Assembly (NCBI RefSeq): GCF_964204645.1
Contig: NC_134028.1
Location: 21,944,345-22,008,344 of the forward strand
Direction: 5' to 3'
Length of the DNA: 64,000 nt
From: Tubulanus polymorphus
Lineage: Eukaryota > Animalia > Nemertea
Each line of letters starts with the position of its first letter. Positions within the stretch are counted from its first letter, which is position 1. The translations under genes and the position numbers were made by a program. Below are positions 1 through 64,000 of the stretch, in pieces. The notes beneath the pieces were generated by a model, which saw nothing but the letters and a program-made list of their open reading frames with translations, searched no databases and was not told the origin of the DNA.

Positions 1-704
1 GTAACATAATGTTTTCCCTCTGCAAGTTCCTGACGTTTTCTGGGTGCTAACGTTCAGTGGCTATTTCATAGATATCCATGCATATAAACTTGAACTGAAC
101 TGAATGGGAACTGAGTTCGGTTAGGAGTAAAAACCTCCTTATCAACTCCTATTTCTGAATTGTATATAAAGGAGTGAAGAAAGAAACAAACCCTCATACC
201 GAATACACTTTTACGTATAAATGAGAATAATGCTCACTAGGACAATGGCTAATTTGCGACCGTAAATGAAAGAAATACGACTCGAATATTTTTATTTTTA
301 TCATGCGTGACACGCGAATCTCCTATTAACACTAGTAATGAGAGAAGAATCCACACGAATGAAATGTATCAGCTTCATAATGATCTTTAATCCTTGACCA
401 TTCTTAATTAACACAAAACACTTAGTATAAATGATTTGTAGCGATTACCATAGAATTTCCATTTAAAGAATGCATTTATCAAATTACGTCCATTGACTCT
501 GAAAATGAACCTTTAAACCCGTAAATTAGCTAAACTCGTGCCGTATTAAGCTATTTAGATTTATCGCAGTCTTGTGAAAATTTGTAAGCAGTCCTTATAT
601 TCCCTGTATAATCAAAACTTAATTTCTATGTTATGCACGTGTTTTAATTACGATTTCCCCTCTACATGTTTATCGAGAAGGGCCTGATTACAATCTGATT
701 ACAA

Positions 705-878
705 TTGATTATCAACAAGCTAGAAATTGATGAAATAGTAAACAAATTCTCTGGAAATAAAGGTATTGGCATTGACGGGATCTCTATGAAAATAGTTAAA
801 AGAATAATTGATGTTATTAAATATCCACTTACTCATATATTCAACAATAGCCTTCATTCTGGAGTGGTCCCTGCTGAA
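705..878 (+). mobile_element. Non-LTR retrotransposon (CR1/L2-like) ORF2 fragment, N-terminal RT region
   Basis: EIDEIVNKFSGNKGIGIDGISMKIVK...PLTHIFNNSLHSGVVP matches the conserved 'K(A/S)xGxDGI...PLxxIFNxSLxxGxxP' block preceding LINE RT domains. It ends abruptly at a palindromic element. Confidence 0.8.
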
Positions 879-1081
879 CGCGCGTTCCTTGAGTGTCACC
901 AATTAAGAGGACCGCTATTGTGAAAATTGACCTTGGGAGGAATATTCCTCCCAAAGTCAATTCTTTGAATATCGAACCCCTCGGTCAAGTTTCCATCGAT
1001 TGACTTTGGGAGGAATATTCCTCCCAAGGTCAATTTTCACAATAGCGGTCCTCTTAATTGGTGACACTCAAGGAACGCGCG
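879..1081. repeat. Perfect inverted repeat (83-bp arms, 37-bp spacer), MITE/foldback-like
   Basis: 879-961 is the reverse complement of 999-1081. Each arm holds its own near-palindrome TTGACCTTGGGAGGAATATTCCTCCCAAAGTCAA. Confidence 0.9.
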
Positions 1082-1733
1082 GCTCAGATTTCTATTGTGC
1101 GCCTATCGCGCGCTGCGCATGAATCACTTACGTAATCTTTTCTGTAAATGTGAAGACCTCGGGGGCATTATGTTCTCTAAAGCCAAATATTATCCCAAAT
1201 TCCGGACTGTTAATAGGTTGATTTCACGGCAGAGTCGACATGTTTCAACAATTTTTAACTGTTCATTTATGAATATTTGAGGACTTATGAACTAAAAATT
1301 AGTTAAATTTTTGATACATTTTGAGAAAGTCACAAAACATTTGAGACTGCGTTGATAATGATAATCAATGTAAGATGATATTTCATTGTTTTTAAACTGC
1401 AAATCGTACAAGGACATCGTCAGAATTTCAGTTGCTTTTCAAACGGCGTGACAAAACATTTCTGAAATAACTGTAGACGAATGTTCAAAGAATGATATTG
1501 ATATAGAATCGATGAAAATGCATTAAATGACCGAATTCAATCAACTGACTCGTACCCCTAGAATAAGTATTTTGTCTCTACACTTATTATTCTTTATTAA
1601 ACGTTTGTTAACCGTATTTAATGGATGTAATTACTATACTAGAGTTAAATAAAGCAATAAAGTGCAATAAAATTTCGAATCTATATTTTTTTAAAACATA
1701 ATAGCTGTTGAAAATTTTAGTGAAATCAATTAT

Positions 1734-1860
1734 GGGGGGATTTTTACCTAGGGGGGGATTTTTAGCGGGGGGATTATTACCTAGGGGGGATATTTACCGG
1801 GGGGATTTTTACCGGGGGGATATTTACCGGGGGGATTTTTACTGGGGGGATTTTTACCTG
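1734..1860 (+). repeat. G-rich minisatellite (GGGGGGATTTTTACC)n, ~8 units
   Basis: Directly visible. Reverse-complement units (GTAAAAATCCCC) occur at ~2048-2090 and degenerate units at ~2607-2750. Confidence 0.85.
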
Positions 1861-3688
1861 TTACCTTAAAACAATTAAAATCGGTATCAATGAGTTCAGA
1901 AATGTGATGAACTTACATTTCATTTCATTGCATATAATGAATATATCAAGAACTATCATGCAAGTGGTCAATGAATAAACTTACAAGTGATGAACTTAAA
2001 CTTAATAAAATAACTAAGTCAATAATTCAAAACATCCAAGTAAGCGAGTAAAAATCCCCTAGGTAAAAATCCCCTCGGTAAAAATCCCCAATTCTTCAAA
2101 GTAGGTAATCCCCTCCCTTTGAAGGGATTATAAGTAGATACAATCTTAAGGTCAATTAATTCGTATAATTGATACGTATATCCAATTTATTCATATTTTA
2201 CTGTCGAACAACATAACGTTTCTTTGATACTTAATTAGTACATATACATGTAGTTATTGCACAGCTTAGTAAAGGGGTTCATCGCACATTTCAAATATAT
2301 AACACTAGCTTGAATCTAGAATATTTAATATCAAAAGTACGTTATTTCTAATAATTCATGGCATCGCACAGCTGAAATATACCGCAAGTTAACAAGAGTC
2401 CGCAGTTCAAAAATATTCCGGTTCGAATCTAAGATATTACAAATAAAAGTTTATTACTCTTATTAATTCTTACAATTTATTCTATCCGTAAGAATTTATC
2501 ACAACGAAAGATTTCATTTAAAAGTTCAAACATATTTCAGTCTCATTGAAAATTCGAGAAACATCGTGCTTTAAAACGTTCTTGACAATCACCAAGTATG
2601 AATATTTGGGGGATTTTTACCCAGGGTATGTTTACCATGTTTACCTAGGGTTTAGATTTTTTAGATTTCTACATAGGAAATCTTTACCAGGGGATCTTTT
2701 TTGAACGGATGAAGGTATTTTGAAGGAGATATTCTTGGGGATTTTTAATTGTCATATCTAGCTACGGTAGATACTTTTTTCATTGATTATTCGCTACAAC
2801 GATACTTATTACATATCACACAAATCCGCGTATACGCTAGAATCCATACTGTTAGCAAAAATCACTAAGAATCGCAGTTTGCTCATTTTGTAATACTTTG
2901 AAATCGTCCAATTTTATTGCAGCGATTCCCCGATATGTCACGAGTAAAGAAACAGATATCACGTTTAAACGTAGATTTTTCTTTTATTTTGAAATCCATA
3001 GAGCAAACATTGGAACCTAATGTTATTGAACATAAAGCTCCCGACCCGTCCTGCATTTATACATCGAGAAATCCAACTCGACTATAATAGGCTTTTTATC
3101 ATGGTGTAATATAGCTTGTGCATCAGGACGTCACTGAGTCATTACGTTAATTGTGAGGTGTTTATACATAATAGTTACATGGGGAATTCATATGGTGGGA
3201 TCATAATCGGGAAAGATCTGCCTTAAAACACTTTATCGCCTAAGGGAGTTTGAGCTCTCTATAAAATTCCCTCAAAAATAATTCAAAATCGCCCTATCCA
3301 ATATCTAAAGGCCATTCAAAGCAATATATTTTGTCAATTCTTTTTGAATTTATTCATGATTAATAACATATTCTTAATAGTAATGATTTTATTATTAGGA
3401 ATCTGATCTAATATATTCCTAGTTGTAAAACGTGGCTGTCGGATTTACGAGCAATTATCTCATTAATGAGATGATCGCTCGTAGGTCGGATGGATGGACG
3501 TATTGGTGTGTACCGGTTTACAGTGTCTTTAATCAAAGATTCCGTTTGATAATCTCTTTTTTCTAATTTATCCAAAGTAACAATGCATTTACCGACCGGA
3601 TTCCCTCATATTGACCCAGTTGTAGGCTTAGTATTGGGGGCTCATATTGGACGAATTCCAATTCTAGATGATTCCAATGTTTAGAGCA

Positions 3689-3836
3689 TGTGAATAGAAT
3701 ACCGATCAGTTATATTTGAACAGCTATACAGGATATGAGATAAATTTTATCATATCTCGTCCATAGTCGAAGACTTATTTGACAGTAAAAAAATATCTAC
3801 TCATTACTGGTGCAATCCGTGATCTGCGCAGTCGAC
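3689..3836 (+). repeat. Dispersed ~150-bp repeat, second copy at 10279-10425
   Basis: TGTGAATAGAA.ACCGATC...TATTTGAACAGCTA.ACAGGATATGAGATA...TTATCATATCTCGTCC...CAGTCGAC is shared by both loci. Confidence 0.8.
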
Positions 3837-4329
3837 TAGAGTACATTCGGTAACAATAAAGAATTTCGGAAGCCATTTGTAAAAAAGCCATCCAAGGAAA
3901 AGGAGATGTTTTGAAGCTGATCGGAAATAAGAAGAAATTAATATGTGAAACCTCGATCATTTGAATAACACACTGACCGAATTGTCGTATCGGAGGAGGG
4001 CTAATATCCCGTAGCCGGAAGTGCCTCGTTTCTGCTAATGGTAGAGTAATATTTCGTGATGGACAACAGGAAACAACGACTATTCGGCACCCAGAACGAC
4101 AACTCAAAAATAGAAAACAATCTACAGATTGAAAGATAGATAGAAATCCTATCAACCCTAAATATAGAATCCAGCGTCCCATCGACAGACACTTTTTTAA
4201 ATTCAATTCAATTCAATTCAATTACAATTCATTTCACAAGAAAGCATGTTATCTTTGATCTTACACCGCGTTCGAAGCCCCTTTTGTTTTAAAGTCCATG
4301 GTACAACTATTGAACATGTTTGGGTACTA

Positions 4330-4507
4330 CAGTGGAATCCTCGTTACAACGAACTTCACGGGACCCGAAAATATATTCGTTACAACCGATAGTTCGTTAT
4401 ATCCAGTGTGAAATTGATTAAATTTCCTTACTTGGGACGAAATTCTGTAATTAGCTATATATCCGAAGAATCGTCGCATCAGAGTTCGTCGTAACGAGGT
4501 TCCACTG
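4330..4507. mobile_element. Tc1/mariner-pogo-type MITE
   Basis: TIRs CAGTGGAATCCTCGTTACAACGAAC ... GTTCGTCGTAACGAGGTTCCACTG, preceded by TA. CAGT termini are typical of pogo/Tigger elements. Confidence 0.75.
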
Positions 4508-5367
4508 AACTCCAACATTATCCGCGAAGGACTCGGAAGACCTGAACTACAAAAGTGGCTTCTCGTTTATTGTATCGGATAAAAAACTGAATGGAAGCTC
4601 ATTTGGTTTGGATAATGGTTTATGTTTACGGTAATGATACATGTAGAAAATAAGGAAGAAAAAATTCATCATTTCCCATGTGAAAAATACTAAAAAAATC
4701 AGAAAAATGATCAGGGTTTTTTTCTGTTCCCTTCCTAATCTGAATGGATGCGATGGTAATCATTTGAAAAAATGGCCTTTCGGCGTTACATTTCTCCTGA
4801 AAAAATCTGCACCTCCGAATAAATGACAAAGTTGTCACGCGCGCGTGTCAGGCACGAGTAATTACATTCTAGACGTGTTTCGTTTTTTTTGCCGTCACCG
4901 GCAACGGAAAAAATTGGGTAATTGAGTTATTAGCTTTTTATTTAAGACAGGAGTTCTTAGTTTCTCTTTCACAAACGCGTCAAGAGACAGTCACAATATG
5001 AACTGAAGATCACCGGGAAATAATCGACAACATACAACTGAAATGACACGTTCAAATCGTCTACGATTTCTCCTGATTTTTACCTGTCTATGTAAGTAAA
5101 TCGTTATCTACGATGATAAAAATTTTCAAAGAGAAAGATTTGAGAATTTTTCAAGATTTTTTCGATTCAAACAGATTTTCGAGTTAAAAGATGAAGCCTA
5201 ATGTTCTATTTTCTTTCGCCGTGTAAAAGTTGAAGACTTTGTGAAAGATATTTAGGAAATGAAAAAAAAATCTTTAAGTTAAAAGGATTAGATTTCTGGA
5301 TTCAAAAAATTAAGCCTATTAATTCGATTTCATTCTAAGTAGATTGTATGATAATTATGGTGAACTT

Positions 5368-5418
5368 ACCGGGAATCGAACCCATATAAGGTACGCTGAC
5401 GAGACCAACTGAGCAATT
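5368..5418 (-). mobile_element. tRNA-derived SINE head remnant
   Basis: Minus strand reads TTGCTCAGTTGG (A-box-like) ... GGGTTCGATTCCCGG (B-box). It is too short or deleted to form a cloverleaf. Confidence 0.35.
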
Positions 5419-5959
5419 GTTAGTACACGTTTTAATTTCGTATTTCCTTCTTAAAAAATTAAATTCCTTACTAAAAATATCTATTATTCACATTGTGAGA
5501 TTGATAGGTTGAGATAAATGCTTTATTTCTTAACTTAAGTTTAAAATGTAATAGCGGATTACAATGTTGTAGTAATTAATCATTTTTAATGTTCAAAAAG
5601 CTCTGATAAAATAGAGGGAATATCGGTCAAATATTTGAGTTGATGTAAATTCGGAATTAACTATTTTTCTACATGTTTTAAGAGGTGGTTTTCACCGGAT
5701 AATTACCGAGTTTTCCAAAAACTGTGAGGTGATAACCCACAATATAATGGAATACTTGAATGGGAATTTGACGTCGAAAGTTTGAGAATCCTTTGTTCCT
5801 TCACCCAATAAAATACACGTTTAGTATGTAATACGTCATAGAGACAAATTCGTGAAAAAAAAATCGGAATAAACCAAAGTATTACAAGAATTGCCGGAAT
5901 AAACATTTTATCAGTCATTTTCAGCACAATTTAGGTGTAGCCTTAGTGAGTTTTGCTTT

Positions 5960-6140
5960 CGATTGGATTTTTCTTATGGATTTGTTAAAAAGATTTGATA
6001 CTTTGATCACCGTATTCCCCTAGGTGAACTAAATTGCTATGGCATCAAAGGCATAGGAATAAAGTGGTTTCAAAAATATTTTATATGGCCATAAACAAAT
6101 AGTCCATATGGAAGATATCAACTCAACTTGTCAGGTGTTG
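5960..6140 (+). mobile_element. Decayed LINE reverse-transcriptase fragment
   Basis: Frameshifted translation resembles G.F.DL.K.FDT.DH.I.LG.L.CYGIKG..IKWF..Y...KQIV (RT 'DLSKAFDTVDH...YGIRG...WF' block). Confidence 0.65.
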
Positions 6141-6189
6141 TGTCCGTTTCGACGTTAGAATATATTTATTTCATATTTCAGGTAGGGAA

Positions 6190-8670
6190 ATGCTCGGAAA
6201 AGGAACTCCCATCGGTCCATTTATCAAGTTGCGCATTGATTTGTATGATCAGCCAACGATAGAAGTTGATCAGGATGGAATTGGTGTCGCAGTGTGTCAG
6301 AGAAATGACCTTTCGTGCACTCGAAACAGCTGCGAATGCTCCGTTTTAGGTAATTGCTGCGACCATAAATCCGTCAAGTGCGCGACGTCTAGCTCGATGA
6401 GAAACGCCATAGAAAATCACCTTCCTAGCATCGGGTGCACCGAGGTACCGATGAAGAATAGCTATCCGGATACTTTCTTTGCAATCAACCGATGTCCCGA
6501 TGATTACACCGAAGATATGGCCATTAAGATGAAATGCGAATCTTTGCCTTCAAACCTACTGACAGAAATGCCTGTGTACAAAGATAACTGGTTACCGTAT
6601 AAAAACATGTACTGCGCCATGTGTCACGGTTTGAACATCAGTGAATTTCAACACGCCTTTGTAAACCTTCGATGTGCTGGTGATAATATCGTGCTCAAGG
6701 AGGTCGTTGAGAATCTGAAACAGGCAGCGAATGATCCAGAAAAGCGTCTACCCCCACAATGCCGATACACTTACATGAAGCCGCCATTAACACAAGTGTT
6801 ACTGCATATCTGCTCTACAAAATTTCCTTTCCAAGATAGTGCCTGTCCACGGACAACGAATAATTCAATTCTAAGAACTAGGTGTAAACAGATATATAAT
6901 CCAATATCGGCTATAATTAACGGTCAGTTGAGATATTTTCGCAACTCGTACTGTTTGAGATGTCAGTTTCCCGATTTGGCACAGAACGCGTTGGTGTGTA
7001 TAGCTGAACAGTCCGAACAAAGAATTTATGGTCTGAATATTCTACTCGATTTCAACCTCGTGAACGGTCTCACATTCCGTCTTGCTGGTACGGCGCGGAT
7101 TTCACTGTTTCCAATTGAAGATCTCGCGTGTTCTAAAACTACTGAAATATTCGACAAGGAAACATACGCTTGTCGAAATGAGGGCTGTTTGCTTGGATAC
7201 CTCAGACGCGGTGACACGTGTCGCCTAGAATTAAATGATTGGCCAAAGGTAAGATTTCGCATACGCGTTAAGTTAATCATCGGTTTTACCGAGATTCAAC
7301 GTGTACTCATGGCGAAAGTAAAATACGACGTAGCATTATGGTATCGCCCGAGTTGTAATCCTGCTATAGATCGGATGAAAATAAAAGAAATCGGCAAAAT
7401 GACGACCATCTCTAATAATTCATACACGAGACAGCTTGAAATTTTAGACGAGTTCGACGCTTCCGGGGTTAAGAGAACTCTCGTGGAGATGAAGCGAATC
7501 GTTAGCAAGTACGAGTCTATACTGTATTGTTTATTTGGACGCGACGGAAGTGACGTAACCATTACTGAGTACGAATTTGTGATGACCAGTGAAATGGAAA
7601 ATACAATCTGCACCGGAGTAACTGAATTAACGACTGAGATGAATAAAGAAAAAGATGAAGAAAAAGATGAATTCACCGAGGATGGCAGTTTTTTATACTA
7701 CAACATATATCAGTTGATATTCAATGGCCAAAACAAGTCGATGAAATACGGAACTTGTTCATCGAAAAAGACGGACTGTATTAGAACTCATGTCCCTGGA
7801 CGGGGTATGGTTTGTCGGACGTCGAATATAAGAATCGATGACTTTGACCTGTTTACTGATCGAGATTTTCTCATTACGTTCGTGTGCAGCTGTCTGTCGA
7901 TTATTTGTCTCGTAGTCACTGTCGTTATTTATTTCATTTTCCCGACTCTTCTGACTTTCCCCGGGAAACTCATCGTAAACTTCTGTGTAAGTCTCGCAAT
8001 AGCTCAAACGCTGCATATATCCACATTTGGTTTGAGTAACAGGTTATTGTGCGTCGGTATGGCTGCCTTAAAACACTATATTTGGTTGGTCGTTTTCGTG
8101 TCAATGGCGGCTATAGCGATTCACATGGTGCGCACATTTTCAAGCATTGATAAATTATCCAACTCTCGAAAGGTTTTAGGTTTATATTTGTCAACGGTGT
8201 GGATTTTTCCTGTCATAATCGTCGGACCCTGTATTTTCCTCCATTCAACTCACGTGACCACCTTTTCCGCGATGATATACGGAAGCCCACGCACCTGTTG
8301 GTTCAAACATAACGCTTTCCTGCTGTTCGCTTTCGTTTTACCGATCGGAATTCTCGATTTAGTCGGTTTTATTTCGTTTCTAGTTACAGCTCATCGAATT
8401 CGTCGATCAACGTTCAAAACTTCAGGTGCGAAAGACAAAAGGAATACGACACTTGTTTTCTATCGGATGGCATTGGTGACAGGAGTGACTTGGATCATAG
8501 GATTCATTGCATCGTTTGTCAATAACGATTTTCTCTGGTACTTCTTCAATGTGCTCAATTCTTCTCAAGGATTTCTCATATTTTTGTCTTTCATCGCTAA
8601 CAAAAGAATCTTAGCTTTTTTCAAGTATGAATTCAAAATCGGGGAATGCTGTTCGAGTATTTCTGAGTAG
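6190..8670 (+). CDS. Class B2/adhesion-like (Methuselah/latrophilin-like) 7TM receptor with Cys-rich ectodomain; one large exon, N-terminus probably on an upstream exon
   Basis: 826-aa ORF with an SMB-like CECxxLGNCCDH, two YxNxYC..C repeats, and a 7TM2-type C-terminus (PGKLIVNFCVSL, HYIWL, CWF, GVTWIIGF, LNSSQGFLIF). Acceptor TTTCAG at 6176-6181; no signal peptide in the ORF. Confidence 0.85.
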   Translation: MLGKGTPIGPFIKLRIDLYDQPTIEVDQDGIGVAVCQRNDLSCTRNSCECSVLGNCCDHKSVKCATSSSMRNAIENHLPSIGCTEVPMKNSYPDTFFAINRCPDDYTEDMAIKMKCESLPSNLLTEMPVYKDNWLPYKNMYCAMCHGLNISEFQHAFVNLRCAGDNIVLKEVVENLKQAANDPEKRLPPQCRYTYMKPPLTQVLLHICSTKFPFQDSACPRTTNNSILRTRCKQIYNPISAIINGQLRYFRNSYCLRCQFPDLAQNALVCIAEQSEQRIYGLNILLDFNLVNGLTFRLAGTARISLFPIEDLACSKTTEIFDKETYACRNEGCLLGYLRRGDTCRLELNDWPKVRFRIRVKLIIGFTEIQRVLMAKVKYDVALWYRPSCNPAIDRMKIKEIGKMTTISNNSYTRQLEILDEFDASGVKRTLVEMKRIVSKYESILYCLFGRDGSDVTITEYEFVMTSEMENTICTGVTELTTEMNKEKDEEKDEFTEDGSFLYYNIYQLIFNGQNKSMKYGTCSSKKTDCIRTHVPGRGMVCRTSNIRIDDFDLFTDRDFLITFVCSCLSIICLVVTVVIYFIFPTLLTFPGKLIVNFCVSLAIAQTLHISTFGLSNRLLCVGMAALKHYIWLVVFVSMAAIAIHMVRTFSSIDKLSNSRKVLGLYLSTVWIFPVIIVGPCIFLHSTHVTTFSAMIYGSPRTCWFKHNAFLLFAFVLPIGILDLVGFISFLVTAHRIRRSTFKTSGAKDKRNTTLVFYRMALVTGVTWIIGFIASFVNNDFLWYFFNVLNSSQGFLIFLSFIANKRILAFFKYEFKIGECCSSISE

Positions 8671-10074
8671 AATGAAAACTTCAGACTCCACGCAACATTT
8701 TCTGGTTACGTATTTGCAAACAGATGGTTGTTGGGTTTATCATGATTGCTTTCTTGTTCGAAGCTTCATCAGCGGTATAGTCCCATTCCTTGGTTGAGCG
8801 AAGAAAATCATCACGCCCGTAGACAGGTTGTTTAGAAGGTGTCTAGCCACTTTCTTAGTCACAACCGTGGGACTGGATCCTGGACTGTTAGATTGTTATT
8901 TTTTCGGGATATTATCGAAACTATTTCTTCTGCACCGGAACGGTGATTGTAAACGGTAAAGAGGGTTTAACGCGGCAGAATATTCGATAGTTAAATCGTG
9001 ATTTAAATGAATATAATATATAGATTGATATAAGGATATCTATTTGAAAATATTTGATTTAATTTCGATGCAACTTGAAATATTTCCTTGAAACAATTCT
9101 AATCTAATAAATAGAATGTTATATATGACAATATATAATATCCCATATCAGTGTTGCGTTTGTTTGATTCGTTGTCGGTTTCCCGGTTAGAGCGAATTTG
9201 CTTTAGGCGTATCCTACCCGTGAGTTACATCCGGGACAGTTTCAGTTAGGAACCGAACGATCCTTTCAGAATTAAACATACGTGACTGACGACACTTGAG
9301 AAGGCATCTAAACGACATAATTCATCATTTCCGATAACGGAGATGCCAATGAGGAGGGGGATAGAAGTACGTAGCTCATTTGGCCTAGAACATGTTCCCA
9401 TTCTGTGTTGTTTTAAAAAAATCTCTGAATAAATGAATTGATAGTTTGTATATTTATTCATTTATATGACATACACATATAATCAGATTAACATATAACA
9501 TACAGATTGGTGCCCATCCCGAATGGGCTTACAAGTCACAGTTGTATTTACAATTATATACATAAGCTACAAGTCATAAGAAATGTGTAAGAGAGTTAGA
9601 AAATAACATAGATCAAACACAGTCATGGCCAAATATATACGAAAAACGGAAGGAAATAAAAATCAGCTACGATAGGCAGATAGTACACGAGAAAAAAGGG
9701 GGAAAGTTCTAAGATTTTTTCATTCAAGCACAAGCACATTCAATCCTTTTTGTCCAGGCTGATGAGATATAGTGTGAAAATTCAATTTGAAGGTTTTTCA
9801 TGATACATATAAATTAGGAATCGGGTGATTTTAATTCGAAGTCTTCTAATCTATTTTTTGCTGTAGTATGTAAGATAGATCGAAATTCATTATAGTTGGG
9901 GCAAATCTATGTATATGTATAACATTTCTATACGTAATGCATTTATAGTGTATCTACTAAATGAAATAAACATTTTTTTCCGGAAAATATATATCAGTGT
10001 GCCTCGTGCACCTTGCTATAACCCCATTGCCTCAATTGCCATCGTCTCAATATTCGGTTGTGTTTACTGAAATT

Positions 10075-10244
10075 TTAACGTTCGCGGCCATTTTTACGCG
10101 TAAATAAACGATTCGCTGTAGCTCTGAAATTAGGATTCACGATATAATATAGAATGAAATTAACGCCGAATTTATAACAGTCGTTATGTTATTAATCGTA
10201 TTGGTTGTTTCTATGATTAGTCCGACTATAGGAATTCGCTATTT
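10075..10244 (-). pseudogene. Truncated duplicate of the 3' end (TM7/C-tail) of the GPCR at 12012-13004
   Basis: Near-identical to ~12012-12182 including the ...RKNGRER-stop. It has a 1-nt deletion (AACGCCG vs AACGCACG) and no upstream coding sequence. Confidence 0.85.
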
Positions 10245-10467
10245 TAGAGAGGAGAATGATAAATAGAAATTAGTAGCTTGTGAATAGAACACCGATCCGG
10301 TGTATTTGAACAGCTACACAGGATATGAGATATGAAATAAATCTTATCATATCTCGTCCCGATTCGATCACGTATTTAACAGTAAAAAAAATCTGATCAT
10401 CGTAACTGAGATGTGCACAGTCGACATAATAAAGATCCGGTTAAATTGACAGCGATCACAGTTAAAA

Positions 10468-11271
10468 ATGTTAGTCAAGGTAAGTAGTGTGTCTATTCAT
10501 GCATGAATTCATTCGCCCTTAAATGTTTTTCAGCGTAAACTACAAGTTAGAAAGTGACGATGACTCAACTTTCATTTAAACATACGAATTCACGTACATT
10601 AGAAGTACAGCAGCATTAGATATATTATACATTCTATATATTATATACGTTAATGCAGAAATATAAAGCTGGAAAGACCAGTTACTTTCAATTTCTGATA
10701 TTTCTCGTGGATCAAGTTCTGTTCAAAATAATCTGCGTAAAATGAATGAACTAACGTTTAAACCTTTTCAGTGCGTCTACACCGCAGTGCGGTATATAAA
10801 TCAGTGATAGATTTTGCTAGTACACCGCACTGTGGGTGTATTGATGTAATTAGTAATTAGAAATTATCTCTCTTGAAAAATGGCAACACCTGTCAAACAT
10901 AGTGAAATATTAGTAACTAACTATATACCGCGCTGCGGTGTAGACGCACTATAGTGGTATTCCCGTTATTCAACACACTAGGGTGGAATTTTTTAAAATT
11001 TTCAAATTATCTCCAGCACTATAAGATATTTTTTAGTCAGCACTGAAAGGGTAAACGTTTCATCCGGCGAATTGAAACATTAAGACGCTTTCTATTCCAG
11101 TGTCTGTTGATTCTTGTTCTGGTATCGATCGTTCCTGTCGCTATTGGTAGCGATTGCTCAGATTGTGGTTGGAACTGCAAGAGACTGTGTCAACACCAAA
11201 GTGGCCATGCCTGCTATAATAGATGTAAAAGCAAATATTGCAGTACATGGTGTGATGACAATAAAAATTAA
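10468..11271 (+). CDS. Two-exon secreted Cys-rich peptide precursor (60 aa): MLVKCLLILVLVSIVPVAIG-SDCSDCGWNCKRLCQHQSGHACYNRCKSKYCSTWCDDNKN
   Basis: Exon 1 10468-10479 (AAAATG TTA GTC AAG|GTAAGT). Phase-0 intron 10480-11100 ends TTTCTATTCCAG. Exon 2 11101-11271 is open to TAA. Hydrophobic signal ending A-I-G, then 8 Cys in 40 aa. Not in the ORF track. Confidence 0.8.
10762..11051. mobile_element. piggyBac-like MITE inside the intron of the Cys-rich peptide gene
   Basis: TTAA|ACCTTTTCAGTGC ... GCACTGAAAGGG|TAAA ends, with an internal inverted repeat AGTGCGTCTACACCGCAG.GCGGTATATA / TATATACCGCGCTGCGGTGTAGACGCACT. Confidence 0.65.
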
Positions 11272-11794
11272 AATCAGCAAAAGTGAATCGCGGATCAAGA
11301 TCCAGATCCGCAGCCGATAACTCAAGTATTTCAGTTTTCAATTTGTAGTTGGTTTTTATTACTCTCCGCGCGCGGTTCGGTGTTTACTCGATTGTGTACC
11401 AAATTTTCACGTATTGATCAAATGTGGTAGATCATATAAGCGAAACGAACATTCATTAAGATCAGTAATCATCTCGCAGTTATAGATTTTATAATGGACC
11501 TTATCGTAAACATGACAATTGCTATTGTTATTACTATCATTCTGACCATTCGGCAGGAACACCTTTTGCCGAACGGCCCATTTTCCTATTTCGAAGAATT
11601 AGGGATATTTGTCGCTAGCCTACGCGACTTGCTGAAGTAACTTTAATTAGTCAATTCTGCAGTGATTAAACCTTATTGGTAAGTCCTTGTGTTTAGGTAA
11701 TGTATAACAGCGGGTGTCAGGCGTCTGGACACCACCACCGCCATCACGAAAGCTCATGCCAGCTCCTGAAAGGTCACTCTAAATAAGTGGGTTT

Positions 11795-11990
11795 TTAGCC
11801 TCGCCTAAAAAGTGTCACTGGACATAGCAGCGCGTAACGATGGTGGTTGAGTATAACAGTCTGGGGTCCAGAACATGAAAAACTGCGATTCCCGAACTTA
11901 GTGTAGGTTCTTTTGGATACAAGGGAATTGTCAACGCTAGATCTAGTACGTCCTACGTTTCTATTCGTATTTGTAAGGGTCAAAATCTTC
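11795..11990 (-). mobile_element. LINE (L2/CR1-like) ORF2 C-terminal fragment
   Basis: RTRSS..NSLVSKRTYTKFGNRSFSCSGP resembles the 'T..G.RSFS..GP..WN' C-terminal motif of L2/CR1 ORF2. Confidence 0.6.
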
Positions 11991-12011
11991 GCTCACATTA
12001 TGAAGTAAATT

Positions 12012-13004
12012 CTAGCGTTCGCGGCCATTTTTACGCGTAAATAAACGATTCGCTGTAGCTCTGAAATTAGGATTCACGATATAATATAGAATGAAATTAA
12101 CGCACGAGTTTATTACAGTCGTTATGTTATAAATCGTATTGGCCGTTTCTATGATTAGTCCGACTAAAAATTCACTTATTTTCGAAATAGACCCCGGAAT
12201 TTCGAGTAACAAAAAAGCAACGCTCATGGTAATTACCATTTTAGTAGCTTTCGATTCGGTTAGTTTTGAGCTGGGCTGGTTGCAAATGGTTTTACGTTCT
12301 CTCAGTTTGACGTATAAGATAACCAATAGAAAAACGTTAGCTATGAAAACTAGAAACGTAGGAATAATCGATCGGACGAAAGGGTCAATCATCCGATTAA
12401 ACATGCGAAATACTCCTCGGTGAGCGACAGACCTGAATTTAACAGTCTCATAAGCCCGCATACAGTCGTTTCCGTCTCTTGGTTCGGTGGTCAAAGTAGC
12501 GGGATAATACAATCCAAAACAGATAGACAACAGACCAATAACAAATATTACTATCTTAAGGCGCCGTATTGTAAGAATTAAACCCGCTTTTAATGGCATC
12601 ATTATCGTGACAAGTCTCTCGACTTGTATTAAAACAGTCAGCCAGTTTCTCATCACCAGAAAACCTTTGTAGAAAACAGCTGAGCCGATGTAAATCTTCG
12701 GTTCGACGTGCCACGGCACGTACAACGTCATGGCGTCATGACCGACGCGACCGAACAGCAGAAAATACCTGAACGGTTTTAGAACGAACTGCGAAGTGAG
12801 GAAAAGATTATCAGTGACGGCCAACATCATCAACAGGAACACAGAGCGATGGTAGTATTTCAAACGCACGAACACAACGATTACCAATGAATTCAGTATA
12901 AATCCTAAAATGATGCAAGGAGGTAAAACCATACCATTCATCTCCCAGCGCCCGAGTATCTGCGGTGGACAGTCGGGTGTTTGGTTCACAGGAATACCGT
13001 TCAT
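12012..13004 (-). CDS. Intronless rhodopsin-family GPCR (FMRFamide/peptide-receptor-like clade)
   Basis: Seven hydrophobic segments; GFILN (TM1), LAVTDNLFL (TM2), NWLTVLIQVERL (TM3), KATKMV..AFLLLEIP (TM6), NSCVNFILY (TM7). The ORF extends to 13154; MNGIPVNQT is the likelier start. Confidence 0.85.
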   Translation of the reverse strand: MNGIPVNQTPDCPPQILGRWEMNGMVLPPCIILGFILNSLVIVVFVRLKYYHRSVFLLMMLAVTDNLFLTSQFVLKPFRYFLLFGRVGHDAMTLYVPWHVEPKIYIGSAVFYKGFLVMRNWLTVLIQVERLVTIMMPLKAGLILTIRRLKIVIFVIGLLSICFGLYYPATLTTEPRDGNDCMRAYETVKFRSVAHRGVFRMFNRMIDPFVRSIIPTFLVFIANVFLLVILYVKLRERKTICNQPSSKLTESKATKMVITMSVAFLLLEIPGSISKISEFLVGLIIETANTIYNITTVINSCVNFILYYIVNPNFRATANRLFTRKNGRER

Positions 13005-14035
13005 CGTTGACTCAATTTGATTGGCATGCAAATAAACCAGCAGATATTCGCGCAACTCAGAATGTATTTTCCGCGCGATTTGGCCTGGTCTCTCTTGAGA
13101 GAGAACGAATGAAAACTGTTTAGGGGCAGAAGCACATTTGAATATATAATTCAACCAATCACGTAACGGAAATCCAAACGATTGTCATAATCTAAAAAAA
13201 GTCGGATTTCGAAGTAATTTTTCTTCTCTTTTTGGTGATCGATGTGGCAGTAAAACATAAATACATTAAATAGGCACGTGGAACATGATTGGCGTTCCTC
13301 GTATTCAAACAAGATTAGTACTATTGAACCAAAATCCACGACGGTGATTATAGAAACCTAACTCGGGGTCGTTAATGGACAATGGACGGAGAGATCCCGA
13401 CTACAGAAACTGAATTTTCAAATTAAAATAGGCAATGAAATGGGATACTGTCGTTGGATGGGGTATTATTAAATCTTCAATGCTCTGAGCTACCTTTATT
13501 GAACAGTTCATTGCTATTGTGCGGCTCTAATTCAATCAAACCCAAACTATGAATCGCAGAACATATTCGATTAAACGTGAACAATCTTAAATAAAATATT
13601 GAAAAATCCATTTCCCACTGAATATGCAAAAATATATCGTATTCATGCTATGAATGATGGTATATCCAGGTTTATTCCGCGGTTGAAAAATAACATTTAG
13701 TATATATCGCACAATGTATAATTCCTCGTAGAAACCTGAAATTGGGATCTATTGGAAACATTCGAATTGAAATCTCTGAAAACTCATATGCGTTACTCGA
13801 CGCCAAAGGTGCATTTTCCCATATTTAGTATAAACTGATGTCCTAAAAGATGTTTCCCTCAACGCTTAAGAATGCCTTTCATCCAATATTTCAATGTATA
13901 ACCGGGTCACAGAATTGTATATTGTTTTGTCTGTTGGCGGCTAACAATATTAGTCTAGGAAGTTTCAAGTCCATTTTTGGACGTTGACCGCGGTAACAGG
14001 TTGTCAAAAATGCCCGCGATTCAGTGTTTCCGAAT

Positions 14036-14623
14036 TCAGGAATCCGTGAGTAGTTGTATTTTGTTACGGCGGCGTCTGCGACCTCGTCGTCCATCCTGAG
14101 TCGGTATCGGAGTCACCCGCGTGTCGCACCCCGACGTCCTCAACACGTCGCCTAAAGACGTTATGTATCGAATCGCCATGCGCAACGTGGCGATTTTTGA
14201 CAACCGTTGGTGGTCGTTAAGATTCGATCTCGGGACCACCTTGCGAAGAGCGTCGAAGGCGGCGTTTAGCATGTGCATGCGGTTGCGTTCGCGGGCGGTG
14301 GCTCCACCGCGACATTCTGGGGGAGCACGAATCGAAGTCGCGCTACTCACGCGTTGACGCTTTGTTGACAGATCGCTATCCAACATCCATCGTTCATCGG
14401 TTAAGGTCATCACGTTCTGGTTGTCGCTTAGAGGCGCGGAGTCGATAAACCAGAACGCGGGCGTCGCCGGGTCGTTCTGGGCGGAATTTCGGCCATCGAT
14501 TCGAATATCACCGCTAAAGCAATGCCGTTTTTCGTTGTACCAAATAAACGACGCATAATCCAGACTTGTTTCGCTGTTAGGATTCAATGGCACCGACGCA
14601 GCTGAAGAACTGTTAAAATCCAT
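14036..14623 (-). CDS. Group A bHLH transcription factor, atonal/neurogenin/Mist superfamily
   Basis: [24 protein letters not shown]...[17 protein letters not shown] is a canonical bHLH; basic C-terminal [10 protein letters not shown]. Exact orthology is not assignable by eye. Confidence 0.9.
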
Positions 14624-15659
14624 ATTGAAAACGGGATGAAGATTCTTCGATCACTTATATCAATCTCTCAAAGTTCTCATACACACGCCTTGGCACAGAC
14701 AGCGAAGTCACCACTACTTCGTAATTCTGCTAATGATTTAAACTAAATAAAGTTTTTCTACAGAAATAGTCTTTTCGCTAAGAAACGAACGAACGTTTAG
14801 CACCTGCATGAGAAGAGGCTCTGCTAGTTAACTCCCCCGTTAATCCCCCGGGTTTATCGGGCTCTGTTTAACACGATATTCAACTAATGAAGCAAACGTC
14901 AGCTATTTACCGCTTTAGTTTACGTTGCTTTGCTTGTTTTCATAATTCGATACTTAACTTCGCCGCTGGTCGCTAATCATCGCGCTGAGATCACGTGGTC
15001 CCGACGTGATCAGTTGGTTTTCATTTACAAATCCCACACTTCACTTAAATTATCAGCGAATGCGCGCGTTCATCCGTAATATTTCCCTTTCGCACTCTTA
15101 AAAATTGATTTATTTTTGTTGGCATTTTCCGATCTGTATCCTACGATCAATTCCGAAATAGGCTAGTTATTCATATTGCAATAGCCAATATTGGACGTGT
15201 AGAAGGATTCTATGATTAAAAACGGCAATGTACAAATTTACAACATTAAAACGGAGGATATTGGTTTCGATTTTTACAATTTCTCACGACTCGTTACATT
15301 TCAGGCGTTTGCAGGTATATCAATTTACTGGACTCTGTTCCTATTCGGTCATTCGATGCATTACTTCTGGCAATCAAGGCTTCACCACGGACTTCATTTC
15401 AATCGGAAAGAAACTAATAAATGGTCTACAAATGCAAAAACCACACCCTGTAGAAATTGATCATCGAGTCTGAAAGGGATGGTTCGCAGTTACAGAGTGG
15501 TACCCGCATGAGAATGATCATTTTTGTTCAAATATTGCCGATGCAGTATACTTAAAGGTAAGAGCAGTGTATTTGTAAACATGTCAGCTCAGCGTATAAA
15601 AAAACGTGTGTGAAGCAATGATATCATGATATAATATATACGATAGAAGGCAATAGAAT

Positions 15660-16070
15660 CTCAATATAAATGGCAGACGGAAAAACAAAAATATAATGAA
15701 ATCGTTTTTCATAGAAAAATGTTCTGAGCTGAAAATACCATTCAAGACGTAATGAAATTTGAAATAACCCGTTCCGAGACAACATACCTCGTATAACATT
15801 GACAGATTGCCAATAAAAGAAAAATAAGAAAAAATGACGAATATATAATAAAATCGTGTTGCAGAAAAAGTGTTCTGACCTGAAAATACCCGCAACAACG
15901 TAACAGGATTTGGAATGACCCGTTATGAAACAATATACCTCGTTTAACATTCACAGATTGCCGATAAAACAAAAATAAGAAAAAAATGACGAAAGTACTA
16001 CAAGATCGTTTTTCATAAAACTGAACTGTAAATGCCACCGAATGGAATTTGGAATAACCTGTTACGAGAC
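15660..16070. repeat. Tandem repeat, ~150-bp unit, ~2.7 copies
   Basis: GTTCTGA.CTGAAAATACC at 15721 and 15872; ATACCTCGT.TAACATT.ACAGATTGCC.ATAAAA.AAAATAAGAAAAAATGACGAA is repeated. Confidence 0.8.
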
Positions 16071-16391
16071 TATTACATGAAAAACATGTGATGAAACTCC
16101 ACTGAAAGTAAATTTGAGTAATTATTTTTGCATAAATGAAAACTAAAGATTCACTCGGTTTGAATGTTGCTAAAATTGTCAAAATCCATCCAGGGACAGA
16201 TGAAATATGATACAACACGCATCACAGATAGTTTTTAAATAAGAGAAAAAATTACCCAACAATACAGAGGACAAAAGTACCCTAAAAAAAGGCGGCTAGC
16301 AACTGTAAAATGGTTTATTGTCTTCTGAATATAGGCAAAGCCCGTTTTAACGCTGCTATTATTTTTATACTGAACGCCAACTTTTTTTCAG

Positions 16392-16752
16392 AGAAAAACT
16401 AATGCTCAACTTGGACGTGGAGTTTAGTTCCGTTTTGTTTTTTCTAACCGCGACTGAAGATACGATGGATCATACGGCGACAGCAGTACAAACCGATGGA
16501 AATCGGACTAAAAAGTCTAGATTGATCAATATTCTTATAACTGATGAGAGATGGCCGTTGTTATTTCAGTGTTTATGTATGGAGGGACCGTATCTCGCTA
16601 TGAGATTATACATTATGTCCACGTACAAACTATTCACCAGTTACGTTTTGTTCCTTGTCGCTAAAAACGCGATTTTGCTGATCGTCGATTTGTACCTGTT
16701 ATTTTTGTTGTGCTGTTCCGACGAACAATTTTCAAAATTGTTCATGTTCTAA
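16392..16752 (+). pseudogene. TMEM26-like last-exon remnant
   Basis: ERWPLLFQCLCMEGPYLAMRLYIMSTYKLFTSYVLFLVAKN is homologous to the TMEM26 C-terminus of the paralogs at 32.7 and 35.3 kb. The upstream WTWSLVPFCF motif lies in a shifted frame, and upstream exons were not found. Confidence 0.65.
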
Positions 16753-16800
16753 AATACTTCTGTTCTGGAAAAGAGGATTTCATCCGCATCTAAGCAGTGA

Positions 16801-19170
16801 TCACACAAGTGACGTATGAGATGCTATCCATTCGCGGCTAACAGCTGACCGCAGACGACCAATTTCTCCAGATTTTGCACTCGATAATGAACGGATGTGT
16901 TTAATCCAGAATGGTATCATAATCAGAACACTGACCGCTACTAAAACTGCCGCCAATTCAAATGAATAAATGTAGTTCCCGGTTGCGGCATATATCCAAC
17001 CTGAAAATACAAAGATCTAAGAAGTGAAACCATCCAATATGAACTTCTCATGTCAAGATCAATAGGTGTATTAGTATAACGTATTTCATGGTGAAAGGAA
17101 CTTTGAATAAAAAATAAAATTCGTTCTAAGGTCCATGGTCCCGTCATATCAATAAGTTAATTCATTTTGGCTACCAACCGGCTAACGGAGCTCCGACCAT
17201 GTACCCAATTCCTGCTGGAAAGAACATGTACTGTACGGCCGAACGAACGTATCTATCCTCAATGATATCAGCAATAACGAGATGAGTGAGTCCGCAAAAT
17301 GCTGTCATTACGATTCCAATGATTACAACTAAAACAACAGCGGCTGTGAATCCTTCGAATACAGGAATTATCGCCACCGTAACGCTTAGTAAAACATTAA
17401 CTATTAGAAACAGAGTGAATGTATCAATACGAGGATGCTGCGAGATTATAGATACGATAAATCGTGCTACGGTATTGCTAGCTCCGAAATACGGAACCAG
17501 ATACCTAGCGCTTTCGATGTCAATTTTATAGATATCTGCGAATCCGGAAACTATGTGCACAAAAATGACTGAAACACCCATATACAGAAAGAATACAGGA
17601 AAAATAACTCCTATAAAAGTTGGTTGTAGCAGAATGTCAACGTCTAACATATTCTTACAGCCCGAGGGTGTTTTCTCTGTTTTTTTATCGTTATTTTGAT
17701 CACTGACCAATTGATCTTGCGCAGTATTATCATTGCTTTGCATAATGGCACTATTTTGCTTTTCTCTCTTGAGTAAGATGTCTTTTCTTCGTCGATGCTT
17801 ATTCCATGTGCGCAGGACTAAACTACAGGGTATCAGATTCAGAGTTAAGGCGCCTATTATAAGAACTGCTCCTCGCCAGGTATAAACTTCGATGGTCGCG
17901 TTTATGATGACCCCGAAAACGATAGTTCCCGCAGTAACTGATGACACGATAAAAGCGTTCGCTATTGATCTGTAACGACGAAATCTAACGACGTAATAAG
18001 CTATCACCGGGCCGTTATGGAACGAAAGCACCATACCTGAAATGAATTACCGTATTTTCATTACGAACCAACGTCATTGGAACTAGTCAGAAACATATCT
18101 CCATTAGACCAGAAGAACACAAGTACTAAATGAATATTCTCAGGCGGAGCCTTCTAATGGAATCAGATGAGGGGGGATGATGTGATGGTGATCGCTGAAA
18201 CCTTGCTGACTATCTTACGAAGAATATTTAAAACTTTTTCAATGAGTTAACTCTGAGTCCAAGTTTAACTAACAAATGTGGAACTAGGTCCTGAATATCA
18301 TTCAAAGGCCGATGATATTCGATGATGACCTTCAATTTCTCTGTGTCAAAAAGAATTGAGATTTCATTGGTCGACGAACTGGGGGCCGTTCCAAATTAAT
18401 AATTCCGTCTTCAAACGTCAAATTCAACCGGCAATGTGGAACTCGTTTCTAACTCGATATTCGAAATGATTGGTGAAAAAATGTGAAGACGCTTGAAGCG
18501 AGTGAAACTGTCGGCCATACTTTACCACTGGTTGTCCATAGAAGGTATATCAGCCATAGTTTCGTCGAAAGTGCAGAGCAGCAAATAAACAAACCGTTCA
18601 GAATACCAGACACGACTAAACATCGCCTTAATCCAAATCTCTTTATAAGTGCACCGGCAACCGGGGCTGAAAGTAACGTCACAAACCAATCAAAACAAAT
18701 TAAGGCGGTTAAATCTAATCTAGATTGCTTAGCAATTTTCTTTAGCAAAAATTATCTAGGTTTTTGACACATATACAACATTTGCGTTTATCTTCTAATT
18801 TCTGCGTATTAAAATTAATTTCTACGGCTCCTAAATCCAAATGTCTTTTGCGAAAAAGGTTTGTGCCCATATTTGCCCCTTCGTTACATTGGACGTTGCG
18901 ATGCAAAATACCAATTAATTCAGCCTCTCTATTTTTCCGGCGGTCCAGGCGCTTACCTAATATGAGACACATTCCGTTACCGGCGCCTATCCACGACACA
19001 ACCTCGTACCCCGTGTCAAAATATTCCGCCCATTCGACGATCAGAATACCGACTGAATAGAAAACACCCCCTATTATCATCGAGTTTCCCATTATAGCCA
19101 ACACCAGGCAACATCCTTCAATTCTACCCGGCTCGCGAAAATCGTCCTCGTCTTTACCACCAGTGCTCAT
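16801..19170 (-). CDS. SLC16/monocarboxylate transporter-like MFS protein, copy A (exons 19170-18957, 18666-18526, 18036-17179, 17000-16801; 470 aa)
   Basis: MCT motifs (SVGILIVEWAEYF, APVAGALIKRFGLR, FRRYRSIANA, YTWRGAVLIIGAL.LN, GAPLAGWIY.ATGNY). GT-AG junctions give 1413 nt in frame. Confidence 0.88.
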
Positions 19171-20951
19171 TTTCCAGTTGTCGTAACAGCGAGATTTTAT
19201 TGTCGCTTTCGTAGGTGACGTGTATGTAATATACGAGTGTGCGTGTCGAGTAAGAACCAGTCACAGACTGCACCGGATTACATGTATTACATTTAATCAA
19301 TTTAGAAAACCTGTTCCCCGTTTTATCATTATGACTGGTGGTATGAATGAATCTGAATTACAATTATCCGGCGAAGCATAGTGTTGACGATTCATTAGGC
19401 CAATATTCATTTAAAACGTAATCTCTTCGATACCCGTCCCTCCTGATCCAATTTGAATTTACATATGTGATCGTGTCATCATGTGATTTTGAAAGAAGTG
19501 TCCTACGTCAGGTCGGTTTGCTTTCGAGTAACGGTTTTTGTAACCGAGAGCTGATCTGAAATTGCGTTGATCATAAATCGGTTCAGCAATTGATTCTTTT
19601 TTTCAGTCGCCCGCCAGGTGGTGGCGTAGGTCAAGAACAGGGAGTCTTAAATTCGAGCGCCATAGCTGCACTTACTTGTAAACCATCACAGCCGCAGTTT
19701 TGGAATAGTTGCAATACGGATATTTCCTCGCCCGCTGACTGTGCAGTTTGTGCAAGCGCCATGATAGAGGGCGGTAGATATAACCACATTGCAGCCATGC
19801 GGCTTTCTTCACGTAACCATTGACGGTCAATACAATACGAGGTTAACACGACAGATTCCAAAATCAAACCTCCTGTTTCGCTCCCGGCAGATGTGGTGGG
19901 TTTGTAAGGGACACTCAATCAAAAAATCATTAAACGAAATTTACTAGCCAAATAAATAACGGGGACAATCCCTATTGTAAGATCCAAAAAAACCCGACAG
20001 ATTCCTATTGTTCGTTGTTGTTATATATGGTAAGTCCCCAGCATTGACGGTAAAACTAACTATGACGTCACGAGCACGGCCTCTAGGAAATGACGACTCA
20101 TCAGAAAGTCTGTACTCTTCATCATCGGATAGAAACTCATCATCAGCGAGATCTTTTATAATGTGCTTATCTTTTGTGATGCAATGACGTTTATCTTCTC
20201 ACATTCGAACTGCTAGTGAAGCTGATACGAGTAATATCAACCTTGGAGTTACCATTTGGATCATTCCAAGGTTTAGTATATCGGAAGGTCACACCCGCCT
20301 GCCATCACGTGTGCAACTATCATAGTCTTGGGTGCGGCTAAAATGTGTCAATCAACCAGCATACAACTTTCACTCGCCGCCGTTACAGCGCAATGCAAAA
20401 TGCTGCGTGCTTAATATTGTTATTAGGGCTCTATCTTTTGATATGTAAAGAATATTTTCGGGGTCCATAATGCGGAACCCTGTGAACGGCTGATACCCCT
20501 TAATCCTGTTAGATCTTGCTATCATGTTTGTATATAGACTGCCGTAAAGTTTATTTGTATCTTCCGTCTTCTCAATATTTCATGTTCTTCTTTTTGACAC
20601 TTAATTTCCATCTTTGTTGTAAAAAGCAAATAATATCATCTTTATATTACGGTGCAATAAAAGTATTGAATTTAATCATTTCAAATACTTCGGCTCTATT
20701 CTCACTACGTTGCGCTGCGGACAGACGGAAAGAATCAGTTTGACTTTGGTTGAGTTGGAGGTTAGGCTAGCTGTGTTGTTAAATATAAAAAGGTTAATTG
20801 TAGGTTTTCACTACTTTGTTGTGAGCATGGCTGCTGCGGTCACGGTATTTGCCCCTATCTATATATTTCTGTAGTACGTCTGCACAACAGGGAGTTGGAA
20901 TATTATACTCGGAAAAGAGGATTTCATACGCATCCGAGCAGAACGTAGTGA

Positions 20952-23517
20952 TCACACTAACGACGTATGAGATGCTATCCATTCGCGGCTAACAGCTGAC
21001 CGCAGACGACCAATTTCTGAGGATTTTGCACTCGATAACGAACGGATGTGTTTAATCCAGAATGGTATCATTATCAGAACACTGACCGCTACTAAAACTG
21101 CCGCCAATTCAAATGAATAGATGTAGTTCCCGGTCGCGTCATATATCCAACCTAAAAATACAAAGATCTATGAAATAAAAAGTCCAATAAAAAGGCCTTT
21201 TGTAGAACTTACTTCTGTCAATCTAACGTGTTTATCATAAATGGAAGTTTACTTCGTTCTAAGTAAGTGGCCCCTGGTGCCATCATATAAATACGTAAGT
21301 AAAATTCATTTTGGCAACTTACCGGCTAACGGAGCTCCGACCATGTAACCAATTCCTGCTGGAAAGAACATGTACTGTACGGCCGAACGAACGTATCTAT
21401 CCTCAATGATATCAGCAATAACGAGATGAGTTAGTCCGCAAAATGCTGTCATTCCGATTCCAATGATTACAACTAAAACAACAGCGGCTGTGAATCCTTC
21501 GAATACAGGAATTATCGCCACCGTAACGCTTAGTAAAACATTAACTATTAGAAACAGAGTGAATGTATCAATACGAGGATGCTGCGAGATTGTAGATACG
21601 ATAAATCGTGCTACCGTATTGCTAGCTCCGAAATACGGAACCAGATACCTAGCGCTTTCGATGTCAATTGTATAGATATCTGCGAATCCGGAAACTATGT
21701 GCACAAATATGGTTGAAACACCCATATACAGAAAAAATACAGGAAAAACAACTCCTATAAAAGTTGGTTGTCGCAGACTCTCAACGTCTAACATGTTCTG
21801 ACAGCCTCCTGAGGATAATTTGTCTGTTTTCTTGTCACTATCTTGATCACTGACAAATTGATCTTGCGCAGTATTATCATCGCTATGCATAATGGCGCCA
21901 TTTTTCTTTTCTTGCGTGATTAGAATGTCTTTTTTGCGTCGTGTTTTATTCCATGTGCGCAGGACTAAACTACAGGGTATCAGATTCAGAGTTAAGGCGC
22001 CGATTATAAGAACTGCTCCCCGCCAGGTATAAACTTCGATGGTCGCGTTTATGATGACCCCGAAGACGATAGTTCCCAAAGAAACTGACGATACGATAAA
22101 AGCGTTCGCTATTGATCTGTAACGGCGAAATCTAACGACGTAATAAGCTATCACCGGGCCGTTATGGAACGAAAGCACCATACCTGAAAACAATCGACGT
22201 AATATTTTTACGAACCCACGTCACGATAGTTTTTGCTGATTTTTTTGCTGAACATACAGAATGTTGAGGCGTTCAATAGGGGAGGGGGGCATTGTACCGA
22301 TGATGATTTTCAAATTCTAAGTTCTAAAAAAATGATTCAAATTCTAATGGTAACGAACTCGGGCCCGGTTCCATGTAAAAAATTGATTCTGTCTTCAAAC
22401 TTAAGAAAAGTCAAATTCAACGACAATGTGGAACTCGTCCCTAGTTGCCCGAGGGGCTGTTAGAAAATTACGCATACGACTCGTAGCTTTCGATTCTTGA
22501 TGAGTTATGTTAGTTTGAAGTTCCAGCTAGATAAAGATTATTACTAGAAAATGGCCCAACTTCACTCGTGCCCTGGTTTCATTCCAAAAAGGTTGCTCGA
22601 AATAATTCTACCATTTTGTTATGTAACAGCAATCAGTCACCCCGTCCCTTGTAACAATCTGTAACAAACCTTTTTGCGCGTTACGCAATTTTTTAAACAG
22701 CCTCTTGCTTGGATTTCGAAAAGGTTTTTGAAAAAATGTGAAGACGCTTGAAGCGAGCGTTCTACAGTTCATACTTTACCACTGGTTATCCATAGCAAAC
22801 AAGTCAGCCATAGTTTCGTCGAAAGTGTGGAGCAACAAATAGATAAACTGTTCAGAATACCAGATACGACTAAACATCGCCTTAATCCAAATCTCTTTAT
22901 AAGCGCACCGGCAAACGGGGCTGAAAGTAACATTACAAATAAATCCAAACAAAATAAGGTGGCAAAATTTCAGCTTGATTTTTCTTCAGAAAAATTTGAA
23001 ATTTAACAAAAACTTAAAAAATGTTAAACGCAGCAAAAAGAACAAGAAAACAGCAAAAACTTTTTAGGTTTATGATCTACAGATCTATAGGTAATTTCTG
23101 AATATTAACATCAATTTCATTCATTAACTAAAATTTTCACCAAAATGAATTTCTACGACTACTTAATTTAAATTTCGTTGGCATAACTTATGTCGCAAAA
23201 ACGATTTCTGCTCAATTTTACCCTCTCGTTTCGTTGGACATTGTGAAGCAAATATTGATTTATTCAGCTATTACTCTGTTCTTCCGACGGTCCGGCCGCT
23301 TACCTAATATGAGACACATTCCGTGACCGGCGCCTATCCACGACACAACCTCGTACCCTGTGTCAAAATGTTCCGCCCATTCGACGATCAGAATACCGAC
23401 TGAATAGAAAACTCCCCCTATTATCATCGAGTTTCCCACGATAGCCAACACCAGGCAACATCCTTCAATTCTACCCGGCTCGCGAAAATCGTCCTCGGAT
23501 TCATCACCGGTGCTCAT
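20952..23517 (-). CDS. SLC16/MCT-like transporter, copy B (exons 23517-23304, 22920-22780, 22183-21323, 21151-20952; 471 aa)
   Basis: Same exon structure and high identity to copy A; 1416 nt in frame. Confidence 0.88.
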
Positions 23518-24179
23518 TCTTGCAGTTGTTGTATAGAATGTTCTCAGACGTGCGTCTCTGTGCACGTATGTTACAATCCCAGACAGTACGGATTACATGT
23601 ATTTGATTTTTTATGAATTTATAAAACCGGTTCTATGTTTTATGATTATGACTGCTATTATAAATGTGAATTACACAATCATCCGGCGGAGTGTGTCGTT
23701 GACGATTTATCAGGCCATATTATATTCATTTACAACGTTATTGTTTCGATGCGCTGTGCGCCTGATCTCTTTTCATTTGGAATGAATTGAATTTTTGTGT
23801 AGGAGCGTCATTTCTAAAAGAGACTTCCCGCGTGCAGGTTCATTTTGCTGTCGAGTTGTTTTGTAATAAAGAAATCTGAAAAAATTGGATTGATCATAAA
23901 ACGTTGATTTTTTTCAAACAGTCACAACACCAATGTTGGTCAAGGACAGTAGCCTTTACTTCAAATGCCTAGGCGCACTTAAAATATACTTGTAAAGCCG
24001 CAGTATAACGACGGTGTGCGGTTTGTGCCGGCGCCAAATGGTACTTGCGGTAGTTAGTACAATGCACAATGCGGTTAGCTAATACATCGACTAACTCCGA
24101 GAAAGTCCAAGGTCACTTACCATGTTCTTATTTTGATAGGTCATCACCCGTTTGCTCCCCGTCATCTTGGGATTCATTC

Positions 24180-26450
24180 ATGTTTGAGAAATGCTCAAAT
24201 TAGTCGTTCAGAGAGGCTTTACATTCACCTTGCTTTTCTTTTTTGAAAAATTTCCAAAAAGCCTTTGGGTCATTTTTTGACAAACCTTATCATTATGTAT
24301 GCGCACTTTGTTTTGTCTATGTTGTTTTATTGCAGAATTGTAGTTCTTGTAGGCTACTTTGATATCATTCGCGTTCACGACAGTCATATGGTTTCTTAAA
24401 CGTCATTTTGCATTACGGTAAATTCTGCGTTAAGACCTTACTCGTCTATCATAGGCTATAGTTTTATTACCCAAAGAGTTCTTTTTACACTGTTTCCTTC
24501 CCATAGAATTTTCAGCTGCGTTTAAAAGGATATTACTGAGGCGCGTATCTGCTGTGTCACTATCTATGTTATTATATAAAAAGTCAAATTTATTCTCTGT
24601 TAATTCCGTCGGTATCTAAAGCCTCTCTGAACGAATCTATTTTGTTATCGGTCCATACAATTTTACTCGACACGGTTGTTTCATCTTGCTCGTTAGAGTG
24701 TGTCGCATTTTCCTGCGCATTTCTTACTGAAAGATTACACAAAATAGGACAGTGAACGTCAGAAAAGAGTTGATCGAATTCCATCACCTCAAGATCTGTA
24801 CATTTACACAAAGAAAAAGACGACATTATAAAATAATCGACGACATGGAGATGGTTTACACCTTCTATACATGTGAATTCACCAATACACTTATCTCTCC
24901 CGACTCTTCCATTAGCAATAAAAATGTTATGGGATTTACAAAATTCTAAGAGTCTATATCCCAGTTATTAACATGTTCCTCTCTATTTCTTCGATACAGT
25001 AAATCTTTTGTCGACAAACTATCAATACTTTGTCTAACTGAGCTACAAGGCTGTGGGCATAGCTAAAGAAATCGGGTAATTGTTTCGTATGGGTATTGAA
25101 ATCGCCCCACAAGCAGTAATATGGATCGTTTCTACTTGTCACGTTTGTAAAAATCTAGGTCATCAAATAAATTAATATTCCCATAAGAACTTGATTCAGG
25201 AGGTATGCAGACGGCTCCTACATGTATTATCAAACTTCTGTCCCAATTAGTGAAACGCTTATCGATTTTAATCTGTTGAACGCAGCTCGATGATTTTTCT
25301 ATTACTTTAATATGACTGCTTAATTTTGTTTTGAAGGCAATAAATAACCCCCCCCAGATTTTCTAATAGCTATTTTGGACCGATTATTCATCGCAACTTC
25401 ATACTAGAGAATGGAAGTAATCTTTGACCCATAGGTAATCTGTATCGTCGAGTTATCGTTTCGAGGAAAACTAAAATATAATACTGACATAAAAGATCGA
25501 AGTCAAACGTATGTGCATTGGTTTTTAAGCCACATATATTCAAACATAATAGTCGAAGTTTCGCATCATTAGTTTTTGGCTCGTCGAATTCCTATGCCGG
25601 GATTTCTAGTAAAAGGCGCGTGTTCTCAATGACTTCGCTGACTGGCTTCATTGGGCTATCGTTAACCGTTAAGGTTGTATTTGACGATTCATTCACTGGG
25701 TTTGGGTTTAACGGTTTGTCAAGTTGGTCGTTTTTCGCGGACTTTCACTGGTCGTTTTTCGCGGACTTTCGCGCCATAGCTTAGTCGGATCACGCTTCTC
25801 GACTAGTTTTACCTCGCCCGCGATGATTTTATACACATCCCCATTATAAATAAGTTTATCGTATGAGACACGAACTCTCGCACCGGGTTCCCTCCTGTTT
25901 TATTGAAGTCTTCAATATAGTATTTTTCTATTATTCCTCATTTCGAATGGTAGATCTCCTGAGATTCCAACATTTTTTTCTTTTTCTTTAATTCTATATC
26001 GAGCCATTATAAACGAGCTGGCGATCATTATAATCGAGAAAACGTGCCACTATAGTGCGCGGACTTGATTTGGTGGGGTTTCTGTGAAACCTCTTTAACA
26101 CTATATTTTTCACTTTGTTATCCGGAATTTCACTAAGCAGTATTTTTCTGATTTTCTCCTCACAGTTTTCCCTCACGTTAACGGGTTCTGGGACACCGTG
26201 AAAAACCAAGTTATTTCGGCGCGATCAGGCCTCTTGATCAATCATTCGGTTTTCAAGGGCCTGTAATTTAACTAATTCCGCACTCGTCTACGTAGTTCGG
26301 TTGGGCAGATCTGTGTCTGATTTAGCAATTGACTGTACGATTTCGTTTATCTTTAACGTGAACTCATTACGTAGTTCATTTTTGACATTGTCAATTTTGA
26401 GATCAACTAAATGCTCAAAGTCGGCTTTACAAAAATTCAACTTGAAGACA
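24180..26450 (-). mobile_element. Decayed non-LTR retrotransposon retaining ORF1 and the APE endonuclease region
   Basis: ORF1 RRM-like (RRNNLVFHGVPE...ENCEEKIRKIL...RFHR..PRTIVARFLDY) at ~25990-26225. Endonuclease motifs WGDFN (~25100) and SDVHCPI (~24750). Many stops and frameshifts. Confidence 0.8.
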
Positions 26451-26497
26451 TAAACTGTCAACGTTAAAAAAAATTAAGTTTCTCGAAAAACAGGTGA

Positions 26498-29494
26498 TTA
26501 TGCTAACGACATATGAGATGCTATCCATTCACGGCTAACAGCTGACCGCAGACGACGGATTTCTGATGGCTTTTCACTCGTTAATGAACGGATGTGTTTA
26601 ATCCAGAATGGTATCATTACTAGAACACTGACCGCCACTAAACCTGCCGTCAATTCAAATGAATAGATGTAGTTCCCGGTTGCGTCATATAGCCACCCTG
26701 AAAATACAAATATCTTTAAAAACGTAAACAAATCTAGTCGATCTGTTGCTTCTTTACTTATTGAAAACTAACCAGCATATCAATGGTTGTAGTTGTGTCC
26801 AAGAAGGCCGGTCACATTACCTAATTAGAGAGCCCTTTAGATTATCGGCTAGAAAAATCCCAGATACATGTAAACCCGTCAAATCCCCGTGGACCTTCGA
26901 CCTTGGGCGCTTGAACATTTCGTTGGTTCATGGGTCGTTCGCAACTTACCGGCTAATGGAGCACCGACCATGTATCCAACTCCAGAAGGTAACAACATGT
27001 ATTGTACGGCCATATGAAGATATCTATACTCTATGATATCAGCAACAACTAGATGAGTGAGTCCAGAAAATGCTGACAATCCGATTCCAATGATAACAAC
27101 TAAAACAACAGCGGCTGTGAATCCTTCGAATACAGGAATTAGCGCCACCGTAACGCTTAGTAAAACATTAACTATTAGAAACAGAGTGAATGTATCAATA
27201 CGAGGATGCTGCGAGATTATAGATACGATAAATCGTGATACCGTATTACTAGCTCCCAAGTACGGAACTAGATATCTAGCGCTTTCTAAATCCAATTTGC
27301 AAATATCAGCGAATCCGGAAACTATGTGCACAAATATGATTGAAACGCCCACATACAAGAAAAATACAGGAAAAATAACTCCTATAAAAGTTGGTTGTCG
27401 CAGAATCTCAACGTCTAACATATTCTTACAGCCCGAGGATGTTTTTTCTGTTGTTTTATCGTTATTTTGATCACTGACCAATTGATCTTGCGCAGTATTA
27501 TCATCGCTATGCATAATGGTGCCATTTTGCTTTTCTTGTATAATAAGAATGTCTTTATTGCGTAGAGGTTTATTCCATGTGCGCAGGACTAAACTACAGG
27601 GTATTAGATTCAGAGTTAAGGCGCCGATTATTAGAACTGCTCCTCGCCAGGTATAAACTTCGATGGTCGCGTTTATGATGACCCCGAAGACGATAGTTCC
27701 CAAAGAAACTGATGACATTATGAAAGCGCTGGCTATCGATCTGTAGCGGCGGAATCTGATGAGGAAGTAAGCGATCACGGGTCCGTTATGGAACGAATGA
27801 ACCATTCCTGAAAAGAAAAGCCTTACGTAGTTTAAAGCCGAGCGCAAAACAGTACGAAAAGAAAACCTTTTTCCTGCTTCCCTCGTGAGTAATGCGGCGT
27901 TCCAAAACAACCGAAATTGTAAAAATAGTCACACTAGGACGTGAATTGAATTTCATTTATCAAGAATCAAATCAAAATATACGACCTCTCACTAGAGTAG
28001 AGATCGTCGTCAGGTGTGAGGGAATAAATAGAGACAAGGGGTATATATGAGTATGGGTAAAAATCCCACAATAAATGAATGAACCTAAGTTTATTCAAAA
28101 ATTAGAAATATTGGGTTGCTACCCTTTTTCAGTCTAAAAGCCAAATGAATACACGGTATATGTATGTATGTGAATACATATTTTCGTGAAATAAGACACT
28201 CACCCCTGCACATGCATAATGAGGAATTAAGATCTGATATATTCAGAAAGGAGACCAAGACAAGGGGCTTAAAACTTTTGGAATGAGCGACAATCAAAGC
28301 ATATTCGACTAATGCGATCAGATTAGGAATAGGCTCTAGGGAAATCAAAATAATGTCCGGTTTTAAAAGAATGAAGGACTATCCAATTGATGAATATAGA
28401 AATATAGAAAAGGTCACATTAATCAGAACAAGAGGGGTCTTGACGATACTGATCACAATTCTATTCTCAATTCCTTTATAATCTGTTAAATTCTGTTTAA
28501 TGTATAATTGGCTCTATACGTGGCAACCTTATGTCGAACTTCGCGAAATATGTTATCATTGTTTGCACAGACCCGCGGTTACTAATCAGTGCGTTGATGT
28601 CGAAACATATTAAACACATAATCGAACGATATTTACATGCATGTTAGGGAAAACAAAATTTCTCGTTTCGCGAAGCCAAAGTGGTTCTGGTTTTTGTTAC
28701 TTATTTTTGGAGCACTGCTGCACTCCGTTATAAAACAAGCATCTACAATGATACTTTTCGTGTTCGAATGGTGTGTGTGGGGGCACAGTGAGTCTTTGTA
28801 TGGAAAAATATGTCAAATACGTTCAAGTATCTAGTCGCATGGTGAAAAACGGTTATTGATTTATGAGTCGTTAACACATTTACATACCATTATCAACATA
28901 CGTAAGCAAATGACTCTAGACTCTGTTAGCTGTTGACTGGGACTTACCAGCAGGTCAGCTAATATGAAAAGGTGAAAGCTAGAATTCATAGTAAAAAGTT
29001 AAATCTATCGTATATTTACCACTGAATATCCATAGAACGTATATCAGCCATAGTTTCGTCGAAAGTGCGGAGCAGCAAATAGATAAACCGTTCAGAATAC
29101 CAGACACGACTAAACATCGCCTTAATCCAAATTTCTTAACTAACACACCAGCAACTGGGGCTAAAAAGAAGATTTTAGCGTTTCTTAGACATCAAGAAGA
29201 AAAAGAGGCCAAGTCGAAAATCGTTTTGGACCATTAGACTGTTACGAGAATTAAATCTTTTTTTTCAAACTAGAGCTTACCTAATATGAGACACATTCCG
29301 TGACCTGCGCCTATCCACGACACAACCTCGTACCCCGTATCGAAATATTCCGCCCATTCGACGATCAGAATACCGACTGAATAGAAAACTCCCCCTAAAA
29401 TCATGAGTATTCCTACACTAGCTAACACCAGACAATATCCTTCAATTCTACCCGGCTCGCGAAAATCGTCCCCGAATTCATTATCAGTCGTCAT
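26498..29494 (-). CDS. SLC16/MCT-like transporter, copy C (exons 29494-29281, 29160-29020, 27807-26950, 26697-26498; 470 aa)
   Basis: Same exon structure; GWLYDATGNY; 1413 nt in frame. Confidence 0.88.
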
Positions 29495-30917
29495 TTTCGC
29501 ATATATCCCAACTAATATATCACAGTCGCTCGGAGGTAGTGACGCATCTGACAATCAGTAGAACGAGTGAACAAACGTTTCACCTATTCAACTACTTCAC
29601 GATATTAACCCTAGCACACCCATACCGTACGTCGAGTAACGGGTGAATAAGTATGGTTTAGAGTCCGCGCACAAAATTATTAACGAAGTTAACTAAAACG
29701 CTTAATCCGAATCCGAATTAGAAAATTAACCCAAGCTAAAACATGAGCCTTTGAAGCGAGTTAAGTATGACATAAAGAGGTTTTGACTGCATGTTTTTGT
29801 TAGCCAAACACCAGTGCTGGAGACATGCCGTACGTACATAACCCTAAAAATCTGCGTTAGGATACACGTGCTGGAGACTGCCGTACAACAACAACTGAAA
29901 GTATTATTATACAAACTACGAGGGTCTGATATAAATCACGTAGTCAGCCGGTGTAGTCTAGTCGAAAATACACATAGCTGCGAGACCTCTAGATCTAACG
30001 TATCAGTTGCCCCCATTATTGTATCAAGTACAAAATTCCAGGGCCGTCCAGGCTGGTGCGGCGACGGGTTCGAGCTCACCTACTCGCAAAATTCTTAGTT
30101 CCGCTTAATTCCCTGTCCTCGAAAATTTGCTTGATACTTTCCATGGATGTACTCTAATCTTTAAAGTTAGAGGTGTTGTGTTGTATATTTTGTCTTAGAC
30201 TTGATGCGGTTGGTATCCTCTAGATACAATTCCACGAGTAAGAGTTAACTCTGAGTTAAAATCAGTAAATTTTTGATGTTTTAACTCTAGTGTCTAATGT
30301 TGCTGAACTTGCTCTGCTAATAATTGATAGAGAATGATCATTATATGTAAGTGTCAGTTCTGATTATAAAAGTTATTCAGATTCTGCCGTATTCATGGAA
30401 GATATCACAAAAGAAAAATGGCCACAAGGCCCTCAGAATACGCCTCGGAGTACCTTGATGACGGTTGTGCCGTAATGACTCATATTTAGTTCCACTTTGC
30501 CGGAGTATCGCACCTACCCACATTAAGTGGCTGGCATAAAATACGGCCCTAGACGAACTCTCCAGTTTTGTCGATCAATGTGTCATTATCATTAGAGACA
30601 TAACTGAGGAATAATTGTAATATTCTAGTCATGATTTCTATTTTCAGCGTGACGATTGTTATGAGGCCGTCATTTACATACAAGACAATCAATACATACA
30701 TAATACGGCCCAAGTCGGATATAGCATAGTATAGTGCCTTGGCGTAGAGTTAACAAGTTGTGCGGTTAATGTATCAGCGCATCAATACATTGGCGCATGA
30801 ATACATTGCTAATTGGGTATAAATGCGCGGCAAAGGAACAGTTCATTTACACGTTGACCGACGACTAGTGGCAGTTGACAACTGTTGGTTGTTTGTTGGT
30901 TGGCCCAGTGGAGAGAT

Positions 30918-31111
30918 GATAGAGTGCATATTTCACCCGCTGGTTGACGGCCGACGGATGACACGATACAATGTTGTCGCCAATTTATGTACAAGGATCG
31001 TGGTGGCAAAAATGAGAGACGATAGAGTGCATAGACCTATATCATCCGCTGGTTGACGGTCGACGGACGACACGTCGCAATGTTGTCGCCAATGTATGTA
31101 GAAGGATCGTG
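30918..31111. repeat. Tandem ~100-bp duplication
   Basis: GATAGAGTGCATA...CCGCTGGTTGACGG.CGACGGA.GACACG...CAATGTTGTCGCCAAT.TATGTA.AAGGATCGTGG occurs twice. Confidence 0.8.
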
Positions 31112-32690
31112 GGTTGACTGGTTGACGGGTGACCACAAAACACAAACAAACAAGAGAAGTAAATCTAAAGCGAAACAGTAAACTATAAGAATCAGCTGCG
31201 GAAGTTTCATTTTTGATTTGGAAAAAAAGAGCCGTCACGTATCGATGTCGTTCTGTAGCAATTTGAACAATGCCATATTTCACCGTCCCCACGTTTGTTT
31301 TTTTTTGGAGGCGCATCTCACGTTGACAGTGCTAAAAATAAATAATGAATCTCCTGTGATTTTGAAGGCTTAACCGTGTTGAAACTAATATCAGAGAACT
31401 GGAATTGACTAAAGAAACATAGAAATGTAATTTGTATTTTAAGTATGGGGTTGATCATGTGTTTGGTCACGTGGTGTGTTTGGTGTATTAGGTTAATAGA
31501 TCGTTAATAGGTAATTTGTTGGTTGGTAGATACGTCGACACGTTGACACATGGAATGTTAATGGCTGGCGATGTGAGTGTGTCGACATGACAACTTTCTT
31601 TGGGATACACATAAACCGAACAACGCAGTAAGCATACGCGAAGGAACTATACTATGCAATACCCTACTTGAGCCCATAATACCTTAGTCTAATTTCTATT
31701 GGCAGCCACATTTTTTTTGTGTAAAAAACCGTTTTGAATTCGTTTTCTACAGCCCCAGATATATACAAAGAGTCTAATTTTCTCCAAACAATACTGAAAC
31801 TAACAAACAACGATAAAAGGAAAATTGATGAGGAGGAATTACACGGGCTCTCATACTTCTCTCTAAGCAGGGATTCGAACCTGACGGCATCGTGAAACTC
31901 GGCCCAAGTAATCTGACCTGAAAGATTATTAGAGCCTTGAAAAATGACACTTGCATAGAATTATCGGCAAAATGATGAAATACAAAATTATACGATATTG
32001 AGGATAAAAACTCATTCTGCATTTGAATATATCGATGGTTTAACTGAATAAGCCGGCAACCAGTCTAGTCCCGATATATCGATGACTTAGTGCCATTCCT
32101 CTTAAAAACGATCATTTCAAATTTACCAAATACAAGAGTTAAGAACTATATTCAATTACGATATAAACGCCAAAATTCACAATTGTAACTGCTATTTTCA
32201 ATCGCTAATATTGGCGATGTAGTTAGTGCACATCGACTCACACATGATAATCTATTCGATTGAATTTCTTTTAATAATGAATATTTTACTTCACATTGTA
32301 TACAAACATAGTTTTTCGTTGTGAAATACCATTTTAGTTCATTTTTCATTATCGCCTTTATTTGACAATAATTCATCATGAATAAGAGAGTTTCGATTCA
32401 ATAGATTATTTTCAAGCCATATGATATTGTACAATTTTCATACTTGCCCCGAATCAGTGACCATATACATTATTGTATTGTAAATTATAAAGAAAAATAA
32501 AACAGGTTTTCATGTCGAATTAGGTGCGCGAGTGGACTGTTTATAGACATGCATTTTGTCTTGTCTCTCAGTACCTGGAATCTAGTCTCAAATTATCGAC
32601 TAGTCGTACGTAGTAACATAACATAAATAAAAAAGGCATTTTCAAGTAAGGACCGGTAGAGTTTGGTAGGCTAAAACCTGAGATTACAAA

Positions 32691-33915
32691 ATGTGTGGCC
32701 TAAAAGGCAAAGATGTATGCAACATTTTGGGAGCAATATTCGTACGAACGATTTTCATAATATTTGTTCTTATTGCAATTTGGCGAGTGGTCGAAGGTCG
32801 CGGGACACTTTTTTGGCTGTTGGCTTTGTCACTGGTTCCATTGATAGCCGAAGGAATCTATCGACTTATCAGATATAAAGGGACCGAAACTAATAGATGG
32901 TAATGTAGACTATAATATAACGTTTCAGTGTTGACTAAGACTTTTCATTCACTTAGAGTAATTGATTCGATGATTATTTGTTTTTAGGTTCAGCGTTTGT
33001 TTCTTTTTATTTCTCCTTCCGATCGTTGCCTGTATTTGGCTACTGCAGTTGAAGTATAACGAATGTATCCTCGACGCGATTCAGAACTCCACCCGTCAAA
33101 GCTATTGTAAACTTGAAACTTTTGAGATATCGTATAAGCAAATATTCGGGGTAAGATTTTAATTCGTGTTTCGTATTTGAGCGTATTTTTCAACTCTCCC
33201 AACTACGTGTACGTAATTTCCAAGCGCTGTGTTCATAGAAGAATTACCAATTCTTATAGATGTTTCTTTTTCAACGTGATATTTGTAGATCGCGGTTCCT
33301 ATACCTCAACTCTCTCAACTCAATTGGATTCTGAGTATTCAACAGGTTACCGTTATCATGCTCGCTATCGGTCGATGTTTGTTGCCGAATGATTTCAGTA
33401 ACCGCATTCTCCTGACTCAAATGCTACTGGGGCTCATCGCTAACGGCGCTGACGTCATCGAATTCTTCCAAATCCAAAACGATATGAAACTCAAGGGCGT
33501 TCGCGATCCGATTATTTTCGTTCACTTGGCCTTGTGGTCGTTCAGTATGCTGCCCTTCTGTTTCTCACTGAGTCTGCTTGTTCGACGAGAAGAGGACCCT
33601 GCGCCTAAACCGACGACCGACGAAAGTTCGGACGAGAAGGAGCAAACACGCAAGGAAGCGTTCAAGGACGTTCTATTCGCTGAACGCTGGTCAGTGATTC
33701 TAGACGTCACATGTATGGATGCGCCTTACCTAGCAGCGAGAATATACGTCATGATTGAGTATAACATATTCACGAGTACGCTGCTATTCTTCGCTGTTAA
33801 AAACGCCTTTAAGGTGGTTGGAGGAATCGCCTTGTTCTTTATGATGATGCCGTGCTGCAAAGGGAAAGCGGCGAGCAAAACATCGAAGGTGTCACCTGAT
33901 GATATTGAGGCCTAG
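32691..33915 (+). CDS. TMEM26-like membrane protein, copy 1 (exons 32691-32899, 32988-33150, 33289-33915; 332 aa)
   Basis: WFSVCFFLFL..IWLLQL, IGRCLLP, QMLLGLIANGADVIEF, LWSFSMLPF, DAPYLAAR, FFAVKN correspond to TMEM26-family motifs. Splice sites give 999 nt in frame. Confidence 0.85.
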
Positions 33916-34095
33916 AACTGTGGACGCCTTCTCCGGATGAAATGAAGCCGCTGGATTTAGAGGGCCTACCAAACTGCGACGATATACATTGTAGATCTTA
34001 TTTACAGGGATATTTGTCGAAGGAACATTTGCTGTGATATATAATCAGGTGTGATTTCTTACATATCAAGTACGTAGGACTTCAGTAGAGCTATA

Positions 34096-34508
34096 ACCGC
34101 GTTCACACTAGATTCGGCGCTTATGAAGGACCGCACTTCGCTGGTGCCGAATTCACCAAAATACGGAGCTTACACTGCCAGTTACGTTCACACGTAGAGT
34201 CGGCAATTCGGCATTTAGTATAGCAATCACCCGGTGATCCGATAGAGGGGAGTGTAATTAGTGTTGAGTGTTTTGTAAACTACGCGGATATACCTGGCTA
34301 GCTAAGCCCTGAATCTGCGTTCAAACTACAAAAAAATATGCCGCCAGCTCAGTTCCGTATTGAGATCGGGTTTTCGGCGCGGAATCTCATTCCGCGCTTA
34401 ATAAGCCGCGTATTTCAGTACGGAACCGAATAAGCCGCGAATAGGCCTCGAATAATTTCCAAGTGTGAACGCTTAGTACCGTACCAAAATCCTAGTGTGA
34501 ACGCAGCT
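34096..34508. mobile_element. PIF/Harbinger-like MITE
   Basis: Terminal inverted repeats GCGTTCACACTAG ... CTAGTGTGAACGC with TA/TWA-like flanks. Confidence 0.6.
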
Positions 34509-35269
34509 TACGTGGCAGTTCAGACTAACGTACGAGGATTTCTGTATCTATTCATTGTTTACCACGATATATCAATCTACATATAAATAAAGTTGTATCG
34601 TAGTTTGTTCTTTTATATTATTCATTTTCTATGCGTGGGAACTGGTCTTAGTTCTCTCTACTTACTAAGAAACCTAGGGGTGTAACGGACCTGTTTTCGA
34701 AAAAAAAACAACTATCATGTGTTCAACGATTAGTGGATAAAAACCGCTTTCGATGTTTGTTTCGAGCGAACCGATAATAAGTTTACTGCATTTTGTTTAG
34801 ACAACCAAGATGGCGGCTTATTCAAACACGATGAGGAAGTCGTCATTTGCCATCTTACTAAACTGCAAGACCTAAATCAACAAAGCATCTGTTTACGTCA
34901 TATAAACTGGTTTCGAGAACTTTACCGAGTTCCTCAATACCCAACGGGTCGATTCTAAGCAAATACGCATTATGTTCTTCCTACTATTATCCACGCGGAA
35001 TGGATCCGATTTAATGTATCTCGAATCCCCCAGTTTGTGAGGTTGATCCTCTGTCAATGGCCTATGAAAAATACATCCGTCTTAAACATAAATAAACGCA
35101 CCTCTAAAACATGATTTTGAAAATTCCATCATACGGGGATACTATTGTCTTTGGTGTGCATTACTAAATTAAATATTTTACAACATAGCTACACTTGAAA
35201 ACAAAACCCAAATATGATTCCTTTCCTTTTGTCGGTTTTAATTTTGGTGGATAAACTTGTGGATTTAGT

Positions 35270-37784
35270 ATGTGCGGACACAAATGCAAAGATGTATGTA
35301 GCATTTTGGGAGCGATATTCGTACGAACGATTATCACGTTTTTCATGCTAATTACGATTTGGCGAGTCACCGTGGGCTACGGAACGGTTTACTGGCTGTT
35401 GTCTTTGTCGCTGGTTCCGTTAGTTGCCGAAGGAATCTATCGACTCATCAGATATAAAGGAGCCGAAACTAATAGATGGTAATGTAGATTATAATATAAC
35501 GTTTCGGTGTTGACTAAGACTATTCATTCACCGTTATTAACTGATTCGGTGATGATTTGTTTTTAGGTTCTGCGTTTGTTTCTCGTTATTTCTCCTCCCG
35601 GTCGTTGTCTGTATTTGGCTACTGCAGTTGAAGTATAACGAATGTATCCTCGACGCGATTCAGAACTCCACCCGTCAAAGCCTTTGCGAAGGCGATACTA
35701 TCGCGATGTCACATGAGAGAATATTCGGGGTAAGAATGACGTTACTAAGTTTTTTCATTTTTCGTATTGATAACTGATGTTCATAAAGGATAAAGCTTGG
35801 CACCCATCATTCTTAGAGAGTAGGAACCTCGTTGAAGAAAAGTGAGGGTGCCATTTTTTTCATTGTTATCTAACTGCCATGACAACATACTTATTATCGT
35901 TCTATGGTGTCAAAAATGCATAATTGTGAAATTTTTCTATTTGGATGGTGCTCTGGGAATTATTGGATACATTTTCACTCTTTTTTAAATCTCGACTGGT
36001 ATTTTTATGCTGATTCTAATTATCAAGGTTAAAGAACTCAACTAGTAACATTTATTTACCCATAATATTTTCAGTCTTATCCCCCAAAAATGCCATATGT
36101 TTGGCACTTTTTATCAAGGCCTAACTTTTTTTCTATACTTGATACTATTTATGGAAAAAACTCACAATGTATATACCACAATGATTTCATAGGACCCAGG
36201 ATTCTTCTGTTACCATTATACATTTTTGACACCATAGAAGGGTAAGAAGCCTGTTGGCATGGCAACTAGAAAACAATGATATAAAATGGCACCCTCCCTT
36301 TTCTGAAACTTCGAGAATTCTATACTTTCTAAAAATAATGGGTGCCAAGCTTTATCCTTTTCTGCACACTCGGCTCAATAAGCTCTTGGACTAGTGTTTA
36401 TGAATGGTCAATGGTTCATCGTTAATAACGTTGATGGATAATCTATCAATATGAGTATGGGAGCGATGTTTCGTTGTACATATGCCAACATGTACTAAAT
36501 TATCGGGAGAACATTCCCAAGCCCGACAGAGGTGGATACCTCAGTTGTTGATATGAAAGAAATTCTTTATCAGCTTAGTCACTCGGCGTAAGAACATTTT
36601 TGACGCCGTAGAAACCGTTACAATAATGTTTATATAGATTGATACCTAGTATGCGTTATATGAGGGTTTCTATGTGAGTCGATGTGCACTACGTCATCAA
36701 TATTGGAGTTTCAATTTTTGATAAACGTTTAAAATCATTTTGAGAGGATGTGCGCTACGTCATCGATATATCGGGCTTTGACTGGTTGCCGGTCAATCGA
36801 TTCAATTTTCGAAATCTAAAAAATCTAAAATCAAATCTAAAATAACTTAATTGATGTTAATTTCATATAATCTATTTTACATTATTTATTATCGACAATA
36901 TAAAGCAACGTAAGTGTTCTTTTTTTCAAGTTAGTTTTCTTGTTTGCCTATCAGATCTCCATTATTACACTGATGTGTGTGTATGAAACCACGGTAGATA
37001 AATTTCAAGGAAGTGAAAGGAATAAGGAATCCAGAAATTTTACAATCGAGATCATCTTATGTTTTGTTATCCATTTGACATCACAGCTTTTGTCTATATT
37101 GAATTATTGATCGACACCATTTGTGATTCTAATTCTATGTATAATTTGTAGATACGCGTAGCAGTTCCTCAACTCTCTCAACTCAATTGGATTATGAGTA
37201 TTCAGCAGGTTATGGTTATCGTGCTCGGTGTCGGTCGATGTTTTTTGCCGTGCAATTACAGTGGTCGTGTCCGTTTGGCTCAAATGTTATTGGGGCTCAT
37301 CGCTAACGGCGCTGACGTCATCGAATTTTTTCAACTGCAACAAGATTTTGAAATCTCGGACGTACGCGATCTGGCCGCTTACGTTCACTTAGCCTTGTGG
37401 ACGTTCAGTATGCTGCCATTCTGTTTCTCACTGAGTCTAGTTGATGAACAAGACGCGGATCCCGTACTTGAATCGACGACCGACGAAAGTCTGGATGAGT
37501 CGATAAAGCCAAACACGATATTGTTCAAGGATATATTGATTTATCAACGCTGGGCAGTGATTCTAGATGCCGTATGTATGGATGGACCCTTCCTAGTGAT
37601 GAGGATATGTTTCATGATTTGGTACAAAATAACCACGAGTTCGCTGCTATTTTTCTCTGTGAAAAATGCCTTGAAGTTGGTCGGAGGAGTGGCCCTGTTT
37701 TTCATGATGCTGCCGCGCTGTTCCGGCCAAGGGAAAGCTGCAAGACGAGAAAGGAAAGTGTCGCCAGAAGATATTGAAATGTAG
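35270..37784 (+). CDS. TMEM26-like membrane protein, copy 2 (exons 35270-35478, 35567-35729, 37152-37784; 334 aa)
   Basis: Tandem paralog of copy 1 with the same intron positions; MDGPFLVMR, FFSVKN; 1005 nt in frame. Confidence 0.85.
35785..36360. mobile_element. MITE with long imperfect TIRs in TMEM26-like copy 2, intron 2
   Basis: AAAGGATAAAGCTTGGCACCCAT...GAGGGTGCCATTTT...TTCTATGGTGTCAAAAATG is mirrored at 36220-36360. It is absent from the short equivalent intron of copy 1. Confidence 0.8.
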
Positions 37785-38396
37785 TAATTATACGTGATTT
37801 ACATGTGAAGCATTCCTCCTTTACTAAATGCCTCTCTGAATCTAGTATTTAGGTCTAAATGGTCGTACATACTATAAACTAAACTCAATTAATTGATGAA
37901 AACAGTCAAACAAAATATAATTAGCTGAGAAAATTAGAAACTTAAGATTCGGTCGGGTTTTAGTGGTATTCATGGATATCTACGATTTGGAAAACACTTT
38001 GCAAATTCTGATTCGAATAGATGTGAATTTAAACCCCGTCATTCATCTATGCACCATTCTGAAAAACCATGATAATCTCAACGAATATCAAATAGCTTCT
38101 AACACCTGCAAAAACAATTCGTCCACTTCACAAAACTACAATAGACAAAATGCTGGTGCTTAAAGGATTTCAGTATTTTCAGGTCGAGTCATTAAATCAG
38201 ATTTGATGTTCAAAAGCTGCTAGGATGATATGTATTCTGAGAGACGATACTTGGGTGAATAACAACAGTTCAATTGACACATGTTTAATGGGATGCTAGG
38301 TCTATAACAAACAACTGTTTTGTGTTAGGGGTTAAGTAATTTCTATACAGTATTTTGTCCGAGAGCTCCTCTATCAGAAAGGAATTAAGTCTGTCG

Positions 38397-38404
38397 TATA
38401 AAAA
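38397..38404 (+). promoter_or_regulatory. TATA box of peptide gene copy 1, followed by a non-coding exon (donor GTAAGT ~38477) and acceptor at 38821-38822
   Basis: TATAAAAA. The equivalent TATATAAA (minus strand, 58126-58133), donor and acceptor are conserved in the paralog. Confidence 0.55.
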
Positions 38405-38838
38405 CAGTTGAGAAAACCGGAAAATTTAACTCTCATCGAAAGCATTTTCGACTTGTTACAGAGTGAAAGATTCCGTAAGTAATGTTTTGCTTTGTAGTTT
38501 TTCTGTTATTTTCTTACTTGCTGCGGATGTGAAAGTGTAAGAATATTTATGTCAGCCAATGTAATAAAATGCTCCATGCACGTTCAGTATTCATTGATGA
38601 ACCGCTTGACCTTCTACCTAAATACATAAAATCGTAATTTTAGTTCTTTGCACCATTGGCAAAACTTTCTTGCAAATGGAAATGGTAATTCATCAATAGT
38701 AGTAGCTTAAACGTCCATTTAATTGGTCATCATTGACTAATTCACCCAGAGAGCTGATGTTGGAGTAAATATCATTCTCAAATATATTTCCTCAATAATA
38801 ATCTGTAATTCATTGATTACAGAAGAATCCCCGGTAAA

Positions 38839-39078
38839 ATGAAATTGTCGGCAGTTTTTGTATTGTGTGTTTTACTGGTGGTCGCCGTTACTGGTGATCA
38901 AATAGAACGAGCTCTTCGAGACGCTGAAAATGCTGGACACGACCCGCTGGAGTTGATGGAGGCCAGACGAACCGTTCAACTGATGAAACGAGGATGGTTC
39001 AAGAAAGTCTGGAGAAAAATCAAGGAACACTGTTCTATTGGTTACGACGGTGGCTTCAGAGCTCAATGCAGTGGTTAG
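38839..39078 (+). CDS. Secreted prepro-peptide, candidate antimicrobial/cytolytic peptide copy 1; predicted mature GWFKKVWRKIKEHCSIGYDGGFRAQCSG
   Basis: 19-aa signal, 32-aa acidic pro-region ending in KR, 28-aa cationic amphipathic mature peptide with C-x11-C. A conserved paralog lies at 57508-57747. Confidence 0.88.
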   Translation: MKLSAVFVLCVLLVVAVTGDQIERALRDAENAGHDPLELMEARRTVQLMKRGWFKKVWRKIKEHCSIGYDGGFRAQCSG

Positions 39079-40345
39079 AATCATTAAATGAACACATGAT
39101 ATACTTTCATGAATAGTAAATATAGTATATAGGTTTATTGAGTAAACGGTAATAATGTATTGAGTCTAATTTTTTTACCATTTCTGAGACACTGTCATTT
39201 GATTCCAAAAAGGTGGTTAGACACACGTTTTAATTATTATCCGTGTAATCGCATAGTTGCAGGGGTCATTATCTGGGGTTTTAGAAAATTTGGGACGTAG
39301 CAATAGATAATCAGGGCTCCGTAATCAACTGTGGCAATCGAGGACCAATCACCAGGCGAAATAGTGCGCGTTATGACATACTAACAGGATTTAATCTCAG
39401 AAAAACTTTGCAAAATACCTTTCCTTCTATAGACGAACGGACGACCGACGAAAAGTGAACGCAGAGAACAAATTCAATTAGTAATCCCCAACTGCAAATC
39501 TGCTAAAATAACATATTACCATGATTTTCATATTTATCATTTTGCGGTTTTCAATTTTCATTTTTAAGACGAATGCATACTACGTATGGTAAATATGTTA
39601 ATGCGATTAAGTATCAAATATTTTCTAATCACTGGATTATTGATACAATATGATTAAGATATCATTTGAAGATAAACTAAACCTTATTTACGTGACGTAA
39701 CACCGCATCTTGTCACTGCGTTTGACCACCAATACCTGGCGAAGTCGAAAAAACATATGGCTGCAAGACCACCACATGCTGAACGGAACTATTCTAGAAA
39801 AGCTCACACAAATACGCATTATATGTTATTAGAGTTTTATAGATAAAGTACGTACGAAAAAAACGAATAATTCCGATAAAACTTGATGGAAATAAATCAC
39901 TTAAGATTGGGTTAGTCTTTCTATTCTCAGATTTTATCACCCGACTGTTTGTATTTACAAGCTCATTGTTGCTTCAAACCAGCCCTTCGTCATAATGCCT
40001 ACTCAGGGTATCACCTATATCGAATCATTATTTATTGATGTTATCAATGGTTTGTAGGAAAATGAAATCCATTTATATCAATATCAAGATCACCCAGAAA
40101 TGGTTGGAGCACTCAACAATGGATGGAACATCCGGCAATTGATGGCACGGCGTCCCGGTGTCCAATTTAGAACGTAAAATCCGTAACCCAGCTGAATATT
40201 TCATCTTATCCAACCTTGTTATCAGACATTAATCAACATCTACACGCGAGTTTTATATTATCATGGATTCAAAGATTAGGACGATTTGGTTTTGTATATT
40301 TCACGATACTCATGAGTTACGAATATTCGTTTTGTTTTCGAATCA

Positions 40346-43300
40346 TTAACTGATGACATAATTTACGTAAACTACAGCGGTTATTGTAAGTAATGTAACG
40401 TATGATTTGGTCTGTGCGCCTTTGCTCGTTGTACAAATGTTGTATCTTTTATCCGACTCATGACAGTGGTTTTTATTCGGTCCGATACAAGCGGCGTAGC
40501 CCATCGCGTGCGCTATATAATTCTGTTCAACGACCCCGTTAAACAGGAATGACATCGGTCCTCGCGCGTAGATCGACACGTCTTCGCCACCGTGCGTCTC
40601 CTCTTTCAGGTTGATACCGGATTCCTGCCTATATTTCAAAGCCCCTGCCGAGAGATAGAGAAAGTATGTGAACGTTATCACAAAAATAACGGGTTTTATG
40701 CTGCTGCTGCGGCAAGTGATGAACCGCCAGGATCGCTAGTAGTTACTTAGTCGTCTCCGTGTGGCTCCGTCGGTAGAGTGCTGCGCTACTGTGCTTGCGT
40801 GTTCGAATCTCTAGCGTTCAATGAAGCCTCTTCGTTCGACTGTGGCAATCGAGGATTCCGCTTTTGCCACAGAAATGTGAAATATTTGACCCCCACAAAT
40901 TTCCTCACAAATCAACAATGCAACCCTGATTCTGCAAAGGTTTTACTGATACCAAGACCCATCACAGCAACCCCTTGCCCACAAACATCCAACCGCCAGA
41001 TTTTCGAACCCGCTCCCCTGTCAGGATGGAATTAGGACCAATCCCTTGTGAAAATGTAGTGTGCAGTTTGGGGTTTTAATTGACAAACCTGTTTGTTTTG
41101 GCGTGAGTAGTTGACGGGAACCGTTAGTTTTACTGATGGCGTAACCGGGTCCGTTAGTGTACATGAGAGTCGTGAACGGTAGATTGGACGTGTCGTTTTC
41201 GTAATCATTCAAACCTGAAATTATCGATAAGTATAAATAAGATTTCATTATACAAATCAATTAAATGATAACAATAAATTCATTAATTCGTGATTCACCA
41301 AACAAACAGGCAATATTGTGAATAAAGCTAAAAAGCAAAGATCACGGGTTTTTTGCCTGGCCGATATGAACGCCCGCACTATGAAGCCTGCGAAGTTTCT
41401 TCGACATCGGTCTTTATAAGTTAGTTCATGTACGGTTTTCTTTCAGGAAGCGTCACATACGGGTTAAGACATGCACTAGATATGTGGACCGAAATGAGCG
41501 TCAAGAAACAAAGTCATGATGCAACAACTTCGAAGTGTATCGAGGATAACGAAGACACAATGCTTCCACTAATACAGCCCATCGGTGGCGGTTGTATGAA
41601 CTAAAAAGGACACGGGCGGTCAAGATTAATGTGCGCCGACATAAACTCAGGAAATACTATACGATTACATAGATAGCATAGAGTTCGGTGTTAATATATG
41701 AAAATGGTTGGTATCAAAAATGCATAAAGAGATTCCTTTAAGAGATGTTTTTTTTGCTGGTATGAATTATACATTATGCATTATAGATAGAGTCTTGGAT
41801 GCTGCACCATAGATTGCGGAGACTTGGCATACTCAACGACAAAAGATAATCAGGGAATTTACAACATTTTAGGGGCTGTCATGTATACATCACTTATTGT
41901 ATCTAACCACCAATATGGCGTCGTCGAAAAAGCTACAATCATGACTATACGAACTGTATATGTATGTCAATATCGAGGCATTTTTGATGGTATATACTTC
42001 AAAGGATCAGACACTTTTATATGCACAAAATCTATTTCGGTGAAGGTCAAACATCGAACTATAGAATACAATACTCTTTGATATCTCTATATCGATATAT
42101 ATGCACTATCGAATATACGACGAACTGTGCAAAAAAATTCGTGGAATCCTGCGCGTTGTCTTTCACTAGCCAACTAGCCACTTAGCTACTAACTAAGAAT
42201 AGGATTTTTTTTTATTCGGTAGACGTCCTGAATTAAATGTAATCTTATGAATCATGTGTCTTAATTTTCAAGCCGACTTGTCGGAAAAGAAGAGGATTCT
42301 TTTGATAACGATATCTCGCAAAGTTTTTTTCATGCCGTACCCGACGTTAGAAACGCGAAAACCTTACCGAATAGAGGACTTCCTCTAGTGGGATATCCCC
42401 CAAGATCAAATACATGCGAATGATCGGCAGTTACGACGGTTAATGTATCTCTAACCGAAGTGAGTTGTTCTACCTCTCCGATCGCTGCTTCAAACGCCCA
42501 GCTGTCTATGATTGCCAGTTTTGCCCATGACTCGTGATGACCGTGATCGATTCTGCCGCCTATAAAATCAACATAAAGTCAATCAGAGATCAAGCATATT
42601 ATAACAATAAACTTAAAAGTTTATCAATAAACTTAAACTTAAACTTATAACTCCGAGTAATCAATGATTACTCCAAGCATATACAGGACTAGCACGATAC
42701 CCGTCTTAGACTGGTTGATAGGTAAAACATAAACACATCAGCGGTACAGTACGAAAAATAGCTCATGAACTTTAGGCTACAGTTCACCAATTTCCTCACA
42801 GAGGGCGACATCCTCCAAAATGGCTGATGATGTTTTGTATTTCATTTTGCTATGATTTTTTTAAACTTAATCTAATACCTCCTTGTATATATTCTAATTT
42901 CTAACAATGATAAATACCTTCCCGTGGATATTCAGGACCAAAGAATCGACACATCAACATGAGACTCCCCGCCCAATAACCTGGATGAGTTCTCCAAAAA
43001 CCTCCAACCAATTTGTATAGTTATCCAGGAAGAAAGACACTAAATATTTGGATGGATACATGAAAGCTGTGGGTACTGGAGTGTGTAATGGGTAGTGTAG
43101 TGTGATCTGTGTGCATTTGTGGCCAGCACACAGATCACATTGTTCAATGGGGTTTGGTCCAGGACTCGCGAGATTTTCAACAACACGGAAGTAACGTGTA
43201 ATAAATGATGACTTGAATTGCATGACTACCTACCACCCCTCATTATTGTTGGAAAACTAAACGTTCCGCACTGACTAAAAATTAGTAATAACATTTTTGA

Positions 43301-46300
43301 AATGGCCAGAATTTTAACTTAGGTTCCATCTCATTTTTATTTTACAATAACGATTGGTATAATTTTTTTCTATCGGCTAGATAACAATCACCCGTGCAGT
43401 GTTTTGTCGATTGTGTCGTTTTACCTTCTACGAGTAAGAAGAATCCGTTTTTATTCTTCTTCAGAATCTCGATGGCTTTTTTGGTCATTTCAGCAATAGA
43501 CGGTTCACCCGCTGTATCATTGAGCCTTTCACCTTCGTACTGCATATGACTGTATTCGAATAACCCTTGAATATCAAGTAAATGAAAAGTACATGTAAGT
43601 CCAAAAACCGTTATGGATGTGAAATCTTGGTTTCTACGAAAAATGAAGCAATCTTTTTTTCATTTACCTAAAACACGGTCAACATTTTTCGGGTTAATTT
43701 GATCGAATCCATTCTTATCGTGGACGTACGTGTGTCTTAGGTTGGCTTTCTTCTGGTTGGCTTTCCATTCCTGCATAACACCATTACAATAACGACTCGT
43801 ACAGTATTAAACAGTAATATATACGGGCAGAAAAATCGTGGGTCTTTCGTCGAATGCAACATTATTCACAAATATCAAATAATATTCGATTTACTAGGAA
43901 ACCCTTAGCATATGAACTACGCGGTTTTTGGTTCTGGCCACCCTGGATAAGCCCCCCCCCCCCTGGACAACGCACATGTGCTTGCTTCCGCGTAACTTCG
44001 CTCTATTGGTGGTGAAATACGAAAAGCAACTTATCCGATAGATATGGTGGCTGATAAGGGCCATAGCGTAAAATTCCTGGTATGTAAATGAGGGCGCCAG
44101 AACGCCAGAACGCCAAAACGAAAAAAAAACGTCCAATTTTCTCTAGAAGTTCGTTTTGGCGCGCCAAAACAAAGAAAATTCCGTTTTGGCACCCCCGCCA
44201 AAACGAACTTTCATTTTGGCGCCCCCGCCAAAACAACGAAAAACGTCCAATTTTCTCTGAAAGTTCGTTTTGGCGCACCAAAACGGAGAAAATTCCGTTT
44301 TGGCGACCCCGCCAAAACGAACTTTCATTTTGGCGCCCCCACCAAAACGAACTTTCGTTTTGGCGGCCACGCCAAAACAATGAAAAACGTCGAAATTTCT
44401 CTAAAAGTTCGTTTTGGCGCGCCAAAACGAAGAAAATTCCGTTTTGGCGCCCCCGCCAAAACAACGAAAAACGTCCAATTTTCTCTGAAAGTTCGTTTTG
44501 GCGCGCCAAAACAAAGAAAAGTTCGTTTTGGCGCGGTTATTTCCGTTTTGGCGCCCCCGCCAAAACAAGCATTCAACGACAATAAAATTATTTTTCAATT
44601 TGGCGCGTTGATCTTGTGTGTAATTTGCATAAATTTGCATATATGAAAATATTTTACGTATATATAGAATTATTTTACGTGGTTTAAAGTTCGTTTTGGC
44701 GGGGGCGCCAAAACAGAATATTCGTTGTTTTGGCGCGCCAAAACGAACTTTTAGAGAAATTTCGACGTTTTTCGTTGTTTTGCGGGGGCGCCAAAATGAA
44801 AGTTTGTTTTGGCGGGGGCGCCAAAACGGAATATTCGTTGTTTTGGTGCGCCAAAACGAACTTTTAGAGAAATTTCGACGTTTTTCGTTGTTTTGGCGGG
44901 GGCGCCAAAATGAAAGTTCGTTTTGGCGTGGGCGTCAAAACGGAATTTTCTCCGTTTTGGTGCGCCAAAACGAACTTTTAGAGAAATTTCGACGTTTTTC
45001 GTTGTTTTGGTGGGGGCGCCAAAACGGAATTTTCTTTGTTTTGGCGCGCCAAAACGAACTTTTGGACGAGAAAATTGGACGTTTTTTTTCGTTTTGGCGT
45101 TCTGGCATTTACATACCAGGAATTTTACGCTATGGCCCGTATCAGCCACCATAGATAGACCCTAGACTTTCGTAAATCCCTTCAATTCAGTAACATAGTT
45201 CAATCATAGCAAAAATATCCTTTTTGAGCGCCTTTATGCAAATATATGCAAATTTAACTCAGGGGCAAAGCGCCATATTGAAATTACCGCGCCAAAAGGG
45301 CAAAAAATCCGTGTTTAAAATTTTAAATCAACTTCGTACTTCCATTCTGGTGTCCTCATTTGCATATCAGGAATTTTACTTCATAGCCCGAATCAGTCAC
45401 CCTAAAGAACCCTCCGCGCTGTGCCACTCATGCATAACGGTGGCAATCATGCATAACAGAAGGGAATTCATACTAAAATTTTAGCATATTTTATTTCATT
45501 GCTTGTCTAAAAGTTGAAAAACAATAACTAATTGTTCCGAGATTTACGAGATCAGTTAACATGACCTATCTCGGAGTTCGAAGAATAACCTACTTAATAC
45601 GACTATATCATAGTATGTCTTTCTATTTTTTTCCGTAACGCAAACGCGCTATAGCTTTTTGCCTTTGTGCGTTTATTATTTGTTGAGATATAATATATAT
45701 GCGCAAACATACGAGCTTCGAATATAATTCAACCAACGTCGAAAACGAATCAGATTAAAAAAAAAAAAGACTGTCAACACTTTGTATTTATTCGTGATAT
45801 ATTTGCGTCATCGCGAAAGGTTAAAATACGTATATCAAAACAGAGGTAAAAAAAAAAAACTGTGATCACGTCGTGTGAATTACTGAATATAGTTCTCTGA
45901 GTTTCAGTTTCAGGCTTGTCCGTCAAAAATTCGGTACCACCTGAGGATGTCCTATTTTTCTTTGGTTCAAATCTTTGGAAATTGCAACAGGGTTTTATTT
46001 TTCAAAGTTTTCCTAGGGAGGGCCTCGACACCCCCCTTATGGCTTCTCGCCACTCGTGGATAGTATAATTATCGCGCTTTTCACCGGGTGCTTCCCCTCG
46101 GTCAGTATAAGCTCTGAATCCGCTTCTGATTGGTGCTCGTGAAATATTTGTATATCATTCTAATTGATGCGGGCCAGTTTTTGTTGATGTCACAGAACTA
46201 TTTCCTACCGTTACAAGGTTTCGACCATCTGTTCGTTTTCCTTTCTTGTTTGGATACTCCGGATCTGTGTCACTTTTCGTGTAAAAGTGGCAACGACCTC

Positions 46301-48522
46301 CTCCGAATATCACCTACAACAAAAATATACATACGGTAAAAGATGAAATAACAAAACATGTTCGACGGCTCAATAAATATGGTTCGTTTTTTCCACTATT
46401 TCATCACTGGCGAATCGAATCTAATCTAAAACAATATTGCATCACATTCTGTTTTCGCGTCAAGACCTGTGTTTATTTGCACCGAAAATCATCGCCGTCC
46501 GAACTCCTAAATTCGTTTTGATATTACATACGATAAAGCTCGGTCAAAATCACGTTCAGGCGTTTTGTCAAGAGCACTTCAATAAGGCTCTAAGAACCCA
46601 GTTTTACCAGGCTATCGTTTCGAATGATCGGCGGTTCTATACTGATCTTCCTCGCTGAGCAATGGTCGCGTGTTACTACAACGCTATCGATGAACAACAC
46701 CACATCGTTACTGAATCTCCACGAATGGACATGTACTTACGTCGAGATCTTTCCCATCTCCGTCTATGAGTTGAGCGGCGATATCTTTACATTTTCCAAC
46801 ATCGGGCGCTGGTATTTTTGTGTTATCCTCCCAGTTCCGATCGACTGACTGTGCGTACAGCGCTCCCGGTGTCGCGTGAGTAACCTTAGTAGTCGTTACC
46901 ATTCCGACACTTTTCCCTAGATCGTATGAAACATTAGTTTAAGCGGCTTGAATAAAGCAATCCGTTGACATTTTTTTACAGTTTGAAAAGACCCACAACG
47001 ATAAAACAATCATACATCTTAGACTACTGAAACTGATGAGCTTAAACTCAACATGTCTATCGATGTTTTCAAAGACATCATCAGAAATCCCCGAAATTGT
47101 TGTGGCGTCAATGAAGCATTTCATTTCTTCAAACATCATGTGGGATTTCACTTTCGTGTGAACCCATTGATTCTCTCCAGTAACTCAGAACTAGATGGGA
47201 TGATACTGTTGCATTGACTTAGCATCAGCGCTCAGTGACAAGCGGGTTCGAGTCCTGCTTGTTGCGTATAATGCACGGGCCGTGGACCCCAGTGGGGTTA
47301 GTCTTGGGTAACCAAGATCCGAACCACGTGAAGTAAGATATATAGAATTATATCTCAAAAGCCACATACGTATCGCTTCAAACGTAGCAACTTTTATCGA
47401 CTATTAGTATTTGAATGAAGTCTTGACAAATAGTATATATAATGGTGGTCCACAATAGCACAATTCCGTATCTCAACATCTCATATAGATTGTATGGAAT
47501 GAGACATTAAGAATCATGAACAAACTTTACTTGCGACGATATGGGTCCAAAGTGCAACGATCAATGTTTGTATTGTATTTGTAGTTTGGTGCCTACCTGC
47601 ATCCTTCGCCCATTTTAGGATCGAATGGAATTTGTTATTCGGGTCGAGCGTGGAGCATTTACCGCGTTCAACAGTGTCGTCGACGCCTAGAACTCCGTAC
47701 TTGGTCTTAAAACCGCACAGCATAGCAGTGGCGGTACCAGCCGAATCAGCCACTTGATGGTCTGTATTATACGTCTAATGCAGAAATGGAAAATATATTC
47801 TATTCATTCATATTGTTCAACTTGGATTGACTTTCAACTTGAAAATCAATGCGCCGAATAACAGAAATACCAGCGTTAAACGATTACAAATCGAAAGCAT
47901 GATTTTGTTCAGACCTTGGATAACGCGACATTCGGGAATTTATCGTAGACCAGCTGGGTTTCTTCGCCTAGTTGACCTTGCGATTGACCCTTGTATATTC
48001 GAGTAGCTACGACAGTCGGCAGTCCCATTCCGTCGCCGATGAAAATAATGACGTTTTTGGCGACATTGATATTTGGCATATGATCCAATCTGTCTTTAAG
48101 CGTATCTTGGCCAATTTTGTTCCAGAAATCGGCATCTATACATAATTCAGAAAAATACATAATACATTTTTCATCTAACCTTAACTATACTGTAAGGACG
48201 TTTAGAATTCTATTTCGACAAAATGAACATAATGGCCTTAAATTATAAACATTTCAGTCGACTCTATCAAATAGATAATCAATCAGACGTCCTTAACAAA
48301 AATATATCATATATTTTCTTAAACAGCGCACTCTAACAAACTATAATCAGCGCGCTATACATCAGTACGAATTTCAATTTTAGCTGAGCAATTTTAGTAT
48401 CTCATTCCTCTGTTTTCTTAAAATGACTTACTCTCTGTTTTACGCGGTACGGCGCAGTCCAAGCCGGTCAAGTAAAAAAGCGGGACGCACGCTACAACAA
48501 CTACTACCGCTCGGTAAGACAT
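40346..48522 (-). CDS. ALPL: Alkaline phosphatase (tissue-nonspecific-like, probably GPI-anchored); 10 coding exons: 48522-48432, 48135-47915, 47774-47597, 46916-46741, 46313-46209, 43770-43668, 43565-43425, 42559-42368, 41214-41089, 40644-40346
   Basis: Signal peptide; [22 protein letters not shown] (catalytic Ser), [50 protein letters not shown]; hydrophobic C-tail. The symbol denotes the family, not proven orthology. Confidence 0.95.
44043..45153. mobile_element. 1.1-kb foldback element with internally repetitive inverted arms, in an ALP intron
   Basis: Ends TATGGTGGCTGATA.GGGCCATAGCGTAAAATTCCTGGTATGTAAATG and its reverse complement. Arms are built of TTTTGGCG..GCCAAAA units. GATAGA directly flanks both sides (44037-44042, 45154-45159). 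Confidence 0.88.
45220..45401. repeat. Degenerate short relative of the foldback element
   Basis: TTTATGCAAAT..TGCAAAT matches the foldback centre in reverse; CATTTGCATATCAGGAATTTTAC..CATAGCCCG.ATCAG.CACC matches its right terminus. Confidence 0.6.
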
Positions 48523-49697
48523 CGTGTGGCGCTTTGAATATACTATCGGAATGACTCGAATGATCACTTATGATAGTGACGACGCTATTCGACAAAACAT
48601 ATGTGACCACTTATTGAGCGCGCACACCGACGAAGTCTAGTCACATTATAACACCAGCTTTCACATGCAACGCGCTAGATTCACAACGTATATGAGTATA
48701 TATGTACCTAATTTAATCATTATTCGTAATACATAATAAACAAAGGACGCACAAAGCATTTCATTAACTGAAACTTCTGAATATCCAGGTAATTACGACT
48801 GAATAATTTCTAAATCGGGGCAATTATGGGACATGGTGTCTGTTCTAGGTTCAATGATCTGGTGTGGTGACAGATCGTTAGATTTACTGCTGATCGGTCG
48901 ACAGCAGCCGGTTCGCTTGTTTCTATATCTTGCTTTTTTAGTAGTTCGGATCTTGTAGTTTCCGCCCAAGACTAACTCTATTGGATTGTTCAGTTAATCT
49001 CACGATGGGACCCTACACACTGTATGCAGTCAACAGGACCCGGGAACCAAACCCCACTTCGAGCATGTCATCCATCACAATGTAGGTAGTAAGCCTACAT
49101 TACAAAGTACCTTAACCAAAACAACTGTAACTTTGAACCCGAGTCCGGCATTTAGTTGTCAGCCCTGGTGACTTAAAGTCGCTACCGAAGTTGAGCGCAA
49201 TGTGGAGCTGCCAACCCTACTGTTGCGATCGAGGATTCAACTGATGGCAGGCGAGGATTTCCCTAGTAGTTACTCGGTTGAATGGACTTATCTTCGGGGT
49301 AATTCTATCATTAATGAAAACTTGACAACAATCACCGAGTAAAGAAAATTAATTTGGTGTGTATTTGATGGTTCTGGTGATAATATATCTGGATTCGGGA
49401 GCCTAAGAATACAGTATAAAGTTGATCGAAAATGAACTAATTTTGACAACGTAAGACTGAGTGCTTGGCACGCCGGCTAATGGGATAACTGGAGTTCGGC
49501 GCCCCCATTCAAAGAAGGCTCGAAATCATTTTATCACAGTAGAGAGAATCCTATAGGATATAGTCGAAACGTTGAAATAAACTACTATCTCGAAGTTACA
49601 TTTTCGGACTTTTTCTTATCATTGTGGGATTCTCTCTACATCGCGTCAACACGGATATAGTGTTCTATCAATCGTAATCATTTTATCAGAGTCCATC

Positions 49698-50690
49698 TCA
49701 GAATTTTCGTCCGAACAAACCTAATGTCAAACACCAAACTAAAGTTTGGAGAAATCCCCTCCGGATGAACGCGTAGATGAATAGATTAACGGATACATTG
49801 AACATCTCGAACATGAGAAACGCAAAGAAAAAATAGAAATAGTCAATCGAACCGTATTGTTTATTAGCGATAACTTCATACGTCCCTTCGAGAAAACTGA
49901 CGAAACATAAACTCACTACGACCAGCGCTATGTTGACTGTGTTTCGGTTTGTTTTCCCTTTAGATAAGTCCTTTCGCTTTAGGTTCGCCGCTAGGATCGT
50001 AAACACGACGTGAATATTCAACAGCATCGCCAACGAGAACGGCAACGTTTTCGTCAGGATCGAATCGACAGTGAAGAAAAAACCCCACAGAAACGACTGC
50101 CACACCGGGCCGTAGTCGGCGATCGTGAATTTCAGAACGACTCGATCGCGATCGCCGCAAGAAGCCGTTTCGATCATCTTAACGACGAAGTACTGCGGCA
50201 GCGTATGAACCCCGGCGAATAGAAACAGCGAGCACGTTACGAGTTTAGCTCTGTGAACGGTGCAATACCGTGGCGCCTTCAACGGGAATATAACCGCTAT
50301 GTAGCGATCTACGGTAACGGCTAAAGTGACCGATTGACTGGTGTATCTAGAGACCATTACGACGTAGTCTATCCCGGCGTATTTACGGGCGATTTCGCGC
50401 GACCAATCGCCGTCGACGTAACCGTACAGTTGTAGGTAGTAGTTCAGTTTCGACAAGGTGCTCGATAAGGACGCGATTCCGTCAGCGATGGCCAGAGCTC
50501 GCAAGTAGAATATACCGCTTCCGCGATGTCGCATCGCCGTAAACACGACGAAACTGAACAGATTACCAACAACTCCTATCACGCACATAGTCCCGTAGAT
50601 ACCGAACAAAACGGCCGTCAGCAAACTTCTGTCGTATTCGCTACAAATCCAATCCGTTCTCTCTGAATCATTCGCCAGTGAGAGATCCAT
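49698..50690 (-). CDS. Intronless rhodopsin-family GPCR (peptide-receptor-like clade)
   Basis: GVVGN (TM1), YLRALAIAD (TM2), TVDRYIAVIFPLKA (DRY), HTLPQYF (TM4), LPF (TM5), NVSVNLFIY (TM7). Start MDLSLANDS carries an N-glycosylation sequon. Confidence 0.9.
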   Translation of the reverse strand: MDLSLANDSERTDWICSEYDRSLLTAVLFGIYGTMCVIGVVGNLFSFVVFTAMRHRGSGIFYLRALAIADGIASLSSTLSKLNYYLQLYGYVDGDWSREIARKYAGIDYVVMVSRYTSQSVTLAVTVDRYIAVIFPLKAPRYCTVHRAKLVTCSLFLFAGVHTLPQYFVVKMIETASCGDRDRVVLKFTIADYGPVWQSFLWGFFFTVDSILTKTLPFSLAMLLNIHVVFTILAANLKRKDLSKGKTNRNTVNIALVVVSLCFVSFLEGTYEVIANKQYGSIDYFYFFFAFLMFEMFNVSVNLFIYAFIRRGFLQTLVWCLTLGLFGRKF

Positions 50691-51744
50691 ATTTGGCGGC
50701 ACGAACAACTCGTTTGTTTATCTTTTCAGAAACGTGTGGCGTGCTTGTCATGCGAATCTTAACCGAAGCGAAATTCGAGTCGTCTTATTCACATGGATTT
50801 TGCCATCAGCAAATGGTGTCAGGAAACCATCTTTTCACTTTTATATACATATGTGTATTAAGTTTCGCATAAGTCTATTATGAAATGGCGATTTTTACGT
50901 GCAACGTGTGTACGTTAACACGCGAGTGAATGTAAAATTATAGGTATATATATATTGTTGGATTGGGCGAAAATATCTGTTTGAAAGCATTTCGCTAAAG
51001 ATTCATAACAATAGTAATAACAAAGAGTAAAATCCGTTGGAATAAGGTTTCCTAAAATATGAGGTGTGAGGCGTTTGTTTCTATATACGTATGCGTGTGG
51101 GGCTATTCATTTAGAATTTCAAACATAACGCTATGAACGATGTAAAACTGTGGGGTTTAATTGGTACAGCTCGTGATATATTGTCGACGTCAGTATTAAT
51201 GAGTTTTACGATGCAGGAACTCTAATTATAGAAGGCATATCGTAGTTAACTCATCATTCCAAGTAGTAAGGGGGAGGGGAAAGCGTGTGTAATTTTACAA
51301 TAGATAAGAAAAGTTCTTTCGGATATTTCTTCAGGGGTATTGAACACAAAGTCGACTATTTATTTCAAATATTTAGCTGAAAAAAGAAATCGATATTAAT
51401 TTGAAACTTTTTTTTTCATCTGTATTCTGTTAGGTGGAAGCTGTATATTTCGAAATCACCGTTCAAGGCCGTATTTAGGTTAATTAAATGAATTCATTAT
51501 CGATTAACACCTTGAAGGCTGGTCTACAGTGCTTTCGTCGTTTCTTTTGAAGCGTATTCCTTGTGCCGCTTCCACCTGATTCCAATAACTGAAATCAAAA
51601 TCACACCCGTTCGTATATCTCTCCTCGGAATTTGTTAACGATGCGCATCAATGTGCATGGTGCATGCTACGAGCAATTGGAACCACGGGCAATTAGCGGT
51701 TTCTACTATACCTTAAGAAAAGAGTTAACAGTTGGTAGGAATTA

Positions 51745-51865
51745 TTCCTTCCTTGATGACGTGGGAAATCAGTCACAAGTATCCTCAATAGTACAAAAAG
51801 GAAATAGAAAGATTGAAACTATATAAATCTTCTCTATGAAAAGTTTTTTAGTGTGAACGTAGTAT
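51745..51865 (+). repeat. Dispersed ~120-bp repeat, second copy at ~62271-62388
   Basis: TTCCTTCCTTGATGACGTG.GAAATCAG.CACAAG...CAATAGTACAAAAAGGAAA.AGAAAGATTGAAACTAT.TAAAT is shared. Confidence 0.8.
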
Positions 51866-52359
51866 GATTGCTCGTAGGTGTACGTTAGTGTGTACGTGGT
51901 GTGTGTGCACGTGTTCGCATCTATAGGGATAAGGACCCATATAAACTTTCAGCTTCTCCTTACTCCTCGCACTTTATATTGTTACATCTATTATATATAT
52001 GATATGTATATTTATGTGTGTATGTATGGTATGTGCGTATTGTAATTTTTATCCTATGATCCAGTAATTACGTAACAATTTATTTTGCAAAATAATTAAA
52101 ATTCATTCATCAGAAACATTTTTGACGTGAATATTGCATAACTTTTTGATTCTTCCTATATTGATTCAGATAAGAAACGAGTATCATACACAATATAAGG
52201 TTTTATTTTCAAGGATATCGTCTTATATAATATTTTCAAGGATATCGTCTTATATAATATGTTGAATATACGACTAAACGAACCGGGCCAGTCGCTATTC
52301 GCAGATGCGATAGCATCACATTCTCGAATATCTAAATGCAGTCCAAAAATGTTCCGACG

Positions 52360-54555
52360 TCAGTTCTCGCCGCGAATCGTGACGTCATTATTAACGCTGG
52401 AATTCGTGTTTAATAACGTTAAACGCGTGGACGCGCTGGCGTCCTTATTCGGCGATGATGTCGTACGAGACTCGGTCAGAAGACGCAACATGCGCGCTAC
52501 CTTAGCCCGACAAACGAACGCCACGAAAACCGCCAAACCTTGTAAACTGTTCAGTATTATGTATATGTACTGAATGACGATGTTTCTATGCAGCATCCAA
52601 ACGAAAGCAAATATCCAAGTTCCTCCGAGAACAACGGACAACTTCATGTATAAATACAAGTTAGTTTTGTCGGATTTGCGCACCATTTTCGCCGCTTTAG
52701 ATGCCGTATATATTCCACGGATTGTCAGGCTGTACATGCAACAGTTTACGAGTAAGAGTACGCTGACCGGGAGTATGAATAATATACCGACCGCTGAGCC
52801 GCTATTCATCCAACATAGTTTAGTTCCGTAACTCGGATTATAGGGGGCGGTATTTTTCGCGAATACGTCCAGGATCGCACCGACGACAACGACGCTTAGC
52901 GGTAAACTGAAAGCGTACGCGGCAAACTTCACGTATCTGCGTCGTTGCGACGCGGGATCGGGACGACTCACTAATTTCGTCGACCAAAACGTCGACGCCA
53001 AGTCGACGGCCAAGACGTTCATCCAAGTGAATACCGACAGAAACATGAAGTGTATTGCGACGGCGAGGGAGACACAGGCGTAGTGATTATCGGCTGCCGA
53101 TGGGCCGACGAGAAAAAACAACTGCCCGACTAATAAAGCCGCCGAAAGGCACATAACAGATTTCCCTGGGACGTTTCTTAATGTTGGTAGAACAGAGTAT
53201 ATTATGAGTAACAGGGTTAAACATACGATTGAAATTGATTGTCCAATCGTCGTTATGACGCCCGCGACGCCATCTAGCGACGGAAATATTTGTTCGGCGC
53301 TTGTAGCGTTCAGCACGCCCGTATCGTTCACGCAAACATCGATTGTACCATTGGTCGAAAATCTGTACTCATCCGCGGTGTAATTCGTCCCGAGTGACGT
53401 CACGATCAGAATCCCATCGCTTCGGAGTACGTATTCTCCTTTCTGGTAGGTTACTATTGCGCAACGCTCTTTCATCGAAACCATACCGCGTCCGCCGGAC
53501 ATGGCCGCAAATTCCGTCGAAGCCGTTTCGTCGAATTTGCAACGGCCATCTTGAAATTTGTATCCGATACCGCAGCGCACCTGGCGGCAAGTCCCGGTTA
53601 ACGAATCGTACACTTCGCTTCTGCTACAGATCAGCTTCGAGTCCTTGGTGGCGCTCGAAGTTCGTACGGACGCTTTACCGATGTTCAAATCGAATAAGAT
53701 AGTTAACGGGTATTGTCTACCAGCGAACACGCTTCTAAACCCAGCGTTATGAAAAGGACACGTGAGTTTAGTTTCATCGACTCCGTTACACAGCGCGCAA
53801 TACTTATTTCTATATGAAGTATTGGTGCCCATTTGGCTGACCATATTCGTAGTTCGTTCCTTACATCCGATGACGTTAGATTTGTTGGTTATATTTGAAC
53901 ATGTATTTACAATTTTACCGAAATAACACGACCTCACGTGATCGGTATCGATCGGACTCGTATATTCCCGCGTACAGAAATATCGATCGTCTCTGAGCGC
54001 GTTCAAGCCGTTGTTATTCAAGTCGATCGTTTCACTTTTCGATTGCGGTCGTTTCTCGCGACAGTTTACCCGCAACTTCCAGTACTTGAACGTCGCTTCG
54101 TGCCAGCACATTGCGCAATACATGTTGCGATAAGTCAAACCGGTCAGACTTCCACTAACGGGCCACCGTACATATTCATCCGGCGTATCGTATTTATCCT
54201 CGCATAGACTTTTTACGAAATAGTCCCGGTATTGGTCGGGACATGTTTTAACGAACCATGTATGTGTCGGGATGACTTTTTCCGCGTACCCAGAACACTG
54301 AAGATGGTTCTCGAATAGATCTCGAAGTGCCGGGGTAGATCTGCCGGTGTTTGCAGCGTCATAGCAACAGTCACCATGGATATAACACTGTCTGTCGCAG
54401 AAACACGTCTTCGTGCTGCCGAAAGGGCTGTTGACGTTTTCGGTGACGTGACACGATGAGGGCAAACAGTTATCCAACTGGGATTGGGTCTGAACTGTTT
54501 GTAGCAGAAGCAGTAATTCCACGCATATCCCGCATATCCAAACAATATTCGCCAT
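52360..54555 (-). CDS. Class B2/adhesion-like 7TM receptor with somatomedin-B-like domain and Cys-rich repeats; single coding exon
   Basis: Signal MANIVWICGICVELLLLLQTVQT; CFCDRQCYIHGDCCYD (SMB); YRNMYCAMC and YRNKYCALC; LRNVPGK, HFMFLSVFTWMNVLA, CWM, LGGTWIF, LNSLQG. Confidence 0.9.
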   Translation of the reverse strand: MANIVWICGICVELLLLLQTVQTQSQLDNCLPSSCHVTENVNSPFGSTKTCFCDRQCYIHGDCCYDAANTGRSTPALRDLFENHLQCSGYAEKVIPTHTWFVKTCPDQYRDYFVKSLCEDKYDTPDEYVRWPVSGSLTGLTYRNMYCAMCWHEATFKYWKLRVNCREKRPQSKSETIDLNNNGLNALRDDRYFCTREYTSPIDTDHVRSCYFGKIVNTCSNITNKSNVIGCKERTTNMVSQMGTNTSYRNKYCALCNGVDETKLTCPFHNAGFRSVFAGRQYPLTILFDLNIGKASVRTSSATKDSKLICSRSEVYDSLTGTCRQVRCGIGYKFQDGRCKFDETASTEFAAMSGGRGMVSMKERCAIVTYQKGEYVLRSDGILIVTSLGTNYTADEYRFSTNGTIDVCVNDTGVLNATSAEQIFPSLDGVAGVITTIGQSISIVCLTLLLIIYSVLPTLRNVPGKSVMCLSAALLVGQLFFLVGPSAADNHYACVSLAVAIHFMFLSVFTWMNVLAVDLASTFWSTKLVSRPDPASQRRRYVKFAAYAFSLPLSVVVVGAILDVFAKNTAPYNPSYGTKLCWMNSGSAVGILFILPVSVLLLVNCCMYSLTIRGIYTASKAAKMVRKSDKTNLYLYMKLSVVLGGTWIFAFVWMLHRNIVIQYIYIILNSLQGLAVFVAFVCRAKVARMLRLLTESRTTSSPNKDASASTRLTLLNTNSSVNNDVTIRGEN

Positions 54556-55265
54556 ACCGTACGGATGCCTGAAGGAAAAACATAAACGTAAATTTTCGAT
54601 ACTATCTATATACACTTTTAGTCACTGCCTGATAAAGACACTATAAACTAAAGTTCGGATATTTAATGAAAGCGATTTAACCTACATAGAACTATCTGTG
54701 ATCCGATAATATAACTTAGCTCTTTTCAATTTTAGATATCGTCTATGCGATCATAGATACCGTCAATCGAATGTAAGATATCGCGATGCTAGACGCTGCA
54801 TTTTTTACTCCCGGACCCAATTTTGGCAAACCCGTGTACGGTTTAAATTATGCCTTACTAATAATGAATGACATTTGTAATGAGCTAAACAATCAACATA
54901 GATTGCAATAGCAGTGAGACTTAAGACCCAGGGGAAATTCTGTTGAGCTGAGTAGTAATTTTAAAAACGATTATTAGAATTTTTTTTTGAAATTGCTATC
55001 TAGGTTAGAATTTTTGATTAAAAAAAAAAACAACCACACAATACTCTAAACCCCAATACACAAATATCGAGTGAAGTAAAAATACTTATGAGTAAGAACA
55101 CTTATATAGAAATTTAGACAATTGAAAAATGAAAGGAAACAACAAATTTATCTATTCCCATGCCTGAGAGAAGCAATTCAACTAGAGAGTGAATATTTCA
55201 GTGTTTTCGCCATTGGCTTAAGTATTAGTTATTTCTACTCATGATAGCGAGTTTGTAGTCACGTA

Positions 55266-55415
55266 TAGTCGATTGGTACGTACTAGTTTGATCTAAACGT
55301 AGCTTCTTCAATAATGAAACGTCTTATTTAGTATAAAAGTAACATAGTCGATTGGTAAGTAGTTCGATCTAAACATTGCTTCAATAATGAAACGTCTTAT
55401 TCAGTATTAAAGTAC
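55266..55415. repeat. Tandem ~78-bp duplication
   Basis: ATAGTCGATTGGTA...GATCTAAAC...TTCAATAATGAAACGTCTTATT.AGTAT.AAAGTA occurs twice. Confidence 0.8.
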
Positions 55416-56454
55416 ATATTAAATACCTTCTTCAAACACGCTGCGGAATGTATACTCTAATTAATCCCTTGAGAAAACGATAGATATTTAGTTTTACTAC
55501 GACGACGACGACTCGTCTCAGCCACAGAGTAACAATGCTTCGACTGCTATCATGTGCTATTATCCGAAATAACAATCGGTGTTATTGCAATATTCATTGT
55601 ACAAACATCTTAACGATCCTTCGTGCAAGGAAACGATACGCGACGGCGGTTTCCCGGATCAGTGAGTGTGGGATGGCGTATAGTCTACACTCAATAACTG
55701 GAGTACTTCAGCTAGCCGCTTCAGCGCCGGTTATACGAACACCTCCAAGGTCTGATAGAAGACAAGACTGGTGGACTATACAACCGAGTACTGATTTACG
55801 TTCAATTCTATTCCTTAATAACTTAAACGATGGAAATACCGAGCGCACTAAAGACCATGCGTATTATGAATGCGAGGTATTCCGAACTAATCCGTACTGT
55901 CTGTAATTACGCTTTACGCTATACTTGTATGTTCTCTATAACTATTACTTACTTAAATACTTTCATTGCGATAGCCTAAATTTCCCATACATCGTACACA
56001 TATCCGTGGTCATCAAATTGCCGCAATTAAACACGAACCAGGAAATAATTTCATTTAAGTCCTAATTTGGTATCTCGATTGGTGACCGTATTGGTGACTA
56101 ATGCATTTCAGCAATAAACGTTACTAACGAAACTTTGACCGAACGGGAAGAGGCCAGGGGCCCCATTTCAGAGGTCTTTTGATGGATTATCTGTGTGATG
56201 GTCGTATAGTTATAAGTGTAGCTATTCCCGCGCGCCGGAGGAGGACGTTATTCTCGTTTCGAAAACAATCCATATTGCTACAGTAAATTCCCGTAAATCG
56301 TCTGGTTTAAAGTACTTTAAGATAAATATTGTCTATTTGCTGCACGATGAGTAAATGTTTACGTACCTAAAGGTTTAAATTAATCCTGAAACACCAAACA
56401 TTTGCACGATATAGCAGCGAGGTTCTAGAGTTCATCAGCGCGTTTATAACCTTT

Positions 56455-56952
56455 CTAATGTCTATTTATTAATTGATGAGACCTGTTTTTCTTGGATATT
56501 TTGCTTACTTTTTGGGGTACATACCTCATTTATGTTCCAGTTCTGTACCAATTAGATGGATTGGCAAAAAGACTCCTTAAGTCAGATTGAATGAGAGAGA
56601 AAATCCTCCATTTTGTGAAATTTCTTGAATTTTTACATTGTCACCATGCCTACGAAATGAAGTTATTTTTCTTGTGGGGTCTCAACAACTAAATCAGGGT
56701 GGCGTAGGCATGGTAACAATGTTCAAATCCAAGAAATTTGACAAAATGGAGGATTTTCTCTCTCATTAAACTGGACTTAAGGAGTCTTTTTGCCAATCCA
56801 TCTAATTGGTACAGAACTGTAAATATATCAGATATTCAGTTGTTGTCCGCGATTTTTGGCATTCTGTTAAGACATAAATGAGGTATGTACCCCAAAAAGT
56901 AAGCAAAATATCCCAGAAAAACAGGTCTCATCAATTAATAAATAGACATTAG
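56455..56952. mobile_element. ~500-bp near-perfect hairpin (MITE/foldback)
   Basis: CTAATGTCTATTTATTAATTGATGAGACCTG...CATGCCTACG is mirrored by CGTAGGCATG...CAGGTCTCATCAATTAATAAATAGACATTAG, with ~200-bp arms and a ~50-bp insertion in the right arm. Confidence 0.88.
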
Positions 56953-57507
56953 CCTGAATCTTATTATCATGTTTTGTGTGGAGCTTAAGTCTAAAGATCC
57001 TTAGTTTTTTATTCATCGACTTTTAGCATTTGAATGCGGTAATTTCACTGTAGATATATTTTTTCCCATTTTTCACCATTTCACACCATATCGACCATAA
57101 TCAATTTATGTGATTCATTTTTCATGATTTACTATGTAGTGGACGTCATCTACCACATTCATGACGTATAGACATTTTCAACAATCCCGGAAAATCTCAT
57201 CGGTAACTCCGGTGACGACATGGACAGTGTCAATTACGTCATAAAAGAGATGAAAATTCGGTGTAAAAAGAAAATCCGATAGAAAAGTGCGAAAGAAACG
57301 ACGTCTGCGTATCGACCTGTCGACAGGTCCGCTTGTCGATTTATCCGGTGCGGCGGTCCGTCCATTGGAATTAAATGACAAGTGCCCGGACAGGGTAGAA
57401 ATTGAATTAAATAAACATATCACCGTTTACTTATTTTATTTACATAAACATACATGTATTCTTTCGTACACACATATGTATATATGTAATATATTTATTC
57501 TATTATT

Positions 57508-57747
57508 CTAACCACTGCATTTAGCTTTGAAGCCACGGTCGTAACCAAAAGAACAGTGTTTCTTCATTTTTTTCCAGATTTTCTTGAACCATCCTCGTTT
57601 CATCAGTTCAACGGTTCGTTTGGCCTCCATCAACTCCAGCGGGTCGTGTCCAGCATTTTCAGCGTCTCGAAGAGCTCGTTCTACTTGATCACCAGCAACG
57701 GCGACCACCAGTAAAACACACAACACAAAAACAGCCGACAATTTCAT
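57508..57747 (-). CDS. Secreted prepro-peptide, candidate antimicrobial/cytolytic peptide copy 2; predicted mature GWFKKIWKKMKKHCSFGYDRGFKAKCSG
   Basis: 79 aa, same architecture as 38839-39078 (67/79 identical by my count); the upstream region is also duplicated. Confidence 0.88.
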   Translation of the reverse strand: MKLSAVFVLCVLLVVAVAGDQVERALRDAENAGHDPLELMEAKRTVELMKRGWFKKIWKKMKKHCSFGYDRGFKAKCSG

Positions 57748-59727
57748 TTTACCGGGGATTCTTCTGTAATCAATGAATTACAGGTCATTAATAAGGAAGT
57801 ATATTTGAGGATGATATTTACACCAACATAAGCTCACTGAGTGCATTATAGTCATGGACATTTAAGCTACTTATAGGAATTGTATTCGGCAGAATGTTTT
57901 TACCAATGACGCTCAAAAAATTAGATATTTTCTTGGTAGAAGTTGATGAATCATTGAGATTGAATAATAGTATTATATATGTTTTATCTGAATGTTACAC
58001 TTTACTATTACTACTGTATAATCATACAGTAAAACAAAGAACATATCTCTACTTACCAAATTTTTCACTCAGTAACAAATCGAAATGCTTTCGATGAGAG
58101 ATAAATGTTTCGATTTTCATCTCTGTTTATATACAACAGCCTTAATTCCTTTCTGATAGAGGAGCTTTCGGACAAAATACCGCATAGAAGTAACAAAATC
58201 CCGAACTCAAAACAGTTGTTTGTTATAGACTTAGGATCCCATTAAACATGTGTCAATTAAACTGTTGCTATTCATCAAAGTATTGTCCCTCCGAATACAA
58301 GTCATCCTAGCAGCTGTTGAACATCAAATCTGATTTAATTACCCGAACTTGAATACTGAAATCCTTTAAGCGCTTAAGCGCTAGCGTTTCGTCTTTTGTA
58401 GTTTTGCGAAGTGAACAAATCGATTTTGCAGGTGTTAGAAGCGCATCGATATTCGTTGAGATTATCACGGTTTTTCAGAACGGCCTATAGATAACTGACG
58501 GGGCTTAGATTCACATTCATCTGAATTAGAATTTACAAAGTTTGTATGATTTCCCAAATGATCGTAGGTTTCTTAAAGTTTCTTCGATTTTCATTTAATT
58601 TCTTATCAGGTCTTTTTTTATACCATTTTCTATTCTTCTGTTTATATCATTCATTCTTTTGACTTCGACATTTGTAGACATGTCTCGCAAACGTTAACAT
58701 ATCTCATTTTTCATTAATGGTGATTTACAGTGGCAACTGCCGGATAAGGATCCAGTTAACATAAATAGCTCTTTCTGATAACGCGGAAGATCTGTGTATA
58801 TTTCATCAACATCACTTCTCTGATGTAAGTAGTGTTTGTTGTTGCCGACTATAAATCCCCGTGTACGGAACGGGATGAGAGTTTGTAGACCAACCGCTAA
58901 ATGTTATGTTACATATTACCGCAGTAATTGATTATATTTATTCAGCACACACGTCATAGCGAAACGGCGAGCAAATATTGTTCCTGTTACGATTCCATAA
59001 ACATGTTGAAATCATGGTTTATGACGACTGGTTAGATTATTTTGACGAAGTGACGTCTGTGGAAAGTCCCAACGGCGCTTCCGGGAAATTCTAAACAAAT
59101 TGAAATTGCTGCTGTTTGCATGTGACTTCCTATTAATCATTTCAGAACTAATTGACGACGCTGTGTAGGTTTTTTTAATCAGAATTGATGTTCATTAACT
59201 TGTTGGGAAATCAATATAATGCTAGAATTTAAAAATCCTCGGGAAAATTTCAGTTGTCTTGAAGAAATAAAAAATGAAGGATGTATTTTTCTATGTTGTT
59301 CGTACCATTGATGACACTGAACCGTATAAACCAATACTTTAATTGAAAGATGGTGACAATCTGCCGGGACGGGATCTTACACAAAAGTCGCGTGAATTAT
59401 AGAAATTTTCTTTTGACGCAATGAGAAAATTTCTTCCTTCGGGTTCATCGCAAAACGGTAGTGTAACCGAAACCATCGAGATGTAATCTTTCACAATCTG
59501 AAAATCCTCATTCGTATGATTTTAGTTAAAGATAAGGGATTGGTTTGCAAAGGGTGTAAGTTCAACATTTAGTTATTCACGCGACTGAGCATGAGTGACA
59601 AAATAGTTTCGGGATTATATTTATATCTGTCAGTCCACCTATTAGAATTAACCGTTTACTCAATTAACTTACAATATGCATACCACTTTTTTCCTTAAAT
59701 ATATGTACGTGTTGATTCTTTGACCTA

Positions 59728-59786
59728 AACCACTGCATAACGCTCTGAAGCCTCGGTTGTAACAAATAGAACAGTGTTTCTTGATT
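59728..59786 (-). pseudogene. Remnant of a third peptide-gene copy (IKKHCSICYNRGFRALCSG)
   Basis: Aligns with the 3' end of both peptide genes. Signal, pro-region and GWFKK are absent. The matching distal upstream block is at 61697-62175. Confidence 0.8.
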
Positions 59787-60239
59787 CCTGACGTGTACTA
59801 ATATTTCAGCATGGTTTTAATTAATATTTTCTTCTACTGCAGCTAAAACAATTTTCCACCAAAGAGCTTGCTCAGGACTCAGCAAAGCTCAAGTCCGCTC
59901 AACCAAAACTCTCTCCCAAGCTCCCCAAAGCTCTGCTAAGCTAACTCTCTTCTTCTCTATCACAAACTCGGTTTTAACTTTGCAAATTCTGGCCTATTCA
60001 TATCAATTCATCTTCCGGGTTGAGGATGATATTTAGATTGTGACCTTATTCGGTAACTTACATAATTGATAGCTGGATATTCTCGGTTGAGTGTTGGCCA
60101 ACAGAATGATTCATTGCTACGGAATTTTACAAACGATTTGATTCATAAATATGAAATTATTTCAACACGACCAGGATGAAAATTAATTTTCATATGTATT
60201 CAATATATATAGTAATGTGAAGATGACCGCATCGTTAGG

Positions 60240-61400
60240 CCTACACATATCAAAAATCCTCGAGAAGCTAGTTCATTCACGGTCTATCTAAGTTTCTTGA
60301 ATACAACAAATCCTGTCTCCGTATCAATTGGTCTTAGAAAGAATCTCTTTACTAGTGACCTGTATCATCAATGAAATGATCGAAAATTCGGATGAAAGAA
60401 TGACGTATTTTCCTTGACACTTTCACAAGTATTTGACATGGTGGAACACGACATTCTGTTATCCAAAATATATCATTACGGTATACGATGTACGCCTCTC
60501 CACTCGTTTTCAAGTCTTTCGTAAGAAAGGTCGCAAATTGTATTGTTCAACATTACTACATATACTTCATTGCCCGTATTCTGTGGGATTCCACAAGGTT
60601 CGATTCTTGGGCCACTATTATTCATCTCTTACATCATCTTCTGAATATTGTAATGTTTGCTGACGATACCGATGTTTTTGCACACAATAAGAACATTCAT
60701 ATTTTGAATACTTTGAATCAACGGTGAATTACTAAGTAAAATATTTGGTTCCAAGCAAATCTAATTTCTTTGAATCTGTCTAAACTCACTCCGTAGTATT
60801 TAGTAGGAGAAATAAACCATTCAATTATCTTTAGCATTAACAATGGTAGCCAAGTATCCGAAACGAAATTATTAGTTGTACACATTGATAACAAATCAAA
60901 TTGGAAATCTCTTATTTCAGATCTCAACAAAAATTGCTCGATTTTTCGGAAGTGTCAGCAAACAAGCTTATTTGTGTCAAAAATAACCCTTCTGAAATTA
61001 TATTATGCATATATCTCTTGTCATTTGTCATAAGTCTAATGGCAACATTGTGCGGTGCCTTCCTTTCTCCACTTGAAATATTGCAGAAAAATGCGATTCG
61101 TTTGATAAATAAACCACCTATCTCTTACGTTCTACCCCACTTTTTATATCATGTGAAATTCTTAAACTGATATTTGTAAATTTATCGTTTCTAATTTCAA
61201 TACCGTTATAACGATTATATGCTTCCCCCAAATCTTCACAGAATTTGTCTTCAACAACTTTCAACTAACTTACAGAACACGTGGCCTAAATCTAAAAAAG
61301 TCTAAAAATCCAAGGTGCTAGTATTTGGAATGAATTTCTCTTTCATCTTAAATCTGTACGTTCAATATCAATATCTAAAAGAAACATCATAGCTGCCTTT
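60240..61400 (+). mobile_element. Decayed LINE reverse transcriptase (CR1/L2-like)
   Basis: Frameshifted motifs KILEKLV, DMVEHDILLSK..HYGIR, CGIPQGSILGPLLF, MFADDT, WFQANL.SLN.SK, LQKNAIRLI. Confidence 0.85.
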
Positions 61401-61696
61401 CAATTTATCGAACATTCCATGTAATTCTACACTTGTATATCTTTTTATTTAATAAGGTACCTCGACAAATCATTTCTCTTTGAGTAAGAACCATCGTATA
61501 CATAACTTCTCATTTAACTATATAGATAAATAATGTATTCATGTTATCCTTGAATTTCGACCCGATTTATATACAATAGATAATACATTTCAACACAAAT
61601 TAAGTTTTATTCACACCCTGCACCAGGTTGGTAGGTTTTTTTCTATTAGAAACAAGTTTATGACAAATATGGATATAAAAAGGCAGGTAAGAAGAA

Positions 61697-62175
61697 GGTT
61701 AGAAGCTATTTGATATTCGTTGAGATTATCATAGTTTTTCAGAATAGTGTAGGTGAATGACGGGGCATAAATTCACATTGACCTAAATCAGAATCTGCAA
61801 AGTGTATTCTTTTCCAAGCTGTAGATAACTATGAATCTCACTAAAACAGAATCTTAAGTTCTTTTAAAAGTTTCTCTAACATTTTCATTTAATTTCTTGT
61901 CAGGTAATTTTTATGCCATTTCAGCCTTTCTTTTGTTTATACCATTCATCCTTTTGACTTCGACCTTTGTAGATATATCTGGCAAACATTAACATATCTC
62001 ATCTCATTATGGTGATTTACATTGGCAACTGCCGGATAAGGATGCAGTTAATGCAAATTATCCGTTATGATAACGCGGAATATCTTGTGTATATTTCATC
62101 AACATCACTTCTCGGATGTAAGTAGTGTTTGTTGCCGACCATAAATCCCAGTGTACGAAACGGGATGAGAGTTAC
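61697..62175 (-). repeat. Third copy of the peptide-gene distal upstream region
   Basis: Direct match to 58430-58885 and reverse-complement match to ~37940-38105. Confidence 0.8.
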
Positions 62176-64000
62176 GAAATTGGTAATTACCAGCGGTGTT
62201 ACGTGTTTGGGTGCACGAATTATTGTGGTTCGAGGATTTTCCTCGTGCTTTTGTTTTATAAGTACAATTGTTCCTTCCTTGATGACGTGAGAAATCAGCC
62301 ACAAGAGTCCACAATAGTACAAAAAGGAAAAAGAAAGATTGAAACTATGTAAATTCTATGTATGAAAGCTTTTTAATTAGAACGTAGTAAATTAATATTA
62401 CAACTAATTATCAATGAATTGAACGTCGCTGTCTATTTCTTATTAACGGTACCAATTCCGCCTTGGAAACATCTCTTGAAATCAGCGACAATGGTGGAAG
62501 GGTTCAACGCCTTCTTACCATTGAGTTGTCTGATGCATTGATTAGTCGATCTCGAGCAGCGACCGGTGTTGTATTTAGCGGTGTAAGAGGAGAAATTTTG
62601 TGACGCCGTAAGTTTTCAGGCTTAGATTTACGACAACCCTCTCTTTGTACCTGGCTCCGTCATCGCAACGAATATCGTATACGCAATTCACATTTTCGGT
62701 ATCTATTTTGTACCCTCTAACGTCAGCCATAATCAAAGCAGCGCCGGGACCGGTGAATGTAACTTCCGTTACAGCGGTACTCTGCCTGCCGACAGAAGTC
62801 TCCTTCCGCCGAACGACTGAGACACTCCGTGTAAGACGGAGCCGTCAAACTCGTGGCATTTATAGGAGTCGTAACCAGTCACGTGGTCGGCTGGTGCATT
62901 ATCAGTCGACCTATGAAATTCCGATATCGGCGTGGTCGAATGGCGTTACACTTAGTTGGATTCGAAGTCAGGATCTTTTGATCGTTGCTGCTGTTATTTG
63001 GGCCCGTAGCGATATCTTGTTAATTTATTTGGATTAACGTCAATCTATTTGGACAATGTCGGGGTATCATGCAGAAGAGCGCAGAGCAACGAGATTTCAC
63101 CCATTTTGATTTGTAGAATCGGTGTTCCTTGCAAACTTACCATAGTATATTTGACACTGAATGCATTTGATATACAAGGATGTACTAGAGTCGCTACATA
63201 TTTGGCTTGATCTCATTCTATCTGATGGATTTACATATCCGTCACTTCATGTTATTTAATAATGTTTGCCGGCCGCTAATGCATCTCTGCTAAAAGCCGA
63301 ATTAGCGGAATTTCGGGCACTTGATCTGTTTTTTCTGCGAGTTTTTCAATTGCACGTAAATAATCTACGTCGTAGGGTATACATGCGCCCCGTGATCTCA
63401 GAGGTCATATGTAGCCCGACACACCTAGTATTTGAAAAAAATGTCCATTTATTTGTCCATACTAACACAAATATATCATGATATATACCCATGTCTATGT
63501 TGTCATTCAAAAGGAAAGTAAGTTATTTTTAGATTAAGTTATTCATTGACAAAAGAAAATTTACGAAATCGCTTGCCGGGCGTAGAGACATCGGGCTAAG
63601 TCTATGTATATCATATAGCAAAATCATGCATCACATGGAGATAAACGCAATTGAGTCCGAAATGACAATATCCTAATCTCTAAAACGATTCAAAAAATTG
63701 TTCTTTAGTTTTTACGAATAGTGTAAGACTGATTTCAGTACATTCTTACACAACATTTTACACACGGTTCAGCGGTACCTGTATCAATCGATGAATACAA
63801 TAGAAGTAGGGCTCACGCGCATAGGAAATGCACCCGTCGCGTCATATTGGACCTCAAGTCTAAGCAGTTAATTAACTTAAACGTCAAGGTGTTAACTGCC
63901 ATTTGAAGTTTATTCAATCCGACGCGTTCGACGTCCGTCCGTGAATCACCTGTAAAAACCTTAAAAGTTTATCTGCCGTCAAATCTCCGACGTAACCGTC

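What the first reader, a model, noticed from the sequence alone, without database searches (positions are those of the whole stretch)
38839..39078. Candidate new antimicrobial/cytolytic peptide family: cationic GWFKK helix fused to a single-disulfide loop
Seen: signal (19 aa), acidic pro-piece (32 aa), dibasic KR site, and a 28-aa mature peptide with an amphipathic Trp/Lys N-half, a C-x11-C loop (CSIGYDGGFRAQC) and a terminal Gly. Known: this prepro layout and GW(F/L)KK start occur in cecropin-type and sea-urchin centrocin AMPs; helix plus C-terminal disulfide loop occurs in frog Rana-box peptides and polychaete nicomicin; terminal Gly is an amidation donor. Inference: I do not recognise this pro-region or the 13-residue loop from any named family, so it may be an undescribed defence peptide or toxin.
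Basis: partly seen in the sequence, partly recalled or inferred. Interest (0 to 1): 0.9.

Follow-up and report, generated by a model that had tools for sequence, protein, structure and literature searches.

The report
Duplicated helix-plus-hairpin defence peptide genes
An invertebrate animal carries a small duplicated gene family, at least one copy of it spliced, whose product is predicted to be a secreted precursor that would release a positively charged helix joined to a disulfide-closed hairpin, likely a new membrane-damaging antimicrobial peptide; no activity has been tested.

Summary
The ORF is real and not alone: the window holds a second intact copy B (57508-57747, minus strand, 85% identical) and a broken third. 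A and B share a TATA box and a GT-AG intron in the 5' leader. A contig of a run that is probably RNA joins B's exons exactly; copy A's own mature region was not seen there. Changes cluster in the mature part (8 of 28 residues against 4 of 51, p=0.02) and both cysteines are kept. The N-terminal helix is not new: 9 of 11 residues match hagfish HFIAP-3, and cysteine-free KR-GW precursors occur in a nematode and two gastropods. No relative of the pro-piece or loop was found. AlphaFold predicts helix plus C65-C77 beta-hairpin. It fails membership of cathelicidins, centrocins, cecropins, Rana-box and BRICHOS peptides. Verdict: likely an undescribed family of a familiar kind, cationic membrane-active host-defence prepropeptides. 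Function, cleavage, amidation and the host's phylum are inferred.

The parts
38839..39078 (+). Copy A coding sequence, 79-aa prepropeptide (P0001), all in one exon
38839..38895 (+). Predicted signal peptide, residues 1-19
   Evidence: mean hydrophobicity 0.68, one Lys near the start; cut site inferred from the small-residue rule, no predictor run
38896..38991 (+). Pro-piece, residues 20-51, mildly acidic, internal RR at 43-44, ending in KR
38992..39075 (+). Predicted mature peptide, 28 aa, net +4; amphipathic helix then hairpin; last Gly a possible amide donor
39031..39069 (+). C65-x11-C77 loop, predicted two-strand hairpin with the Cys pair facing each other at its base
   Evidence: AlphaFold2 single sequence, mean pLDDT 78.6, pTM 0.32; same elements at lower confidence
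38475..38822 (+). GT-AG intron in the 5' leader of copy A (348 nt)
   Evidence: donor and acceptor conserved with B while the middle diverges; splicing seen only for B
37996..38474 (+). Upstream block conserved between A and B, with TATAAAA at 38397 and the likely short first exon
57508..57747 (-). Copy B coding sequence (P0002), 85% identical, mature part net +8
57764..58056 (-). GT-AG leader intron of copy B (293 nt), absent from a contig of run X5
58057..58541 (-). Upstream block of copy B with TATATAA at 58133
59729..59785 (-). Fragment C: last 19 codons of a third copy, both Cys kept, 5' part and stop absent
61698..62173 (-). Fragment D: duplicate of B's far upstream flank, probably the other end of the broken third copy
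   Evidence: 77% identity over 487 nt

Best explanation
This is a small duplicated gene family of an invertebrate animal that encodes a predicted secreted prepropeptide whose mature part likely acts as a membrane-damaging antimicrobial (host-defence) peptide. Shown: intact ORFs A and B, shared promoter block and leader intron, an exactly spliced contig of B, change concentrated in the mature part with both Cys kept. Inferred mechanism: the signal peptide takes the precursor into the secretory path; the acidic pro-piece would mask the cationic part; a prohormone convertase would cut after KR; C65-C77 would close a short beta-hairpin; the last Gly would become a C-terminal amide. The Lys/Arg face of the GWFKK helix would bind anionic microbial membranes, Trp/Phe/Val/Ile would insert, and the membrane would leak. 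The hairpin probably adds stability or target binding. Copies differ mainly in charge (+4 in A, +8 in B), which would tune the spectrum.
For: Anatomy and amphipathy. Two intact copies plus a fragment, both Cys in all three. Splice: X5 contig 18 joins letters matching B's first-exon end (25 of 26) to the acceptor, and X5 contigs 18 and 21 carry the same numbers of differences from A as B does (3 and 11). X5 is probably RNA: its 2,864-nt contig at depth 318 ends at 39209, 20 nt past an ATTAAA, and fits the neighbouring alkaline phosphatase mRNA (2,749 nt without 5' UTR). Mature part 8 of 28 residues changed against 4 of 51 (Fisher p=0.021), all 8 nucleotide changes non-synonymous, 4 of them adding a positive charge or removing a negative one. 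First 11 residues match HFIAP-3 at 9 (tables in PMC11762488, PMC10968335); an HFIAP-1-like peptide starting GWFKK had MIC 0.5 uM on E. coli and damaged membranes (PMC8904554); centrocin heavy chain starts GWFKK and is microbicidal (PMC3561256). ESM Atlas: 4 of the 5 rows shown are frog skin peptide precursors, scores 0.75-0.77, a lead only.
Against: No activity, peptide or tissue data. Copy A's mature region was not seen in X5: all depth at 39025 and 39049 carried B's letters. B's contigs in X5 (depth 21-24) are only about three times the unspliced background (about 8), and contigs do not measure level. The spliced contig runs on upstream of the TATA box, so either it merges background DNA with mRNA or the start lies further up. 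Zero synonymous of 8 changes is not significant on its own (p=0.20), and only two full sequences were compared. Mussel MgCRP-I peptides share the pattern of conserved prepro and variable cationic mature part yet showed no antimicrobial or toxic activity (abstract of PMC4558851). The hydrophobic helix is short (about 12 residues), too short to span a bilayer alone.
Confidence: 0.7

Rival explanations
1. A cytolytic or deterrent peptide of skin mucus or venom aimed at animal cells (predators or prey) rather than microbes; same processing, same membrane mechanism, other target.
For: Conserved prepro with variable mature part also fits toxins; Pfam's Conotoxin model gives weak matches over the signal and pro region (14.7 and 15.7 bits, cut-off 25.1); the best named hit of a neighbouring bHLH gene is a ribbon worm, a group with mucus toxins (PMC12846013); nicomicin and the HFIAP-1-like peptide are themselves cytotoxic or haemolytic.
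Against: All close look-alikes of the helix with tested function were described as antibacterial; high charge and low mean hydrophobicity (-0.09 and -0.20) favour anionic membranes (general knowledge); the bHLH tree does not place the host with ribbon worms.
Confidence: 0.14
2. A secreted signalling or binding peptide (neuropeptide, pheromone, or protease-binding hairpin) in which the disulfide loop is the working part and the helix only carries it.
For: KR cleavage, amidation Gly and a Cys ring are standard in neuropeptides (general knowledge); the loop keeps a pattern C-S-x-x-Y-[DN]-x-G-F-[RK]-A-x-C in all three copies.
Against: Neuropeptides usually conserve the mature part more than the pro-piece; here it is the reverse. 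No Pfam hormone or inhibitor family at E<=10. The helix is strongly cationic and amphipathic.
Confidence: 0.1
3. The family is real but copy A, the one named in the finding, is silent or decaying, B and copies elsewhere being the working genes.
For: X5 shows only B's letters in the mature region; A has the lowest charge, with Glu63 and Gly71 where the other contigs of X1 and X2 have Lys and Arg codons; a third copy is already broken.
Against: A keeps ORF, TATA box, donor, acceptor, KR, both Cys and the Gly; one run of one sample, as contigs, cannot show absence.
Confidence: 0.25
4. A chance ORF or assembly artefact.
For: Neither protein is in the 15-billion collection, although neighbouring genes of this contig are, so the annotation did not call them.
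Against: Two copies 18 kb apart on opposite strands, frame-preserving divergence, exact splice, presence in contigs of 4 of 4 runs laid from 2 studies, 1 hit in 100 shuffled windows. Short ORFs are often missed by gene callers (general knowledge).
Confidence: 0.01

Closest known systems
Hagfish cathelicidin peptides HFIAP-1 and HFIAP-3
   Same: First 11 mature residues match HFIAP-3 at 9 positions, the other two being V/A and I/V.
   Different: No cathelin domain (32-aa pro-piece without Cys); HFIAPs are linear, this one ends in a two-Cys loop.
Unannotated KR-GW[FL]xK multi-peptide precursors of Panagrolaimus sp., Aplysia californica and Bulinus truncatus (P0049-P0051)
   Same: Signal-like stretch, acidic spacer, KR, then GW-F/L-x-K cationic helix; the only 3 hits at E<=0.001 among 1.84 billion proteins.
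   Different: Two peptides per precursor, 0 Cys in all 6 peptides; for the two compared pairwise (P0049, P0051) the match is limited to the KR site, the helix and a few residues before it; function untested, common descent not shown.
Sea-urchin centrocins
   Same: Mature chain starts GWFKK; cationic amphipathic helix; signal plus acidic pro-piece.
   Different: Heterodimer of heavy and light chain joined by one interchain disulfide; no KR before the GW in the precursor; here both Cys lie in one chain and the ORF ends two residues after the second.
Polychaete nicomicin and frog Rana-box peptides
   Same: N-terminal amphipathic helix plus C-terminal single-disulfide loop; frog precursors also use signal, acidic spacer and KR (the frog layout in part recalled).
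   Different: Loops of 6-7 residues against 13; nicomicin has a 239-aa BRICHOS precursor; no match to the frog prepro family PF03032.
Amphioxus BjAMP1
   Same: Signal, anionic region, dibasic site, cationic mature peptide with two Cys spaced C-x11-C (sequence in PMC4683396).
   Different: No GW helix before the loop; only the two Cys and one Gln match copy A across the 13 positions (counted by eye); reported as helical.

Membership tests
Cathelicidins (HFIAP) | Cathelin pro-domain with four conserved Cys (PMC4683396) | tested here: not met
   Pro-piece is 32 aa with no Cys; no cathelicidin model among Pfam rows at E<=10
Cathelicidins (HFIAP) | Cationic amphipathic helical mature N-terminus | tested here: met
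   9 of 11 with HFIAP-3; moment 0.86
Centrocins | Heavy and light chain from one precursor, linked by one interchain disulfide | tested here: not met
   Both Cys within the 28-aa tail, nothing encoded after it
Cecropins | Linear helical peptide without disulfide (PMC6780910) | tested here: not met
   Two Cys kept in 3 of 3 copies; no cecropin model
Frog skin Rana-box peptides | Conserved FSAP signal/pro region (PF03032) | tested here: not met
   Not among Pfam rows at E<=10; Atlas likeness only 0.75-0.77
Frog skin Rana-box peptides | 6- or 7-residue C-terminal disulfide loop (PMC6265681) | tested here: not met
   Loop is 13 residues
BRICHOS-related polychaete AMPs (nicomicin, arenicin) | BRICHOS domain in a precursor of about 200-240 aa | tested here: not met
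   79-aa precursor; leader exon carries in-frame stops, so no longer frame upstream; no BRICHOS row
Nicomicin-type architecture | N-terminal helix plus C-terminal disulfide-closed part | tested here: inconclusive
   Predicted only; fold searches gave no match at E<=0.001 or Z>=5
BjAMP1 | Signal, anionic pro, dibasic site, C-x11-C mature peptide | tested here: met
BjAMP1 | Sequence homology of the mature peptide | tested here: not met
   3 of 13 loop positions, two being the Cys; no GW helix in BjAMP1 (compared by eye)
Conotoxin precursors | Pfam PF02950 above cut-off | tested here: not met
   14.7 and 15.7 bits against 25.1
Cationic host-defence peptides (functional class) | Antimicrobial or membrane-permeabilising activity | not testable with these tools
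   needs synthetic peptide
Cationic host-defence peptides (functional class) | Expression in barrier or immune tissue, or induction by microbes | not testable with these tools
   runs carry no library or tissue record

The most novel reading that the evidence does not exclude
A new two-module scaffold: the widespread KR-GWFKK membrane helix has been fused to a 13-residue disulfide beta-hairpin that does a separate job (binding a cell-wall or protein target, or shielding from proteases), in a diversifying multigene family of a lophotrochozoan group from which no antimicrobial peptide has been characterised.
Probability: 0.3. Interest if true: 0.65.

Novelty: new variant of a known kind. Interest (0 to 1): 0.5.

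Why it matters
It is a gene family that the annotation of this genome missed, with a 28-residue natural peptide that is cheap to make and test. Natural copies differ in charge on a fixed scaffold, which allows a direct test of what the hairpin adds to a helix already known to kill bacteria. The hits also point to an apparently unstudied set of KR-GW precursors in gastropods and a nematode. It would extend the catalogue of invertebrate innate immunity rather than change how such peptides are understood.

Tried and rejected
No whole genome is held for this window, so family size was not counted. Word-based protein search: 2 candidates, none at E<=10. Exact look-up: 0 of 2 in the collection. PDB sequences: one designed helical protein at E 4.1 for the precursor, 0 for the mature part. 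Foldseek: 0 at E<=0.001 for both models; VIA-align: 3 of 48,161 chains at Z 2.0-2.1, none at 5; these blanks do not show a new fold. Atlas on the mature part: no usable hit. Metagenome scan: 162 pattern matches, 1 passed, L001, an 869-aa bacterial protein sharing only a signal-like start and a short motif; rejected as chance. No RNA holder was listed by record. X4 (other organism label, other study) gave one 174-nt contig at depth 3.3 with 8 differences from A where B has 10; too thin to call an ortholog. Host placement: bHLH best named hit Lineus longissimus, but the quick tree of 46 rows left the window's row unresolved; the adhesion GPCR gave 1 unnamed hit. Literature: 'GWFKK' in 8 papers, 6 of them checked (centrocin in 3, HFIAP in 3); six motifs of A and B in 0 papers; ribbon-worm searches gave no such peptide, and the Cephalothrix mucus candidates have four or more Cys, but that paper's supplement could not be read and might hold relatives. 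The helminth AMP screen does not print GWF or GWL in its main text; its supplements were not searched. Rfam: 0 matches in the window. Earlier findings of this scan: none in 3 look-ups. APD3, DRAMP, TSA, SignalP and ProP were not available.

Full report
Observation. The stretch 38839-39078 (+) translates to the 79 residues described. Residues 1-19 are hydrophobic, 20-51 form a pro-piece that is only mildly acidic (net -1 with its final KR) and 52-79 a tail of net +4 whose first half is amphipathic (best 11-residue moment 0.86, reached by 0.3% of shuffles). The loop itself is neutral in this copy. A simple filter for such precursors finds 2 ORFs in the window and 1 in 100 shuffled windows (criteria chosen after the fact).

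Setting. The window is animal DNA of low GC with GPCRs, MFS transporters, Tmem26 copies, a bHLH gene and an alkaline phosphatase. It lies on a 27.4-Mb annotated contig, since two neighbouring proteins are in the collection, while neither peptide precursor is. The bHLH's best named hit is the ribbon worm Lineus longissimus and most other named hits are molluscs, but a quick tree of 46 rows does not resolve its place. I conclude only: an invertebrate, probably lophotrochozoan.

A gene family. The ORF list shows a second intact copy, B, at 57508-57747 (-), 85% identical. A fragment C at 59729-59785 keeps the last 19 codons with both Cys, and a duplicate of B's upstream flank lies at 61698-62173; between them is decayed sequence with reverse-transcriptase-like pieces (one of 6 pieces hits RVT_1 below cut-off), so a third copy was probably broken by a retroelement. 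A and B align over 1.1 kb at 79%. They share a TATA box about 70 nt before a GTAAGT donor and an acceptor 16 nt before the ATG, the intron middle diverging. The leader has in-frame stops, so the precursor is not part of a longer protein. Contigs of runs X1, X2 and X5 hold a further type with a 3-nt leader deletion; X1 and X2 also show a 3' flank not found in the window and an Asn codon at position 70 that neither A nor B has, so at least one more copy lies elsewhere. In X1 the summed depth over the coding part is 376-489 against 44-47 in the flanks, but the tool warns that this is no copy number.

Transcription. Five runs hold the stretch, none on record as RNA; 4 were laid. In X5 one contig passes from the upstream block to 38822 through 25 letters that, with the next G, match the end of B's first exon at 25 of 26 positions and A's at 20 of 26: B's intron is cut out exactly at GT and AG. 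That contig and the next carry 3 and 11 differences from A, the numbers B has over the same ranges. The joint is absent from X1, X2 and X4. X5 also has a 2,864-nt contig at depth 318 that ends at 39209, just past an ATTAAA, and fits the alkaline phosphatase mRNA (2,749 nt before its 5' UTR), so X5 is probably RNA. Against: A's mature region is not seen in X5; B's depth is about three times the unspliced background; the spliced contig continues upstream of the TATA box; one sample only.

Divergence. A and B differ at 14 nucleotides: 6 in 51 prepro codons (2 synonymous) and 8 in 28 mature codons (0 synonymous). Amino-acid change is enriched in the mature part (p=0.021); the lack of synonymous change alone is not significant (p=0.20). 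Net charge goes from +4 to +8. This is the pattern described for defence peptides and toxins (abstract of PMC4558851), the reverse of what neuropeptides usually show (general knowledge). The same abstract is a warning: those mussel peptides were inactive in all assays.

Structure. AlphaFold2 on KR plus the mature peptide gives a helix to His64, then strands at 65-69 and 73-77, placing the two Cys opposite each other (pLDDT 78.6, pTM 0.32, single sequence); the whole precursor gives the same order at lower confidence. Fold searches found nothing clear, which for 30 residues says little.

Relatives. A profile of A and B against 1.84 billion proteins gave 3 hits, E 1e-4 to 4e-4: unannotated precursors of Panagrolaimus, Aplysia and Bulinus, each with two KR-GW helices and no Cys; in the two compared pairwise the match centres on the KR and the helix. 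In print, the helix matches hagfish HFIAP-3 at 9 of 11 residues (tables of PMC11762488 and PMC10968335) and shares GWFKK with centrocin (passages of PMC3561256, PMC12250603, PMC8473576). An HFIAP-1-like peptide damaged membranes and had MIC 0.5 uM (passages of PMC8904554). Helix plus disulfide loop is known from nicomicin and Rana-box peptides with 6-7-residue loops (abstract and section 2.2 of PMC6265681), and C-x11-C spacing from amphioxus BjAMP1 (passages of PMC4683396). The Atlas ranks frog skin precursors first, at lead level only. No call found a relative of the pro-piece or the loop; since small ORFs escape annotation, as these did, that blank is weak. Also seen: abstract of PMC10745061, passages of reviews PMC10608444, PMC12466427 and PMC6780910 (none mentions nemerteans), passages and Results of PMC12846013 (supplement unseen) and passages of PMC10414684.

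How it likely works. Secretion, masking by the pro-piece, cutting after KR, disulfide closure and amidation are inferred from sequence. Binding to anionic membranes through the helix and leakage are inferred from the tested look-alikes. The role of the hairpin is open. I put antimicrobial at 0.7, cytolysin of mucus or venom at 0.14 and signalling or binding peptide at 0.1; separately, copy A may be silent (0.25).

Verdict. A real, unannotated, duplicated gene family that works like known cationic helical host-defence peptides but belongs to none of the named families tested. New variant of a known kind; interest 0.5.

Noticed in passing
window 39209-48522 (-): Ten-exon alkaline phosphatase gene whose 3' UTR ends about 130 nt from copy A's stop, tail to tail; a contig of matching length lies at depth 318 in X5.
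   Followed up: partly
P0049, P0050, P0051: Unannotated two-peptide KR-GW cationic helix precursors in Panagrolaimus, Aplysia and Bulinus; the Aplysia one sits at the end of a model named as a glycosyltransferase and looks like a fused gene model. Candidate antimicrobial peptides in their own right.
   Followed up: partly
window 59800-61450 (+): Decayed non-LTR retroelement-like sequence between fragments C and D.
   Followed up: partly
window 16767-29500 (-): Three tandem MFS (monocarboxylate-transporter-like) genes, about 88% identical over exons.
   Followed up: no
window 16402-16752, 32691-33915, 35270-37784 (+): Two tandem Tmem26 copies and a further Tmem26-like piece upstream.
   Followed up: no
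window 44043-45153: Array of 30/84/114-nt units arranged as a large inverted repeat inside an alkaline phosphatase intron, probably a foldback element.
   Followed up: no
window 39421-39463: Short very high-copy element (summed depth up to 9,634 in X1) inside the alkaline phosphatase 3' UTR.
   Followed up: no
window 6190-8670 (+), 52360-54555 (-), 12012-13004 (-), 49698-50690 (-): Two single-exon secretin-class and two single-exon rhodopsin-class GPCRs; the 731-aa one has only 1 relative at E<=1e-30 among 7,996 candidates scored.
   Followed up: no
window 56455-56952 and 879-1081: Inverted repeats of MITE-like size.
   Followed up: no

Follow-up and report, generated by a model that had tools for sequence, protein, structure and literature searches.

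The window, the 64-kb stretch of DNA of the palaeonemertean ribbon worm Tubulanus polymorphus analyzed here, carries two 79-residue coding sequences in inverted orientation, which we call copy A and copy B, and the remnants of a third, copy C (Table 1). Both open frames predict a secreted precursor with a short cationic peptide at its C-terminal end. Among the neighbouring genes, three tandem monocarboxylate-transporter-like paralogs, with a large exon that is about 88% identical among them, occupy 16767-29501 on the reverse strand; a neighbouring transporter exon has 98% identity to the T. polymorphus protein XP_074648124.1. Two tandem TMEM26-like genes lie on the forward strand at 32691-33915 and 35270-37784, the second ending about 200 nt before the duplicated upstream region of copy A. 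Long single-frame ORFs at 6103-8670 (+), 52360-54621 (-), 12012-13184 (-) and 49698-50717 (-) appear by eye to be two adhesion-type and two rhodopsin-type GPCRs, and a NeuroD-like bHLH gene is located at 14036-14620 (-). An inverted, internally tandem-repeated element at 44043-45404 has the look of a palindromic minisatellite or a foldback-like element.

Table 1. Features of the peptide gene copies in the 64-kb window (positions are those of the window).
Feature	Position	Strand	Evidence or remark
Copy A, upstream region and predicted first exon	37996-38474	+	TATAAAAA at 38397
Copy A, predicted 5' UTR intron, 348 nt, GT..AG	38475-38822	+	Homology with copy B
High-identity A-B island: intron end, UTR, whole CDS	38803-39081	+	Candidate gene-conversion tract
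Copy A, CDS, 79 aa, mature part net +4	38839-39078	+	Homology to copy B; A-specific contig in run X1
Copy B, CDS, 79 aa	57747-57508	-	Open 79-codon frame
Copy B, predicted mature peptide	57511-57594	-	Amphipathic helix, then disulfide-closed hairpin (AF2)
Copy B, 5' UTR intron, 293 nt, GT..AG	57764-58056	-	Skipped in one X2 contig
Copy B, first exon and upstream region	58057-58883	-	TATA-like word at 58133
Copy C (broken), 3' remnant, codons 61-79 only	59651-59786	-	Self-blastn; extra Cys, shifted stop
DNA replacing the middle of copy C	59790-61697	+	Decayed reverse-transcriptase-like stretch at about 60396-60635
Copy C (broken), upstream remnant	61698-62173	-	77% to 58434-58883

A self-blastn comparison of the window pairs 37996-39103 with 58541-57483 on opposite strands, at 79% identity over 1119 columns. 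This confirms the inverted duplication of about 1.1 kb, with copies about 19 kb apart, that had been reported in a preliminary description of this DNA; the ATG-to-ATG spacing is 18,908 nt. The codons of A and B differ at 14 of 80 positions, two of them synonymously (codons 5 and 8). Nonsynonymous differences number 4 in residues 1-51, the prepro region, and 8 in residues 52-79, the mature peptide, reproducing exactly the counts given earlier. Both Cys, both Trp, GYD and GF are common to A and B, as had also been stated, and GYD is variable in the wider family, in which C and D carry Asn70. The excess of A-B differences in the mature part is modest yet beyond chance when residues are compared (Fisher p = 0.021) or when nonsynonymous sites are used as weights (p = 0.039); counted in nucleotides, p is 0.09.

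It is highly improbable that A and B result from misassembly or represent two haplotypes left uncollapsed. The copies lie in opposite orientation with unique genes between them, the homology is confined to 1.1 kb, and the flanks beyond it are unrelated. Toward its 5' end the intron can no longer be aligned, 89 of 183 columns being different between A and B, and 43 of 120 positions differ in the 3' flank. Each copy also has its own contigs in the public run X1: an A-specific contig of 1882 nt, without differences over 134 nt of A, and three B-specific contigs, of 4421 nt (no difference over the part compared), 349 nt (none) and 1358 nt (one). A second sample, X4, has the B flank and the A upstream flank. 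The haplotype reading draws some support from sequencing depth, which in X1 is 23-27 for the B-specific contigs and 46 for the A-specific one, but two alleles at one locus would be expected to have equal depth. The reading is largely refuted, and the view of A and B as true inverted paralogs stands on their orientation, the limit of homology, the intervening genes and the separate contigs. As an observation apart, the depth of the B contigs (57300-58700) in X1 is half that of A (38977-39110). Taken as a lead only, this depth, which is no copy number, suggests that B is hemizygous or that its second haplotype is very divergent. Hemizygosity has been described for defence genes of mussels.

Five public runs overlap 57400-58200, none recorded as RNA, and these were used as contigs only; contigs of four runs were compared with B, and of four runs with the A coding sequence. 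One X2 contig joins 57763 to 58057, omitting 293 nt with GT..AG ends. Because this joint is absent from the contigs of the other three runs compared with B, we infer that the X2 contig represents spliced RNA of B, which supports, for B, the 5' UTR intron that had been proposed from sequence features. A spliced contig of copy A was not seen in the public runs, which is no evidence that A is silent. The TATA-like words at 38397 (A) and 58133 (B) are candidate promoter elements. With 4 differences, the spliced B contig reaches 58700 or further, at least 640 nt from the donor of exon 1 and a long way upstream of B's TATA-like word. The stretch formerly labelled "distal upstream" is indeed part of the duplication, but the label is uncertain since the spliced contig runs past that word. 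Copy B has either a long first exon or a second, upstream start, and contigs cannot reveal where transcription starts. The 22 ATGs in 58887-58057 make this region unlikely to be an efficient leader. The upstream region of B is common to A up to 58541 and to C up to 58883; the spliced contig, judged by its length, ends at about 58887, and the B-C homology likewise ends there.

Copy C was overlooked in the preliminary description. Its codons 61-79 are found at 59785-59729 (-), and the 1.9 kb of DNA that replaced its middle likely holds a LINE remnant, to judge from an RVT_1 match (E = 3e-5) that scored 24.2 bits, under the 29.6 cut-off, with stops read as X; single-frame Pfam scans of the insertion found no reverse transcriptase. 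C-like 3' ends occur in X1 and X4 contigs, the one in X4 with different upstream letters, and less damaged C-like copies may exist.

A further type, D, occurs in runs X1, X4 and X5. It has 15 differences from A in the coding sequence, a mature net charge of about +6, and an intron and 3' flank of its own, whose motifs are not found in the 64-kb window. The depth of D in X1, 170-190, is consistent with several near-identical copies elsewhere in the genome. One short X5 contig (record 15; 151 nt, depth 3), matched at window positions 38963-39006, encodes the end of the pro piece and the first five mature residues, followed in frame by an unrelated Trp-rich, Cys-free stretch. This contig may be a second tail type ("E") or a chimera; its tail motif has no match in the window with up to 3 mismatches.

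The additional copies bear on the direction of the charge change. The predicted mature peptides of A and B carry net charges of +4 and +8, as had been estimated, but E>K and G>R are not supported as charge gains in B, since K63 and R71 are found in C and D as well as in B (K59 also occurs in D). It is rather A that likely lost charge at positions 63 and 71, because C and D agree there with B, and parsimony without an outgroup makes A likely the derived, less cationic copy. Changes private to B include I61M, I67F and Q76K. The last is not fixed: Gln is read at this position in 3 of 3 X4 contigs, one of which has the B flank, and in an X3 contig (depth 3.3).

Substitution events were counted by hand over A, B and D. 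The prepro region has 6 nonsynonymous and 5 synonymous events, and the mature region 13 and 1. The proportion of nonsynonymous differences (pN) is higher in the mature than in the prepro part (p = 0.005), and the contrast in the ratio of the two kinds of events is borderline (p = 0.056). Compared with neutrality, the mature ratio gives p = 0.28; a mature dN/dS exceeding 1 is suggestive, not significant. The pattern of a conserved prepro and a variable mature peptide, for which the preliminary description had argued, holds in terms of pN; accelerated evolution of the mature part does not follow from it, given the neutrality test and an A-B divergence of 8/87 nt (9%) in the mature part, below the 57/394 (14.5%) of the upstream flank. 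Likewise, mature pN (8/70) does not exceed the divergence of the flank (p = 0.61).

Synonymous A-B differences in the coding sequence are fewer (2/53) than upstream differences (57/394; p = 0.03). When the UTR and the intron end are added the count is 2/90 (p = 0.0005), with borders that were picked after seeing the data and with the splice-acceptor region, itself constrained, included. Synonymous divergence between A and D (5/53) is not different from upstream divergence between B and D (51/~415), so that the A-B island is not accounted for by general synonymous constraint and more likely stems from conversion between the inverted copies. Upstream, A groups with C over B (12/102 vs 19/104), a difference that is not significant (p = 0.24).

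The reading of the mature-part excess depends on the extent of the conversion tract. If the tract covered the whole coding sequence, the excess of pN in the mature part points to diversifying selection; if it lay mainly over the prepro part, relaxed drift suffices. We lean, without great conviction, toward a tract over the whole coding sequence. A and B share derived mature states relative to C and D (codon 70 and the third base of codon 71), and A-B identity continues through the stop codon and then drops abruptly. In addition, the comparison with D repeats the pattern, with a single synonymous change in the mature part beside many nonsynonymous ones, and mature pN is about five times the divergence of the near-neutral sites of the island (2/90; p = 0.022). 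These observations argue against a history without positive selection, in which conversion acted chiefly on the prepro part, making it uniform, while the mature part drifted under relaxed constraint. Such a history nevertheless has an appreciable, if minority, chance of being correct: A-B divergence in the mature part is at or under the flank level, the 0/14 synonymous differences there have p = 0.11 at the flank rate, and the longest identical A-B runs (63, 50, 29 and 27 nt) all finish by 39006.

Read from the sequence, the copy B precursor comprises a predicted signal peptide (residues 1-19), a pro piece (20-51) that ends in KR, and a mature peptide (52-79), so that a signal, a pro piece and a dibasic site ahead of a short mature peptide are all present. 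The 32-residue pro piece is weakly acidic (7-8 D/E vs 6 K/R). In mature B the Cys65-Cys77 pair, at mature positions 14 and 26, encloses a loop of 13 residues (C-X11-C), and the last residue is Gly, a likely amide donor. Gly-derived C-terminal amidation is an established form of peptide processing. Removal of a C-terminal Gly leaves the amide, according to a 2023 review of marine invertebrate antimicrobial peptides (PMC10608444).

The helical hydrophobic moment, 0.61-0.67, was matched by 2.5-3% of 5000 shuffled sequences. Both AF2 models place a helix over mature residues 1-13, followed by a hairpin closed by the two Cys; these models, run on two-row alignments, are of low confidence (pLDDT 66-71, pTM 0.26-0.44). 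With the 30-residue low-confidence model of the mature part, Foldseek returned no match at E <= 0.001 and the VIA fold search gave a best Z of 2.1, so the fold searches indicate neither a new nor a different fold.

A full-length homolog was not found in any protein, profile, structure-sequence or metagenome search. A word-indexed search (lengths 43-139) gave 2 candidates, none at E <= 1, and PDB sequences gave 0 matches. Pfam returned only sub-threshold Conotoxin and DUF5363 rows, the former (PF02950) over the prepro part at E 0.03-0.06 and 15.7 bits against a 25.1 cut-off, and no FSAP (PF03032) row appeared at E <= 1 for the precursor. The best Atlas row for the precursor is a frog-skin precursor cluster (0.76), a lead only, and there is none for the mature part. 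Both precursors are absent, by exact look-up, from a collection of 15 billion proteins, and annotation therefore appears to have overlooked them. A metagenome match (L001) that shared only the seed and the hydrophobic start, with no Cys pair, was judged to be due to chance.

A profile search of 1.84 billion proteins yielded only three matches at E <= 0.001 (1e-4 to 4e-4), all of them uncharacterised KR-GW(F/L)xK precursors, from Aplysia (P0090), Bulinus (P0091) and Panagrolaimus (P0089). Like copies A and B they have a signal-like start, a spacer, a KR site and a similar cationic helix; unlike A and B they contain two peptide repeats per precursor and no Cys loop. From sequence, kinship and convergence are indistinguishable as sources of this resemblance. 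In their own right, the three proteins, with unannotated tandem KR-flanked cationic helical peptides, look like undescribed antimicrobial peptide families. The Aplysia gene model joins the relevant part (residues ~330-503) to a glycosyltransferase, and the protein has a Styelin match that falls under the threshold.

Cathelicidins are defined by their cathelin pro-domain, and the 79-aa precursor has no cathelicidin Pfam match. Nine of 11 N-terminal residues of the hagfish cathelicidin HFIAP-3, which has a cationic amphipathic start, are identical to copy A; HFIAP-3 as tabulated, however, is without Cys (PMC11762488), the precursor of the copies has no cathelin match, and the likeness is probably convergent. 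The first five residues of the centrocin 1 heavy chain are those of copy A (PMC3561256). The centrocins of sea urchins have, as here, a prepro region of about 50 residues that is kept while the mature chains vary, but they are heterodimeric, with a light chain and an interchain of 24 residues (PMC4805251), whereas the present peptide is one chain with an intrachain disulfide after the KR site. The stop after residue 79 and the presence of both Cys in one chain rule out a light chain of the centrocin type.

The closest parallels in layout are the polychaete peptide nicomicin and the frog Rana-box peptides, which combine an amphipathic N-terminal helix with a C-terminal disulfide loop (PMC6265681), and mesco-2, with a helix and a C-terminal disulfide loop in a membrane-active layout (PMC13149500). 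Membrane damage has been demonstrated for nicomicin (PMC6265681). The loops of these peptides comprise 5-7 residues (6-7 in the Rana-box), against 13 in the predicted hairpin here, and nicomicin is made from a 239-aa precursor with a BRICHOS domain (PMC6265681), against 79 aa here with no BRICHOS match in Pfam. An evolutionary parallel is provided by Mytilus CRP-I, with a conserved prepro, a hypervariable mature peptide, clustered paralogs and pseudogenes; these are six-Cys knottins (PMC4558851, PMC10138031), and no sequence relation is claimed. The copies fall outside each of the named families, while they likely work like them. A passing likeness of the B loop to the natriuretic-peptide ring was set aside, since neither A nor D has the residues concerned.

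The copies show the features of the cationic amphipathic helical class, a positive charge and an amphipathic helix, and likely belong to an apparently undescribed host-defence peptide family. The interpretation that we favour, and consider probable, is that these multi-copy ribbon-worm paralogs encode a secreted cationic peptide that would be antimicrobial through permeabilisation of anionic membranes, and that they evolved by birth and death, conversion and probable diversifying selection. The signal would be cleaved after residue 19 and a convertase would cut after K50-R51; removal of Gly79 would then give an amidated cationic peptide of 27 residues. The N-terminal amphipathic, Trp/Lys-rich helix is predicted to form on, bind and enter anionic membranes, and the Cys65-Cys77 hairpin may tune stability, assembly or selectivity. 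Permeabilisation of the membrane would kill the microbes. Birth and death would account for the family, copy C having presumably been disrupted by the LINE-like insertion. Gene conversion between the inverted copies would have homogenised the A and B coding sequences, with later changes mainly in the mature part and probably under diversifying selection.

In a toxic worm, cationic helices can just as well act against predators or prey. Nemerteans secrete cytolytic and neurotoxic peptides (PMC6410017), their toxin genes duplicate and show positive selection (PMC10674772), and frog skin antimicrobial peptides can serve as toxin-delivery agents (PMC5686178); the weak Conotoxin match over the prepro points the same way. 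The main competing role, that of a cytolysin of mucus or proboscis or of a helper that permeabilises membranes for toxin delivery, would be directed primarily at predators or prey and less at microbes; it is unlikely but deserves consideration, and it is compatible with an antimicrobial explanation. The classes of nemertean peptide toxin that a review names comprise neurotoxins, of about 3 and 6 kDa, and cytolytic peptides, of 8-10 kDa (PMC6410017). The copies, by contrast, have only two Cys and no Pfam match over the cut-off, and they lack the multi-disulfide mature framework of conotoxins and of the cystine-knot nemertides. Their nearest N-terminal look-alikes are antibacterial peptides.

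Prohormones carry the same processing signals as these precursors. The signal, KR site, single disulfide and C-terminal amide could therefore also be those of a neuropeptide or hormone precursor acting on a receptor, which we regard as very unlikely. The high charge, the amphipathic helix, the many copies and the greater variability of the mature part relative to the prepro run counter to what neuropeptides usually show, and the natriuretic-like residues of B are not kept in A or D. The word GWFK has 0 occurrences in the main text of a nemertean neuropeptidomics paper (PMC8557429).

A broader version of the antimicrobial interpretation is rather improbable in its entirety. The copies would represent the first alpha-helical host-defence family of ribbon worms, with a prepro and helix-start cassette kept uniform by conversion between the inverted copies, exchangeable C-terminal tails (the disulfide hairpin here, a very different one in the weak X5 contig), presence variation between haplotypes, and an old spiralian KR-GW origin that includes gastropods.

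A description of the peptide family was not found in the literature covered, a scope that leaves out most subscription journals and supplements such as transcript lists of T. polymorphus, and within this scope the antimicrobial peptides of nemerteans are nearly a blank. The string "nemert" has 0 occurrences in the main text of the 2023 review cited above (PMC10608444), and an Amphiporus screen reports no match to known antimicrobial peptides (PMC7460313). Peptides with fewer than four Cys were left out of a Cephalothrix study (PMC12846013), a filter by which a two-Cys peptide would be dropped. Perhaps not surprisingly for a specialist, a conserved prepro, a variable mature part and pseudogenes form a well-known pattern; the evolution of the copies is ordinary birth and death, and it is the helix-plus-hairpin layout that is somewhat unusual. 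The natural series of 27-residue helix-plus-hairpin peptides, A at +4, D at about +6 and B at +8, offers a route to the study of defence at the mucus surface of nemerteans.
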